Program-made: the position numbers and the translations under genes | Shown: positions 1 through 64,000 of the stretch, one piece after another | Layout of the letters: every line of letters starts with the position of its first letter | Numbering within the stretch: position 1 is the first letter of the stretch | Notes under the pieces: generated by a model | Seen by the model: the letters and a program-made list of their open reading frames with translations, nothing else | Told to the model about the DNA's origin: nothing | Database searches by the model: none | Source: Terriglobia bacterium | Lineage (GTDB): Bacteria; Acidobacteriota; Terriglobia; Acidiferrales; UBA7541 | Direction of reading: 5' to 3' | NCBI GenBank assembly: GCA_963695545.1 | Contig: OY968796.1 | Span: forward strand, 576,001-640,000 | DNA: 64,000 bases

Positions 1-1244
1 CGCTCGAGGTCGGCGAGCGCGGTTGAGGTGAGTGCGGCACCGCCGGCGGCGAATGCGTCGGATTGGGCCGCGCCGGCGATGGTGGGCGGAAGGTCGCACA
101 CGTCGATGGTTTCGCGGCCGCCGAGCGTGAGCGCGCGAGCGATGCAATTTTCGAGCTCGCGAATGTTTCCGGGCCAATCGTACTGCAAGAGACACTTCAT
201 GGCCGCCGGCGTGACGTGGATGCTTTCGCCCGAAGCGTAGCGCTCGAGAAAACAATGCACGAGCAGCGGAATATCCGAGCGGCGCTCGCGCAGCGACGGC
301 AAGTGGATGGTGACGACGTTCAGACGGAAATAGAGATCTTTGCGGAAAGTGCCCGCCTGATAGGCTGCTTCAAGATCGCGATTGGTGGCCGCGATGATGC
401 GGGCGTTCACGGAAATTTTTTGGTTGCTGCCGACGGGACGAATTTCTTTTTCCTGAAGGGCGCGCAGAAGCTTGGCTTGCATTTCAAGCGGCAATTCGCC
501 GACTTCGTCGAAGAATATGGTGCCGCCCTGCGCAGCCTGAAACAGTCCTGGCTTCGATTTCAGGGCGCCGGTGAACGCGCCCTTTTCGTAGCCGAACAAT
601 TCGCTTTCAATCAGGGTGGGCACGAGCGAGCCGCAATCCACAGCGACGAACGGCATGCGCGCAAGCGGGCCTTGAAAATGAATCGCGCGCGCGACCAACT
701 CTTTGCCTGTGCCGCTTTCGCCGCTGATGAGCGCGGATGTGCGCGCGTCTTTCAAACGCGAAATCATGCGCAGAACATCCTGGATTCGCGCGGAGGTGCC
801 GACGATGCCTTCGAGTTGAGATTTCACATCCACGCGCTCGCGCAGGAATTGGTTCTCGGTTACCAGGCGCACTTTTTCCGCCATGCGCTGCAGGAGTTGG
901 CGCAGATTTTCCACGCGGAACGGCTTCTCGATGTAGTCGTAGGCGCCGAGCTTCATGGCTTCGACGGCGGACTCAATCGATCCATAGCCGGTCATGACCG
1001 CGGTCTCGGTCCGCGGGAGCATGGCCTTGATCTTCGGCAATAATTCGACGCCGGACATATAGGGCAGCTTCAAATCCGTGATGACGATATCCGCCGAGCT
1101 GCTCTCGAGACACGCGAGCGCGGCTTCGCCGCTCTCCGCTTCGAGACAGGAGAGGCCGAGCGATGAACCGACCGTCATGCAAAGACGGCGAATGCTGCGC
1201 TCGTCGTCGACCACCAGAAAGCGGAGTGTGGGTTCGCCGCTCAT
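1..1244 (-). CDS. Sigma54-dependent (NtrC-family) response regulator, REC-AAA+; 3' end runs off the window
   Basis: Not in the ORF track because it is truncated. Manual translation from ATG 1244 gives MSGEPTLRFLVVDDE...DLKLP...GESGTGKE...ESELFGYEKGAFTGA...FFDEVGE...WPGNIREL. The ATG overlaps the kinase TGA (ATGA). Confidence 0.93.
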   Translation of the reverse strand, partial: MSGEPTLRFLVVDDERSIRRLCMTVGSSLGLSCLEAESGEAALACLESSSADIVITDLKLPYMSGVELLPKIKAMLPRTETAVMTGYGSIESAVEAMKLGAYDYIEKPFRVENLRQLLQRMAEKVRLVTENQFLRERVDVKSQLEGIVGTSARIQDVLRMISRLKDARTSALISGESGTGKELVARAIHFQGPLARMPFVAVDCGSLVPTLIESELFGYEKGAFTGALKSKPGLFQAAQGGTIFFDEVGELPLEMQAKLLRALQEKEIRPVGSNQKISVNARIIAATNRDLEAAYQAGTFRKDLYFRLNVVTIHLPSLRERRSDIPLLVHCFLERYASGESIHVTPAAMKCLLQYDWPGNIRELENCIARALTLGGRETIDVCDLPPTIAGAAQSDAFAAGGAALTSTALADLE

Positions 1245-3241
1245 AACCGGCCGCCCCTGGTTTGCGGGGCAAGATCCGCCGCGCGAGAATCTTCCGGCTC
1301 GGGATTCTCAGCCGCCTTCGAGAGCGGCAATCGCACGTGGAACGCGCAACCGATGCCGCCAGCGTTGTTCTCGCAGAAAATCTCACCGCCATGGGCGTGG
1401 AGGATCCCGTAGCAGATGCTAAGGCCCAGGCCTGTGCCTTTTCCGGCTGCCTTAGTGCTGTAGAACGGATCGAAAACGGAATCCATGTTTGCGATTCCCG
1501 GGCCATTGTCGCGGAATACGATTTCCACCGCGTCGTTCGCGCGCACAGTTTCGATTTCGATGCGCCCTTGGCGCGGGGTCTCGCGGACCGCATCGAAAGC
1601 GTTGTTGATAATGTTCAGGAAGACTTGCTGCAATTGTTGCGCGTCGCCGACGATGCCTTCGAGGCTTTCCTCCAGGCGCAAATCGACGCTAACGCCGTGC
1701 GACTCAAAATCGCGCGCACGCAGTTGCAGCGTTTGCCGCAGAATGGACGCCACGTCTACAGTTTTGCTGTGAACCGGCGCCGGACGCGCACATTGCAGCA
1801 GATTTTCCACGATGGCTTTGGTGCGCTGCGCTTCTCGATGAATCAATTCGAGATCTTCGCGCGCGTTCGGTGGAATGCCCGGATTCTCGAGAAGCAGATC
1901 GGAGAATCCCAGAATCGCAGCGAGCGGGTTGTTCACTTCGTGCGCGACGCCTGCTACCAATTGGCCGACAGCTGCCATCTTTCCGGCCTGCGCAAGCTTC
2001 GCGCGCAAGACGCCGGCCTCCGTGATGTCTGCGACGGAACCCACGATCGCGCGGGCGTGGCCCTCTTCGTCACGCAGCGGACTTAGGTTCAGCGAGTAGC
2101 GGCGCGTTCCGCCGTCGCTGCGGCGCAGAGGCAGTTCGAGATTCCAGATGTGTTCGCCCGCGCGCGCGGATTCGATCGCCGCGGCCAGCGTGGCGCGCCG
2201 CTCGACAGGAACCAGGCGCGCGAGTGGCTTGCCGCGCAATTCGGAATCGCGCTCGAGACCCAGCATTTCGACGAACGCGCGATTGATCTCGAGGATTTCG
2301 CCATCGAGATTTGAAAAGAAAAGGCCTTCCTGGATGCTCTCGAACAATTCACGGTAGCGGCGTTCGGCTTCGCGCTGACCGGTCATATCTTTCAGCACAT
2401 GAATCGTGCGCCCTGCGGTTTGCGCGCTTTCCTCCACGCGCGAAGTGGTGAGAAGGTAGGAGCGGCCGCGCGCGATTAACAAACGTTCGGCGCCGCGTTC
2501 TGTATCCGAGAAGCACAGAGGACATTCAGCGGCATCGCGCCGCGCGCCCAAGCCATCGAGCGAACTCATCGGCGTGCCGACAAGTTCCGCCGGAGATTTG
2601 CCGAAGAAATTTGCGAGCGTGCGATTCAGACGCAACAAGCAATTCCGCGAATCGTGAACCGCGATTAAATCCGTGATGGCGTCGAAATCCTGAACCCATT
2701 GCTTTTTGGATCGCTCGATCCAGGAAAGCAGGGCCGCGTTCTGCACCAGGCTGCCGGCCAGCGCGGCGACCGCGGCGAATTCATTCGCCTGTGATTCCGA
2801 AAATGCCGAACCCGCGTCGCGATGAAACGCCAGCGCAATCCCCACGCGGCCTTCCTCGCCGCCGAAAGGCGCCGCGACGATGGCGCGCGCATGCAGCAGC
2901 TCACCGCCGGAGGAAATCGGCGCCGACCAGCCGTTGATCCATGCCGCTTTTTGCGAGCGAAGAGCGTCCCGCACCACCGGCAGGCGACCCAGCGGGAGAC
3001 GACCGGGACTTGCGGAATCCGGCGGTCGTCCACTGACTTCCAACACGCGAAATTCATCCGCGGAAATCGCTTCGGCGCAGATCACACCGCTGGCCTCGAG
3101 CCAGTTCTTCATGGATCGGCAGAACTCGCGATACAGGCCAGCTTTGTCTTTGCCGCGCGCAGAGCTGGCGAAACTCGCCAGAAAGCTCGCGAACGAGCGC
3201 TCGGGTTGGGCGATGGGCGAGTTGGGGTCGATGGCAGACAC
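1241..3241 (-). CDS. Cytoplasmic GAF-PAS-PAS sensor histidine kinase
   Basis: H-box GVAHEVNNPL, N-box QVFLNIINNA, G-boxes DNGPGI and GTGLGL; two PAS-like segments; no transmembrane helix seen. Confidence 0.92.
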   Translation of the reverse strand: MSAIDPNSPIAQPERSFASFLASFASSARGKDKAGLYREFCRSMKNWLEASGVICAEAISADEFRVLEVSGRPPDSASPGRLPLGRLPVVRDALRSQKAAWINGWSAPISSGGELLHARAIVAAPFGGEEGRVGIALAFHRDAGSAFSESQANEFAAVAALAGSLVQNAALLSWIERSKKQWVQDFDAITDLIAVHDSRNCLLRLNRTLANFFGKSPAELVGTPMSSLDGLGARRDAAECPLCFSDTERGAERLLIARGRSYLLTTSRVEESAQTAGRTIHVLKDMTGQREAERRYRELFESIQEGLFFSNLDGEILEINRAFVEMLGLERDSELRGKPLARLVPVERRATLAAAIESARAGEHIWNLELPLRRSDGGTRRYSLNLSPLRDEEGHARAIVGSVADITEAGVLRAKLAQAGKMAAVGQLVAGVAHEVNNPLAAILGFSDLLLENPGIPPNAREDLELIHREAQRTKAIVENLLQCARPAPVHSKTVDVASILRQTLQLRARDFESHGVSVDLRLEESLEGIVGDAQQLQQVFLNIINNAFDAVRETPRQGRIEIETVRANDAVEIVFRDNGPGIANMDSVFDPFYSTKAAGKGTGLGLSICYGILHAHGGEIFCENNAGGIGCAFHVRLPLSKAAENPEPEDSRAADLAPQTRGGRL

Positions 3242-3263
3242 AGTTGATCAAGCGTCGTGCGCA

Positions 3264-3380
3264 GTTTCGTCTTGAGACAGTCACGTTATCGGGCTGTCTC
3301 AAAATGGGTCAATGGGCCGCCGGTTTAGCGGTGCCGTAATCGCCATTCGCAGCATGGGCATGGGCGTCTCGCAGTGAGAC
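3264..3380. promoter_or_regulatory. Three GTCTC-N5-GAGAC-type palindromes, candidate enhancer (UAS) sites for a sigma54 activator
   Basis: GTTTC-gtctt-GAGAC (3264-3278), GTCTC-aaaat-GGGTC (3296-3310), GTCTC-gcagt-GAGAC (3366-3380). Confidence 0.6.
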
Positions 3381-3527
3381 GGAACTGGCAGGGAAAGGTG
3401 TGTACTGAGATTCGGGCCGGAGGCGGCTTCCCGATCGGGCGGCCCGCACTACACCGTAAACCATGTATTATCATATATATATGGGATTATTCGGTCGTCA
3501 AATACTCCTCCTCGATGGGCCTATCTC

Positions 3528-3543
3528 TGGTACTGCCCGTGCA
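3528..3543 (+). promoter_or_regulatory. Sigma54 (-24/-12) promoter
   Basis: TGGTAC-TGCCC-GTGCA with GG-N10-GC spacing, against consensus TGGCAC-N5-TTGCW; followed by a GGAGGAGG RBS and ATG 3576. Confidence 0.75.
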
Positions 3544-3575
3544 ACCTTCTACTGGGACGGAGGAGGAATCCGTGC

Positions 3576-3935
3576 ATGCTGACCAGACTTAGGGATACAG
3601 GACTTGCTTTGTTGCTATCTATTTCAGCCGTCGGCGTCCTTCCGCACCGGGCCATGGCGCAGGATGCCGCGCAACAGACGGAGTCCAAAAGAAAAGTGAA
3701 GAAAGAAGTTCAGCCGACTTATCCCGACATCGCCAAGCGAATTAACCTCACCGGCAAGGTCAAGTTACAAGTGGTGGTGAACACCGCGGGCCATGTGACC
3801 AGCACCAAAGTGCTTGGCGGAAACCCCGTGCTCGCGAACGCGGCGGAGCAGGCCGCGAAAGCGTGGGCCTGGGAGCCGAGCCCGAGCGAGACCACGGAAC
3901 TTGTGGAATTCGATTTCACCGGAGCGTCGAACTGA
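3576..3935 (+). CDS. Small secreted TonB C-terminal-domain protein
   Basis: Signal peptide ending AMA|Q, then PTYPDIAKRINLTGKVKLQVVVNTAGHV...GNPVLANAAEQAAKAWAWEP (TonB_C pattern); strong RBS. Confidence 0.8.
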   Translation: MLTRLRDTGLALLLSISAVGVLPHRAMAQDAAQQTESKRKVKKEVQPTYPDIAKRINLTGKVKLQVVVNTAGHVTSTKVLGGNPVLANAAEQAAKAWAWEPSPSETTELVEFDFTGASN

Positions 3936-3986
3936 GCGCTCTCGGAAAAATAAACTGGCGCTAATCGCGCAGCGACGCCGGAGGCA

Positions 3987-6017
3987 TTGGCGATGAAGAT
4001 CGCACCCACGATTGGAAAAAAGCTCTACCTAGGATTTGGAGCCGTGCTCACCATACTCGTGTTTCTGTTTGTGGTGAGCTTGTCGGCGATCTTGCGCGAA
4101 CGCCAGGAGCAATCCGCGGCAGCCGACGCGCTGTCCGGCGTGCAAATCATCGAATCCGCGCGCTACCAGATTATGCAGAACCGGCTCGCGCTCTCGGACT
4201 ACTTGCTGAGCGGCGACACTCACGAACGCGAGACCGTAAATCAGGGAATCAGCGACCTCGACGAACTCCTGCGCAAGGGCCAGAGCAGCACCACGGATCA
4301 GGATCTCGCGAGCGCGCTCGAGCGCGTGGAAAGAAACGAGCAGGACTGGGCCGATCAGTTCGCGAAGCCACTCATAGACAAACGCCAACAAGTGGATGCG
4401 GGCAACTCCACTGTTGCCGATCTCCAGGTTTTTTATCTTGAGAAGGATCCTGCGACTTGGGTGACGCGCTCTTCCGAGATTCTCGATAGCGCGAACGACG
4501 AGATCAAAAAAACGCTCGATGATTCTTCCGCCTCCGCGACGCGCACGACAACCGTGACCGTCGTCGTGGATATTGTAGGCGTGCTGCTCGCGATCGGACT
4601 TGGGATGGCGATTGCGTTCTACACCGCGCGCTCGGTTACCGTGCCGCTCGACAAAATGATCGCCGTCGCTTGCGACATTTCGGAATCCGGCGACCTCAAT
4701 CAGAAAATTGATCTAAGCCGCGACGATGAAATCGGTTCGCTCGCGCGCGCGTTTCACGATTTGGTCGAGTATCTCAAGGAAATATCGCGCGTCTCGGCAG
4801 CCATCGCTCGCGGCGATCTGACGGTGGAAGGCCGGCCGCGTTCCGAACACGACACGCTGGCGAAGGCGTTCAGCGAAATGGTTCAGGGCCTGCGTTCGAT
4901 CGTGCGGCAAGTGCGCGACGGCGCGTCTCAAGTCGCGGCGGGATCGGAGCAAGTGGCGTCGGCTTCCGATGAATCCGCCAAGATCAGCGTGCAAACATCT
5001 TCGGCCATCGATGAAGTGACGAGCACGATGCACGAGATGAGCGTCAACGTGCAAAACGTTGTGAAGAACACGCAAAGCCAGGCTTCCAGCGTCGCCGAAA
5101 CTTCCGCTTCGATCGATCAGATGGTCGCATCCATTACGCACGTCGCCGACACGGCTAAATTCCTGCTCGACATCTCGCAGAAGTCGCGCGAGGAAGTGCA
5201 GTCCGGCATGACCGCGATGCAGAAAACCACCGAAGGATTGAATCGCACCAACAAGACGATTCACACCTCTTCCGGAATCATTGTGGCGCTCGGCCGCCGC
5301 GCCGACGACATCGGCAAGATCATCGAGGTGATCGACGACCTCGCCGAGCAAACCAACCTCCTCGCGCTGAACGCCGCGATCGAGGCCGCCCGCGCGGGTG
5401 AGCATGGCCTGGGTTTCGCCGTCGTTGCGGACGAAGTGCGCAAGCTTGCGGAAAAATCCGCGCAGTCCACGAAAGAAATCTCAGAACTCATCGAAAGCAT
5501 TCAGAAGGAATCTCGTGAGGCAGTGGAGAACATGGAGCGCAGCACCGCCGCCGTCGAAGAAGGTCTGACCATGGGCACCGACCTGCAATCGGCGCTCGGG
5601 CGCATTTCGGCGGTGGTCACGGAAGTGCACAAACTCGCGCAGGAAATCGGCGCGGCCACATCCGAGCAGTCCAACGGCTCGTCGCAAATCGCGCGAGCCA
5701 CTTCACGGCTGACGGAAATCACGCAGGAGATCAATTCTTCGGTGGAAGAGCAGGCTTCGGGAGCGCAGGTGGTGGTTCGCGCGATGGAAAAAATGCGGGA
5801 GCTCGTGCAGCAATCCACCTCAAGCTCGACGGAGCTGGCCGCCGCCTCCGAGCAGATGTCCAAGCTCGCACGCGGCCTGCTGGAATCCATGGATCGCTTC
5901 GCGCTTGAAGAGGGCCAGGGCTCGGCGTTGCGCGGCGCGAAATCCGAGCGTGCCCAAAAGGGCGGGGAGCGGTCGCGTTCGTCTTCTCACGACTACGCTG
6001 AGTTGGTGCGCTCCTGA
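3987..6017 (+). CDS. mcp: Methyl-accepting chemotaxis protein (start may be ATG 3993)
   Basis: Two TM helices, HAMP region, hairpin tip [38 protein letters not shown]. Confidence 0.97.
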
Positions 6018-6044
6018 AGGCCCGCGGAGCCATCGGAATGAATC

Positions 6045-6521
6045 ATGAATAAGGATTTGCAGGTCGTTGGGTTTCGCGTGGGTGAGGAAACGTTTGGGCT
6101 GCCCATCTCGGCGGTGCGGGAGATCGTGCGCGTGCCGGAAATCACTGCAGTCCCGAGCGCTCCGGCGCACATCGAAGGCGTAATCAACCTGCGCGGGCGA
6201 ATCGTGTTCGTGGTGGATTTGCGAAAGCGCTTCGGCCGATCGGACGTAACGCCGAGCAAGAAAAATCGCATTCTGGTTGTCGAACTCGAGGAACGGATCA
6301 TCGGCCTGATCGTGAATTCGGCTTCCGAGGTGCTGAAGATTCCTCCCTCCGAGATTGAAACTCCGGCGGGCCTGTTTCAAGACGACGGCCCGCACTACGT
6401 TACCGGAGTCGGAAAGCTCAAGGGACGATTGGTGCTCATGCTCGATCTCCACAAAATTCTGAAAGGCGGCGAGCTCGGCGCTCTGGACGAATTTACGCGA
6501 GCTGCCGAGGTTCGCGCGTAG
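6045..6521 (+). CDS. cheW: Chemotaxis coupling protein CheW
   Basis: FGLPISAVREIV...VPSAPAHIEGVINLRGRIV...GLIVNS. Confidence 0.96.
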   Translation: MNKDLQVVGFRVGEETFGLPISAVREIVRVPEITAVPSAPAHIEGVINLRGRIVFVVDLRKRFGRSDVTPSKKNRILVVELEERIIGLIVNSASEVLKIPPSEIETPAGLFQDDGPHYVTGVGKLKGRLVLMLDLHKILKGGELGALDEFTRAAEVRA

Positions 6522-6575
6522 TAACAACGCCCGATGTCCGGGCGCGCAATTCCGGTGAGAGACGTTCGAGACGCC

Positions 6576-7481
6576 ATGAGCACATTGGCCACGCCGATTA
6601 CGCTGACCGAAGCGGAACTGAAGCTGCTCCAGACGCTCGTCTACCAGGAATGTGGAATGTATTTCGACGAGCGGCGCGCCCATTTCCTGCGCGACCGTCT
6701 GCAGCGCAGATTAAAAGCCTGCCAGATCGATTCGTTCTACAGTTACTACCGGCTGCTCACCAGCCACGAGGGCAAACAGGAGTTGAGCGCGCTGCTCGAA
6801 AATCTCACGGTCAATGAGACCAGCTTCTTCCGCAATCGCCCGCAACTCGAGCTGTTCCAGAAAACAATTCTCGAAGACCTGCTGAAGCACAAACAAGCGA
6901 GGCGCGATTGGACATTGCGCGTGTGGAGCGCGGGCTGCTCGACGGGCCAGGAGCCTTACTCCGTGGCAATTCTGATTTGCGACGCGCTGGCCTACTACTA
7001 TCTCCGCAATCCACTGCCGTTCGATATGCCGTCGCCCAAGCCGTTGATTCCGCCGCCTTGGCGCGTGGAGATCCTCGCGTCGGACATTACTTATTCCGGC
7101 ATGCGTGTCGCACAGGACGCGGTCTACACCGAATCGCAGATGGAGCCGGTGGACTACACGTGCCGCCTGCGCTATTTCGAGAAAATCACGGATCGTTATG
7201 CCGTGAAGAAATCGCTGAAGGAATTGGTGCAATTCGATTTTCACAATTTGAAGACGGAATTCCTGCCGCAAGGCAACGACATCATTTTCTGCCGCAACGT
7301 GATGATTTATTTCGACGAAGCGGAACAAAAACGCCTGGTGGAAAAGTTATATCGGTGCCTAAATCCCAACGGCTATCTGTTCGTGGGCCACGCGGAAAGC
7401 CTTTTCGGTCTCTCGAAGCAATTCCGCATGATTCATCAGAACAACGGCACGGCCTACCAGCGATTGGAGCCGGACCTGTGA
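6576..7481 (+). CDS. cheR: Chemotaxis methyltransferase CheR
   Basis: LTVNETSFFR, RVWSAGCSTGQEPYS, DIIFCRNVMIYF, GYLFVGHAES. Confidence 0.96.
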   Translation: MSTLATPITLTEAELKLLQTLVYQECGMYFDERRAHFLRDRLQRRLKACQIDSFYSYYRLLTSHEGKQELSALLENLTVNETSFFRNRPQLELFQKTILEDLLKHKQARRDWTLRVWSAGCSTGQEPYSVAILICDALAYYYLRNPLPFDMPSPKPLIPPPWRVEILASDITYSGMRVAQDAVYTESQMEPVDYTCRLRYFEKITDRYAVKKSLKELVQFDFHNLKTEFLPQGNDIIFCRNVMIYFDEAEQKRLVEKLYRCLNPNGYLFVGHAESLFGLSKQFRMIHQNNGTAYQRLEPDL

Positions 7482-9562
7482 ACTTTTTCTCCGAAGAACA
7501 GGCCGCCGAGCTCCGCGAGCTGATGTATGAAAGCTCAGAGGAACTCCTGCAGTCTTTGAACGACGCGGGATTGGAACTTGAGAAACATCCGGCCGACGCG
7601 GAGAGCATGCGAAGCGTGCGGCGCGCCGTGCATACCCTTAAGGGCGATTCGGCCGCGTGCGGCTTTCACGAGTTGAGCGAACTCGCGCACGAGTTGGAGG
7701 ACATGCTGACTCCGCAGCTCGCCGAGTCCGCGCCGGCCGCCGTAGCCGAGGTCGTATTGACGGCGGCAGATACATTCCACGCCATGCTTGCGGCCTACCG
7801 CGGAAAAATGCAGCCGCCTTCGGGCGACGCGCTACGCGCTCAACTGAAGCGCCTGATCGATGCGTCCACGGCGCCCTCCCCGCCCGAGGCTTCGGCACAG
7901 ATTGGGAAGAGCGCGGAGTGGACGGAGTACGAGCAGCGCGTGATTCGCGAAGCAATGCGCCAGGGCGCTTCGGTTTACAACGTTTCGCTGGCGATCGATC
8001 GGGCAAATCAAATGCCCGCCGCCGCCGTGCAGATGATTCGCGGCGCGCTCGAGAAATCCGGAAAGATACTCGCGATGCGCCCGCAGGACGGTGCTGGCGC
8101 GGAGTTTGTCTCGCAAGTGCAGGCCGTGATTTCAAGCAAGCGCACGCGGGAATCGATTGCGCGCTGCTGCCGAATTCCCGCGGTGGTGACGGCCATTGCC
8201 GTCGAGCCCGCCGCGATCGCTGCTGGATCGCAGGTGAGACACGACGCGCTCGGCGTCCTGCTCAAGGCGGAAGCGGAGGCCGTGGCCGCCGAGAATCTTG
8301 AAGCCGCGGAGCACGACGCGCCTCACACTCAGGCGCAGCTTCTGACGGGTTCGGGATCGGCTGAAAATATTCTGCGCGTGGATTCCACACGCATCGACGA
8401 GCTGCTGAACCTCGTCGGTGAACTGATCATCGGCAAATCCATGCTGCACCGCGCCGTCCAGGAATTTGAGACACGATTCCCGAAGGATCCGCTGCGCGCA
8501 CGGCTCGCGGACAGTCTTTCGCTTCAATCGCGAGTGCTCGGCGAATTGCAGAAATCCGTTCTCAAGGTGCGCATGGTTCCGGTCGAACAGCTTTTCCGGC
8601 GCGTGCCGCGCATCGTGCGCGACGTCGCGAAAACCTGCGGCCACGAAGTGGACGTGGAAGCGGCCGGACAGAACACCGATCTCGACAAGGGCATTCTCGA
8701 CTCTCTGGCCGAGCCGCTTTCCCATCTGGTTCGCAATGCCGTGGATCACGGCATCGAACCGGCCGCCGAGCGAATCGCCGCCGGCAAGCCGCCGCGCGGA
8801 ACGATCCGACTTAACGCGTACCATCGCGGGAATCAGGTGGTGATCGAAATCTCCGACGACGGCCGCGGAATTGACCGAACGAAAACGCTGCGCCGCGCGG
8901 TCGAAGGCGGCTTCGTGAAAGCCGAGGAAGGCGAGCGCCTGAGCGATTCGGAAATCGTGAACCTGATCTTTCAGCCCGGCTTTACTACGAGCGAGTGCGT
9001 CACGGAAGTTTCGGGGCGCGGGATCGGCATGGACGTTGTCGTGGGAGTGCTCGAACGCCTCAAAGGCACGGTAACGGTCGAAAGCGTGCCGGGCAAGAGC
9101 ACCACGTTTCAATTGAGCGTGCCGCTTACGCTGGCCAGCGTTTCATCGCTTCTGTTCCGGTCGGGCAAGCGTCTCTATGCGATCGAGCTGTGTTCGGTGG
9201 CGGAAATCGCGCGCGTGGATGCGCGCGAGATTCACGTCGTCGACAACCGCGAAATTATCGAGTTGCGTAATCAAATTCTGCTGCTGGTGCGTCTGGAATC
9301 GCCCGCGATGGACGCGCCGCCGAAATCGAACAAGATGTTTCTGTTGGTCGTGAATCACGCCGATCGCAAGTTCGGCTTGGTCGTGGACAGCTTGCTGGGC
9401 GAAGAGGATCTGGTGATCAAAGCGCTCGACGAAAAATACCTGAATAGCGATTTGTTGAGCGGCGCTTCGATCCTGGGCGACGGCGCGGTTGTGATGGTCC
9501 TGAACGTGGCGGCGCTGGCCGGAAAAGCCGGGAAATCGATGCTGCTGAGGGCCACGGCATGA
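7478..9562 (+). CDS. cheA: Chemotaxis histidine kinase CheA
   Basis: HPt RAVHTLKGDS, HLVRNAVDHGIE, DDGRGID, EVSGRGIGMDVV, C-terminal CheW-like domain; GTG start overlaps the cheR stop (GTGA). Confidence 0.96.
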   Translation: MNFFSEEQAAELRELMYESSEELLQSLNDAGLELEKHPADAESMRSVRRAVHTLKGDSAACGFHELSELAHELEDMLTPQLAESAPAAVAEVVLTAADTFHAMLAAYRGKMQPPSGDALRAQLKRLIDASTAPSPPEASAQIGKSAEWTEYEQRVIREAMRQGASVYNVSLAIDRANQMPAAAVQMIRGALEKSGKILAMRPQDGAGAEFVSQVQAVISSKRTRESIARCCRIPAVVTAIAVEPAAIAAGSQVRHDALGVLLKAEAEAVAAENLEAAEHDAPHTQAQLLTGSGSAENILRVDSTRIDELLNLVGELIIGKSMLHRAVQEFETRFPKDPLRARLADSLSLQSRVLGELQKSVLKVRMVPVEQLFRRVPRIVRDVAKTCGHEVDVEAAGQNTDLDKGILDSLAEPLSHLVRNAVDHGIEPAAERIAAGKPPRGTIRLNAYHRGNQVVIEISDDGRGIDRTKTLRRAVEGGFVKAEEGERLSDSEIVNLIFQPGFTTSECVTEVSGRGIGMDVVVGVLERLKGTVTVESVPGKSTTFQLSVPLTLASVSSLLFRSGKRLYAIELCSVAEIARVDAREIHVVDNREIIELRNQILLLVRLESPAMDAPPKSNKMFLLVVNHADRKFGLVVDSLLGEEDLVIKALDEKYLNSDLLSGASILGDGAVVMVLNVAALAGKAGKSMLLRATA

Positions 9563-10683
9563 AAGGCGCAATTCGCGTGCTGGTGGTCGACGATTCCGCG
9601 CTGATGCGGAAGCTGATCCCGCAGATTCTCAGCCGCGATCTGGGCATCGAGGTGGTTGGGACGGCCATGGACGGCACCTTTGTGCTGAAGAAAATCGAAG
9701 AGCTGAAGCCGCACGTGATCACGCTCGATCTGAAAATGCCGCGCATGGACGGGATCGAAACACTGCGCGTAATTATGCGCGAGCACCCGCTGCCGGTGAT
9801 CGTGGTCAGCGCGCACTCGCAGCAAGGCGCCCGAGCCGCGCTGAAGGCTCTTTCGCTCGGCGCGTTCGAGTTCGTGGCCAAGCCGATGGACGCCGCTTCG
9901 GGCAATTTGAACGACATCGCCGCCGAGCTCGCGGACAAAATCAAGATTGCTGCGAACGTGGACCTCTCGAAAGCGCCGCGCGATATTCATCTTCCGCCGA
10001 AGCCCCACAAAACCCCTCTTAACGAAAATCTTCGACCGACGAAAGTCGTGGCCATCGGGATTTCCACCGGCGGGCCCAATGCCTTGCAGCTTCTTTTTTC
10101 GCAACTACCCCCCGATTTCCCGGGGACGATTCTAGCGGTGCAGCACATGCCCGAAGGCTTCACAGATATGTTCGCGCGCCGCCTGGACGAGTGCTCCGCG
10201 ATCCACGTCAAAGAGGCCAAGCCCGGAGATTTACTTCTGGCGGGTCGCGCACTGATTTGTCCGGGCAACCGGCACATGAAAGTGCGCCGCATGCCGCTCG
10301 GTGAAATTGTGGCGCTTGAAGATTCCGCGCCGGTGAATGGCCACCGGCCCTCGGTAGACGTGTTGTTCGATTCGGTGGCGCGCGAATTCCCCGGCGGCGC
10401 CGTCGGCGTGCTGATGACGGGCATGGGCGAAGATGGCGCCGAAGGAATGGGCGCGATCAAGGCGGCAGGAGGATTCACGCTGGCGCAGAGCGAAGAAACT
10501 TGCGTGGTCGCGGGAATGCCGAAGGCGGCGATGGATCGGGGATTCGTGGACAAAGTCGCGCCGCTCGATTCGCTGGCGCGCCTGATCTGCAGGCGCTGCG
10601 CTCCCGAGGCGCAGCACGCAAAGGACGAGCCGCGCGCCGTAGCGCAGGCCGCCGCACGAGATTCAGGATTTGGGAAGGAGTAA
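9559..10683 (+). CDS. cheB: Chemotaxis methylesterase CheB (REC plus esterase)
   Basis: VLVVDDS, GISTGGP, QHMP, RPSVDVLF, MTGMGEDG. Confidence 0.96.
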   Translation: MKGAIRVLVVDDSALMRKLIPQILSRDLGIEVVGTAMDGTFVLKKIEELKPHVITLDLKMPRMDGIETLRVIMREHPLPVIVVSAHSQQGARAALKALSLGAFEFVAKPMDAASGNLNDIAAELADKIKIAANVDLSKAPRDIHLPPKPHKTPLNENLRPTKVVAIGISTGGPNALQLLFSQLPPDFPGTILAVQHMPEGFTDMFARRLDECSAIHVKEAKPGDLLLAGRALICPGNRHMKVRRMPLGEIVALEDSAPVNGHRPSVDVLFDSVAREFPGGAVGVLMTGMGEDGAEGMGAIKAAGGFTLAQSEETCVVAGMPKAAMDRGFVDKVAPLDSLARLICRRCAPEAQHAKDEPRAVAQAAARDSGFGKE

Positions 10684-10687
10684 GACA

Positions 10688-11134
10688 ATGTCACAATTTG
10701 CAGCGCTCACTCGCAAGGACGACCAGCAGCCAGTCCGCTACCTCGTGGTGGACGATTCCGTCTTCGCGCGGAAGAACCTCGCGCGCATGATCGAGGCGTT
10801 CGGCGGCCAATTGGCCGGCGAGGCCGGCGACGGTTGCGCCGCGATCGCCGAGTACAACCGCATCAAGCCGGACTTGGTGTTGATGGACATCACCATGCCG
10901 CAGATGGAAGGGATTGAAGCCGTTGAACAGATCATGCGGCAACATCCCGAAGCGCGCATCGTGATGGTTTCTTCGGTGGGATACCAGGACAACATTCTCG
11001 CGGCGCTGCAGCGCGGAGCGCGGCATTTCGTGCAAAAGCCGGTGAAGCCGGAAGTGCTCTACGAAATTCTGCGCTACGTGCTGAACGACCAGCTCTCGGC
11101 CGTGGCCGTGGAAACGGGAGACTCCGGCCAATGA
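10688..11134 (+). CDS. cheY: CheY-like single-domain response regulator
   Basis: LVVDDS...MDITMPQMEG...VQKP, within the che operon. Confidence 0.9.
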   Translation: MSQFAALTRKDDQQPVRYLVVDDSVFARKNLARMIEAFGGQLAGEAGDGCAAIAEYNRIKPDLVLMDITMPQMEGIEAVEQIMRQHPEARIVMVSSVGYQDNILAALQRGARHFVQKPVKPEVLYEILRYVLNDQLSAVAVETGDSGQ

Positions 11135-11631
11135 AAATGGAATTGCTGCAACCGTTCATCAATTCCGCGGACGCCGTGCTGGCGCAAACACTGTGCTGCG
11201 CGACGACCGTCGGAGACGTCACCATGGAGGAAGATATCTACCGGCGCAAAGGCCTCGCGGCGATGGTCGTCATCCGCGGAGAACTCGAAGGGCGCATCAT
11301 TTTCGATATCGAACCGCGCACGGCCGCGAAGGCCGCGAGTATCTTGACGGGCAGCGACGTCGCCGAATCGGAAGAAATGGTGCGCGAGACGGTGTGCGAG
11401 CTGGCCAACATGCTGATCGGAAACGCCGTGACCTCGCTGAACGATCAAGGTTTCCATTTCAGCGTGGCCCCGCCAAAAATGCACACCGAAGAAGAAGGCT
11501 TGGGCGCGACTCCGGATACGGACGCGCTGGTGATGTCGTTCGAGACGCCATATGGCGTCGCTTACCTGAATCTCGCGATCCGCAAGAATCTGCGTCGCAG
11601 AAGCGAACGCGCTTCCCGCCTACCGATGTAA
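11131..11631 (+). CDS. cheX: CheX-family phosphatase
   Basis: PFINS...GELEGRIIF...ETVCELANMLIGNA (ExxN motif)...VAPP. Confidence 0.88.
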   Translation: MKMELLQPFINSADAVLAQTLCCATTVGDVTMEEDIYRRKGLAAMVVIRGELEGRIIFDIEPRTAAKAASILTGSDVAESEEMVRETVCELANMLIGNAVTSLNDQGFHFSVAPPKMHTEEEGLGATPDTDALVMSFETPYGVAYLNLAIRKNLRRRSERASRLPM

Positions 11632-11700
11632 CTTCGCGCACTTGAAAATTTTCGGACGAATAGCGCCCGTCGCGGGACCTGCGATCCGGCGAAACCAGGC

Positions 11701-12591
11701 CTACGCTGCGGGGTTGGTTAGAGCGGGCGCGGGCGAATAGGCGACGCCGTGGCGGGAGAGACCAATCGCCGGGATCGCCTGATGGTATACGACTTCGGCG
11801 GGAACGAAGACATTCGCGCCTTCCCGCGCGTACGGCACGGCAACGGAGAGCGAAGTGCCCGCGGGATAGCCGCGGCGGCTGCGAAAACAAAGTCCCGTGG
11901 GCGACACGTTTTCGCACACCACGATTTCGTCCGCCTCGCCCGGGCGACGAATGCAGGCCTGCAGAATGGCGCGCACACGGTTGCTCTTTCGCGGGTCCGG
12001 AGAAGATTGCGGAACCTCTCCCGCCGCGGTTTCCACCGCGAATCGCTTCGTGGAATCTTCCTGCGCCGCCGGCTGCCAAAGCGTCGACACGCCGCAGGAA
12101 CGGCACGCGCGCGCGACGATCTGATGCAGGTCGAATTCGCGCAATTCCCGCTCATCGAGATAGGCGATCTCACGGCTGCGGCAGTGTACGCATTCCATCA
12201 CCAGCCGGGCCAGGGCGCGTTGCGCAGTGTCGAGCGGCGGAATGGCCACGTCCCACAGTGCGGCGCCGGGATCCACGAGCGCGACGCCGTATGCGAATCC
12301 TTCCGGCTGCGCGCTGAGTTGCACGACGACACGCGCCTCGGCCTCGCGATTCTCCAGCGGCACGGGCGTTCCATCGCTGGCGATACTACCGAAGCTCGCC
12401 GAGCGCAATCGCAGCCGCAACGATTGCCCGATAGCGAGTTGCCGGCGGAGCACGAGTTCAGCACCGCCGCGGCTGACCAGTTGGGTGCGCGCGGGTTCGG
12501 CGAATTCCTGGCCGGATGGATCGGTTCCGAGCGCTTCGAGCGCGATCGTGAGCGTCACGCGATCGCTGCTGCGGGTATTGGTTGCCAGCAT
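11701..12591 (-). CDS. Tandem PilZ-domain protein with a central Cys4 segment
   Basis: RSSDR...LVSRGG and RKSNR...NVSPTG motifs; CVHC...CRSC between them. Confidence 0.75.
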   Translation of the reverse strand: MLATNTRSSDRVTLTIALEALGTDPSGQEFAEPARTQLVSRGGAELVLRRQLAIGQSLRLRLRSASFGSIASDGTPVPLENREAEARVVVQLSAQPEGFAYGVALVDPGAALWDVAIPPLDTAQRALARLVMECVHCRSREIAYLDERELREFDLHQIVARACRSCGVSTLWQPAAQEDSTKRFAVETAAGEVPQSSPDPRKSNRVRAILQACIRRPGEADEIVVCENVSPTGLCFRSRRGYPAGTSLSVAVPYAREGANVFVPAEVVYHQAIPAIGLSRHGVAYSPAPALTNPAA

Positions 12592-12659
12592 TGAGTCCTC
12601 TTTCCGCTAGCGTTTCTCGCCCCCGCCTTGAATGGGCGACGAGCGAAAGTCCGCGATGT

Positions 12660-13604
12660 TCAGGCGCGCTGCAACACAGGCGACGTCGCCGTGGCGCCGC
12701 GCGAGGCTGCCAGAACTTCGATCGTCGGAAAAGATGTGGATGGCGCCGGCGCGACCTGCGGACGCTGTATTCCCTGACGCAAAGCCTGATGCAGCATCTC
12801 CAGCGCTTCCTGCGCATTCGGCGGGCTGACGACTGTAGCTGTGAGCAGGCCGCTGCGAACCCACGCTTGTCCCGTGCGCGGCACGCCGTCGATGCCGAGA
12901 TAAGGGACGCTGAGCCAGCGCTTGCGATCGATTTCGGAGGTTTGCTGCTGCTCGAAAGCGCGGCGGGCGCCGAGCGCCATCACGTCGTTCTGTCCAGCGA
13001 CGAGATCGACGCGCGCTTTTTGCGATGTGGTCAGACGCAGCCAGGAAGTGACCACGCGATGCGCGCTGGCTTCGGTCCACTGGCCTTTGAGGAAAGTGAT
13101 CTGCGCGTTTTCGGGTTTGGTTTCATTCATTCCGGCGATGCGCTGCTGCGCGGCGGAACTTTCCGAAGTCCCGGTGATGTAGAGAATCGCGCCGCCTTTC
13201 GGAAGCAGCGCGGCGATCTGCCGGCCCTGGATGCGGCCGATCTCCTTGTGATCCTTGCTGATGTTGAGTATCGGCACGCGGTAGTTGAGCCGCAAATCGG
13301 AAATGTACGGCGCGGCGCGATTGATCACGGCCCACGCGATCCCGGCGGATACCGCTGCGCGCGCCACCTGCGGAAGCGCGGTGCTGCTCACGGGTTCGAG
13401 CGCGATGGCCTCTGGCCGATTCTGCGGCGCGGCCTGCACGGCCTTCAGCAATTGCTGGCTTTGCGTGATGGAATCGTTCTCGGCGAACACGATTTCCACC
13501 TCGATGCCCAGGCGCTTTGCGGTTTCGCGCGCCGCGGCGGCTTGCTCGAGCTGGTAGTCATTGTCCTCGGTCATCAACGAAACAAGAACGCGGAGCGGCT
13601 TCAT
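12660..13604 (-). CDS. Sugar-binding (RbsB/LacI-type) fold protein with neither signal peptide nor HTH
   Basis: MKPLRVLVSL...DNDYQ...DHKEIGRIQG...QRIAG...GQWTE...QNDVMALGA...GIDG...LTATV. Confidence 0.8.
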   Translation of the reverse strand: MKPLRVLVSLMTEDNDYQLEQAAAARETAKRLGIEVEIVFAENDSITQSQQLLKAVQAAPQNRPEAIALEPVSSTALPQVARAAVSAGIAWAVINRAAPYISDLRLNYRVPILNISKDHKEIGRIQGRQIAALLPKGGAILYITGTSESSAAQQRIAGMNETKPENAQITFLKGQWTEASAHRVVTSWLRLTTSQKARVDLVAGQNDVMALGARRAFEQQQTSEIDRKRWLSVPYLGIDGVPRTGQAWVRSGLLTATVVSPPNAQEALEMLHQALRQGIQRPQVAPAPSTSFPTIEVLAASRGATATSPVLQRA

Positions 13605-14103
13605 GGGGGCTCCTGGATAGAACCGGCGATGGTCCAGTATTAAGGTATACCCGCGAGAGCACGGATCACCGCTCCGATCCGCGCGCGATGCCCTGAGAGG
13701 AAATAGCCCATTGGTACGGGGTGCGGTATTTGAGAGAACGGCAGTGCGGCGTATCTCAGTGCCCCACACCCCGGGGCATTCTGAGCTTCCCAATCGATTG
13801 AACGGCCAGACCGTTCAGACTAACGCAAGGCACTTGTCCGGCAATCCGGCTCCACTGGAATTAGTCGCGTGGTCGAGTGACTAGAGAACGATATCGGCGG
13901 CGAACGCCAGCCCCCGAGAACCGGGGACATCGGGTTGGGCTTGTGCGGTATCAGACGTCGAAACATGAGAGGCTCAGGCGATGCGTAGTGCGCCAGCAAA
14001 GCCACACCCAGCGCGATCACATCGAACCCGCAAATTGACGCGAACCTGGCGAGATCTTCTCGCGGCGTTTGTAACCCCCCCGGCGCGGGTTTGATTGGAT
14101 GCG

Positions 14104-14871
14104 TCATACGCGGAGCAAGAAAAAGAGGCCGAGCGCGGTCAGCGCCACGCCGTACCAGCGTTCAAGCGTGGTGGCCCGCGTTCGAATTGCAAGCCTTGCG
14201 CCGAGGTATGAAAACGGAACGGACCCAAGCGCGAGAAATCCAGCCACAGACCAGGAGATGTGGCCCAGGTAGGCATGCACGATCGTTCCCGGCACGGCTA
14301 AAGCGGCGGAGACGGCGAGCGAGCACGCAAAGGATTTCTTGATCGGCTGGCGCAGAAATTGGACATAACTTGGCGCAAGCAGAAAGCCGCCGGAGTTTGC
14401 CAAGAGCCCCGAAGTTAATCCAACTCCGGTGGCAACGAAGATCAAGCGAAGCCGCCAATGCGAGGGGCGGCCTTCCGGAAGAGTGGCATTCGTCGCCTTA
14501 GAGAACACCTTCTGTATCGGCGGAAGCAGGAACGAGAGTCCGAATCCGAGCACGAGCAATCCCGTGGCGATCAACAGCGGACGCGCGCCCGTGAAACGAC
14601 TGAGGTACGCCCCGGCGATAGTGGCAGGCACTCCAACTCCGATGCTCCACCAAATGATCTGCCAATCCAAAAGATGCGACTGCCAATACTCCGCCGAAGC
14701 AATTAAGGTTCCGGGCACGGTCGCGGGCAACGGAGCAGCCACTGCGACAAAGCCTGGAACACCGATTAGGCTCAGAAGAGGGGTTGCAACGGCACTGCCG
14801 CCTTTTCCGAACAAACCACCAAGGAAGCCCACGATGATGCCCACGGTAAGTTCTCCGAGGTGCCGGAACAT
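14104..14871 (-). CDS. TauE/SafE-family membrane transporter
   Basis: Duplicated GxxxGLxxxGG motif (GFLGGLFGKGG; GLTSGLLANSGG); about 8 TM helices. Confidence 0.85.
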   Translation of the reverse strand: MFRHLGELTVGIIVGFLGGLFGKGGSAVATPLLSLIGVPGFVAVAAPLPATVPGTLIASAEYWQSHLLDWQIIWWSIGVGVPATIAGAYLSRFTGARPLLIATGLLVLGFGLSFLLPPIQKVFSKATNATLPEGRPSHWRLRLIFVATGVGLTSGLLANSGGFLLAPSYVQFLRQPIKKSFACSLAVSAALAVPGTIVHAYLGHISWSVAGFLALGSVPFSYLGARLAIRTRATTLERWYGVALTALGLFFLLRV

Positions 14872-14953
14872 TTATCCTCTCTCTCGATTCCAAACCCGCC
14901 GCAGTCTTATGCGCGGCGCGCTTCCGAGGTGTCGACGCGCGAAATTCGCGATA

Positions 14954-16297
14954 TTAGTGCAAGTCCCCTACCTCGAAGTTGAGCGAATCCGTCGAAATTT
15001 GGAATTGATATTTGGCCTGGGCCTGGGCGACTTCGGCTTGCGCTTGGTTCAATTGCGCTTCGCTGAGCTCGACGATTGAGCTCAGGCCGAGATTGTAGCG
15101 GGCCTGCGCAAGCTGCAGCGCCAGATCAGCTTGCTGCTTGAACTGATCGGTGAGGCTCAGATTCTGAAATGCGGTATTCGCCTGGTTATAAGCGACGCGA
15201 ACGTCGCGCGCGACTTCATCCGCGAGTTCGTTCACCTGCTGACCCGCGGCGTCGGCGGCGAATTCTGCTTCGCGATGCCGAGCGGAAAATGCGCGGCCGT
15301 CAAAGATGGGAATCGTGAGATTAAAACCCGCCGCGGCATAGTTGCTCGTCAGCGGATCCTCGCGCACGGGAGTCACACCCGCAACACCGATGGCGGCGAG
15401 AGTCGGATTCCACAGTTCCGCTTCGGCCTTTGCGTATTCTTGCGCCGATTGTTGATGCAAGCGGCTGCTGGCAAGTTCTGGCCGCTGCTGAAAAGCCTCC
15501 GCGATCAAGTCGGCGAGGCTGGCGGCGAATTTTTCAGGCATGGGTTGGTCTTCGAGCACGAAGCTTCGCTCGTCGGAGTACCCGAGTGCGAGCGAGAGAT
15601 CGGCGAAGGCGGATTGAAGGTTGTTTTCGGCTTGCGTAAGAAATAGCTGCGCCTGCGCAAGATTCACGTTTGCGAAACTCACGTCGAGCGAGGATTTCAA
15701 TTGATTCTTCTCGAGCGCGGTGACTTGATTCGCGACGAGTTGACGCGCCGCGACAACTTGTTGTGAGACGCCGAGGACCGCCTGCGCCTCGAGCGCGCGG
15801 AAATAAGCCTCGTCGACCTGAAGGAGCACGTCTTCACGCGTGGCCGCGGCGTTCTGCTGTTGCGATTTGGCTTCGAGATCGGCGGACTTCACCAGGCTGT
15901 GCGTGCGCCCAAAATCGGTGACCAGCTGATTGACTTCGACGCCGCCGGCGAAGCGATCGTACACGGACGGATTGTTCAAGCCGCCGGCGGTGATGCGACT
16001 GTCGCTTTCGGCGTCCACGCCGGTGACGTTGCCGAAAACCTGCGGGAAATATGCGGCGCGCGCTTCGGCTGTTGCTGCGCCGGCCTGTTGCGCGGTGAAT
16101 TGCGCGCCGAGCAGTTGCGGCTGATTGCGCAAGGCGATCGCCTGGGCCTCGGCGAGAGTCAGCGATTGGGGCGCCGCGGGACTTGCGGTTTGATTTGGGG
16201 CTGGCGCGTGCCCGGGAGAGACCGCTTGCGCGAAATCCGGTCGAGGCAGACACGGTAACGAACACACTACGACGACAAGAATAAGAAATCGCTTCAT
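14954..16297 (-). CDS. TolC-family outer membrane efflux protein
   Basis: Signal peptide; LTLAEAQAIALRNQP; two OEP-like repeats; RYNLGLSSIVELSEAQ. Confidence 0.92.
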   Translation of the reverse strand: MKRFLILVVVVCSLPCLPRPDFAQAVSPGHAPAPNQTASPAAPQSLTLAEAQAIALRNQPQLLGAQFTAQQAGAATAEARAAYFPQVFGNVTGVDAESDSRITAGGLNNPSVYDRFAGGVEVNQLVTDFGRTHSLVKSADLEAKSQQQNAAATREDVLLQVDEAYFRALEAQAVLGVSQQVVAARQLVANQVTALEKNQLKSSLDVSFANVNLAQAQLFLTQAENNLQSAFADLSLALGYSDERSFVLEDQPMPEKFAASLADLIAEAFQQRPELASSRLHQQSAQEYAKAEAELWNPTLAAIGVAGVTPVREDPLTSNYAAAGFNLTIPIFDGRAFSARHREAEFAADAAGQQVNELADEVARDVRVAYNQANTAFQNLSLTDQFKQQADLALQLAQARYNLGLSSIVELSEAQLNQAQAEVAQAQAKYQFQISTDSLNFEVGDLH

Positions 16298-16298
16298 T

Positions 16299-19200
16299 TC
16301 AATTCACCTCTTGAGGTTGCGCCGCTTCCTCGCGGCTGTAAACGAGCACGTAGGCAGCCGGCACGACAAAAACGGTGAGCACCACGGACGTGAGCAACCC
16401 GCCGATGATCACGCGTGCCAGCGGAGCGTAAGCTTCGCTGCCTTCTTCGAGTTTCAGCGCCATGGGCACGAGTCCGACGACGGTGGCGAGTGTGGTCATG
16501 AGAATCGGTCGCAGGCGAATTCGGCAGGCATGCGCCACCGCTTCACGCACGCTGCGTCCTTCGGAGCGCAGCGCCTTCGCGAAATCTACGATCAAAATGC
16601 TATTGGAAACCACCATGCCCTGCAGCATGACCACGCCCATCAACGATTGGATGTTTAAGGTTGTGCTGGTAAAGGCCAGTGTGAGCATCACACCGATCAG
16701 GCCGGTAGGAACCGCAAGAATAATCAGGAATGGATCGAGAAACGACGAAAATTGCGCGACGAGAATAAGGTAGACCAGAAGGATTGCCAGCAATAAACCG
16801 AATCCGAAACTGCGGAACGATCTTTGCATGGTCACGATCAACCCTCGTGTGTTGATGCGCAGGTTTGAGGGAAGCTGCGTCGCGGCGATTATTTTCTGCA
16901 CGGCGCTCGCCGGAGCCCCAAGGTCTTCACCGGTCGGCGTCACGTACACGTCGATCGTGCGCTGAAGCTGATAGTGGTCCACTTCCGTCGGCGAGAGAAT
17001 ACGCGAGATATCCGCAACCTCGCCGAGAGCCGTGGGCATTTTCAGGCCGTGCGCCTGCAGCGGCATGGCCTTCAAGTCGTCGATGGACTTCACCTGATTT
17101 TCCGGATACTGCACGGTCACGAAATAGTTGTTTCCGGTTTTCGGATCGACCCAGTAACTCGGCGCAATCATTGCGTCGGAGGTAAGCGCCGTGATCACGT
17201 TGTCCACCACTTCCTGCGGCGAGAGGCCGAGCTCGCTCGCGCGCACGCGATTCACGTCGATCTGCAGTGCGGGATAGTCCATGTCCTGCGGGATAAATAC
17301 ATCGGCCACACCCGGGATGGCGCGGAACTGGCGCGCGAGATTCTGCGCGATATCGTCGGCTTGGTTGAGATCCATACCGCTGATCTGGACGTCGATGGGA
17401 GCAGGCGCGCCCTGATTGAGAACCGCGTCCACCAACCCGCCGGATTGCAGGAACGTGCGCACCTCGGGGACCTCGACGGCAATGCGGCGGCGGACGCGGC
17501 TCATGTATTCAAAGCTGCTCACGCTGTGGCCCTCCTTCAGGCCAACTTCGATGAACGCGGTATGCATCCCGGAGTTCGGCGTGAACAGCGCCGAGAGGTC
17601 GGCCATCAGTCCGATGTTCGAGACCACTGTGTTCAGGTCGTGCGCGGGAACTTCCTCGTGCACGATGTTTTCCACTTGAGCGACGTATTTTTCGGTGTCT
17701 TCGATGCGCGTACCCGTCGGCGCTTTGAGGTTGATCACGAATTGGCCGGCATCGGTTCTCGGAAAAAACGACAACCCAACGAGCGGCGCGAGCGCGAAAC
17801 TCAGCACGAACACCACTGTGAATCCCGCCAGAACAACGCGCGGATGATCCAGCGTCTTCCCGACCCAGTGGTCGTAGTGACCGAGCATGCGCTCGAATTT
17901 CAGGTTGAACCAGCTATGGAAACGCCGCCCCCAGGACACGCTCGCCTGTACCGCGCCTTCGCCATGTTCCTTGATGGCGCGGAGAAACATCGCGCAGTAA
18001 AGCGGCACCACGGAAACCGCCACGAAGTAGGACGCGAACAGGGAAATGACCACTCCCAGCGCGAGGGCCGTAAAAAGATATTTGCTCACCCCGTTAAGAA
18101 GCGTCACCGGGAAAAAGACCACAACCGTGACCAGCGTGATTGCGAGGACCGCAAAGGCAACTTCGTTCGTTCCTTTCTCCGCGGCCACGGCCGGAGCTTC
18201 GCCGAGTTCTACGTGCCGGTAAATGTTTTCGAGCACGACCACGGAATTATCGATCAAGCGCGAAAAGGCCAGTGCCAGGCCACTCAGCACCATGCTGTTG
18301 ATCGTGCCGCCGCCGATGTGCAGCACGAAGAATGCCGCCATCAGAGAGATGGGGACCGAGAGGAAGACGGCAAGCGTGGCGCGAACGCTGCCGAGGAATA
18401 ACAAGATCATCAGCGCCGTGAGTAGAAGGCCGATGCCGCCCTCGTGCATCACGGTCGAAATGGCCTGCTTGACGAAAAGAGATTGATCGAACTCGACGTG
18501 CGTTTTGAGCTGCGAAGGGATGTCGCGGAGAGTTGGGATGGCGTCTTTTATTCCGTTCACCACGGAAATGGTGTTGGTGTCGCCACCTTGCTTGAGAATC
18601 GGAACGTAGACCGAGCGCTGACCGTTAACGCGTACGATGTTGTACTGCAGCGCGGAGCCGTCCACGGCGTGGCCTACGTCGGAAAGGAAGACCGATTGCT
18701 CACCTTCAGTCTTGATCGGCAGTTGATTCAGCGCGGCCGCATCGGGAACTTGCGCGTTGGTATAAATGTTGTAGTCCGTCGAACCGATACGCACGTCGCC
18801 GGCGGGAAGAATCAAATTCGATTGGTCGGTGGCGCGCACAACGTCCATCGGGCTGAGTTCATGGGCCTGGAGCTTTAGCGGATCGACGTAAACCATAATC
18901 TGGCGATAGCGGCCGCCATAGGGAGGCGGAACGGTCGCTCCGGGCACGTTGGCGATTTGATTGCGGATCTGATATTGCAAATAATCGTGGAGCTGCGTTT
19001 CGTCCAGCCCCGGGCCCTCGACGGTGAGCAGACAAACGGGAAGGCTCGAGGCGTCCACTTTCATCACCACCGGCGGAAGCGTGCCCTGCGGAAGCCGCCG
19101 CAGATCGGCCATCGCGAGATTCGAGATTTCGGTCACGTCCGCATTGGCGTCGGTGCCCGGCTGGAAATAAATCTTGATCAGGCTGACGCCGGTCATGGAG

Positions 19201-19442
19201 CGGGATTCCATGTGATCGATGCCGCTGCCGAGTGTGAAAAACCGCTCGAAGGTGTCGGTGATATCGGCTTCAATCTGCTGTGGCGGCATGCCGCTGTAGA
19301 ACGTCGCGACGAGCACCACGGGAATGTTGATGGGCGGGAACATGTCCACCGGCATCTGCACCAGGCTGGTGGTGCCGAGGACGAAGATCAGCAAGCAACA
19401 AACCAGGATGAAATACGGATGGCGGATCGAAAAAATTGGCAT
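16299..19442 (-). CDS. RND efflux permease (AcrB/AcrD/AcrF family)
   Basis: 1047 aa; PVDMFPPINIP, IDNSVVVLENI, RLRPILMTTLATVVGLVPMAL. Confidence 0.95.
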   Translation of the reverse strand: MPIFSIRHPYFILVCCLLIFVLGTTSLVQMPVDMFPPINIPVVLVATFYSGMPPQQIEADITDTFERFFTLGSGIDHMESRSMTGVSLIKIYFQPGTDANADVTEISNLAMADLRRLPQGTLPPVVMKVDASSLPVCLLTVEGPGLDETQLHDYLQYQIRNQIANVPGATVPPPYGGRYRQIMVYVDPLKLQAHELSPMDVVRATDQSNLILPAGDVRIGSTDYNIYTNAQVPDAAALNQLPIKTEGEQSVFLSDVGHAVDGSALQYNIVRVNGQRSVYVPILKQGGDTNTISVVNGIKDAIPTLRDIPSQLKTHVEFDQSLFVKQAISTVMHEGGIGLLLTALMILLFLGSVRATLAVFLSVPISLMAAFFVLHIGGGTINSMVLSGLALAFSRLIDNSVVVLENIYRHVELGEAPAVAAEKGTNEVAFAVLAITLVTVVVFFPVTLLNGVSKYLFTALALGVVISLFASYFVAVSVVPLYCAMFLRAIKEHGEGAVQASVSWGRRFHSWFNLKFERMLGHYDHWVGKTLDHPRVVLAGFTVVFVLSFALAPLVGLSFFPRTDAGQFVINLKAPTGTRIEDTEKYVAQVENIVHEEVPAHDLNTVVSNIGLMADLSALFTPNSGMHTAFIEVGLKEGHSVSSFEYMSRVRRRIAVEVPEVRTFLQSGGLVDAVLNQGAPAPIDVQISGMDLNQADDIAQNLARQFRAIPGVADVFIPQDMDYPALQIDVNRVRASELGLSPQEVVDNVITALTSDAMIAPSYWVDPKTGNNYFVTVQYPENQVKSIDDLKAMPLQAHGLKMPTALGEVADISRILSPTEVDHYQLQRTIDVYVTPTGEDLGAPASAVQKIIAATQLPSNLRINTRGLIVTMQRSFRSFGFGLLLAILLVYLILVAQFSSFLDPFLIILAVPTGLIGVMLTLAFTSTTLNIQSLMGVVMLQGMVVSNSILIVDFAKALRSEGRSVREAVAHACRIRLRPILMTTLATVVGLVPMALKLEEGSEAYAPLARVIIGGLLTSVVLTVFVVPAAYVLVYSREEAAQPQEVN

Positions 19443-19448
19443 GGCCGG

Positions 19449-20678
19449 TTATTCCGATCCGCCCGCCGGCACGATCTTTGGCGACACGAGCTCGCCAGTC
19501 TTGTATTGATCCTGCTCACCCAGGACAACCTCATCGCCTTCGGAAAGACCTGCAACGACTTCAGCTCTGTTGGCAGTTTGAATCCCAAGGGTGACTTCGC
19601 GGCGCTCGATGCGGCCGTCGCCATCCACGATAAGCACGGAGCCTTTATTCTCGCCGGACATGTGGATCGCTTGAAGCGGCGCCGTCAGTGCGTTCTGCTT
19701 TGTGTGCAGCGGAATCACCACGGATACGTACATGCCTGGGAGGAGCGCGTAATCGGGATTGGGCACGTCAACTTCGGTATACATCGTGCGGGTTTGTAAA
19801 TCGATCTGGTCCGAGAAGCGAACGATTTTCGCCTGCAGCACTTTGCCGAGCGTGGTGACATTTATGGTTACGCTCTGGCCGATCTGGACGTCGGGCACGG
19901 CGCGCTCCGGCAGCGGAATCACCAGCCGCAGCAGATTATTTTGCGAGAGATGGCAGAGAGCCAGATCGCCCTTGCTCGACGAAGTGCCCGCAGGCAGCAG
20001 CGCGCCGGTATAGGCGTTGATCGAGGTGATGACGCCGTCGAACGGAGCGGCGATGTGGGTATAGGCGAAAAGCGCCTTGTCTTTCCCGAGCGCAGCTTCG
20101 GTCGATAGCACCGCCTGTTCCGCCGCTGCGAGCGCGTCCTTCGCGCCGGAAACTGCGGCGCTCGCTTCCTGATCCTTGCCTTGCGCAACATCCACGTCTT
20201 GCTGCGCGACCAAGCCGGGCTGAGTTTTCTGCACATCGGCTATGCGCGAGTAGGTGAGGTGAGCGACGGTGTACGCGGATTCGGCGCTATCCAGCTCCTG
20301 GCGGTATCGTTCAAGGTCCTGTTGACTTCGCCGCGCCGTCGCTTCGTCCTGCTCCACCTGCTGCTCGAGCTCGGGGACTTCGAGATCGGCAAGCAACTGG
20401 CCTTGCTTTACGTGTGTGCCCCAATTCACGTACAGCTTGCGGATGTAGCCGGAAACCTTCGCGAAGACATCAATTTCCTGGTAGGGCTGGAATTCGGACG
20501 CGATTTCGAGCGTGTCGGAGATATTCTCCCGGGCCACTTTGACAACTGCCACAGTCGGCGCGGGGTTCTCCTGCTTCGCCGAGCCGCACCCCGCGACGCC
20601 CAACGCGGCGGCGAATAACGATGCGATCGCAGCCGATTTCATTGCGCTTCGACATCGAATGACTTGGATACTCATCAT
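19449..20678 (-). CDS. RND periplasmic adaptor (membrane fusion protein), possible lipoprotein
   Basis: VAGC lipobox-like; AKVSGYIRKLYV, IAAPFDGVI, LLPGMY; start codon uncertain. Confidence 0.92.
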   Translation of the reverse strand: MMSIQVIRCRSAMKSAAIASLFAAALGVAGCGSAKQENPAPTVAVVKVARENISDTLEIASEFQPYQEIDVFAKVSGYIRKLYVNWGTHVKQGQLLADLEVPELEQQVEQDEATARRSQQDLERYRQELDSAESAYTVAHLTYSRIADVQKTQPGLVAQQDVDVAQGKDQEASAAVSGAKDALAAAEQAVLSTEAALGKDKALFAYTHIAAPFDGVITSINAYTGALLPAGTSSSKGDLALCHLSQNNLLRLVIPLPERAVPDVQIGQSVTINVTTLGKVLQAKIVRFSDQIDLQTRTMYTEVDVPNPDYALLPGMYVSVVIPLHTKQNALTAPLQAIHMSGENKGSVLIVDGDGRIERREVTLGIQTANRAEVVAGLSEGDEVVLGEQDQYKTGELVSPKIVPAGGSE

Positions 20679-20684
20679 CAAGCC

Positions 20685-21416
20685 TCAATCCTCTTCGCGC
20701 AGGTGTGAGCCCGCGTAGTGAGAATCCACTTCCTGAACCGCCTTGCGGAACTCCTGCGGCGTGAAATTCGGCGCGCGGCATAGTCCGATCAGCTTCTCCC
20801 GTTGTTGCAAGATTTCATGGGCCACCCCGGGCACGCGATCTGCGATTTCAAGCGGAATTGTCTGCGCACCGTGACGATCGCCATGGATCAGGTCTCCGGG
20901 ACGCACTTGCACGCCACCGACCTCGACAGTGCCGCCGAAATCGAAAACGTGCGCGTAGGCGTGGGATACCGAGACATTTCCGGCAAACATTTGGAAGCCG
21001 GCTGCGTGGACTTGCGGCAGATCGCGTACGGCGCCGTTCGTGGCCACGGCCACACAACCGAGGGCCGCGAGCACATTCGCGTGCACTTCCCCAATGAACG
21101 CGCCCACGCCGGACGGACTATCCATGTCTTCGATGACCACGATCCGAGGCGCGGGAATCGTCAGGATGTGTTCCCACCAGTCAGGTTTGGCGTAGTAGCT
21201 GCGCCCTTCCATCGGCGGATCGGCGCTGCGAATCCGAGCGGTCGTCGCATAACCCACAACGGGCGGGAAATCCTCGAAAATGCAGCGCACGTGTGAATCC
21301 GTAAATCCGGTATTCGGAAGACGGACCTCGAACCTTTCTATCGCGCTGGCCACGACGCACGTGCTGAGACGCCGAAACTGCTCCAGCCGTTCGGGAGACG
21401 GACGGCGAGTGTTCAT
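20685..21416 (-). CDS. RraA / HMG-aldolase family protein
   Basis: VVGYATTA, GAFIGEV, TNGAVRDL, VRPGDLIHGDRHG; AGGAG RBS. Confidence 0.88.
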   Translation of the reverse strand: MNTRRPSPERLEQFRRLSTCVVASAIERFEVRLPNTGFTDSHVRCIFEDFPPVVGYATTARIRSADPPMEGRSYYAKPDWWEHILTIPAPRIVVIEDMDSPSGVGAFIGEVHANVLAALGCVAVATNGAVRDLPQVHAAGFQMFAGNVSVSHAYAHVFDFGGTVEVGGVQVRPGDLIHGDRHGAQTIPLEIADRVPGVAHEILQQREKLIGLCRAPNFTPQEFRKAVQEVDSHYAGSHLREED

Positions 21417-21462
21417 ATGCACTCCTAGCGAAATCGATCCCTGGTTGCAAAAGTTAGATGTC

Positions 21463-21485
21463 AAAAGCGGGACTTTTGGGTCCCG
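21463..21485 (-). terminator. Intrinsic-terminator-like hairpin between the leader ORF and the RraA gene
   Basis: Minus strand reads CGGGAC-CCAAAA-GTCCCG-CTTTT. Confidence 0.5.
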
Positions 21486-21524
21486 TGAACTCAGCGGACC
21501 TGGCGTTCCTGAATTTCCGAAACG

Positions 21525-21875
21525 CTACGCCAAATAGGAAGGGGGAGAGCGATGTTGTAGAGAAACAATAAGGCCAATTCGCCGCGTGAACGGAATCTCT
21601 GGTTCCAAACGCGGCGCCAAGCGAACCGCGGGCTGCGGCGGCAAAATTCGGGCGACCAAGTGAAGCGGCCTCTGTTTCAAGATCGGGCCCGGATGCGCCG
21701 GTTTCATCTTGTTGGCGATTGAAACGTAGTGAACGGAACTCGACTGGGGATAATACTGACTGACCCTTGTAAACGTGGAAAGCGCGCCCAGAGCCAGCAG
21801 CAGCAGTAGGATCGCCGACTTAAAGAGTATCGGCGTCTGTCGGCTTCCGTTCGAGGTCCGTTCTTGATTGCACAT
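21525..21875 (-). CDS. Small membrane-targeted protein ending in RSPP; candidate arrest/leader peptide
   Basis: Hydrophobic SAILLLLLALGALSTF, Pro-rich linker, C-terminus SLQHRSPPSYLA; start uncertain. Confidence 0.6.
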   Translation of the reverse strand: MCNQERTSNGSRQTPILFKSAILLLLLALGALSTFTRVSQYYPQSSSVHYVSIANKMKPAHPGPILKQRPLHLVARILPPQPAVRLAPRLEPEIPFTRRIGLIVSLQHRSPPSYLA

Positions 21876-22557
21876 AACAGGATTCAAACGCAGAACGCGT
21901 CGGGCTACCTGGCGAATTGAATAAACATACGCTCGCGAACAACTTCCTAACTGCGAATCGATCTTACTCTCGCGTGGTCGCGAAATGCAAATTCGCGGAT
22001 TTTTCGGTAACGGAGTGTTAACGGGTCGGCGAGCGAGCGAGATTTCGCTCCATTTGCGCCGTCGACGCCACAAGCCTCCGCCCGGCACTCAGGCAGCGCT
22101 CTCATGCCTTCTTCGCGAATTCACAAAATGAGAGATGGCGCGCCCAAAGGGACGATCTTAGAACTTCTCTCGATAATCTCGTGGCAGCGTCGCCACAGTT
22201 TGAGTTCTCTGCTGGGTTGGGTCTGGAGCGTGCTTTCTGGGACCTTCGCCCGATGGCGCATTTTCATCGGATCGCAGGATGCATGGTCCACAGTATGGCA
22301 ACCGAAGTATGGCAACCGATGCGTTCAATGGGCACAGTCCCTCATAACCCGAGGCGAAAAATCCGCGCATAGTCCTCAGGCCACAGGGGGGATGGGTGTA
22401 CGATCATGGCGTTTTGAAGTCAAAAAGGGAGATTCCGGGCTACACGTTCGGTCCGGCTTCGACATGGCCTTCGCGCTTTGATTCACTTGCATTCCATCCC
22501 CCCGAACCGTGAGAATTCCCGGCGCCGGAATAAACTGGCAAAGCAAACAGGGTAAGC

Positions 22558-25500
22558 ATGAAAACGAAAATCAATTTTGGACTTATGCTCGCACTGGCGC
22601 TCACGACGATTGGCGCCACGTTGGCGATGGCGCAACAGATCGACTCGGGAGCCAATATTGCTCCGCCGAGGCTGGAAGGCCCGTGCGACATCTACGCCGC
22701 CGCCGGCGATCCCTGCGTAGCCGCCCACAGCACCACGCGCGCGCTGTACGCCTCCTACACCGGCCCGCTGTACCAGGTCCTGCGCCAGTCGGACGGCAAG
22801 ACCTTGGACATCGGCGTCGTCCAGCCTGTCACGTCGCCAGTCCCGGATGCGGGCGGATACGCCGACGCGGCAGCGCAGGACACATTCTGCGCCAACACGT
22901 ACTGCTGGATCACCACGATTTACGACCAATCGGGCAAGCACAACGACCTGACGCAGGCGCCCCGCGGAGGATTCAGTGGGCCGGCCATGGGCGGGTTTAA
23001 CAACGTCCCGATCGCCGACACGGCGCCGATTACGATTATGGGCCACAAGGTCTACGGCGTCTTCATCGAGCCGGGCATGGGCCTGCGCGAGGACGATGCA
23101 AAGGGCACAGCGGTGGACGACCAAGCGGAGGAGCAGTACTGGGTGGTTAATGGTCAGCACTTCAACTCCGGCTGCTGTTTCGACTACGGCAACGCCGAAA
23201 TCGACAGCCGCGACGACGACAACGGCACTATGGAAACCGCGTACTACGGCGATGCTCCCGTCTGGTATCGAGGGAACCCTCCCGGCCCGTGGATCATGAG
23301 CGACCAGGAGAACAACCTACTGGGCTGCGTGAATCCGGATGGTTCGAAGCTCTGTCTCAGCTTGCCGAGCATTTACTGGAGATATGTGACTGCGATCGCC
23401 AAGGGCGAACCGCACCACTGGACCAGCATGGGCGGCGACGCCCAGCGGGGCGCACTATCGGTGATGTTTGACGGACCGCGCGTGAACGGCACCTACGACC
23501 CGATGCGCAAGCAGGGGGCCATCCTTCTGGGCAACGGGGGCGACAACAGCAACGGCTCGCAGGGCACCTTCTATGAAGGCGCAGTGACGGCCGCGGGCAC
23601 CTTCCCGACGAACGCCACCGACCAGCTTGTGCAGGCCAACGTTGTGGCTGCCAAGTATGGCGCGCAGCGGCTGAGCATAGCGCCCGCGTCGGCAACTGCA
23701 ACTCCGCCGGGACTTCAGACGTTCACGCCGGGCTCTTCGCAGGACACTACCGTGACGTTCACCAATACCACGGACGCGCCCGCGACAGGCGTCAAGTTGA
23801 GCGTTGCAGTGCCCAACAAAAACTGGACCGCCTTTGTTTCGGGCACGACCGAGACGTCGAACACGTTCGTTGACCCGGTGGCGCCGGGCGCGAGCGTGAG
23901 CGCGACCTTCAAGGTGACCTCGGGGTCGGCGGCCTTCAACGGCGACCTGGTTGGCAACGCCTGGTGGACGAACTCGACGAACGGCGAAAAGCAATCGGAG
24001 ACAACGGCCGAGAAGGTGCGGAACGTGAGCCCGATCGAGATCAACGAGTTCCGCATCGGCTCCGGTCCCACCAACTCCACGGATTCGTTTATCGAGCTCT
24101 ACAACGCCGGCTCGAGTGACGTCGATCTCTCCAACTGGTCGCTGACCGAGCACCCGACCCAGCAGCCCATCTTCACGACGGTGAAGATCCCAGCGGGGAC
24201 CAGGCTCGCGGCTCGCGGCTTTTATCTGCTCGGGCTCTCCAACTCCGGGCTGACGGTGACGGCGCGCGCGGGCGATAGAACCATCAACGTGAGGAGTACG
24301 ACCGGCATGACAGCCGGCGATACGATCGTCATCGATACCGGCTCCAACGTGGAGATCCGCAAGATCGTGAGCGTTGGGACGGCGGCCAGCAGCAATACGA
24401 CGGGGTGGCAGCCCCTTCCTGACGGTCCAGTGATCACGATTCCCGCCGGCTCGACCAACGTGCCAGTCGCGAGCGTATCCGGCTTCGAGGTCGGCGAAAA
24501 GATCGCCCTCGGCTACGGCGCCACCTACCCGCCCGTCGCAAGAGACACAGAGCGGTACGAGGTGGCGACTGTGACCGCGGTTGGTAAGTCGGGCACGCAA
24601 GCCTACCTAGGTGCGGACGCGCCTGCTGGCTCGACCAACATCAAAGTGACGTCAGTCGCCAACATCTCAGCCGGTGACAAGATCAGATTGGATATCGACA
24701 GCGTCGGCCATGGGATCGAGACGGTCACGGTTGCGAGCGTGGGTACGCAGGCGAGCCACACGAATCTTTCGGCCAACGCGAGCGCCGGCGCGACGAACAT
24801 CAAAGTCCGCAACGTGAACGGTTTTGACGTGGGCGACAAAATCACGGTTGGCACGCCCGCGAACAAGGAAGCAATGACCATAAGAGCCGTCGGGACGCCG
24901 GGTCCGAACGGCAGCGGATTTGCCTTTACGCCGGCCCTCGCCCAGGCGCATATCAACGGTGAGGGGGTCGTCGATCCGGGCACGGGCCTCGACCTGACCG
25001 CGCCGCTCAAGTTCAACCATGCGGCCAACCTGCCCTTCAGCGATCGAGGAACGGGGATCAGCTTTGAGGCGGCGACGGCATTCGCCCACTCGAGCAACGA
25101 GCCCGTGCAGGCGCTCGGCACGGGCGTCACTCTCGACAAACCACTGGTGAACGACCACGCGATCAACGCTGTTGTGCGCGATGCCGCGGTGACGACCGCG
25201 GGCTACCAAGGAACGCCGCCGCCTAACCAGTGGTTCGGAGGTCCCGAGCTCTCAAGCAGCGCCATCAGCTTCGGCTTCACCGTCTCCCTCAAGGCGGGCA
25301 GCATGGTGTTACGTGACGCCGCTGGAATGGTTGTTGACAGTCTCAACTACGGCGGCCTCGTCGACCCATGGGCTGCCGAGGGTTACCAAGCCACCTCGGG
25401 AACAGAACAGAGTGGCTGCTACGTGCCAGCGCCCAGCCCGGCCGGACGCCTCGGGCCGGGCACTTCGGCCGCAGGCGCGACCAACAGGAGCGCGGGCCGC

Positions 25501-26025
25501 TTCCCGGACGGCGTGGAAACCGACAGCAACTGCACCGATTTCCGGGTGCAGGCCGCCACGAGCCTTCCGGCCGGTTCAGTCGCCGGCGCGAATAAAATCA
25601 AAGTCGCCAGCGTGGCAGGCTTCGTCGCGGGCCAGACGATCATGATTGACACAGGCGAGAACCTCGAGACCGCCGTTATCTCGGCGGTTGGCACGGCGGG
25701 CGTCACCACGGTGGGCGCTGCGACCGGCGTGGGTACGACCGTTATTCCTGTCGCCAATGTGATCGGTTTTAGCGAAGGCCAGACCATCACAATTGACAGT
25801 GGCGCGAACTCTGAGACGGCGGTTATCGCCTCCATCACGAGGTTCGGCGGCACCACAATCACCGTTACCGCGCCACTTACTCTTGCGCACGCGATCGGTG
25901 CGCAGGTGTCCGGTACCGGCATCACACTCACCGCTGCATTGACCAAGGATCATGCCGGTGGAACGCAAGTCACCGACAACGTTCCCACGCCCGGTGCTCC
26001 CAACCACTACAGCAGACCTCAATGA
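22558..26025 (+). CDS. Secreted multidomain GH54 alpha-L-arabinofuranosidase B-like protein (GH54, Ig-like, lamin-tail domain, repeats)
   Basis: GPCDIYAAAGDPCVAAHSTTRALY, IYDQSG, CCFDYGNAE, GTME, MRKQGAILLGNGGDNS, GTFYEG; LTD start IEINE...FIELYN...VDLSNW. Confidence 0.9.
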   Translation: MKTKINFGLMLALALTTIGATLAMAQQIDSGANIAPPRLEGPCDIYAAAGDPCVAAHSTTRALYASYTGPLYQVLRQSDGKTLDIGVVQPVTSPVPDAGGYADAAAQDTFCANTYCWITTIYDQSGKHNDLTQAPRGGFSGPAMGGFNNVPIADTAPITIMGHKVYGVFIEPGMGLREDDAKGTAVDDQAEEQYWVVNGQHFNSGCCFDYGNAEIDSRDDDNGTMETAYYGDAPVWYRGNPPGPWIMSDQENNLLGCVNPDGSKLCLSLPSIYWRYVTAIAKGEPHHWTSMGGDAQRGALSVMFDGPRVNGTYDPMRKQGAILLGNGGDNSNGSQGTFYEGAVTAAGTFPTNATDQLVQANVVAAKYGAQRLSIAPASATATPPGLQTFTPGSSQDTTVTFTNTTDAPATGVKLSVAVPNKNWTAFVSGTTETSNTFVDPVAPGASVSATFKVTSGSAAFNGDLVGNAWWTNSTNGEKQSETTAEKVRNVSPIEINEFRIGSGPTNSTDSFIELYNAGSSDVDLSNWSLTEHPTQQPIFTTVKIPAGTRLAARGFYLLGLSNSGLTVTARAGDRTINVRSTTGMTAGDTIVIDTGSNVEIRKIVSVGTAASSNTTGWQPLPDGPVITIPAGSTNVPVASVSGFEVGEKIALGYGATYPPVARDTERYEVATVTAVGKSGTQAYLGADAPAGSTNIKVTSVANISAGDKIRLDIDSVGHGIETVTVASVGTQASHTNLSANASAGATNIKVRNVNGFDVGDKITVGTPANKEAMTIRAVGTPGPNGSGFAFTPALAQAHINGEGVVDPGTGLDLTAPLKFNHAANLPFSDRGTGISFEAATAFAHSSNEPVQALGTGVTLDKPLVNDHAINAVVRDAAVTTAGYQGTPPPNQWFGGPELSSSAISFGFTVSLKAGSMVLRDAAGMVVDSLNYGGLVDPWAAEGYQATSGTEQSGCYVPAPSPAGRLGPGTSAAGATNRSAGRFPDGVETDSNCTDFRVQAATSLPAGSVAGANKIKVASVAGFVAGQTIMIDTGENLETAVISAVGTAGVTTVGAATGVGTTVIPVANVIGFSEGQTITIDSGANSETAVIASITRFGGTTITVTAPLTLAHAIGAQVSGTGITLTAALTKDHAGGTQVTDNVPTPGAPNHYSRPQ

Positions 26026-26437
26026 GGGTGCCGGTGTAACGGAATTGAACAGCTTGGAAAAATGCAATCGGCGGCATACGGGTCATCCGGCATGGGGTCA
26101 AAACCCTGTCAACTAGTGGGAGCGGAGTTTAGGACATAACTGGTATCGGGAATTCACGCGCGCAGGTCTGTTGTGCGGCCGAGCAATCAATGCCGGATGG
26201 TACGAAACGGGAAATTTCAGAGGAGGAGGCAAGTGAGCTGATATTGCAGCAGTTCTATAACGCAGCTCGAGTGATGATAGCAGAAGCGACCTCAGTGCAT
26301 GAGTTGAAGGCCTTTCTCCGAGACAAAGAGAGCGAACTGCAATAATAATAAGGCAGGCGCGTGCGGTAAACGTGCGGCAAACCTGGACGCGCCGATTTCC
26401 TCGGCGCATTCGACAAACATCGTTTTATAAGGGGAAG

Positions 26438-26514
26438 TGGCGCGCCCGGAGAGATTCGAACTCCCGACCCTCTGGTTCGAAGCCAGATGCTCTATCCAGC
26501 TGAGCTACGGGCGC
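26438..26514 (-). tRNA. tRNA-Arg (anticodon UCG)
   Basis: GCGCCCGTAGCTCAGCTGGATAGAGCATCTGGCTTCGAACCAGAGGGTCGGGAGTTCGAATCTCTCCGGGCGCGCCA; 77 nt cloverleaf with encoded CCA. Confidence 0.96.
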
Positions 26515-26876
26515 GAAGCATCCAATCTACATCAAGCCGGGCGGTGCGGCCGAGAATAATTTCCCCGGCTCCGGCCGCAATGTCCCAGCCGTGCCCCGCG
26601 CCAAGTTCCCACGCGCATCCGCCAAATCTCGTCGAGCAACCTGCCTTCCAACGACCGTCGGCCCGAATTTGTCCGCCTTCGCTCTCTGTGTTAGGCTCTC
26701 ACCGGGGTGGTACCAAGCAGGACCGAGCCCAGTCCGGCGGCGCTCCCCGCGTCGTGGATTTGTCTTTCGAGCCGCCTTTCGAGCACGACTTCGAGAGCTC
26801 GGTGAAGTCTCCCCGGACGCGCACTTAGCCTATGCGCGGCCATCGCGACGGCCGAAGGGACACGGGTCCTCACAAC

Positions 26877-27746
26877 ATGGTGCAGAAGGAAGCCACAAGC
26901 CGCATCCGCGAAATCAAGCTGGCGCATTCGCCGGATTCCGACGACGCCTTCATGTTCTACGGCTTGGCGACCCACAAAGTCCTCACGCCCGGGCTGCAAT
27001 TCAAGCACGTGCTCGCCGACATCGAAACGCTGAATCAGGCAGCCGACCAGGAAATCTACGACGTCACGGCCATCAGCTTCGCGGCCTACGCGCATTTGCG
27101 CGACAAATACGTGCTTCTCGATTGCGGCGCGAGTTTCGGCGAAGGCTACGGCCCGATCGTAGTGGCTTCGCACCCGTTGAAGCGGGAAGATCTCGCCGGC
27201 GTGCGCGTCGGCGTGCCGGGGCTGCGCACCACGGCGTATCTGGCGCTGAAACTTTACGAGCCGCGCGTCGTCCCCGTGGTGATTCCGTTCGACAAGATTC
27301 TTGACGCCGTGCGCAATTCCACCGTGGACGCCGGCCTGCTGATCCACGAAGGCCAATTGATGTTCTCGCAGCTCGGTCTTCACCGCGTGGTGGAGCTGGG
27401 CCAGTGGTGGATGGAGCTGACCGGGATGCCTTTGCCGCTCGGCGGAAATGCCGTGCGCCGCGCGCTCGGACCCAAGATCGGCCGGCAAATCGCCACGGCC
27501 ATCCGCCAAAGCGTGGCATTTTCGCTCGACCACCGCGAAGCCGCGCTCAATTACGCCATGCAATTCGCGCGCGACATGGACCCGGAGCTGGCCGACAAAT
27601 TTGTCGGCATGTACGTGAACAAGTGGACACTCGGCTACGGCGAGCGCGGCCGTGGCGCAGTCCGCGAATTGCTTGCCCGCGGAGTGGCAGCCGGCCTTGT
27701 GCCGCCTCCGGCCGACGCTGAATTTCTCAGCGAGGCCGAGTCTTAG
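26877..27746 (+). CDS. mqnD: 1,4-dihydroxy-6-naphthoate synthase (futalosine menaquinone pathway; MqnA/MqnD family)
   Basis: LAHSPDSDDAFMFY, DIETLN, GEGYGP, TTAYL, LIHEGQL, PLPLG, YVN. Confidence 0.85.
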   Translation: MVQKEATSRIREIKLAHSPDSDDAFMFYGLATHKVLTPGLQFKHVLADIETLNQAADQEIYDVTAISFAAYAHLRDKYVLLDCGASFGEGYGPIVVASHPLKREDLAGVRVGVPGLRTTAYLALKLYEPRVVPVVIPFDKILDAVRNSTVDAGLLIHEGQLMFSQLGLHRVVELGQWWMELTGMPLPLGGNAVRRALGPKIGRQIATAIRQSVAFSLDHREAALNYAMQFARDMDPELADKFVGMYVNKWTLGYGERGRGAVRELLARGVAAGLVPPPADAEFLSEAES

Positions 27747-28045
27747 CGCGCTTCCGCAGCATCCAATTGCAACCCAGGCAACGTGCCGCGCGAAACGTGT
27801 CCCGCGCTTGCCTTCAGGTGTAAAATAATAGCTAGGAAGAAGTATGCAGAAAATGGCAAGCGGAAAGGTGTATTCCCAACCTTCGCCAACGTCTCCTCAG
27901 TAGCGCAAGACCTTGAAACACTCGCCCGGCGCCGGGCGACCTTGAGGCAATTGCACTTTAACTTGCACGCAAGAAACACCAAGCGCCGCTTTGCTGTCTG
28001 GGACGGCGGCCGGAGTAACCACCGGAGCGCCCTCCGGAACAACCG

Positions 28046-31000
28046 ATGAGAAACCTCACACAAATCGGCAGCGAACTGCGTGAGTTGATGGCCCAGCGCA
28101 TCCTGATACTCGATGGCGCCATGGGCACGATGCTGCAGCGCGCGCATCTCACGGCCGCCGATTTCGGCGGGCCAAAACTTGAAGGCTGCTTCGAGCTCTT
28201 GGTCGCGAGCCGGCCCGACGTGATATCCGGAATCCATCGCAAATATCTCGAAGCCGGCGTCGATATCATCGAGACCGATTCGTTCGGCAGCACGTCGATC
28301 GTGCTCGGAGAATATGGCCAGGAGAAACGCGCCTACGAATTGAGCCGCGCTGCGGCGGAGCTCGCGCGCCGCGCAGCCGACGAATTCTCTTCCCCCGCCA
28401 AGCCGCGTTTCGTTGCCGGCGCGATGGGCCCCACCACCAAAGCCATCAGCGTCACCGGCGGCGTCACCTTCGACGAATTGCGCGACGCATATCACGAACA
28501 GGCGCGCGGCCTGATCGATGGCGGCGCGGATCTGCTGCTGCTCGAAACCTGCCAGGACACGCGCAACATCAAGGCCGGCGCTCTGGCGATCGATCGCCTC
28601 GCGCGCGAAGTCGGCCACGTGATTCCGCTGATCATCTCGGCGACGATCGAGCCCATGGGCACCATGCTCGCCGGGCAAGATGTCGAGGCGCTTTGGGCCT
28701 CGCTCGAACATTTGCGTCTGCTGGCCGTGGGCCTGAATTGCGGCACTGGTCCCGAATTTATGACCGATCACCTGCGCACGCTCGCCGGCCTCGCCACCTG
28801 CGGCGTGTCCTGCTATCCGAATGCGGGCCTGCCGAATGAGGACGGTCTGTACCTCGAGACGCCCACCACGCTCGCCGCGCAGCTCGAAAAATTTGTGCGC
28901 CACGGCTGGCTCAATTTGGTTGGCGGCTGTTGCGGCACAACCGAAGAGCATATGCGCGCGATTGCGCAGATGGCTGCGGGCCAAGCGCCGCGCCGCCTCG
29001 TCGAGTCAGCACATCGCGCCGTATATTCCGGCATCGAATCGATCGAAGCCGAGCCCAGCACGCGCCCCTTGCTCGTCGGCGAGCGCACCAACGTGATCGG
29101 CTCGCGACTGTTCAAGGGACTGGTCGCCACTGAACAATGGGACGAAGCCAGCGAAATTGCGCGGCGCCAGGTGAAAAGCGGGGCGCACATCGTGGACGTC
29201 TGCCTGCAAAGCACCGAGCGCGAAGAGCTCAACGATATCGCGCCGTTCTACGACAAGCTCATCCGCAAAGTGAAAGTGCCGCTGATGATCGATACCACCG
29301 ATGCCAAGGCCATCGAAACGGCGCTGAAGTATTGCCAGGGCAAAAGCCTGATCAATTCGATCAACCTTGAAGATGGCGAGGAGAAATTCCAGCGCGTCGT
29401 GCCGCTCGCGCGATCCTACGGCGCAGCTGTGGTGGTCGGCTGCATCGATGAAGATCCCAAGCAGGCGCAGGCGTTCACGCGCGAGCGCAAATTGGCCGTC
29501 GCCGATCGCTCTTACAAGCTGCTCACGGAGAACTATCAGCTTCCGCCCGAAGATATCATTTTCGATCCGCTGGTTTTTCCGTGCGCCACGGGAGATGAAA
29601 ACTACATCGGCGGCGCTGTCGAAACCATGGAAGGCATTCGCCTGATCAAAGCGAATATTCCGTTCGCACGCACGATTCTGGGCATCTCGAATGTTTCGTT
29701 CGGTCTGCCGGCGGGCGCGCGCGAAATCGTCAATTCGGTTTTCCTGTACCACTGCACCAAAGCCGGCCTCGATCTCGCCATCGTGAATGCCGAGCGCATC
29801 GAGCGCTTCGCTTCGATCCCGGACGCGGAACGCAAGCTGGCGGAAGATCTTTTGTTCAACCCTCCGCCGACGGCTTTTCCCGCGGATCATCCGCAAGCCA
29901 CGCTGTTCCGCGAAGCGCCGGCGGATTGGCGCGAACAAACTCGCGAGCAGAAAATCGCCGTGAATCAATTTCACATCGCGGCCATCGCCGACCATTTCCG
30001 CTCCGCGAAGCGCCGCGAACGCGATGCCGGCGAACAAATTTCGCTCGACGCGCGCCTGGCTCGCTACATCGTCGAAGGCAGCCGCGACGGTTTGGTGGCC
30101 GATCTCGAAAACAAACGCGCCGAAGGCGCGAAGCCGCTTGACATCATCAATGGTCCGCTGATGGCGGGCATGGCCGAAGTAGGCCGCTTGTTCAACGCCA
30201 ACGAGCTGATCGTCGCCGAAGTGCTGCAATCCGCCGAAGCCATGAAGGCGGCCGTCGGCCACCTCGAGCAATTCATGGAATCGAGCGACATGGAAAAGCG
30301 CGCCCGAATTCTGCTCGCGACCGTGAAGGGCGACGTGCACGACATCGGCAAAAATCTCGTCGAAATCGTGTTGAAAAACAACGGCTACGAGGTCATCAAC
30401 CTCGGCATCAAAGTGCCGCCGGAAGATTTGATCCGCGCGTTTCGCGAGCATCATCCGGACGCCATCGGCCTTTCCGGTTTGCTCGTGAAGAGCGCCGAGC
30501 AAATGGCCATCACCGCGACCGACTTGCGCGACGCCGGCATCGAAGTTCCGCTACTGGTCGGCGGAGCCGCGCTCTCGGATAAATTCACGCGCCTAAAAAT
30601 CGCGCCGCGCTACGGCAACGCCGTGTGCTACGCGAAGGACGCCATGAATGGCTTGGATCTGATGAATCAATTGAGCGACGCCGCGCGGCGCGACGCCGTG
30701 CTTCGCGCGCACGCGCCCGGCACCGAAGTCGCGCCAGAGCCCGAACGCCCGGCTGCGGCGATCGGCCCGTCCGAGGAGCGCTCGACTCGCGTTCGCGTTG
30801 ATCTGCCGATTCCCTCCGTCACGTATCTCGATGCCAAAATTCGCGCCGTGCCCGAACTCAAAGAACTCTGGAGCTACGTCAATCCCTACATGCTCTACGG
30901 CCGGCATCTCGGCTTCAAAGGGCAATTCGAGAAGGCGCTCGCCGAGCGCGATCCGCAAGCGCGCGAACTTTACGAAAACGTAGAAGAGGTGAAGCTCGCG

Positions 31001-31612
31001 GCGGAGAAATTCCTGAAAGTCCGCGCCGTATGGCAATTCTTCGAGGCCGAGCGCGATGGCAACGCGATTCATTTGTTCGCCGCGGGGTCGGACACACCGC
31101 TGCACACCTTCCATTTCCCGCGTCAGCGCGTGCCCGATGGCCTCTGCCTGAGCGACTACATTTTGCCGCGCGCGGCCGCCGCGCGCGATCACCTGGCGCT
31201 TTTCGTCGTCACCGCCGGCGAAGGCATTCGCGATCGCGCCGAAGAAAGCAAGCGCGAAGGCCGCTATTTTTATTCGCACGCGCTGCAAGCGCTCGCCATC
31301 GAATCGGCGGAAGCCTGCGCCGAATGGCTGCATCGCCGCATCCGCGAAGATTGGGGTTTCCCCGATCCGCCCGCGATGACCATGCCCGAACGCTTCACCG
31401 CGAAGTATCGCGGCAAGCGCTACAGTTTCGGTTATCCCGCGTGCCCGAATTTGGACGATCAAGCCGGCATCTGGCAACTGCTCTTGCCGGAGCGCATCGG
31501 CGTGCGCCTCACCGAAGGCTTCATGATGGACCCCGAGGCGAGCGTCAGCGCGCTCGTCTTTCAGCACCCGGATTGCACATATTTTTCGGCCGTCGATCCA
31601 GCTCAAAGCTGA
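28046..31612 (+). CDS. metH: Cobalamin-dependent methionine synthase
   Basis: DGAMGTML, GLNC, GGCCG, GERTN, DVHDIGKN, RYSFGYPACP. Confidence 0.97.
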   Translation: MRNLTQIGSELRELMAQRILILDGAMGTMLQRAHLTAADFGGPKLEGCFELLVASRPDVISGIHRKYLEAGVDIIETDSFGSTSIVLGEYGQEKRAYELSRAAAELARRAADEFSSPAKPRFVAGAMGPTTKAISVTGGVTFDELRDAYHEQARGLIDGGADLLLLETCQDTRNIKAGALAIDRLAREVGHVIPLIISATIEPMGTMLAGQDVEALWASLEHLRLLAVGLNCGTGPEFMTDHLRTLAGLATCGVSCYPNAGLPNEDGLYLETPTTLAAQLEKFVRHGWLNLVGGCCGTTEEHMRAIAQMAAGQAPRRLVESAHRAVYSGIESIEAEPSTRPLLVGERTNVIGSRLFKGLVATEQWDEASEIARRQVKSGAHIVDVCLQSTEREELNDIAPFYDKLIRKVKVPLMIDTTDAKAIETALKYCQGKSLINSINLEDGEEKFQRVVPLARSYGAAVVVGCIDEDPKQAQAFTRERKLAVADRSYKLLTENYQLPPEDIIFDPLVFPCATGDENYIGGAVETMEGIRLIKANIPFARTILGISNVSFGLPAGAREIVNSVFLYHCTKAGLDLAIVNAERIERFASIPDAERKLAEDLLFNPPPTAFPADHPQATLFREAPADWREQTREQKIAVNQFHIAAIADHFRSAKRRERDAGEQISLDARLARYIVEGSRDGLVADLENKRAEGAKPLDIINGPLMAGMAEVGRLFNANELIVAEVLQSAEAMKAAVGHLEQFMESSDMEKRARILLATVKGDVHDIGKNLVEIVLKNNGYEVINLGIKVPPEDLIRAFREHHPDAIGLSGLLVKSAEQMAITATDLRDAGIEVPLLVGGAALSDKFTRLKIAPRYGNAVCYAKDAMNGLDLMNQLSDAARRDAVLRAHAPGTEVAPEPERPAAAIGPSEERSTRVRVDLPIPSVTYLDAKIRAVPELKELWSYVNPYMLYGRHLGFKGQFEKALAERDPQARELYENVEEVKLAAEKFLKVRAVWQFFEAERDGNAIHLFAAGSDTPLHTFHFPRQRVPDGLCLSDYILPRAAAARDHLALFVVTAGEGIRDRAEESKREGRYFYSHALQALAIESAEACAEWLHRRIREDWGFPDPPAMTMPERFTAKYRGKRYSFGYPACPNLDDQAGIWQLLLPERIGVRLTEGFMMDPEASVSALVFQHPDCTYFSAVDPAQS

Positions 31613-31649
31613 TCGCGCCGCCGCGGCCTCGCAACTTCTTCGCTTCGAT

Positions 31650-33557
31650 TCACTGACCGCCAGGCTGCGTGCCCGCCGCTGCTGCGAGCTGTTGCTCAGC
31701 GTAAGCCACTTCCGCCTGCACCGCGGGATCGCCGGGCGCCGGCTGAACTTTCAGCTCGTGCTGAAAGCACGCGAGAGCGTTGTCCCAATCGAGCACCGTG
31801 GCATACGCGCGCCCCAGTTCATCCCATTCGGCAACCGATTTCGGATCGCGCTCCGCCTGCGCGCGCAGCGCCGGAATTGCCGCTTCAACTTTTTCTGCGC
31901 GAACCAAATTGTCGACGAAGTGCTGATAGTAGCCCGCGTCCTGCGGATCCAATTGTTCCGCGCGGCGATAGCACTCTTCCGCATCAGCCCATCGCCGCTG
32001 CGCAACGTAAGCTTTGGCAAGGCTCCGCAGTGTGAGCAAGTCGTCCGGCTGCAACGCCAGTGCAATCTTGAGGTGCTCGATCGCCTCCGCGCTGCGATTC
32101 GATTCAACCAGCGCATTCCCCAGATTGAATTGCGCGGCCTCGTAGCTCGGGTCGATCGCAACTGCCGCAAGATCGTGCTCGATGGATGCAGGAAGGTCAC
32201 CGGCCTGCTGATACGCCAGCGCCAAGCCCGCTTGCAACCGCGCTGAATTCGGCGAAGCTAACACGGTAGCCTGATACAAACGCAAATCGTCGTGGAACAT
32301 TGGGATGCGCCGCTCAATCTTCACGATGCAAAAAGCCAGCACGACCCCGAGGGCGCCCCACGCAACGCCGCGCGCCGGCTCAGTTCGCGCTCTCCGCAGC
32401 AACCGCATCCAAAGCCACGCCGCGCAAATCGCAAATCCAAGCGACGGAATATAAAGATAGCGCTCGGTAAAATAATTCTCGCCGACCGCGTTGATATCGA
32501 GAGCCGGCGCGAGAATGAGCAGAAACCACGCCACCGCGAACGCCAGCAGCGGCTGTCTTGCGCGCAAAAGAAACGGCAGCGCCACGAGCAACGCGAACAG
32601 CAGCAGCGCCGCTACCGACGTGCGATTGAGCACAACCGTCGGCGGCGCGAAATAGAAAAAGTTGAAGCGCAAAGGCAGAAGCAGCTTGCCCACGTAGTGC
32701 GCCAGCACGACGGGAACCGCGAAGGCAAGTTGCGCGGGCCGAAGGTGTAGATACGGCGCCGAACTCGGCGTAAATGCCCCCAGCGCACGCCAGCGCAACG
32801 CGAAGTAAATCGCCAGCGCCGCGGCAAATGGCGCAATGCCCGGCCAAGCTTTCCAAAGTTGCAGCAGCGGCCGGCGCCGGTAGAAAAACTCATAAGACAA
32901 AAGCACCAGCGGAAATAGCAGCGCCGTTTCTTTCGTCAAAAGTGCGGCGAGAAATGCGATCGCAGAGAGAGCAATCAGCCACCACGCGCGCCCGCCGCCG
33001 GCAGAGCGGGCCTTGTGATACGCCAGCATCGCGAGAAACAACAGCAGCCCGCAGATCAAATCAGGCAACGCCGCTACCCAAACGACCGCCTCCACATGCA
33101 TGGGATGAAGCGCGAACAAAAGGCATGCCCAAAACGCCAGATCCCAATCCGCCAGGCTCAGCAGCAGAAAATACGCCGCGACAATCGCGCCGGCGTTGAC
33201 GCAAACATTCACCAAATGCCAGGCCCACGCGCGATCGCCATAGATCGCGTATTCCGACGCGTAGACCATTAGTTGCAGTGGCCGGTAGTAATTGCTTAGA
33301 TGACTGCCGGCGAATCCCCAGGCATCCGTCGTGAAATATTCCGGCAGAGAATGCGAATCCGTCACAAAGTTATTGCGAAGAATTTGCAGATCGTCGTCCG
33401 CCACGAATCCATTGCGCAGAGCATTCGCGTACACCGCGAGCGACACGCCGAGAAGTACCAGCACCGGCCACCATCGAACGGGGGATGCAGCCGCCACCGG
33501 CCCCGCCGCGGCCACAGCGGGTTTATTTTTGGCGCGGGAATTTTGTCGACGCGACAT
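31650..33557 (-). CDS. Multi-TM GT-C-like protein with C-terminal TPR repeats (TMTC-like)
   Basis: GFVADD, YYRPL, FALHPMHVEAV, KE, ERYLYIPS, then TPR-like helices. Confidence 0.82.
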   Translation of the reverse strand: MSRRQNSRAKNKPAVAAAGPVAAASPVRWWPVLVLLGVSLAVYANALRNGFVADDDLQILRNNFVTDSHSLPEYFTTDAWGFAGSHLSNYYRPLQLMVYASEYAIYGDRAWAWHLVNVCVNAGAIVAAYFLLLSLADWDLAFWACLLFALHPMHVEAVVWVAALPDLICGLLLFLAMLAYHKARSAGGGRAWWLIALSAIAFLAALLTKETALLFPLVLLSYEFFYRRRPLLQLWKAWPGIAPFAAALAIYFALRWRALGAFTPSSAPYLHLRPAQLAFAVPVVLAHYVGKLLLPLRFNFFYFAPPTVVLNRTSVAALLLFALLVALPFLLRARQPLLAFAVAWFLLILAPALDINAVGENYFTERYLYIPSLGFAICAAWLWMRLLRRARTEPARGVAWGALGVVLAFCIVKIERRIPMFHDDLRLYQATVLASPNSARLQAGLALAYQQAGDLPASIEHDLAAVAIDPSYEAAQFNLGNALVESNRSAEAIEHLKIALALQPDDLLTLRSLAKAYVAQRRWADAEECYRRAEQLDPQDAGYYQHFVDNLVRAEKVEAAIPALRAQAERDPKSVAEWDELGRAYATVLDWDNALACFQHELKVQPAPGDPAVQAEVAYAEQQLAAAAGTQPGGQ

Positions 33558-33689
33558 CGGCGCTCATTCTAGCGAGAAAAATCAACGCGGGCGAACCTTG
33601 GAATCGAAACTCGAGCCACGCGCCCCTCGCGCGTAACGCCGCGCCGCAGCTTGACGCGCTCAACCCTTTCGCTTAGAACTGATTCGAGC

Positions 33690-34541
33690 ATGCAACGCAT
33701 CCTTTCGACCTACCTCTTCGTCCGGCGCAAGCTCGGTCCGCCAATCATCGAAGCTGCGGCGCAGTCGGGCTTCACGGCGATCGAGCTATTCTGCTCGCGC
33801 TGGCATTTCGATTATCAATCGCCGACCGAAGCGCGCGCTCTCGGCGCGTGGCTCGACGCGCACGGACTCTCGCTGCACGCAGTCCACGCGCCCACGCAAC
33901 GCGATCAAGGCCCATCGCGCGAAAGCGGCTCGCCGATTGCGATCTCCGATCCCGAACGTGTGCGCCGGCTTGAAGCCGTGGACGAAATCAAGCGCGCGCT
34001 CGATCTCGCCGAATGCGTGCCCTTCAGGCTCCTCGTTTTGCACGTCGCCGGCTCGCGCGATCCCGACGAGCCGCGCCGCTGGGACGCCGCATTCAATTCC
34101 ATCGAGCATCTCGCGCTTTTCGCCAAACAGCGCGGCGTCGCGGTCGCGCTCGAAAACACGCCCGGCGAAATGCCCACGCCCGCGAATCTCCGCCGCTTTC
34201 TCGACCAAACGCGCCTCACCGACGTGCGTTTCTGTTTCGACGTCGGCCACGCGCACATGGGCGGCGGCATCGCCGTCGCGCTCGAGTCCATGCGCGATCG
34301 AATTGTCACCGCGCACATCCACGATAATCACGGCGAAAAGGACGAGCACCGTCTGCCCTTCGACGGCACCGTCGATTGGCCCGCCACGCTCGCCGCGCTG
34401 CCGCCGGAGACGCCGCTCGTTCTCGAATTGCGCGCGCCCGAAGTTCCGCTCGGCGCCGATCCGCCCGAGCCCGCCGCGCAGCTCGATGCCGCGCGCGCCG
34501 CGCTCGACCGCGTCGCGCAGGCACAGCCCGCGCGCGCCTGA
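33690..34541 (+). CDS. Sugar phosphate isomerase/epimerase (xylose-isomerase-like TIM barrel)
   Basis: [24 protein letters not shown] metal-ligand motifs. Confidence 0.85.
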
Positions 34542-34554
34542 GGCAATCCCGATC

Positions 34555-35856
34555 ATGCCCATCGTGACCATCGAAGACGCCGGCCGCCACGCAGGAGAAG
34601 AAATCACGCTGCGCGGCTGGCTTTACAACATGCGCGAATCCGGCAAATTGCTCTTCCCGATTTTTCGCGACGGCACCGGACTCATGCAAGGCGTCGTCTC
34701 GCAGAAAGAGCAGCCCGATGCGTTTGAAGCGCTGCGCGGCCTGCCGCAGGAATCGAGCCTGATCGCCACCGGCATCGTGCGCCCCGAAGCGCGTGCCCCC
34801 GGCGGCTACGAACTCGGCGTCACGCAAATCGAAATCGTCAGCCGCGTGCCCGATGGCGAGCCTTATCCAATTCAATTGAAAGAGCACGGCGTAGATTTTC
34901 TTCTCGACCGCCGCCACCTGTGGATTCGCACTCCGCGCCAAGCCGCCATTCTGCGCATCCGCGCCGAAGCCATCCGCGCCGCGCGCGATTACATGGACAA
35001 TCAGGGCTACACGCTCACCGACGCCCCGATTTTCACTCCGGCCGCGTGCGAAGGCACCACCACGCTCTTCGAGGTCGATTATCTCGACGACGAAAAGGCC
35101 TACCTCACGCAGTCCGGCCAACTCTACGTGGAAGCCTTGGCTATGGCGCTCGGCAAGGTCTATTGTTTCGGCCCCACGTTTCGCGCCGAAAAATCCAAAA
35201 CGCGCCGCCATCTCACCGAATTCTGGATGCTCGAGCCCGAAGCCGCTTACGCCCATCTTGAAGACATGATGACGCTCGGCGAAGGTTTGGTCAGCCACAT
35301 GGTGCAATCCGTCGTCGAGCGTCGCGCGCGCGAACTCGAAGTTCTCAAGCGCGACGTCGCCAAGCTCGCCGCCGTCCGCGCCCCCTTCCCGCGCATCAGC
35401 TACGACGAAGCCGTCGCCATCCTGCAAAAAAATGGCAAGCCGACAAAGTGGGGCGACGATTTCGGCGGCGATGAAGAAACCGTGCTCTCCTCAAGCTACG
35501 ATCGCCCCGTGATGATTCATCGCTATCCCGCCGCGATTAAAGCTTTCTACATGCAGCCCGACGCCGCGCGCCCCGAACTCGCTCTCGGCTTCGATATGCT
35601 CGCTCCCGAAGGCTACGGCGAAATTATCGGCGGCGGCGAACGCATCGCCGATTACGATCTTCTGCTTCGACGCCTGCGCGAAAGCAATCTCCCCGAAGAA
35701 GCTTTCGGCTGGTACATCGACTTGCGCCGCTATGGCGGCGTTCCCCACACCGGCTTCGGCCTCGGCCTCGAACGCACCGTTGCGTGGATATGCGGTACCG
35801 AGCACATCCGCGAAGTGATCCCCTTCCCTCGCATGATTTATCGCGTTTATCCTTAG
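34555..35856 (+). CDS. asnS: Asparagine--tRNA ligase
   Basis: [48 protein letters not shown]. Confidence 0.96.
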
Positions 35857-35884
35857 CAGGCCACACCGCGGACCGATTCGCACC

Positions 35885-36799
35885 ATGCCACAAAAAATTC
35901 GCATCATCGGCGTACCAATGGACCTCGGCCAAAGCCGCCGCGGCGTGGATATGGGCCCCTCCGCCGTGCGCGTAGCCGGCCTCCTAAGCCGCCTCAAGCA
36001 ACTCGGCCACCAAGTCGACGACATCGGCAACGTCGCCGTGAAGCAGCCCGAAGAACAACACTTCGGCGAAAAGCACGCCAAGTATCTGCGCGAAATCGCC
36101 GAAACCTGCCGCGGCCTCGCCGAAATCACCGAGCATTCTCTCGAAGAGGGTTTTCTCCCCGTCGTCCTCGGCGGAGATCATTCGCTCGCCGCAGGCTCGG
36201 GCTCCGGCGTCGCGAGCTTTTTCCGCAAGCAGGGCAAACGCGTCGGTTACATCTGGCTTGACGCCCACGGAGATATGAACACGCCTGACGGCTCGCCCTC
36301 AGGCAACGTGCACGGCATGCCGCTCGCCGCGCTGATGGGCCACGGCCCCGCGGACCTCGTCGATCTCTGCGGATTTCATCCCAAGATCGAGCCGCGCAAC
36401 GTCGTGCTCGTCGGCGTGCGCGAACTCGACGCCAAAGAGCGCCGCCTGATCAAGGATTCCGGCGTGCACGCCTTCACCATGCGCGATATCGATGAACGCG
36501 GCATGCGCGAAGTGATGAGCGACGCCATTCGCATTTCGACCGACGACGATGCCGCCGGCGCCGTCGTCAGCCTCGATCTCGATTTCGTCGATCCGTCCGA
36601 CGCACCCGGCGTAGGCACGCCCGTTCGCGGCGGCGTAACATATCGCGAAGCGCATCTTGCGCTCGAAATGATCGCTGATAGCGAAACCATGGTTTCGCTC
36701 GAAGTCGTCGAAATCAATCCCGTGATCGACGAGCACAACAAGACCGCGCTCTTGGCCGTCGAGCTGATCCTCTCCGGCCTTGGCAAGAAAATTCTGTAG
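35885..36799 (+). CDS. rocF: Arginase
   Basis: DLGQSRRGVDMGP, GGDHS, DAHGD, SGNVHGM, DLD, PGVGTP. Confidence 0.94.
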   Translation: MPQKIRIIGVPMDLGQSRRGVDMGPSAVRVAGLLSRLKQLGHQVDDIGNVAVKQPEEQHFGEKHAKYLREIAETCRGLAEITEHSLEEGFLPVVLGGDHSLAAGSGSGVASFFRKQGKRVGYIWLDAHGDMNTPDGSPSGNVHGMPLAALMGHGPADLVDLCGFHPKIEPRNVVLVGVRELDAKERRLIKDSGVHAFTMRDIDERGMREVMSDAIRISTDDDAAGAVVSLDLDFVDPSDAPGVGTPVRGGVTYREAHLALEMIADSETMVSLEVVEINPVIDEHNKTALLAVELILSGLGKKIL

Positions 36800-37103
36800 C
36801 GCGCCAGACGGCGGTCGGTGAGAACTTATGTTCACGTGGTGGCTGTAGTGGGTCACGTAGCGGAGGCCTTCAGGCCTCCATCTTGGTTTTGCTTTCTGCA
36901 GCGCGCCGCGGCCACGGATCGGTGAGAACGAATGTTCGCGCAAAGGGCTGTTCTGGATTATGTAGCGGAGGCCTTCAGGCCTCCATCTTGGTTTCGCTTT
37001 CTGTAGCGCGCCGCGGCCGCGGACCGGTGGGAACCTATGTTCGCGCGAAGGCTGCGTGGGTTATGTAGCGGAGACCTTCAGGTCTCCATCCTGGTTTTGC
37101 TTT
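36792..37103 (+). repeat. Three tandem units of about 103 bp, each with a GTAG-led REP-like palindrome
   Basis: Units start at 36792, 36894 and 36999; core GTAGCGGAGRCCT-TC-AGGYCTCC. Confidence 0.88.
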
Positions 37104-37147
37104 AAACGCTCATGCCATCATCGAAATTTCGCGCGCCAAACTCATCC

Positions 37148-37232
37148 AGCCCCGTAGGGGCGGCACATTTTAGCCCAGGGCGGAAGCCCTGGGTACGAAT
37201 TGCCAAAAGGCAAAGCCCCGTAGGGGCGACAC
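37148..37232. repeat. Composite REP-like element
   Basis: AGCCCCGTAGGGGCG twice (37148, 37214) flanking hairpin CCCAGGGC-GGAA-GCCCTGGG. Confidence 0.75.
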
Positions 37233-37325
37233 AGTCTTTACGTGAGAACCGTGGTCCCGCGCACCAAGATTATCGACCCATAAGTACGACACATCGCGCT
37301 AGCGGCGAACGGAGAACGAAATTAA

Positions 37326-38474
37326 ATGACCCAAGATAAAAAACGCCTGCGCATCGGCATCCTCTTCGGCGGCCGATCCGGCGAACACGAAGTCTCGCTC
37401 AATTCCGCCGCGTCCGTGATCGCCGCGCTCGATCCCGCGCGCTATGAAGTCGTGCCCATCGGCATCACCAAAGAAGGCCGCTGGCTCGCCGGCTCGTCCG
37501 CGCAGAAACTTCTGCCCGAAGTCCTGCGCACCGGCCAACGAGTCATGCTCGGCGCGGACCCCAATGTCGGCGCGCTCCTCCCGCTCGATAAAAACCAACC
37601 CGGCCTGCACGTCGACGTCGTCTTCCCCGTCCTCCACGGCACCTACGGCGAAGATGGCACCGTGCAGGGCCTGCTCGAACTCGCCGATTTGCCCTACGTT
37701 GGCTCAGGCGTCATCGGCTCGGCCGTCGGCATGGATAAGGACATGCAAAAGCGCCTCTTCCTCCAGGCCAAGCTCCCCGTCGCCGATTTCCTAGCCGTCA
37801 CCCGCGCTCGATGGAAACGCGAACCGCAAAAAATTCGCCGCGAGATCGAAAAGAAATTCCGCTACCCCGTTTTCGTCAAACCCGCCACGCTCGGCAGCTC
37901 CGTCGGAATGACCAAAGCGCACAATCGCGCCGAGCTCGTTCAAGCGCTCAATTTTGCCGCCGAGTTCGCGCAAAAACTGATCGTCGAACGCACCATCCGC
38001 GGCCGCGAAATCGAACTCTCCGTTCTCGGCAACGAGCAAGCCCGCGCCTCCATCCCCGGCGAAATCGTTCCTCACCGTGAATTTTACGATTACGAAGCGA
38101 AGTATCTCGAAGAAGGCACGCGCCTGATCATCCCCGCGAAACTTTCAAAATCCCAAGTGATGCGTTTCCAGGACCTGGCTGTTCGCGCATTTCACGCCGT
38201 CGAAGCCCTGGGTCTCGCCCGCGTCGATTTCTTCCTCGAGCGCGGCACAAACCGCATCTACTTGAACGAAATCAACACCATCCCCGGCTTCACCTCCATC
38301 AGCATGTATCCCAAACTCTGGGAAGCCTCCGGCCTTTCCTACCGCGCCCTGCTCGACGAGCTGATCGAACTCGCTCTCGCGCAGCATCGCGAAAAACAGC
38401 GCACCAAGTACACCATCGAGTTGCCCTCGGATTCCTTGCCGCCCGGTCCGTCCGCCGACGCGCTCAAGAAATGA
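37326..38474 (+). CDS. ddl: D-alanine--D-alanine ligase
   Basis: FGGRSGEHEVS, LHGTYGEDG, GSSVG, YDYEAKY, NEINTIPGFT. Confidence 0.96.
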   Translation: MTQDKKRLRIGILFGGRSGEHEVSLNSAASVIAALDPARYEVVPIGITKEGRWLAGSSAQKLLPEVLRTGQRVMLGADPNVGALLPLDKNQPGLHVDVVFPVLHGTYGEDGTVQGLLELADLPYVGSGVIGSAVGMDKDMQKRLFLQAKLPVADFLAVTRARWKREPQKIRREIEKKFRYPVFVKPATLGSSVGMTKAHNRAELVQALNFAAEFAQKLIVERTIRGREIELSVLGNEQARASIPGEIVPHREFYDYEAKYLEEGTRLIIPAKLSKSQVMRFQDLAVRAFHAVEALGLARVDFFLERGTNRIYLNEINTIPGFTSISMYPKLWEASGLSYRALLDELIELALAQHREKQRTKYTIELPSDSLPPGPSADALKK

Positions 38475-38490
38475 ACCGCAATTGAACACT

Positions 38491-38531
38491 GGGTGCCGCG
38501 CCCTCCGGTTCTGAGCGTGCGGGTTTTGACT
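38491..38531 (+). repeat. GTGCC-led REP-like hairpin with T-tract (copy 1); may terminate ddl
   Basis: GGGTGCCGCGCCCTC-CGGTTCT-GAGCGTGCGGG-TTTTGACT; related copy at 41306. Confidence 0.6.
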
Positions 38532-38547
38532 GTCCTCCGCGTGCGCA

Positions 38548-38626
38548 GCATTCGAATGAATTTCCACAGCCTTTTCGAATAACCACGAAGTACATGTTGA
38601 CATGCATAACATCGACGTGCTATGAT
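38548..38626 (+). repeat. Dispersed element copy 1: conserved ~33-bp motif plus sigma70-type promoter
   Basis: GCATTCGAATGAATTTCCACAGCCTTTTCGAATA, then TTGACA (38597)-N18-TATGAT. Confidence 0.8.
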
Positions 38627-38716
38627 TCGGCGTGCTTCGCGAATCCCTACCTTCGCCGCCCGAGAAACTTCTCGCCTTCTCCCGCGCATTCTCACTTTTC
38701 ACCCGTAACCCTTCCG

Positions 38717-38807
38717 GAATCAACACTTCTGAAAAACGCCATTTTAAATCCACTAGAATCAACACTTCTGGCGCAAAGGACTTAAAGTCGAGCAGAATCA
38801 ACACTTC
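38717..38807 (+). repeat. GAATCAACACTTC three times at a 39-bp period
   Basis: Exact 13-mer at 38717, 38756 and 38795. Confidence 0.85.
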
Positions 38808-39114
38808 CATAAAACACCCCGGGGGTAGGGGGGGCTCCGCCCCGCGATGCATCGGTTTTTTCGATCATCGCCGAACCGCGGCTTCTCTCGATCGGCGTCC
38901 CGACGGTGTCGGTGTGCGGCGCCATGAATAAAATCAGCGGCGGCGCAACATTCGGGCGCGCGCGCAAGTTTGACCGCCCCCGCGCCGCCGCGTTAACCTT
39001 ACGGTTCGCATTTGATCGCAATATCGATCGCGGCCCGCGAATTGCGCCCTTGCCGTCGGCGCGGATACCTGAAATTCACGAACGTCGGCCGAATCGGCCC
39101 TCGGTGAGGACGAG

Positions 39115-40203
39115 ATGAAAGGTTCGCGCTTCTGGATTTTTCTGGGCGTGCTCTTCGTGGTCGGTGTAATCGTCTACATCACCACCACTCCGCACTCGCG
39201 CGACATTCCGCTCGTCGGCATCGTCACCACCAACGATGCCATCGTCAGTTCGCAGGTCACCGGCCGCATCGCGAAGCTCTACGTCGATGAAGGCTCCGAG
39301 GTAAAGACCGGCCAATTGATCGCCGAGCTCGATCCTACCGATCTCCAGGCCCAACTCGCCTCCGCGCAGGCCAATGTCGCCGCGCTCGCCGCCAAAGTGC
39401 AATCGGCCCACGCCACCACCACCATGACCGACGCCCAAACTTCCGCCGCCATCGCGCAGGCCCAAGCCACGCTGGCTTCGTCGCGCGCCGAACTTGCGCA
39501 ATCGCAAGCCAATCTTCAGCTCGACAAGGTCACCTACGATCGCGACGAAGGACTCTTCAAAGGAGGCGCGCTCGCCGCGCAGGACCGCGACAATGCCGAA
39601 TCCGCCTACAAAGCCGCTCAGGCCGCCGAGCAAGCCGCCGAAGCCCAAGTGAACGCCGCCGCGGACGCGCTAAAATCCGCGCAAGCCAATCGGCAGGAAT
39701 TGAACGTGCAAGTAAGCGACACCGCTTCGACGCAGGCGCAATTGGCCCAGGCTCGCGCCGAAGTCGCGCAGGCGCAAACCCAACTCGGCTATACGAAAAT
39801 CGTTTCCCCGCTCGACGGCGTCGTTTCCGTGCGCGCCGCGCTGCAAGGCGAAATCGTCCAGGTCGGCGCGCCGATCGTCACCGTGGTTGACATTGACCAT
39901 CCTTGGGTCGAGGCCGACGTGCAGGAAAGTTTCGAGGACGATATTCAGTTCGGCCAGAAACTGAAAGTCCAACTGCCCTCGGGCGACGAACTTGAAGGCA
40001 CGGTCTATTACAAGGCCGTCCAGAACGACTACGCCACGCAGCGCGACGTCAGCCGCACCAAGCGCGACATCAAAACTTTCGCCATCAAAGTCTCCCTCCC
40101 GAACCCCGGCCGCCGTCTGTTCGAGGGCATGACCGCCACCGTCCTTCTGCCACCGCCCCCGTCTCAAAAGAACTGGCTCGAACGCCTCCTGGCGATCCTG
40201 TGA
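39115..40203 (+). CDS. HlyD-family membrane fusion protein
   Basis: N-terminal TM, VSSQVTGRIAKLYVDEG, coiled coil, IVSPLDGVV. Confidence 0.9.
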   Translation: MKGSRFWIFLGVLFVVGVIVYITTTPHSRDIPLVGIVTTNDAIVSSQVTGRIAKLYVDEGSEVKTGQLIAELDPTDLQAQLASAQANVAALAAKVQSAHATTTMTDAQTSAAIAQAQATLASSRAELAQSQANLQLDKVTYDRDEGLFKGGALAAQDRDNAESAYKAAQAAEQAAEAQVNAAADALKSAQANRQELNVQVSDTASTQAQLAQARAEVAQAQTQLGYTKIVSPLDGVVSVRAALQGEIVQVGAPIVTVVDIDHPWVEADVQESFEDDIQFGQKLKVQLPSGDELEGTVYYKAVQNDYATQRDVSRTKRDIKTFAIKVSLPNPGRRLFEGMTATVLLPPPPSQKNWLERLLAIL

Positions 40204-40228
40204 CGCCCCGGCCCCGGAGCACGCCGCG

Positions 40229-41215
<987 letters not shown>

Positions 41216-41305
41216 AGCGCTAGTGGAATTTCGCGCGCCTCGACTCGGCAGTATCGCTCGAAAGCGCGCTCCTACGTTCACTTCGGTGCCCAGCACACTG
41301 CGCGA

Positions 41306-41347
41306 GTGTGCCCCACACGTCGGTTTTACGTGTGGGGGTTTTGACTT
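41306..41347 (+). repeat. GTGCC-led REP-like hairpin (copy 2)
   Basis: GTGTGCCCCACACGT-CGGTTTT-ACGTGTGGGGG-TTTTGACTT. Confidence 0.6.
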
Positions 41348-41383
41348 CGGCTTTAATCGATCGCGTGGAGCGTTCCGCCTCAC

Positions 41384-42502
41384 ATGAGGTTCTATCGCAT
41401 CTCCGCCCTGATCGAACGCGACATGCGGAAGTTTTTCCGCAGCCCGGCGCTCATGAGCGTCGCGATGGTCGCCCCGTTGTTGCAGCTCGTGGTCCTTGGC
41501 TACGCCTTCGGCGGCGAAATCCATGGCGTGAAAATCGCGGTGGTCGACAACGATCACCAGAACGGTGCGCGCGTAGTCGAAGAGCATATCGACGCGATCG
41601 AAGCCAACGCCGGTACGTTCCGCGCCGTGTATTACGACTCGCTCAGCGACGCGACCATCGATCTGCGCACAGGTTTCGTTCGCGCCATCGTCTACATTCC
41701 TCCCGATTACTCGCGCCGGGTGGAGCATGGCGATAATCCCAAGCTCGTGCTTGTCGAAGACAATTCCGACGCCGAGATCACCAGCGCAATCTCCGCGCGC
41801 CTCCAAAGCGTCGTACAAGATGTGAACGCGCCGCCGGAGACCCCGCGCTTGCCGCAGCAGGTAAGCCTTCAAATGGTCGAGCTTTACCCGTATATCGAGT
41901 ACATCAAATATTTACTGCCCGGCGTGGTGGCCATCTCGATTTTCGTGGTGGCCATGATCGGTGGCGGCATCGTCTTCATCGACGATAAGTCGCGCGGCCT
42001 GCACGAAGGTTATCTCGTCACGCCCGTGCACAAATTAGAGCTCGTCTTGGGCCTGGTGCTTTCCGGCGCGATCAAGGGCGTGATGGCCGGCACCACGGTC
42101 GCCATCATCGGCGGCCTGATCGCCGGCATCGATCGCATTTGGGATCCGCTGCGTCTGGTCTACGTTGTTGTGGTGATCGCCGCCGGCTCGCTCACAATGA
42201 TTAGCTTCATGTTCCTCACGATGGTGCGCGTCAGCGATCCGCTGGTGCCGCGCGCTGTGTTCGGCGTGCTCAATACGCTGCTGTTTTTTCCATCGGGCGC
42301 CGTTTATCCGGTTGAAGGGTTTCCTGTGTGGCTGCGCTGGATTTCGTGGGTCGATCCGCTCAGCTACATCGTGCACGCGCTCAAGAATCTTTTTCTGAAG
42401 AATACCGGGTTCATGGGCATATATTCGGACGTGGCGGTGCTGTTGGGTTATTCATTGTTTTTCATATTGATGTGCAACGCGCTGTTCAAACGGCAAATCT
42501 AA
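41384..42502 (+). CDS. ABC-2 type permease
   Basis: One TM, a large loop, then 5 TM; PSGAVYPVEGFPVWL...DPLSY. Confidence 0.9.
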   Translation: MRFYRISALIERDMRKFFRSPALMSVAMVAPLLQLVVLGYAFGGEIHGVKIAVVDNDHQNGARVVEEHIDAIEANAGTFRAVYYDSLSDATIDLRTGFVRAIVYIPPDYSRRVEHGDNPKLVLVEDNSDAEITSAISARLQSVVQDVNAPPETPRLPQQVSLQMVELYPYIEYIKYLLPGVVAISIFVVAMIGGGIVFIDDKSRGLHEGYLVTPVHKLELVLGLVLSGAIKGVMAGTTVAIIGGLIAGIDRIWDPLRLVYVVVVIAAGSLTMISFMFLTMVRVSDPLVPRAVFGVLNTLLFFPSGAVYPVEGFPVWLRWISWVDPLSYIVHALKNLFLKNTGFMGIYSDVAVLLGYSLFFILMCNALFKRQI

Positions 42503-42577
42503 CCTGGCGTCAGCGCCATCGCGAACTGCGATCGGACGTGACGACTGAGCGCGACGTTCAAGCACAAGGAGCGTTCT

Positions 42578-43027
42578 GTGGGATTGCTCGACGCCGACCA
42601 CCAAAAGCCACCATCGAAGCGGTTGCGCTACGTCGTCAGCGGCCTCGCGCTTCTGATTCTCGTGGGTATCGGCCTATGGTTTGCTTTCCGATACGAACCC
42701 GAGAAACGCGTGGTCGAGAATTTCATGAACGCGGTCGTCGCCGGAAATTTTCAGCAGGCTTATCAAATATGGCATCCGCATTCCAGCTATCCCTACGGCG
42801 AATTCCTCGAAGATTGGGGAACGCAGGGTTATTACGGCCCAATTTTAAGCTATCACGTGGAATCGGCCACCGAGCCGGACGGCGGAAGCGGCGTGATCGT
42901 GACCGTCGAAGTCAGCCCGTTTTCGCCCTATCCCGACGCGAACGATCCGAAAAGCGGCCGCACCAAGGAAGTGCAGATTTGGGTGGAGCGCTCGGACAAA
43001 TCGCTAAGCTTCCCGCCGCCGTCTTAA
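42578..43027 (+). CDS. Hypothetical membrane-anchored protein
   Basis: AAGGAG RBS, GTG start, single N-terminal TM. Confidence 0.7.
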   Translation: MGLLDADHQKPPSKRLRYVVSGLALLILVGIGLWFAFRYEPEKRVVENFMNAVVAGNFQQAYQIWHPHSSYPYGEFLEDWGTQGYYGPILSYHVESATEPDGGSGVIVTVEVSPFSPYPDANDPKSGRTKEVQIWVERSDKSLSFPPPS

Positions 43028-43094
43028 CGATTTTGCGCGCCAAAAGCGATAGCGCGCTCGCGCGCTATCGCGCGCTGGCGCAGCGCCGGATGCG

Positions 43095-44183
43095 TTAGCT
43101 GAGTTCGCGAAGCGCCGCGGACAATTCCACCGGCGAAAGCGTGGCCGTGCCGAGCTTGCCGACCACGATTCCGGCGGCGATGTTCGCAAGACGCGCGGCA
43201 TCGGCAATGCGCGCCCCCGCCGCAATTCCGAGCGTCAGCACGGAAAGCACGGTGTCGCCTGCGCCAGTGACGTCGAAAACTTGCCGGCCCGCCGCGGCGC
43301 GGTCCACACCCGGCAATCCCACGCGCGCGTAGCTGACTTCAAAACTCGTCGCGGGAATATGCAGCGCGTGCGGAGCGGAATCCTCGAACACCGTCATGCC
43401 GCGTTCGCCGCGAGTGATCACCACGGCGGCGCAGCCAAAGTGCGCGAGCAGCGCGCGCCCCGCTTCTTCCAGTGAATCGTCTCCGGCGAGAGAACGTGTG
43501 ACGAAGAACCCCGCTTCCTTCGCGTTGCACACGATGGCCGTCGCGCCGCGATACGCGAACAGGCGCGACGTCTTCGGCTTGACCAGCGCGCGCACGCCGC
43601 GTCGATTGGCCTCTGCGAGCACGCGCTCCGCGAGCGCGTCGGTGACGACTCCCTTGTCGTAATCGGGCACCACCAGCGCGTCCAATCGCGGCAGCGCGAC
43701 CTTGATGCGGCGAATCAAGCGCTCTTCCAGCGCCGGAGCAAGCGGCGCGCGGCGCTCGCGATCCACGCGAACCACTTGCTGATGCCGCGCGATGATGCGC
43801 GTCTTCACGGTGGTGATGCGCGTCGCGTCCTCGAGCACGCCCTTGGCGCCGATTCCCTGCGCGGCAAAACATCGTCCCAAAGCCGCGCCCGCTTCGTCGG
43901 CGCCAATCACGCCGAACACTTCAACCGCCGCGCCCAGCGCCGCAAGATTCGCGGCGACGTTGCCCGCGCCGCCAAGCACTTGCGATTCCGACGTGAAATC
44001 CACCACCGGCACCGCGGCTTCGGGCGACATCCGATCCGCCGAACCCCACAGGTAGCGATCCAGCATCAAATCGCCAACCACGCCGATGCGGCGTCCGCGA
44101 AACGAGCGGATCAATCGCTCGAGTCGCGCTCGCGACGATTTGTTTTCAGATGCCGCCGCGGCGCGGCGGGATTTAGGACTCAT
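43095..44183 (-). CDS. Heptose-7-phosphate kinase (HldE/RfaE domain I, PfkB family)
   Basis: GDLMLDRYLWG...SPEA, GGAGNVA, KTRII, DYDKG, FDVTGAGDTV, GKLGTA. Confidence 0.9.
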   Translation of the reverse strand: MSPKSRRAAAASENKSSRARLERLIRSFRGRRIGVVGDLMLDRYLWGSADRMSPEAAVPVVDFTSESQVLGGAGNVAANLAALGAAVEVFGVIGADEAGAALGRCFAAQGIGAKGVLEDATRITTVKTRIIARHQQVVRVDRERRAPLAPALEERLIRRIKVALPRLDALVVPDYDKGVVTDALAERVLAEANRRGVRALVKPKTSRLFAYRGATAIVCNAKEAGFFVTRSLAGDDSLEEAGRALLAHFGCAAVVITRGERGMTVFEDSAPHALHIPATSFEVSYARVGLPGVDRAAAGRQVFDVTGAGDTVLSVLTLGIAAGARIADAARLANIAAGIVVGKLGTATLSPVELSAALRELS

Positions 44184-44373
44184 CGGATTTTGTTTCGTCG
44201 ATCTGGGCTTCGTCGGCCAACATCACAGGAAAACCGTCGCGAATCGGATAAATGCGCCGGCAAGTTTTGCAGCGCAGCGCTTCGCGATCGATCATTTGCT
44301 GGACGGGCGTGCGGCACACGGGGCAAACCAGGCGCGCCAGCAATTCGCGGTCAACAAGCACAGCAACTCCCAC
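44173..44373 (-). CDS. Trm112/YcaR-family small protein
   Basis: LVCPVC...CKTC...YPIRDGFPVMLADEA. Confidence 0.88.
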   Translation of the reverse strand: MGVAVLVDRELLARLVCPVCRTPVQQMIDREALRCKTCRRIYPIRDGFPVMLADEAQIDETKSDES

Positions 44374-44459
44374 ACGACCCGAAGGGCCTGCGGCTCACGA
44401 CTCTAGCAGAGAGCTTTTCGCAGAAGCAACCGGCGCAGCTCGGTGCCGCCGAACTCAGC

Positions 44460-46574
44460 TCAGCGAGCCGGCCCAATGCGCAGCACAACCTCGTTCGTCC
44501 AGATGGTTCCCGGCAAAAGGTGCGCAGTCCAAACCGGCATGATCTGGGAACCTTGGTAGACGCGCTCAAATCCATCTTCGGATTCGGAAACGGTCTCGAT
44601 CGGCGCGACCCAGAAATGTTTGGCTTCGCGTGCCTCAATAACCACCGCGACATTCTGCCAGCCGTCCACCACGCGCAGCGACGGTCCCGACGCAATCCCG
44701 ATCCACGCGAGGCGGTGATCGCCGTCGGCGGTTTGAAAGAGGCGGTCAGGCTCGTCCGGCGCGAGAAAGTTCAGGACGATTTCGATGCCGGCCTCGAACT
44801 CCGCCGAGGAGGTGCCGACCAGCGACATCTCGACCGCGCAACGAACCTCGAAGCCGGGACCGGCCGGCGCAAAGTCGAATCGTTTGAGAACGTGCAGCGT
44901 GCCCTGGCCCACGGTCGCTTCGGCCGTCGCGATCACGCGCCCGCCGGTGACTTCCTCGATGCGATACGCGCCCCCGGCGAACGCCGCGTGCTCTTGAAGA
45001 CGCAGAGCGTCGTAGTCATCGAGCGTTTTGTGCGGCGGAAACAGCACGAGGCGGAACGCGTGGCGCGGCCAGCGGTCGTATCGAAGCCGGCGCTCGAGAC
45101 CTTCTTCCTTGGCGCGCGTGCGATCGTGAATCGAAGTGACCTCGGATGCGGTTCCGCTCGAAAGGGCGCGCAAGCGATCGTGATACGCCTCGGGGCGACG
45201 CATCATCGAATTGATCAGCGTGGCCCCGGCTCGGCGATCGTCGAGCGCGGCGATAGTTGCGCCGTCGCTGGGCTTCACGAGCGCGGAAAATCGCGGCGAC
45301 GTGACGATCACTTCGTCGGCGCCGTCGGAATCGAAATCTGAGGTCGTCGCGCAGACCTCGTGCTGGCCGCGACCGCGGACCGATTCAGCGAGCGTTTCGG
45401 CGCGGATCGCCTCGCGCCACAGCGCAGTGCGCAGGTGCGGCGCGTAGACACCGCCGAAAACGCCGTGCCAGTAGGCGTCGTTGCACTGCCCGCGCAGAAC
45501 ATGTGTTCGCGCTTCGGCCAGTTTTTGCGCGGCGGCGGCGCCGCGACGGCGGTGGCCCAACAGTTCGATTTCGCGCGAAGCGCGCAGCATTTTCTTGTTC
45601 AGGAGATTCGATTCGGCGTACTTGCTGAAAAACCCGCGCCAAAAATTCCCGGAAAGAAACTGCAGCACTTCCGGTTCGTTCGCGAAACGCTGCCGAACAT
45701 TATGGAAGCGCATGCGAGCGGCGGTGGGAAGCGCCCACTCCATCATTTCGGTGTACGAGGCGGCGGGCAGATCGGCGCGGCCGAGAGGCGCGTGCGTTGC
45801 AAGATATTCGCCCGGAGGCACAACCGAAAGCCACGACGATTCCACCTCGAGCGCGGAGAAGAAGCGGTCGAGCCAGCCGTTTGTATAGCAATGATCGTAG
45901 GTGCCCGGCCAGGAGCCAAATTTTTCGAGATCGTCGCCCATCGCGGCCATTCCGTCGGGATGGCGCGAAGAGGAATCGCGCAGAAACCCCACGACTTCGC
46001 CGACGTCGCGGAACGGCACAAGGTAGCGCAACGCCTGCAAGCCCGGAACGAGCTTGACGTTGTGGCCGCCGTCCTCAGCGACATAGCAGCCGAACATCTG
46101 CTCCGGCTCGAAGCCTGCGGAAAGAAAATGGCTGTCGTCCACCAGCGTGTATTCCACGCCCGCAGCTGCGAGCGACGACGGCAATTGTGGCTCCCACACG
46201 CGCTCGGCGAGCCACGCGCCGCGTGGACGCTTTCCGAAGTAGCGCTCGAGGAACGCGGCGAGACGTTCGATTTGTTCGCGCTGGTCCGCAAGCGGGATGG
46301 AGATCAAAATCGGTTCGTAGAATCCGCCGCCGACGAGCTCGATCTGCCCGCGCGCGGCCATCTCCGCGAGCTGCGCGAAATATTCCGGATGCGTCGCGGA
46401 CAACCATTCAAGCAAAGGTCCGGAATAGTGCAGGCCAATGCGAACACCCGGGTGCCGCGCCAGGCATTCAATAAACGGCAAATACGACTGGCGATAAGTG
46501 CGCTCGAAAACCGCGTCAAAATTGCCGACGGGTTGATGCGCGTGTATCAGCAGAACAAAGTGGAACTTCGGCAC
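44460..46574 (-). CDS. GH57 alpha-amylase / 4-alpha-glucanotransferase
   Basis: HAHQP, GAWLAERVW, DDLEKFG, GQCNDAYWHG. Confidence 0.92.
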   Translation of the reverse strand: MPKFHFVLLIHAHQPVGNFDAVFERTYRQSYLPFIECLARHPGVRIGLHYSGPLLEWLSATHPEYFAQLAEMAARGQIELVGGGFYEPILISIPLADQREQIERLAAFLERYFGKRPRGAWLAERVWEPQLPSSLAAAGVEYTLVDDSHFLSAGFEPEQMFGCYVAEDGGHNVKLVPGLQALRYLVPFRDVGEVVGFLRDSSSRHPDGMAAMGDDLEKFGSWPGTYDHCYTNGWLDRFFSALEVESSWLSVVPPGEYLATHAPLGRADLPAASYTEMMEWALPTAARMRFHNVRQRFANEPEVLQFLSGNFWRGFFSKYAESNLLNKKMLRASREIELLGHRRRGAAAAQKLAEARTHVLRGQCNDAYWHGVFGGVYAPHLRTALWREAIRAETLAESVRGRGQHEVCATTSDFDSDGADEVIVTSPRFSALVKPSDGATIAALDDRRAGATLINSMMRRPEAYHDRLRALSSGTASEVTSIHDRTRAKEEGLERRLRYDRWPRHAFRLVLFPPHKTLDDYDALRLQEHAAFAGGAYRIEEVTGGRVIATAEATVGQGTLHVLKRFDFAPAGPGFEVRCAVEMSLVGTSSAEFEAGIEIVLNFLAPDEPDRLFQTADGDHRLAWIGIASGPSLRVVDGWQNVAVVIEAREAKHFWVAPIETVSESEDGFERVYQGSQIMPVWTAHLLPGTIWTNEVVLRIGPAR

Positions 46575-46693
46575 GCGGCCACCACGCTTGGGATTCTCTT
46601 AGGATGATTGCGCCGCGGGAGGATCCTCAGCGCACGAGACGCTCGAGGGCCCGGCCCCGGCGGCAAACTTCGGGCGGCCTCGTCGGGGAGACC

Positions 46694-46726
46694 AAAAGAA
46701 ACGGCGGAGCGCCAGGGCCCCGCCGT
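46694..46726 (-). terminator. Intrinsic terminator after the ferredoxin gene
   Basis: Minus strand ACGGCGGGGC-CCTGGC-GCTCCGCCGT-TTCTTTT. Confidence 0.65.
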
Positions 46727-46774
46727 CATCACGATGCTCGCGAGTTGCAGCGGATGGTGCCGCGAATCCGGCGG

Positions 46775-47041
46775 CTACGCTTTCTTCTCGTACCAATCGG
46801 AGTTCACTTTCGTGAAGCTCGACCATTTCTCAGGAAGATCCTCGAGCGCAAAAATCGCGGTCACCGGGCAAACCGGCACGCAGGCTCCGCAATCGATACA
46901 TTCTACGGGGCTTATGTAGAGTTGCGGCTCGGCCTCGAAGGTCGGCTCATCCTTGCGCGGGTGGATGCAGTCCACCGGACAGACATCCACGCAGGCCGTA
47001 TCCTTGGTTCCGATACACGGCTCAGCGATTACGTAGGCCAT
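46775..47041 (-). CDS. Ferredoxin (7Fe FdxA-like)
   Basis: MAYVIAEPCIGTKDTACVDVCPVDCI...CIDCGACVPVCP. Confidence 0.93.
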   Translation of the reverse strand: MAYVIAEPCIGTKDTACVDVCPVDCIHPRKDEPTFEAEPQLYISPVECIDCGACVPVCPVTAIFALEDLPEKWSSFTKVNSDWYEKKA

Positions 47042-47311
47042 CGCGTGTCTCCTTAGCAGCCAGACCAGCCTGCTTCACCGAATTTGCGCTGCAAACCGCC
47101 GCAAACAGGTCGAAAAAAGTTTATATCACCAAACTCGGAGGCGCACAAGTCACCCGACCCAGGCCCGATTTGGGACCCTATGCCTAGGCTACATTCTAGC
47201 AGGTACGCGGTGGCGACGCCCTGCAGCCGCTAACGCACAATCCGAGGCGGCACTGCGGCGTTAGCTACGACAACCACCGGGATATTGCGGCTTCGGGGCC
47301 GGGGTCGCGCT

Positions 47312-47929
47312 CTAGTAGCACAGGCCTACGATTTTGCGAACGTGCTCGGGATGCTCCCCTTCATTGAGAAAAAAATGCGCGACGTCGGCGCGCGAGATCG
47401 AGCGCGCTTTACCCGGCAGCGAGCCGTCGGCAATTTGATAGGACTCGGTTTTCGGACCATTGGTCAGGCGCGGTGGACGCGCGATCGTCCAATCGAGGCC
47501 GCTTTCCATCACGAGCTTTTCCATTTCGCGCGAATCGTTGAGGCCGTGCCGGAGGATGTAACTGATGATGGGAGTTAGAACGGGAGGGCCCACGTCCGGA
47601 AATAGCAGCGCGGCCGATAGCATCAGCAGCCGGCGCATGCCGCCCGCCTGCATGGCTTGAATCACGCACTTGGCCGAGGCCGCGATCAATGGCGTGGCTT
47701 TTAGATCGCGATGACCGAGCGTGGAAATCACCACGTCCTGGGCCACGAGCACGCGCGCAATTTGCTCGGCGTTGGTCACATCTCCACCGTGTACCACGAG
47801 GGCGGGATTACGAACGGTGATTTTCTGAGGCGAGCGAACCAGCGCAGTGATGACGTGTCCGCGCGCCAACCCCTGCTCAATTAAGGCGCGGCCTGTGCCT
47901 CCGGTTGCGCCTAAGAGAAAGATATTCAT
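47312..47929 (-). CDS. NAD(P)H-binding oxidoreductase (flavin reductase/BVR-B-like atypical SDR)
   Basis: GATGGTG, DWTIARP, ISRADVA. Confidence 0.88.
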   Translation of the reverse strand: MNIFLLGATGGTGRALIEQGLARGHVITALVRSPQKITVRNPALVVHGGDVTNAEQIARVLVAQDVVISTLGHRDLKATPLIAASAKCVIQAMQAGGMRRLLMLSAALLFPDVGPPVLTPIISYILRHGLNDSREMEKLVMESGLDWTIARPPRLTNGPKTESYQIADGSLPGKARSISRADVAHFFLNEGEHPEHVRKIVGLCY

Positions 47930-47949
47930 GATCGGCCCCTCGCGAGCTC

Positions 47950-48504
47950 TTAGGTCTTCCGTTTGCTGATGTCGCAAAGCATGTCTGAATGGATGTTCAG
48001 GCCGATGTTGGTCATGTTGTAGACGTGTTCGCTGGCGACCAGCCAGACGATTTCGCAGATCGCGCGTTCGGAATAATGGCGGGACATCCGCGCGAAGGTT
48101 TCCGGATTAATTTTCTTGTCGCGCGTCAGCTCGGTCACATAGTCGAGCGCTGAGCGTTCTGCCTCGGAGAAAAGAGGGCTGGTGCTGTGTTCATCGAGCG
48201 CGTCGAATTTGGCTTCATTCATCGACGCTTTGATCGCGAACGACCGGGCGATGTCTATGCAGAAAAGGCAGACGTTGATGCGCGCCACCTGATGGCGGAT
48301 GAGCATCGCGGTTTCCTTCGGGAGCAGCAGCTTCTTATCGAGCGAGCCAATTTTCCCGTAGAACATGCCGAAGGCGAGCGGCATCCGCGCGGAAAATACC
48401 TTTAGCGGCGTGAGCACTTTGCCGAATTGCCGGCGCGTCGCGGCATACACAAACTTCATCATCAGCCCACGCGGCTTTTCAATCGGTGGAAGGAAGGTAT
48501 CCAT
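47950..48504 (-). CDS. AhpD / carboxymuconolactone decarboxylase family protein
   Basis: VARINVCLFCID, FSEAERSALDY, YSERAICEI. Confidence 0.82.
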   Translation of the reverse strand: MDTFLPPIEKPRGLMMKFVYAATRRQFGKVLTPLKVFSARMPLAFGMFYGKIGSLDKKLLLPKETAMLIRHQVARINVCLFCIDIARSFAIKASMNEAKFDALDEHSTSPLFSEAERSALDYVTELTRDKKINPETFARMSRHYSERAICEIVWLVASEHVYNMTNIGLNIHSDMLCDISKRKT

Positions 48505-48509
48505 TGCGG

Positions 48510-49070
48510 TCACGCCTCCAATTCCAGTGTGCGCGGACGACGGAAGGTCTGCACGCTGACGACAAGCCCGGCAAGCGTCGCGCACGCAAGGACCACCAAG
48601 CTTGGCACCAGAGCCGGCTTTCCCGTCATCAGGTATACAATTCCGAGGGCCAGCGCCAATCGAATTCGCAGCGACGCGACGAGCAACGGGTCGTGCGCCA
48701 GGGTGCGGAGCCCGATTGGCACCGGGCCCGCGCCCTCGAGGTGTACGGCGCGAATTCTGCGCAGTCGGCGGCCGGTGACCGCTCCACCCAGTGCGCCGAT
48801 GATGACGAGGGCGGCGAGCGAGGGCACGATCCAACCGACGCTCGCGCGGCCGATTTTTGCCGCGAGATAACCTCCGGTGAGCAGAACCAGCGCGCCCGAG
48901 GAGCCGAACAGAATGGGAACGCTGCGAAGAGCGCCGATCGCGGCGCGAAAATCGGCGGCGGCGGCCGCTTTGCGGAACAACGCCGTGGAGACCCATTCAA
49001 GTCCGAGGCCGACGAAAATACCCATGGCGGCGACAATGTGCAGGAACAGGATGACCGAGTAAAACGTCAT
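48510..49070 (-). CDS. Integral membrane protein (DUF2269-like)
   Basis: LFLHIVAA, LLTGGYL, IVYLMTGKP; about 5 TM. Confidence 0.65.
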   Translation of the reverse strand: MTFYSVILFLHIVAAMGIFVGLGLEWVSTALFRKAAAAADFRAAIGALRSVPILFGSSGALVLLTGGYLAAKIGRASVGWIVPSLAALVIIGALGGAVTGRRLRRIRAVHLEGAGPVPIGLRTLAHDPLLVASLRIRLALALGIVYLMTGKPALVPSLVVLACATLAGLVVSVQTFRRPRTLELEA

Positions 49071-49146
49071 GTGTGCCTCCTTAGAAACAAGCTGCGCGCC
49101 GTTTGAATATAGCTTACTATACTGAATATGTCTAGATATAGCTAAA

Positions 49147-49782
49147 ATGAAAAAACAACCACAACGTCGCTATCGTTCGACTCACCGCGACCAGCAGGCG
49201 GACCAGACCCGCCGGCGCATCGAGGATGCCGCGCTGCGCCTTTTCTTGCGCAAAGGCGTCGAAGAGACGACCATGCATGCGATTGCGCGCGAAGCCGGCG
49301 TGGCCACGCCGACGGTTTATTCCGTCTTCAAATCGAAACGCGGAATCGTGGAGGGGCTGATCGAACGCGCCCTGTTCACGCCGGCCTACGACGCCCTGGT
49401 GCGCGAAGCGTTGGGCTCGCACGATCCAGCCACGCGGCTGCGGTACGCCGCGCGAATCGCGAGGGGGATTTTCGATTCGCTGCGCGGCCAGGCGAAATTG
49501 CTGCGCGCTGCGAGCGCGATCGTGCCCGATCTGATGCGCGATAAGGAGCGCATGCGATTCGAGCGGCAGGCGGGCCTGGTGGATCTTCTGGTGCGAGCGA
49601 ATGCGCTTCGCCACGGCGTCGATCGGGGCGCGGCGCGCGACATCTTGTGGACGCTTACGAATCGGGAGAACTATCGAAATCTGGTCGGAGAGCGCGGCTG
49701 GAGTTCGCAGCACTACGAAGATTGGCTGGGCGACACGCTGGTCGCCACACTGTTGAAACCGAGACGCGCAAATTCCAAATAA
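49147..49782 (+). CDS. TetR/AcrR-family regulator
   Basis: RIEDAALRLF...TTMHAIAREAGVATPTVYSVFKSK. Confidence 0.93.
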   Translation: MKKQPQRRYRSTHRDQQADQTRRRIEDAALRLFLRKGVEETTMHAIAREAGVATPTVYSVFKSKRGIVEGLIERALFTPAYDALVREALGSHDPATRLRYAARIARGIFDSLRGQAKLLRAASAIVPDLMRDKERMRFERQAGLVDLLVRANALRHGVDRGAARDILWTLTNRENYRNLVGERGWSSQHYEDWLGDTLVATLLKPRRANSK

Positions 49783-49866
49783 ATATGCATCGCGGCATTC
49801 AGCGCCGCGACCGCGTTAGAATAATCGAGTGCGTTCCGGCCAGATGCAGGAACGCGGAGGATTTCG

Positions 49867-50589
49867 ATGCTGCGCACGAACGGAAATAAAATCACCTGGC
49901 TCGGCCATGCGAGCTTCGCCTTCACGACGCCGAGCGGCAGCGTGACCCTGATCGACCCATGGCTTGCGGGCAATCCCGCGTGCCCGCCGGCGCTCAAGAA
50001 ACCGGCGCGCGTGGACGCGATGCTGATCACGCACGGCCACGGCGATCACTTCGGCGACGTGCTGCCGCTGGCGCGCGCGCACAAACCAAAAATCGCCGCG
50101 ATCTACGAAACCGCGAACTGGTTGGAATCGCAGAAAATTGAAAACGTTACGGCGATGAGCAAGGGCGGCACGGTAAAGCTGGGCGAAATCGAAGCCACCA
50201 TGGTGAATGCGTTTCATTCAAACGGCATCGATTCGGGCAAGCCAGACGAGCCCATGATTTATGGCGGCGAGCCGGCGGGCTTCGTCGTGCGCATGCCCGG
50301 CGGCCTCGCGATTTATCACGCGGGAGACACATGCGTGTTCGGCGACATGAAGATCATCGGCGAGCTGTACCGGCCAGACGTCGCCTGCCTGCCAATCGGA
50401 GACCTATACACGATGGGGCCGCGCGAAGCGGCTTACGCGATTCGCTTACTCGGAGTACACCACATGATCCCGATGCATTACGGCACATTCCCGGCGCTCA
50501 CTGGCACGCCCGACGCCTTGCGCGCCGAAACGAAAGGCATTCCGGAGCTTGAGATTCATGTGCTCAAGCCCGGCGAATCGCTTGGCTAG
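49867..50589 (+). CDS. Metallo-beta-lactamase-fold hydrolase (UPF0173-like)
   Basis: WLGHAS, THGHGDH, YHAGDT, PMHYGTF. Confidence 0.9.
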   Translation: MLRTNGNKITWLGHASFAFTTPSGSVTLIDPWLAGNPACPPALKKPARVDAMLITHGHGDHFGDVLPLARAHKPKIAAIYETANWLESQKIENVTAMSKGGTVKLGEIEATMVNAFHSNGIDSGKPDEPMIYGGEPAGFVVRMPGGLAIYHAGDTCVFGDMKIIGELYRPDVACLPIGDLYTMGPREAAYAIRLLGVHHMIPMHYGTFPALTGTPDALRAETKGIPELEIHVLKPGESLG

Positions 50590-50631
50590 GCGCGAGATCA
50601 AAAACTTCAAAGAAGAAAGAGAGAGAATCCA

Positions 50632-51264
50632 ATGCCGGGAGAAATCCTGAACGAAGCGGTTGAACGTTATCTCGAGGATCTGTTGCCGCCGCGCGATGCA
50701 ATCGTCACGGAGATGGAAGCATTAGCGAAACGTGACTCGCACCCTATCGTGGGACCTGTGGTAGCGCGCTTGCTGGCACTGATGACGCAAATTTTAGACG
50801 CGAAACGGATTTTCGAGTTCGGTTCCGCCATCGGCTATTCCACGCTATGTTTTGCGCGAGCTGCGGGATCTGGCGCGGAGGTGCATTACACGGACAACAA
50901 TCCGGAGAACGCCGCGCGCGCGAAGGAATTTCTGACGCGCGCGGGCGTGCTCTCGCGCGTGCGTTTCCACGTGGGCGACGCGCTCGCGTCGTTTCGGCAA
51001 ACGCGCGGCGGCTTCGATTTGATTTTCTGCGATCTCGACAAGAAGCAATATCCCGCCGCGTTGCGATTGGCGCTGCCGCGCCTGAGGCACGGCGGTTTGT
51101 TCATCGCCGACAACACACTGTGGCGCGGAAGCGTAGCGCACGCGTCGGAAGAAGAACCCACGCGCACGATCCAAAAATTCAACCGCATGATTTATGCGTC
51201 GAAAGATCTGCTGCCGGTGATCGTGCCGCTGCGAGATGGCGTGACCATCTGCCGCAAACGCTAG
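50632..51264 (+). CDS. SAM-dependent O-methyltransferase
   Basis: EFGSAIGYS, FDLIFCDLDK, ADNTLW. Confidence 0.88.
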   Translation: MPGEILNEAVERYLEDLLPPRDAIVTEMEALAKRDSHPIVGPVVARLLALMTQILDAKRIFEFGSAIGYSTLCFARAAGSGAEVHYTDNNPENAARAKEFLTRAGVLSRVRFHVGDALASFRQTRGGFDLIFCDLDKKQYPAALRLALPRLRHGGLFIADNTLWRGSVAHASEEEPTRTIQKFNRMIYASKDLLPVIVPLRDGVTICRKR

Positions 51265-51294
51265 CGCAAGCGCGCAGCGTGGCTCACGCGCGCT

Positions 51295-52221
51295 TCAGTG
51301 CTTTTCCACTTCGAGGAAGCGCTCCGCATCGAGCGCGGCCATGCAGCCGGAACCCGCGGCCGTGACGGCCTGGCGGTAATGCCGATCCTGAGCGTCTCCC
51401 GCGGCAAACACTCCCGGCACATTCGTGTGGCTGCCGCGATTTGTGATCAGGTAACCTTCGGCATCCATATCGAGCTTGCCGCGAAAGACCTTGGTGTTCG
51501 GGTCGTGGCCGATGGCGACGAAGATGCCTTCGACCGGCAGCGTCGACTTCTCGTTGGTCTCCACGTTGTGCAAGTCGATCGCTTCGACCGCGCCCTTCTC
51601 AACGCCGTGCACCTTGTCGACCACGGCGGGCGTGATGATGTGAACCTTTTCATTCGCCCGCGCGCGCTCCTGCATGATCTTTGAGGCGCGGAATTCATTG
51701 CGGCGGTGAATCAGATGCACGCGGCTGGCAAACTTGGTGAGGAAGTTGGCCTCTTCGATGGCCGAATCGCCGCCGCCAACGACAGCGATATCCTTGCCCC
51801 GAAAAAAATATCCGTCGCAGGTCGCGCAGGTCGAAACGCCGCGGCCCATGAGCTGCCTTTCACCTTCGAGCCCCAGTAGTCGCGCCACCGCGCCCGCGGC
51901 GACGATCAGCGTTTCGGCCTGATAGGTTTCCGATCCAGCGGTGATCGCGAACGGACGGCGCGACAAATCCACCTCGCTGACGGCGCCGGCGCGAAACTCC
52001 GCGCCAAAACGCTCGGCCTGCTTGCGCATGTTGTCGATCAGCTCGGGTCCCAAAATGCCGTCGGGAAATCCCGGATAGTTTTCGACCATCGTCGTCAGCG
52101 TGAGCTGGCCGCCAGGTTCGTAACCATCGATCACGACCGGCTTCAGACTAGCGCGCGCGGCGTAGATCGCCGCGGTCAAACCGGCGCAACCGCTCCCGAT
52201 GATCACTACTTTCTCCGCCAT
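51295..52221 (-). CDS. trxB: Thioredoxin reductase
   Basis: GSGCAG, GGQL, CATCDG, GGGDSA, IHRR, QAVTAAG. Confidence 0.95.
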   Translation of the reverse strand: MAEKVVIIGSGCAGLTAAIYAARASLKPVVIDGYEPGGQLTLTTMVENYPGFPDGILGPELIDNMRKQAERFGAEFRAGAVSEVDLSRRPFAITAGSETYQAETLIVAAGAVARLLGLEGERQLMGRGVSTCATCDGYFFRGKDIAVVGGGDSAIEEANFLTKFASRVHLIHRRNEFRASKIMQERARANEKVHIITPAVVDKVHGVEKGAVEAIDLHNVETNEKSTLPVEGIFVAIGHDPNTKVFRGKLDMDAEGYLITNRGSHTNVPGVFAAGDAQDRHYRQAVTAAGSGCMAALDAERFLEVEKH

Positions 52222-52396
52222 GAAATTCCTTTCCCTTGGTTTCTTCGCGGGACAGCGCATTAGATGCGCCAGAATCGAGTTTAGCATCAGGCGCATTCGG
52301 AGCAAACTCGTCCCCGCGTGCCCCGAAGCTGGCGGCAAAGGTCCGAGTGCGCGATAATGCCGGGCGGTCACGATCTTCGATTCCAAGGAGAATCAT

Positions 52397-52921
52397 TTGG
52401 CGCGCACCCCAGGAACGTACGCAGTGTTCGATACTTCGCTCGGCACGATCGTCATCCGGCTGTTCGAGAAGGAAGCCCCGAAAACCGTGGCGAATTTCGT
52501 GGGCTTGGCGGAAGGAACTGTCGAGTTTCGCGACGCGCGGACCGGCAAAAAAGAGAAGCGCCCGTTTTACGATGGCCTGACGTTTCATCGCGTAATTCCC
52601 GACTTCATGATTCAAGGCGGCTGCCCGCTGGGCACGGGTACCGGCGATCCGGGCTACCGTTTCGCCGACGAATTTCATCCTTCGCTCAAGCACGACGGTC
52701 CCGGAAAGCTTTCCATGGCGAATTCAGGACCCAACACCAACGGCAGCCAATTTTTCATCACCGTTGCGGCCACGCCGTGGCTCGATCGTAAGCACACGAT
52801 TTTCGGCGAGATCGTCGAGGGACAGGACGTAGCCACGAAAATCTCGGAGACGCCGCGCGATTCCGGCGACCGGCCCAGGCAACCTGTGCTGCTGAAAACC
52901 GTGCGCATCGAGCGAGTTTAG
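52397..52921 (+). CDS. Cyclophilin-type peptidyl-prolyl isomerase
   Basis: APKTVANF, FHRVIPDFMIQGG, NGSQFFIT, HTIFG. Confidence 0.95.
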   Translation: MARTPGTYAVFDTSLGTIVIRLFEKEAPKTVANFVGLAEGTVEFRDARTGKKEKRPFYDGLTFHRVIPDFMIQGGCPLGTGTGDPGYRFADEFHPSLKHDGPGKLSMANSGPNTNGSQFFITVAATPWLDRKHTIFGEIVEGQDVATKISETPRDSGDRPRQPVLLKTVRIERV

Positions 52922-52971
52922 GCGAGCGCGGGCCGCTTCGCCGCGGAGCTTCTTTGCTGACGCCTGCTCAC

Positions 52972-53322
52972 ATGTTTCGGATGCTGAACGAACTGGTCTT
53001 CATCCTTCTAGGGGGCCTACTCGTGTGGCTGGGCCTTACGAACCATTTTTTCTTCGATCCGCGCAAGCCGGCATGGCTGTTGATGGGCGCGGTGCTGTTG
53101 ACTTGGGGAACAGGAAGCTATTGGCGTTCTTCGCGCATCCCGGTGCGAACTTGGCGACTTGTCATGCGAATCCGGGGCGCTACGCTTGGCCTGCTGGGCG
53201 CGCTGATGCTTTCGATGGCTTGGCTCGAGTTTCGCTGGACGGGCGCAGCCCTCGCCGCCGCGGGCATCATCCTGATCCTCCGCGGTGTGGCCAGTGCAGC
53301 GCTCTTTCTCGGAACCGCTTGA
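52972..53322 (+). CDS. Hypothetical small membrane protein
   Basis: Four hydrophobic segments; fills the gap between co-oriented genes. Confidence 0.65.
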   Translation: MFRMLNELVFILLGGLLVWLGLTNHFFFDPRKPAWLLMGAVLLTWGTGSYWRSSRIPVRTWRLVMRIRGATLGLLGALMLSMAWLEFRWTGAALAAAGIILILRGVASAALFLGTA

Positions 53323-53340
53323 CCATCGCGAGGGAGAAAG

Positions 53341-53817
53341 ATGGAAGCGAACACGAAAAAGAAAGTTTTGCGCCTGATTCCTTACGGGCTGTTCGTGGCC
53401 ACTTCGCGCGCGGATCAGAAATTCGGCGCAGGCACAATCAACTGGGTGACGCAGTCGTCGTTCGCGCCTCCGTTGGTGGTTGCCTGCATCAAAGCGGACA
53501 GCACGCTGCACGAAGTGATCGCGGCTTCGCGCGTGTTCGCGCTGCACGTGCTCGCAAAAAACCAAAAAGATATGGCCACCGCGTTTTTCAAGGGAGCGCA
53601 GCCAGAAGGCGACAAACTGAACGGCTATCGCTTTGAAAGCGGCGCAACGGGAGCGCCGATCCTGCTCGATGCGCCGGCGTGGTTTGAATGCCGCGTGGTG
53701 AACGAAATTGGCGGCGGCGACCACACAATCTTTGTCGGCGAAGTGGTGGAGGCCGGCTCCCGCCGCGACGAAGAGCCGCTGACGCTGCATGACACGGGTT
53801 TTTTCTACGGCGGTTAG
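53341..53817 (+). CDS. Flavin reductase-like FMN-binding protein
   Basis: IPYGLFV, SFAPPLV, GAPIL, GDHTIFVGEV. Confidence 0.9.
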   Translation: MEANTKKKVLRLIPYGLFVATSRADQKFGAGTINWVTQSSFAPPLVVACIKADSTLHEVIAASRVFALHVLAKNQKDMATAFFKGAQPEGDKLNGYRFESGATGAPILLDAPAWFECRVVNEIGGGDHTIFVGEVVEAGSRRDEEPLTLHDTGFFYGG

Positions 53818-53874
53818 ACGCGGGAAGAACCGCCCCGTTGCCGGAATTCCAGGATCGTCCGAAAGGAGCCAATC

Positions 53875-54312
53875 ATGTTCAAGGAATTCAAAGAATTCGC
53901 CATGCGCGGAAATGTTCTGGATATGGCTGTGGGCATCGTGATCGGAGCGGCCTTCGGCGGAGTGGTCACATCGTTCGTTGGCGACGTGCTGATGCCGCCG
54001 ATCGGCAAATTGCTGGGCCATGCGGACTTCTCGAATTTGTTCATCAGTTTGAATGGACAGCATTACGACACCGTGGCGGCCGCGAAAGCGGCGGGCGCGG
54101 CTACGCTGAACTATGGCCTGTTCATCAACGCGGTGGTCAATTTTGTTATTGTGGCCTTCGCGATTTTTCTATTGGTGCGCGCGGTGAACCGCATGCGGGA
54201 ACCGGCGCCGGCCCCGGCCGCGACGACGCGGGAATGCCCGCGCTGTCTTTCAAGCGTGCCGCTTAAGGCCACGCGCTGCGCGTTTTGCACTTCGGACTTG
54301 TCGCCTTCCTGA
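53875..54312 (+). CDS. mscL: Large-conductance mechanosensitive channel with C-terminal Cys4 tail
   Basis: [27 protein letters not shown]...[11 protein letters not shown]; tail CPRC...CAFC. Confidence 0.95.
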
Positions 54313-54354
54313 TTTTCGCCGGCTCCGAGTGGAGCGCGTACGCGACACGCGAGG

Positions 54355-56628
54355 TCAAGTTTTCGGCGGCGGTTCGCACTTAGCGCGATTGCTGCCCAAG
54401 TGGTCGCGCAGCCGCGCGACAATTTCGGCCTCCTGGCCGTTCGCCATGTTTTTCTTCACTTCGTCCAGCGCGAAGTGCACCACATCGTGGTGGTGCAATT
54501 CCTCCGGCGCAAGCAGATCGCTGAAGCGCAGCCAAAGCTGGTGCACCAGGCGCACTTCGTTTGAGGTGAGGTTCGGCGAGTGCGGACCCAGGAGGAAAAA
54601 TTCCTTTTCTCCGGTGGGCGTAAATATCTCCACATTGAAGGGTGGCCGCGGATCGGGCAGCGCTTCCCAGGCGACGCCGATCTGACGCGCCTGCTCGGCG
54701 GCGGTGAATTTGGTGGAGTGTCCCAAGACGATCGTCGAAGATTGCAGCCCGACGGCCGCGCGCACGATGCCGTCCCACGGGTCGGTCGCGCCCACCACGG
54801 CCAGGCGTATGGATTTCCCGCTGCGCTCCGCCAAAGCCAGCGCCTGCGTGAAAAGATACTGCTCGACGCTGCCGAACAATTGTTCGGCATCGAGCTCGCT
54901 TTCGCCCGAGGCGGCCCGGCGCAACACGCGCAGATGCAGGACGACGACGTCGCGGCGCTCCGGTTTGACGCGATCGAGCACCGCCGCCAGGTGATACATC
55001 GCGTGGTAATTGCTCACCGGCACGAGCACGTTCCCGGGACGGCAATCCACGCTCTCCGGCGAAAGCTCCTTCTGCGAAGCCACATTGAATTGATCCAACT
55101 CGACATGGGCCGCGCCTTTGTACTTCTTCCGCGTGTAGTGCTCGGACACTTCAAACACGCCGAACAGTGCGAACGAGAAAATCAAGCCCGCAATCGTCGC
55201 GTCGGGTTTGGTGAACAGATTCACGACGGCCATGGTGAGCAACACCAACGTGATCAGGCCGAGCCCGAGTGGAATTTCCACGCCGCCAATTTTGAAATTG
55301 AGCGGCACTCGATATTCGCGCCCACCGGGATGCGTGTAGCGCAGCACAAGCACCGCGATCCCTTTTGTCGCAAAGCTCCAAATCACACCGAACGCGTAAA
55401 GGTTGCCGAGGAACGTAACATCGCCGCGGCTCGCAACGATGGTGACGATTTGCATGATCACAATCATGTTGATGAGCCGGTGCGAAGTGCCGTACTTGCG
55501 GTGCGGCTGGCGGAACCAATCGCTCAGCACGCCGTCTTCGGAGACCCGGTTGAGCACGCCGTTCGATCCAATGATGGCCGTATTCACCGCGCCCGCCAGG
55601 ATCAGCGTCCCCACGGCAACCACGAACACGTGGAATAGCAGGCGCAGCTTATACGGACCCGCCAGGTTCATCGCCAGCCCGCCGATCAGGTTTTCCAGGA
55701 AGTGCTGGCGAATCGCGTCGGGAATCAGCATCACGGCGAAGATCGAAACCATCGACGTGAATACCATGCTGTACACGAAAATGACTGCGCCCGCCTTTTT
55801 TAGATTCGGCAGCTTGGGGTGTTCGATCTCGCGATAGACCTGGGCCAGCGATTCTTCGCCGCTCATGGCCAGCACGGAATGGCCCAGGCCGACGAAAATC
55901 GCAATCATCGGAATCATGGCGACGATGTGAGTGCCATAGAGCCATCCGAGCGAGTGCCGGTCCATGACCACGTTGCGCGGCCACGGCGCCGGCGGCAAAG
56001 GCGCATGGCGAATCCAAGCGGTGTAAGTGCACCAGACGATCAGGATCACCACCATAACGGTGGTGATCTGCATGATCCGCAGCGCCTTGTGGCTCGATTC
56101 CGGAATGCCTTTAATGTTCAGCCACCAGAAATAGCAGGTGATCAGAATAGCGACCGTCGCAGCGGTGGCGTTCACCGGCAACGCTAGATGGATGCCGGCA
56201 TACGCCAGCATTTCGTTGATCACACCCCCTAGATACTGTCCTGCGGAAACGCCGCTGATCGGGCCAGTGAGGACGTAATCGAACATCAGCGCGGAAACGG
56301 AAAATTTCGCCAGCGTGCCGCCCAGCGCTTCTTTCACCACGCGATAAACGCCGCCGCGCACGAACATGCTGCAGCTTTCGACGTAAATCGCGCGCACGCA
56401 GTACGAGAAAATCATGATGCCCAGCACAAACCAGGGCGCGGATTTACCGATGAACTCCTCGGCCTCGCCGCCGGCGTAATACGCCGACGACGCCAAATCG
56501 TTCAGCACGATCGCGGCGGCGCGCCAATACGAAATGAACGTGAGCATGGCGGTGGTCGCCACAAGCACGCGAGGGATGGTTATGATGCGGGGAGATGCAG
56601 AACCGGGATCGCTTGGGGTCGAGGCCAT
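54355..56628 (-). CDS. APC-superfamily transporter with a cytoplasmic C-terminal domain (KimA/YdaO-like)
   Basis: LNDLASSAYY, GGVY, FDYVLT, SGEES, LYAFGV; about 12 TM plus a soluble tail of roughly 260 aa. Confidence 0.85.
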   Translation of the reverse strand: MASTPSDPGSASPRIITIPRVLVATTAMLTFISYWRAAAIVLNDLASSAYYAGGEAEEFIGKSAPWFVLGIMIFSYCVRAIYVESCSMFVRGGVYRVVKEALGGTLAKFSVSALMFDYVLTGPISGVSAGQYLGGVINEMLAYAGIHLALPVNATAATVAILITCYFWWLNIKGIPESSHKALRIMQITTVMVVILIVWCTYTAWIRHAPLPPAPWPRNVVMDRHSLGWLYGTHIVAMIPMIAIFVGLGHSVLAMSGEESLAQVYREIEHPKLPNLKKAGAVIFVYSMVFTSMVSIFAVMLIPDAIRQHFLENLIGGLAMNLAGPYKLRLLFHVFVVAVGTLILAGAVNTAIIGSNGVLNRVSEDGVLSDWFRQPHRKYGTSHRLINMIVIMQIVTIVASRGDVTFLGNLYAFGVIWSFATKGIAVLVLRYTHPGGREYRVPLNFKIGGVEIPLGLGLITLVLLTMAVVNLFTKPDATIAGLIFSFALFGVFEVSEHYTRKKYKGAAHVELDQFNVASQKELSPESVDCRPGNVLVPVSNYHAMYHLAAVLDRVKPERRDVVVLHLRVLRRAASGESELDAEQLFGSVEQYLFTQALALAERSGKSIRLAVVGATDPWDGIVRAAVGLQSSTIVLGHSTKFTAAEQARQIGVAWEALPDPRPPFNVEIFTPTGEKEFFLLGPHSPNLTSNEVRLVHQLWLRFSDLLAPEELHHHDVVHFALDEVKKNMANGQEAEIVARLRDHLGSNRAKCEPPPKT

Positions 56629-56633
56629 CTTCT

Positions 56634-56691
56634 CTTAGAAGTTCTTAACAGCTGTTTAGGAAGCTCTTAGATTCCGTTTAGGAATTGTTTA
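56634..56691. promoter_or_regulatory. Six phased YTTA repeats; candidate OmpR-family (KdpE-like) binding array
   Basis: YTTA at 56634, 56644, 56655, 56666, 56677 and 56688. Confidence 0.6.
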
Positions 56692-56822
56692 TGGTCACAT
56701 TTTTGGCGCGGGATGTCCACCCCGCGGAACAAGTTCGTTCGCGGACTCTGCGGCGAGGTGTATCGGGCTGATATTGTTGGCTCTTGCGGCGCGTTGGAGA
56801 CGTCGATCAACCGCGAATCAAA

Positions 56823-57230
56823 CTATGCGACGCCCGGGCCAAACTCGCGTTGGCAATCTTCGCACGGACAGATGGTGCGCAAGTAATCGTAACTGTAAAT
56901 TCCCGTCGAATGTCCATCCGTGAAATCGATCTGCAGCGCGTAATTGCCCATGGCATGGGCCGCGCGCGCCTTGGCCTTCGGCTTGAACATCGGCAACTCG
57001 AACGCCGGCGTGGGCGGCGCAGCGACCGCCTGCGGGCCCGGGTTTGCGGCAAATTCGGCCTTTTTCGCGCGCTCGTCATTGCACAGCGCGCACGGGCAAC
57101 GCTCCCGAAGGTAGACGAAATCGTAGTGGCTCGCGTGCCCGTCGGACCACACCACGTCCACGCCCGCGCCGCTTGAAACTTGCACCTTAATATCTGCGGG
57201 TTTTCTTCTGGGATCGATCGGAATGGGCAT
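56823..57230 (-). CDS. DUF971 (GBBH N-terminal-like) protein
   Basis: WSDGH...YLRERCPCALC...GNYALQIDFTDGHSTGIYSYDYLR. Confidence 0.9.
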   Translation of the reverse strand: MPIPIDPRRKPADIKVQVSSGAGVDVVWSDGHASHYDFVYLRERCPCALCNDERAKKAEFAANPGPQAVAAPPTPAFELPMFKPKAKARAAHAMGNYALQIDFTDGHSTGIYSYDYLRTICPCEDCQREFGPGVA

Positions 57231-57232
57231 CG

Positions 57233-58306
<1,074 letters not shown>

Positions 58307-58307
58307 T

Positions 58308-59450
58308 TCATTCGCCTCGCAAGATTTCCGCAGGCCGCACTCGGCCCAGCAAGCGCAGCGGTAGCGCGCCCGCCAACGCCACGCCCACCGAAAGAATTAC
58401 GGTCGCGGGCAAAACTTCCCACCGCGGCGTCACCGCCATCCCGAACACGCTCTCGCCCACCCATTCCGCAAGACCGAGTCCTAAAACGTATCCCAACACG
58501 CCTCCGGCGAGACCGAGTGTGCCCGCCTCCGCCAGAAACAGCCGCACCACGCGCGACACAGGGCCGCCGATCGCTTTCATCAATCCGACGTCGCGCCGCC
58601 GCTCCACCGCCAGCGCGGCCATCGCAGCCAGCACGCACAGCGCCGTCAGCGCCAGAATCAAAGCCACAGTCCAGAACAACAATCCGTGAATTCGACCGAG
58701 CAGCTGACCTTCGGCCTCGGTGAGCTGCCGCACCGGCCGCACTTCGAGGCCCGGCAGCGCCGCCGCCAAGGTCGTTGTGAAGGAATCAAGCTGCTCCGGC
58801 GAACCCGTGACGTCCAACTCAACCAATCCGATGCGCCCCGGCAGGGCCGCCAAATCCTGCGCGACCGGCAAGTTCACGAATATCTGATTGTCTTCGGTGC
58901 CGCCCGCGTTCACCACGCCCGCGACGGTCAGCGAAACCGTCTGCGCGCCGGAATGCAAATCAACCTGGCTGCCCGGCGCCAAGCCAAGTTGCCGCGCGGC
59001 CGCGCGTCCAACCAAACAGCGCGCCGTATCGTCACGCGACGCGATCCATTGTCCTTCGAGCGTCCACCACGAATCCATGCGCGCCACTTCGTCGAGCCAC
59101 GTGCCCGCGACAATCACAGGACTCCCCGAAGTTCCACCGACAACTCCTACGACATAAAGAAATGGCGCCGCGGCCACCACAGCCGGCGTGCGCGCCGCGC
59201 CAATTTTGCTCATGACCCCCGCGCCGTCCAGCGTAGCTTGGTCCGAAGATCCTGGTGGCGACACGACGACGTTCGCGCCAAACGCGCGAAATTCATGCGT
59301 CAATTTTCGCTGCGCGTCCAGATCGAGACCCAGCAACGCCGAGCACACCGCCGCGCCGCTGGTGACCGCGATCAGCGCCAAAATCAGACGCCCGCGCCCC
59401 GCGCGCATCAATTGCCTAAGAATTCGCCAGAACATCGATCGCCGCGCCAA
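58308..59450 (-). CDS. MacB/FtsX-type ABC permease
   Basis: FGANVVV, ERRRDVGLMKAIG, FLAEA. Confidence 0.9.
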   Translation of the reverse strand: MARRSMFWRILRQLMRAGRGRLILALIAVTSGAAVCSALLGLDLDAQRKLTHEFRAFGANVVVSPPGSSDQATLDGAGVMSKIGAARTPAVVAAAPFLYVVGVVGGTSGSPVIVAGTWLDEVARMDSWWTLEGQWIASRDDTARCLVGRAAARQLGLAPGSQVDLHSGAQTVSLTVAGVVNAGGTEDNQIFVNLPVAQDLAALPGRIGLVELDVTGSPEQLDSFTTTLAAALPGLEVRPVRQLTEAEGQLLGRIHGLLFWTVALILALTALCVLAAMAALAVERRRDVGLMKAIGGPVSRVVRLFLAEAGTLGLAGGVLGYVLGLGLAEWVGESVFGMAVTPRWEVLPATVILSVGVALAGALPLRLLGRVRPAEILRGE

Positions 59451-59459
59451 GATCGCCTC

Positions 59460-60788
59460 TCACTCCCCGTGCAAAGTTTCCGACGGCCGCACGCTGGCTA
59501 CACGCCGCAGCGGCAGGATACTTCCGAGAACAACCACGCTCGCCGCGAGAAATAGCACCACCGGCAGCAGAATCAGGCGATCCACCGGCGCCACGCCGAA
59601 CACGGCCTGTCCCACGATGCGCGCGAGCACGATGCCCAGCGCGTAACCCACTCCGCCGCCGACGAACGCAAGCAGCAATTGTTCGCCGAGAAAAAGAGCG
59701 CCGACCGTGCGCCGGTTCGCGCCCAGCGCCTTCATCAATCCAATCTCCGCCTGGCGCTCGAGCACCGTGGTCGCCGACGCCGCAGCCACCGCGAGTCCCG
59801 CCGCCAGCAGCGCCGCGAGCGTCACGAGCCACATCAGCGCGCTCACGTGATTCAGCAATTGCCCTTCGCCTTCCGCCACCTGCCGAATCGCGTGCACCTC
59901 AACGCCCGGCAATTCCTGCTGCATCTGCTGCGAGATTGACGAAATGTACGGCGAGCAATACCAGCGGTCATATTCCGCCGCCGACATGGTGTGCGGATCG
60001 CGCCGCGAGAACGCGTCTTCGGGTTTCGTCAGCGCGCTCACCAACAATCGCCGGTATTGCCCCGGCCGCGCGGCCAGCGTCTGCGCGATTTCCAGCGGCG
60101 CGAGCACGGCGTTGTCTTCGCGTCCGCCGGTCGAAACGATTCCGGTCACCGCAAGCGTCGCCGCGTGTCCGCCCGCTTCGATCGCGAGCTGATCGTCCAC
60201 TCGAATCCCCGCGCTGCGCGCCAAATTCTGCCCCACCACGCATTCCGCAGCGCCGTCCGCGAACCAGCGCCCCTCGACGCGCCACCACGGATCGGTGTCG
60301 GCCACGCCCGTCGCGAAAATAGTTCCATCGGGAACGCGCACCGCGTGCCGCACCCACGTGCCAATCAACACGGCGTGCACAGGCGGCGCGGGCGTCACCG
60401 AAGAATTCGCATCGGGAGCCGCGGCGGCGGCACCGCTCCCCGCGTCACTCCATTCCACCGGCACATCGAGAAACGGCGCAAATCCAATAATATTGTTGCG
60501 CCAGAAAATTGTCTTGAGGTTGCCGAGCTGATCCACCGGCAGATACGCGCCTTCATCCACCGGCCGGTAATCCACGCCGCCGATCTCCAGCGGCAGCGTA
60601 TCGGCGATCGGGGTGACCAGCAAATTCGCGCCCAGCGAGCGAAATTCTTTCTCCAGCCGGTCGCCCACGTCCAGCGCCACCGTTAGCGTGGCCGTGGTCA
60701 CGGCAATTCCCAGCGCCAGCGCCGTGGCCATCAAGGCCTTGCGTCGCGGTTTCCGTGAAAATGAATCGCTGATGATGCGAAAAAACAT
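59460..60788 (-). CDS. MacB/FtsX-type ABC permease
   Basis: LGANLLV, YDRWYCSPYISSI, ERQAEIGLMKALGA. Confidence 0.9.
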   Translation of the reverse strand: MFFRIISDSFSRKPRRKALMATALALGIAVTTATLTVALDVGDRLEKEFRSLGANLLVTPIADTLPLEIGGVDYRPVDEGAYLPVDQLGNLKTIFWRNNIIGFAPFLDVPVEWSDAGSGAAAAAPDANSSVTPAPPVHAVLIGTWVRHAVRVPDGTIFATGVADTDPWWRVEGRWFADGAAECVVGQNLARSAGIRVDDQLAIEAGGHAATLAVTGIVSTGGREDNAVLAPLEIAQTLAARPGQYRRLLVSALTKPEDAFSRRDPHTMSAAEYDRWYCSPYISSISQQMQQELPGVEVHAIRQVAEGEGQLLNHVSALMWLVTLAALLAAGLAVAAASATTVLERQAEIGLMKALGANRRTVGALFLGEQLLLAFVGGGVGYALGIVLARIVGQAVFGVAPVDRLILLPVVLFLAASVVVLGSILPLRRVASVRPSETLHGE

Positions 60789-60798
60789 GGCGGCGGAA

Positions 60799-62076
60799 TT
60801 AGCGCGGAACCTCACCTTCGGCGCTCGCCAGCGCCGGAACGTCCACCACAATATCCGCGCCCTCGACGCGTGACGGCACACCCACAGGGTTGCAGCCCCC
60901 GACTTGCCCAATCGTCGGAATGTAAATCGCGGAACCGCAATTGCGGCACAGCACGTTCGCGCCGTCCTGCCGGTAACCGGTGCGCCCGCAAATGCGGCAG
61001 GCATCGAGCGCCACGCCCCAGCCGGTTGGTTGGCGCACGATCAGAAAACGAATCTCCGAGCCCGCGGCCTCCAGGCGAAAAATGTGCAGGTTGCCGTCGC
61101 TCACTTCTGCCGTGGGAACGCGCACTTGCCCATCGGTCACGGTCAGCAACTCCGCCGGCGGCGCGGCCTCGGCCACGCGCGCGTAAACGAAGTCTGCCGC
61201 GAGCAGCAGGATCACCGCGACAAACGTGAACGCCGACGCGAACATCCAACGCCGTTGCGAGCGCCGCTCATACGCGATGCGCCGCCGCGCGGCGTCGCCC
61301 GTTGCGGCCGAGGACGCAGCATCGCTCGCGCCAGCCGCCGCAGGCTGCTTCCCCCATTCGCGCAGCACCAGCAGCGCCGCCACGCCCAAAATCACAGCGT
61401 AAAAAAAAACATCGTTGCTCACGATCGGACCGATCCAGGCCATTTCAACCCGGCTCGATGGGATCCACTGCGATTCGCTCAACTCGTGCAATCCGCTCAC
61501 CGCAAGCTGAATCGCGACAACAGTCAAAATGATGCTCGTAGCCGAAAAGAATTTCCCGAGCGGAACCTTCAGCGTACCTTGAAAGAAAAACGCTCCCACG
61601 GCCACGGCCAGCGCGAGACCCAGCGCGGTGCCGATCCACACTTCGAGCCCTTCGGTTGAAAGCTCCACGGCGCGCAAAATCAGAACCAGCTCCGCCCCTT
61701 CGCGCACCACCATCAAATAAACGAACACGCCCAGTCCGAGCCCCGCAGCCACGCCGCCGCGGCTCGCAAACCCGGCGACGCGCTTCTCGATGTGCCCGCG
61801 TAATTCCCGCGCCGCGTGGTTCATCCACGCGATCATGGTGACCACAAACACGGCGGCGCCAAGCAGCATCAGGCCCTCGAAACCATCTTCGCTGATCTGC
61901 CAGTGGTCGAGCGCGACGGCCACCGCCGCGCTCGAAAGCACAGCCAGTATCACGCCCGCCCACACGTATCGCGCCAGTTGCCGTTGCCCAATGCGGTTGA
62001 GATAAACGAGTACGATGCCCACAATCAGGGCAGCTTCGAGACCTTCGCGCAGTGCGATCAGCAGTGAGGAGAGCAC
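60799..62076 (-). CDS. FTR1-family iron permease fused to a DUF2318-like Cys-rich domain
   Basis: REGLE and REGAE motifs; C-terminal DACRIC...CRNC...GGCNP. Confidence 0.9.
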   Translation of the reverse strand: MLSSLLIALREGLEAALIVGIVLVYLNRIGQRQLARYVWAGVILAVLSSAAVAVALDHWQISEDGFEGLMLLGAAVFVVTMIAWMNHAARELRGHIEKRVAGFASRGGVAAGLGLGVFVYLMVVREGAELVLILRAVELSTEGLEVWIGTALGLALAVAVGAFFFQGTLKVPLGKFFSATSIILTVVAIQLAVSGLHELSESQWIPSSRVEMAWIGPIVSNDVFFYAVILGVAALLVLREWGKQPAAAGASDAASSAATGDAARRRIAYERRSQRRWMFASAFTFVAVILLLAADFVYARVAEAAPPAELLTVTDGQVRVPTAEVSDGNLHIFRLEAAGSEIRFLIVRQPTGWGVALDACRICGRTGYRQDGANVLCRNCGSAIYIPTIGQVGGCNPVGVPSRVEGADIVVDVPALASAEGEVPR

Positions 62077-62094
62077 GTTGAGGCTTGTCGGTCC

Positions 62095-62153
62095 AGTTGC
62101 AACTCATTAGCAACTAGAATCGACAGTTTACACGGATGTTGCGCCTCGGTCAA
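62095..62153 (-). promoter_or_regulatory. Sigma70-type promoter with a downstream Fur-like operator
   Basis: Minus strand TTGACC (62153-62148)-N17-TAAACT (62130-62125); palindrome AGTTGC-AACTCATTA-GCAACT at 62095-62115. Confidence 0.7.
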
Positions 62154-62324
62154 GGTCACCGCGCTCCACGGGAGATCCCCCTGCTAAAGCCTGCAACCGA
62201 TGTTGCGCGCCTTACCCCGGAATCATTCGTTCACAGCGTGCTTGAATCAATGCATGATCCGGTTTAGCGTAAGCCTAACGTCGGATCCGCGATGCCTCTG
62301 CGCCAACAAAACTGTCGAGCAATC

Positions 62325-63590
62325 ATGCGCAACGCAAGATCTGTCGGCGCTGTCCTGGCCTTGCTTCTGGTTTCCGCCGCGCTGTCCCCCGCGCGAGCGG
62401 CCGGAAACCCCATGCTCCACGCCGTCGACGGCGCCGTCGTAGACGGCGAAGGAACGTCCGTCCAATTGCGCTGCGTGAACCTGAGTCCGTGGATCGATCC
62501 GGAGCCATATCTTGTGGGGCAGGCGTTACGCGCGACCACGCTCTCGCCGTCAGAATTGAAACAGAATCTCGCGGAACTTGTCGGTGCCGCCAAGGCCCAG
62601 GCCTTCTGGCGGCAATGGGAAGACAATTTTGTCACCGAAGCGGATTTCGCTCGGCTCAAACAGCAGGGATTCGATTGCGTGCGCCTGCCGATCAACTACA
62701 AGAATATTGCCGCGACATCCTCAAACGGCGCGATCGCGCTTGATGACGCCGGCCTCGCGCCCGTTGACCACGCCGTCGCGTGGGGCGCCGAGTACGGCAT
62801 TTACGTCATGCTTGACCTGCACGTCGCGCCCGGCGGACAGAACTCTGCCTCGACCGCCGCGGATGTGCCGTCGAACGACGCAGTTGCGCGTCTGTGGCAA
62901 GGTTCCAGCGCGCGCGAGAATCAGACCATCACCGTAGCGTTGTGGCGCGCACTCGCAACGCGTTATGCGAAGGCCAGCTCCATCGGTGGATACGACTTGC
63001 TCAACGAGCCCGCGCTGCCCTCCGGCACCTCTGCGGACGAGCTTCCTCGCCTGTACAACGCCATCACCTCCGCGATCCGCTCCGTTGACCCCAATCACAT
63101 GATCATTCTTGAAGGCAATCATTACGCTCACGAATTCTCTTTCTTTCCGCTGATCACCGATGCGAACGTCATGTACGAATTCCATGAATATTCGATTTTC
63201 AATTCCGCTTGGCGCTCGCCGGATCGGAACGCGCTCGAGCCCTTTCTGCAATTGCGCGCGCAGAGCCACAAACCTCTCTGGCTCGGCGAATTCGGCGAAG
63301 AGACCTTCGACTGGCAGACGCAGATCGTGCAACTGATGAAGGCCAACCGGATCGGTTGGGCGGTCTGGCCTTGGAAACGCATCGATCTCGGGAATAATCA
63401 TCCTGTGATCGAAACCATCGCCGTGCCGGACGCATGGGAAAAACTTTTTAAGTATCTCGTCGGCGCGTGGTTCAGCGCCAAACCCGCTCCGTCCGCCGCC
63501 GAACAAGCCATGGCGCAGATGCTCGAAGCCATCCGCACGCCTAATTGCCGTGAGAACGCAGCCTTGGCACGGTCACTCGCCGCGCAGTAA
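62325..63590 (+). CDS. Secreted glycoside hydrolase family 5
   Basis: Signal peptide ARA|A; VRLP, LDLH, LLNEP (acid/base), FHEY, LGEFG (nucleophile). Confidence 0.9.
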   Translation: MRNARSVGAVLALLLVSAALSPARAAGNPMLHAVDGAVVDGEGTSVQLRCVNLSPWIDPEPYLVGQALRATTLSPSELKQNLAELVGAAKAQAFWRQWEDNFVTEADFARLKQQGFDCVRLPINYKNIAATSSNGAIALDDAGLAPVDHAVAWGAEYGIYVMLDLHVAPGGQNSASTAADVPSNDAVARLWQGSSARENQTITVALWRALATRYAKASSIGGYDLLNEPALPSGTSADELPRLYNAITSAIRSVDPNHMIILEGNHYAHEFSFFPLITDANVMYEFHEYSIFNSAWRSPDRNALEPFLQLRAQSHKPLWLGEFGEETFDWQTQIVQLMKANRIGWAVWPWKRIDLGNNHPVIETIAVPDAWEKLFKYLVGAWFSAKPAPSAAEQAMAQMLEAIRTPNCRENAALARSLAAQ

Positions 63591-63710
63591 CGCCACGCAC
63601 CCGGCAATCGCCTTTTGTCTCGCGATTGACTCGCGATGGCCCGTCCCTTATCTCCCGTTTCGAACAAGGACCGGCAAAATGTCTTTCCGATCTGCATCTT
63701 CCGTCACCCT

Positions 63711-63792
63711 GCATTCGAATGAATTTCCACAGCCTTTCGAATAGAATTGTTGATAAGTAATATTGACACAAGCGGCATATTTGCGATACACT
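63711..63792 (+). repeat. Dispersed element copy 2: conserved motif plus sigma70-type promoter
   Basis: GCATTCGAATGAATTTCCACAGCCTTTCGAATA, then TTGACA (63763)-N18-TACACT. Confidence 0.8.
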
Positions 63793-64000
63793 CATCTCGT
63801 GAACTGCAATCGCGCGTCCTCGCTTCCCGCCGTGACCCGAGCGCGCCCGCTCCGCGGATTCGAGTACGTTGCTCCGCACCCACACCGAAGCACTGAAACT
63901 CATCCTTCCATCGCACCATTCTCGCGTCGCAAACCATTTATTTTCAATTCATTGCAAAAGAGTGCGCATCTTATTGAAACAACTGAGAATCAACTATCCT

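Follow-up and report, generated by a model that had tools for sequence, protein, structure and literature searches.

The window analysed here, a stretch of 64,000 nucleotides from contig OY968796.1 of a Terriglobia bacterium, contains on its forward strand an open reading frame of 1155 aa (22558-26025), and the question it raises is how an uncatalogued portion of about 450 residues of the encoded enzyme is built. To our knowledge, multidomain arms are nearly all arranged as beads on a string. A sequence-only reading of the repeats had proposed instead that four domains are nested inside one another, in the order N1N2N3N4-C4C3C2C1, within an interrupted lamin-tail domain (LTD). The uncatalogued portion is indeed accounted for by nested barrels and a split LTD, and the proposed nesting held in each test with a clear outcome, namely the structure model, natural variants, covariation, the model of a homolog and the balance of N and C counts.

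Architecture of the GH54 protein

The protein consists of a signal peptide, a GH54 domain, a NEW3 region and an LTD that is split by a four-deep and a two-deep barrel nest (Table 1). Judged from its sequence, the product is a secreted GH54 arabinofuranosidase, its activity being a prediction. The catalytic domain matches PF09206 with 405.8 bits (cutoff 25, E 1.4e-121, profile positions 1-314 of 315, aa 42-367), and AkAbfB (1wd3, 6sxt) aligns over aa 41-376 with an E of ~1e-98. E226, D329 and C206-C207 line up with the AkAbfB motifs and are kept in 110-111 of the 111 full-length family entries; the first two lie in the same motifs as E221 and D297 of AkAbfB, presumably its nucleophile and acid/base, respectively. 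Further matches are those of PF10633 (NEW3, 31.6 bits against a cutoff of 24.4) and PF00932 (LTD, 43.8 bits against 34.3, from aa 490). Fungal GH54 enzymes bear CBM42. The early remark that this domain is missing here proved right, as the AbfB/CBM42 model PF05270 has no match in the protein at E<=1; the homologs P0139 and P0177 are matched by it. The fungal AkAbfB and the present protein thus have the catalytic domain and its motifs in common, whereas CBM42 is replaced by NEW3, the split LTD and the nests. According to Table 1 of PMC8155123, one fungal GH54 favoured other pNP substrates.

The family, found in soil Acidobacteriota, accounted for 4371 matches among the 8000 candidates scored. 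That the layout arose in assembly was rejected, since it recurs identically in 119 homologs. A reading of the locus as part of an operon or system was also dropped, since no gene neighbour is conserved among 80 loci, the largest unrelated cluster reaching 8/80. Promoter and terminator scans performed no better than chance.

Table 1. Features of the GH54 gene, in window coordinates
Feature	Position	Strand	Basis
Predicted Sec signal peptide, aa 1-25	22558..22632	+	Read by eye from basic N-terminus, hydrophobic segment and A-M-A cleavage site
GH54 alpha-L-arabinofuranosidase B catalytic domain, aa 41-367 (C206-C207, E226, D329)	22678..23658	+	PF09206, AkAbfB match
NEW3 / NPCBM-associated Ig-like region, approximate borders	23671..24024	+	PF10633 match, aa 390-463
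LTD part one, aa 490-561	24025..24240	+	PF00932; meets part two in model
N1, barrel 1 strands 1-4	24241..24390	+	HMM match
N2, barrel 2 strands 1-4; aromatic loops W617, Y653, Y657, Y667 conserved	24391..24594	+	HMM match, family alignment
N3, barrel 3 strands 1-4	24595..24753	+	HMM match; fused straight to C3 in P0124, P0130, P0136, P0139
N4+C4, barrel 4, contiguous, innermost, tip of nest 1	24754..24975	+	Fold match of model residues 246-322
C3, barrel 3 strands 5-6	24976..25044	+	Motif, HMM
C2, barrel 2 strands 5-6	25045..25113	+	Motif, HMM; Glu faces Gly of N2
C1, barrel 1 strands 5-6	25114..25182	+	Motif, HMM
LTD part two (last strands ~aa 900-934) and C-terminal extension reaching second insertion site	25183..25554	+	Lamin alignment; P0180 continuity
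N5, barrel 5 strands 1-4	25555..25701	+	HMM match
N6+C6, barrel 6, contiguous, innermost, tip of nest 2	25702..25908	+	Fold match of model residues 559-636
C5, barrel 5 strands 5-6	25909..25974	+	Motif, HMM
Terminal TPG..N motif ending LTD extension, and stop codon	25975..26025	+	Adjoins DF motif in P0136, P0161

Repeat halves and insertion sites

The barrel module is a six-stranded beta-barrel of about 70 residues that appears in the gene as N and C halves. With half-specific HMMs, the GH54 protein gives 57-78 bits for its N halves and 27-34 bits for its C halves, far above the maxima that the refined HMMs reach on shuffled sequences (4.9 and 1.2 bits, respectively), so the repeats cannot be ascribed to chance. 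The C-half motifs stand exactly where the sequence-only reading had placed them (24910, 24979, 25048 and 25117), with an exact 23-aa period; the four N-half AG motifs are likewise present, at 24268, 24445, 24625 and 24784, some 6 nt past the approximate figures first given. The LTD had been thought to resume at about 25297, and GSMVLRD is found at that position, but the host chain resumes earlier, around aa 876 (nt 25183). The second set, expected as two N followed by two C halves, was found at 25555-25974 and turned out to be an insertion too, with an RFPDG..DF motif on one side and the terminal TPG..N motif on the other: these are 5-9 aa apart where the site is empty (P0136, P0161) vs 148-152 aa where it is filled.

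The order L1 NNNN CCCC L2 L3 NN CC L4 is found in 121/121 entries, which comprise 119 close homologs besides the query and the entry of the query itself in the database. Within the gene the copies must be old, since their N halves are just 25-50% identical.

Evidence for nested pairing

Models, natural variants and covariation together show that every barrel is interrupted in the hairpin between its strands 4 and 5, where the next barrel is inserted. The postulated joining of the LTD halves is seen in the AlphaFold model, in which an alignment with lamin B1 spans both parts (108 of 118 residues over model positions 4..449, Z 10.3, rmsd 3.0). Lamin A/C gives a Z of 11.2, and 7dtg_A and 3gef_A align 108/118 residues over 3/4..449, at modest pLDDT. 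With only 72 residues in part one, against 108 lamin residues aligned, the two separated parts are predicted to form one complete Ig-like LTD fold. In this model, the LTD is of low confidence (blocks with pLDDT of 44-75, and below 50 in the C-terminal extension) and all C halves have block pLDDT of 80-96; the structure models have pTM of 0.54 and 0.61. In parallel, P0180 provides an LTD homolog without interruption, whose second part comes right after the first and which covers positions 5-107 of the 109 of the PF00932 profile.

As had been anticipated for the innermost unit, barrel 4 is contiguous in the query model. The outer barrels were not aligned one by one in fold searches of that model and are seen singly only in the model of a homolog, hence their pairing in the query rests on deletion variants and covariation. 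In particular, N4 and C4 are missing together in P0124, P0130, P0136 and P0139, and N3 is there fused to C3. In the model of the GH78-like homolog (pLDDT 87.3), single barrels of 71-76 residues were recovered over 5..551, 58..528, 159..481 and 209..456, which are the spans N1..C1, N2..C2, N4..C4 and the barrel at the tip, which surrounds a CBM67-like domain (3w5n, Z 22.9; 6kbj, Z 20.8).

Covariation leads in the same direction. When outer pairs are read in nested register, C-half position 18 is acidic only where N-half position 32 of the partner is Gly (27/65 vs 0/156), compared with 9/62 vs 18/159 upon a shift of +1 and 5/60 vs 22/161 in parallel order; the counts derive from 57 pure nests of non-GH54 hosts and, as the sequences are related, overstate independence. 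In the GH54 protein, N2-C2 and N4-C4 are Gly/Glu pairs and the remaining four are Asp/non-acidic. A conserved Glu-His pair, as in E599-H867, E668-H844 and E721-H821, would come into contact under nested pairing. The correlation of N-N with C-C similarity has a rho of 0.375 under nested pairing, -0.13 under parallel pairing and a maximum of 0.17 over 200 random pairings. The means of the top-10 couplings are modestly separated (3.62 nested vs 3.26-3.36 for shifts), while mutual information in the 149-row family alignment, too shallow with an effective depth of 72, gave noise only.

Unequal numbers of N and C halves in homologs had been named in advance as contrary to nesting. Among non-GH54 hosts, the halves balance automatically in 64/83 and by eye in 76/78 intact ones, with P0232 (7 N, 8 C) as the single real exception and P0326 as an ambiguous count. 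That N and C repeats form two separate regions, or pair in parallel, is hardly credible: P0232 and the lack of single alignments for the outer barrels in the query's own model would suit such an arrangement, which is nevertheless strongly disfavoured by the model, the joint loss of N4 and C4, the Gly/acid pairs, the GH78-like barrels, the similarity correlation and the balanced counts.

Identity of the barrel

By fold comparison of the models, the module belongs to the six-stranded EF-Tu-domain-II-like barrels, which we take to be those labelled 'RIFT'. Barrel 4 (model 246-322) matches 9n71_B with Z 12.1 and rmsd 1.4 over 72 aligned residues, as well as 7w1c_A (Z 11.0); barrel 6 (model 559-636) matches six-stranded barrels such as 4ru4_B (Z 10.5, rmsd 1.8), and the EF-Tu and ATPase N-terminal barrels match units at Z 7-8.3. 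The closest folds of the modelled units are phage accessory barrels. At the sequence level, 9n71 is also the top PDB match by profile (E 0.02), and the tail assembly protein PHROG 1082 matches 5/10 units (best E 2.4e-5).

In Pfam, no model covers the barrel module. The K1-lyase rider PF24149 reaches 19.5 bits on nest 1, below its cutoff of 27 (single units, best E 0.0044), and 28 bits in the homolog P0122 only as a whole-protein sum. PF01052 (FliN/FliM C-terminal) passes its cutoff only by summing partial N-half matches (profile 5-45 of 73), and TIGR02480 (NCBIfam) scores 20.3 vs 84. The FliMN_C annotation was set aside as a probable partial-motif match, the model barrels fitting another fold; the nested-barrel reading would correct what is probably a FliN mislabel in a very large family of soil-Acidobacteriota enzymes.

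A PDB sequence search with aa 486-1155 returned weak lamin matches only (best E 0.073), and Foldseek against the PDB returned nothing at E<=0.001. Against viral models, Foldseek gave 80 matches at E<=0.001, of which the best 50 have a query TM of 0.07-0.15 and are uninformative on nesting. A search for close viral copies yielded no match when nest 2 was compared with phage records by tblastn, and one marginal locus in IMG/VR. No paper describing the module was found in the literature searched, most subscription journals being outside its scope. The best ESM Atlas matches, at 0.94 with a single unit and 0.87 with the nest, are unnamed clusters and to be taken as leads only.

Distribution, depth and cargo

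The module is also present in GH2, 3, 20, 27, 35, 78 and Sde182-like hosts, making at least eight enzyme families with GH54. With few exceptions, the hosts are glycosidases or proteins associated with carbohydrates. It inserts at four different loops of its own, generating branched trees as well as linear nests. Depth ranges from 0 to 9, and one GH78-like site is filled at depth 0, 1, 3 or 5. Homologs with an empty site are common and stand beside filled paralogs in L090, L091, L098 and L128, so the arm is dispensable in these lineages. In GH78-like and GH27/GH54 homologs, a CBM67-like or LamG domain is borne on the nest, while the nest tips of the query's own family are without a cargo domain.

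Such patchy presence, with empty-site paralogs and insertion at four own loops, could reflect neutral or selfish spread by recombination without benefit, the barrel with its adjacent termini being merely tolerated in loops. This seems very improbable, as the complete 4+2 pattern is kept in a single ORF at 70/80 loci across many Acidobacteriota lineages, the copies are old and barrels 2-3 are conserved above the LTD parts.

A probable spacer stalk and its alternatives

The LTD of this GH54 enzyme bears two arms made of a mobile, self-nested barrel, which probably, if only just, serve as an out-and-back spacer stalk. The chain passes outwards along strands 1-4 of each barrel in turn, from barrel 1 to barrel 4, and comes back along strands 5-6, from barrel 4 to barrel 1, with the LTD closing round the nest. 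Since the nest starts and ends at one point, it can be accommodated in surface loops of nearly every host. The resulting two-chain stalk would project a surface or cargo off the catalytic domain, which would help an extracellular glycosidase to reach or hold polysaccharide. Depth may shift as whole N+C pairs are acquired or lost, for instance through out-of-register double recombination between nests. Somewhat more doubtful is the broader view of the module as a phage-tail-related barrel that moves about as a self-nesting cassette, follows a balanced-bracket rule and provides a length-tunable arm spacing the catalytic domain from a glycan-binding domain or surface.

A pure presentation role leaves the nests of the query's own family unexplained, because their tips carry no cargo. 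There, the likely contact surface would be the aromatic loops that are conserved in barrels 2-3, and these barrels may carry a candidate binding surface: N2, N3, C3 and C2 are 82-91% conserved vs 62-74% for N1, N4, C4 and C1, and W617, Y653, Y657 and Y667 are conserved. The same observations, together with the carbohydrate-related hosts and the structurally similar K1-lyase rider, which contributes to polysaccharide binding according to a passage of PMC8822698, would agree with the barrels being a new multivalent family of carbohydrate-binding modules in place of CBM42. We consider this unlikely, given that the generic barrels of other hosts are rich in Ala, Gly, Thr and Val and mostly without exposed aromatics, that the hosts' sugars are very different, and that in several hosts the nest bears an additional, dedicated domain of CBM67-like or LamG type. 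It is less probable still that the arms are protein-protein clamps, which would oligomerise or stabilise the enzyme or anchor it at the cell surface, in the way that single inserted barrels act in phage proteins. Phage accessory barrels are the best fold matches, the passage of PMC8822698 has the K1 rider stabilising the trimer and the P22 I-domain being crucial for capsid folding and assembly, and the 4+2 depth is fixed in all close family entries; however, depths of 0 to 5 at one GH78-like site and up to 9 elsewhere suit a spacer better. As a spacer, the nest suggests a loop-insertable element for enzyme engineering. It also poses a folding question, as the outermost barrel of a deep nest cannot close before the whole nest has been made.

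Relation to known systems

Recursive insertion as a principle is already known, its precedent being the SBHM/HABAS domains of Si3 in the beta' subunit of cyanobacterial RNA polymerase, as set out in parts of PMC13114784, PMC11515920 and PMC10895346. In both cases a small domain is inserted within its own copies, to six levels in Si3, which forms, or in the glycosidases would form, an extended arm running out from a loop of the host and back; the glycosidase-borne module differs in mobility, depth and cargo and probably in domain. The Si3 HABAS domain is described in these sources as a four-stranded open sheet, whereas the module is a closed six-stranded barrel, and Si3 is one intracellular locus in RNA polymerase beta', in contrast to a module found in secreted GH54 and other extracellular enzymes at varying depth, with branching and cargo. 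The lone Si3 row in the fold search (8emb_D) has a probability of 0.06 and a TM of 0.06. A depth of 9 exceeds the six levels highlighted in PMC13114784, a survey from 2026 that covers 48,551 insertion events. A family that obeys a bracket rule and whose orthologous sites are filled to natural depths between 0 and 9 offers a natural series for studying the origin of recursive insertion and the folding of deeply nested chains.

Among bacterial GH54 proteins, an architecture 'ArabFuran-catal, RICIN, LTD, NPCBM_assoc, RPT1' is listed in PMC8155123 for a group including Acidobacteria and is probably the present family or a close one; in that section, the repeat is labelled RPT1 only, with no mention of fold, nesting or a split LTD. 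Single inserted barrels of the same fold include the Mystique tail-tube domain (9n71), the K1-lyase rider (7w1c, PF24149), the P22 I-domain (2m5s), tailspikes (4ru4, 6e0v) and alpha-1,3-galactosidases (8yk3, 9i4f). Unlike the nested units, these phage and glycosidase barrels are each one contiguous, unsplit chain range, and their sequence link to the module is weak; in fold, they match the query model with Z of 7.6-12.1 and rmsd of 1.4-3.1.

Domain organization of the query protein

The query protein, which has a signal-peptide-like N-terminus, belongs to a large, annotated family and combines a GH54 catalytic domain, whose motifs are intact and presumably catalytic, with NEW3 and a lamin-tail domain (LTD). 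For bacterial GH54 proteins, PMC8155123 lists an architecture that combines LTD and NEW3 with an unnamed repeat labelled RPT1. The sequence-only reading had described four N-type and four C-type motifs within the LTD, the latter at an exact 23-aa period, and a second N N C C set near the C-terminus. All of these are present in the query, with the C positions and the LTD motif at 25297 exact and the N positions about 6 nt later than given. Half-barrel HMMs returned the order L1 NNNN CCCC L2 L3 NN CC L4 in 121/121 entries, which comprise the query, its database copy and 119 homologs (73-80% identity). Against shuffled sequences the refined half HMMs scored no higher than 4.9 and 1.2 bits. By sequence comparison, both nests are insertions, since the LTD is uninterrupted at the first site in P0180 (P numbers denote homologous proteins, L numbers genome loci) and the DF and TPG..N motifs flanking the second are 5-9 aa apart in P0136 and P0161 vs 148-152 aa in filled homologs.

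Features of the window, of the query and of nest-bearing homologs
Feature	Location	Strand	Remarks
Query ORF	22558-26025	+	1155 aa
GH54 catalytic domain	query		PF09206, 405.8 bits
NEW3	query		PF10633
LTD	query, from aa 490		PF00932
tRNA-Arg(TCG)	26438-26514	-	410 nt from query gene
Putative outer-membrane-factor / RND / membrane-fusion efflux operon	14954-21464	-	RraA-like gene before operon; from translations
Probable MqnD-type menaquinone gene	26832-27746	+	from translation
Probable B12-dependent methionine synthase	28046-31612	+	from translation
Second bracket type	P0198 aa ~120-560; P0228 aa 424-797; P0284 aa 503-955; P0200		by eye
Self-insertion in the loop that follows strand 2; in the strand 3-4 loop	P0273, P0279 aa ~474-600; P0173 aa 1-100		by eye
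Laminin_G_3 (LamG) cargo	P0139 aa 539-778; P0232 aa 552-773		strand 4-5 loop of nest
Second nest-bearing protein	L079:6861-9929		1022 aa, 3+3 and 2+2; directly downstream of GH54 gene

Evidence for the nested topology

It is nearly certain that the barrels are nested as N1N2N3N4-C4C3C2C1, as had been proposed, since LTD closure, paired losses, balanced counts, covariation, similarity mirroring and a homolog model agree. The predicted rejoining of the LTD halves was borne out in the model, where the alignment to lamin Ig domains covers 103-109 residues (model 3/4..449), more than the only 72 residues of the first LTD part by itself. N4 and C4 are missing together in P0124, P0130, P0136 and P0139, in which N3 directly joins C3.

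Unequal N and C counts in homologs had been named as speaking against nesting. Counts were equal in 67/88 hosts (permutation mean 16.9, maximum 30), and balanced bracket strings were found by HMM in 64/83 non-GH54 hosts of at least 400 aa, the set left after five fragments of GH54 proteins had been taken out of the 88. Among 19 unbalanced proteins inspected by eye, 12 balance when a divergent half is included in the count and 5 are truncated or frameshifted. With these by-eye corrections 76/78 intact proteins balance, the others being P0232, a real 7:8 exception, and P0326, whose string is ambiguous by eye. P0232 looks as if one N half had been lost at its LamG insertion, leaving one more C than N.

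In the nested register, the top covarying half-to-half pairs are Glu38-His14c and Asp32-Ala18c, also without the innermost pairs, and they are lost on shifting. The top-10 coupling means are only modestly apart (3.62 nested vs 3.26-3.36), and for the Glu-His coupling 1/40 random pairings reached 4.35. Asp32-Ala18c is the cleaner signal: among outer pairs in the nested register, acidic C18 occurs only opposite Gly32 (27/65 vs 0/156; shift +1, 9/62 vs 18/159; parallel, 5/60 vs 22/161), in counts that are not independent events as the sequences share kinship. The query obeys this rule. The pattern of similarity among the N halves is matched by that among the C halves when they are paired in the nested register (rho 0.375, against -0.13 in parallel order, 0.19 at shift +1 and at most 0.17 for random pairings), which supports growth by whole N+C pairs.

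The 5-deep nest of a GH78-like homolog (L089:3918-5606) was modelled as well (pLDDT 87.3), and in that prediction single 71-76-residue barrels align over 5..551, 58..528, 159..481 and 209..456, corresponding to N1..C1, N2..C2, N4..C4 and the tip barrel. The outer barrels were not resolved singly in the query's own model because the aligner favoured contiguous barrels. Beside these results, a tail whose halves are not nested is hardly credible.

The barrel unit and its relatives

Residues 486-1155 of the query were folded with a 149-row alignment (mean pLDDT 73.4; repeats mostly 80-96, LTD 44-75, LTD extension below 50), and the contiguous units N4C4 and N6C6 were predicted as six-stranded barrels. 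By DSSP of the models, strands 1-4 lie in the N half and strands 5-6 in the C half, so that the barrel is split at the strand 4-5 hairpin. The top structural match was the barrel inserted in the tail tube of phage Mystique (9n71; Z 12.1, rmsd 1.4, 72 aligned, 25% identity), followed by the K1-lyase rider (Z 11.0) and tailspike domain 4ru4 (Z 10.5) and, ranked lower, by capsid I-domains, alpha-1,3-galactosidase inserts, EF-Tu domain II and ATPase N-terminal barrels. We take the unit to belong to the RIFT barrel group. In phage and glycosidase proteins the same fold is known, but as a single insert. Searched against PDB sequences, a ten-unit profile also placed 9n71 first (E 0.02), and the profile had a match to PHROG 1082 too, which hints at, short of proving, a relationship to the accessory barrels of phage tails. 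That the nest acts as a clamp for oligomerisation or stability, as the K1 rider does (PMC8822698), is quite unlikely.

Judged by Pfam and NCBIfam, in which no model spans the unit, the barrel module is an uncatalogued domain; PF24149 scores below cutoff, and no description of the module or its nesting was found in the open-access literature. Recursive self-insertion has been published for Si3 of cyanobacterial RNA polymerase (PMC13114784, PMC11515920, PMC10895346), with six levels in the first of these. The nesting works as in Si3, but the domain is a different one, and the present module is set apart by its mobility, its varying depth, its branching and its cargo. A FliMN_C annotation of the repeats was discarded, its match being a sum of partial matches.

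Depth, branching and cargo

Depth ranges from 2 to 9 among the 64 balanced hosts. One single GH78-like site holds depth 0, 1, 3 or 5, and empty-site paralogs share loci with filled GH78-like proteins (L090, L091, L098, L128). Nests 6 to 9 deep occur in P0272, P0281, P0298, P0301, P0345 and P0360, host proteins that have no Pfam match (E<=0.01). Branched nests were found in P0210, P0200 and P0284, and by eye three further barrel loops accept self-insertion besides strand 4-5. In the second bracket type, first strands are stacked and later barrels lack strand 1 (self-insertion at the strand 1-2 hairpin); a by-eye count in P0198 gave 4 extra strands vs 4 barrels without strand 1.

P0293 (L089:3918-5606) and GH78-like proteins related to it carry a CBM67-like domain at the tip of a 5-deep nest, where it is inserted into the innermost barrel at the strand 1-2 hairpin. 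This domain resembles SaRha78A 3w5n and Pleurotus lectin 6kbj (E 4e-27 to 6kbj, 4e-19 to 3w5m; Z 22.9).

Possible function and growth

As both ends of a nest lie at the same point, it would form a loop-insertable, two-chain arm. We lean towards a spacer or presentation stalk helping an extracellular glycosidase to reach or hold its polymer, and tentatively consider that the arm may be length-tunable. In the query family the nest tips are bare, and conservation in the tail peaks at barrels 2-3 (82-91% vs 62-74%), whose aromatic loops are conserved too, so that a contact surface on these barrels is likely in this GH54 family. That the nest barrels constitute a new binding module is rather doubtful. 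Since a single tandem duplication is unable to deepen a nest, deepening would come by out-of-register double recombination between nests or, alternatively, by two duplications via an unbalanced intermediate like P0232.

Distribution and genomic context

The best 80 genome loci with a nest region (79 Acidobacteriota, one Binatia) have no conserved neighbour gene; named Actinomycetota are among the carriers of the barrel module. Its hosts include GH2, GH3, GH20, GH27, GH35, GH78, Sde182-like and unclassified proteins, and in P0227 and P0228 the module interrupts the Pfam match to the catalytic domain. Neutral spread of the nest is highly improbable.

None of the 40 relatives of the source genome that were searched (completeness 59-100%) yielded the nest region, and the similarity of a same-genus genome (G004) to the window ends at tRNA-Arg, the next ~15.8 kb having no match. 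This absence and the end of synteny beside the tRNA suggest that the query gene was gained horizontally, and it seems to belong to a variable region beside the tRNA 3' end. The probable MqnD-type gene is conserved in 4/5 same-genus genomes.
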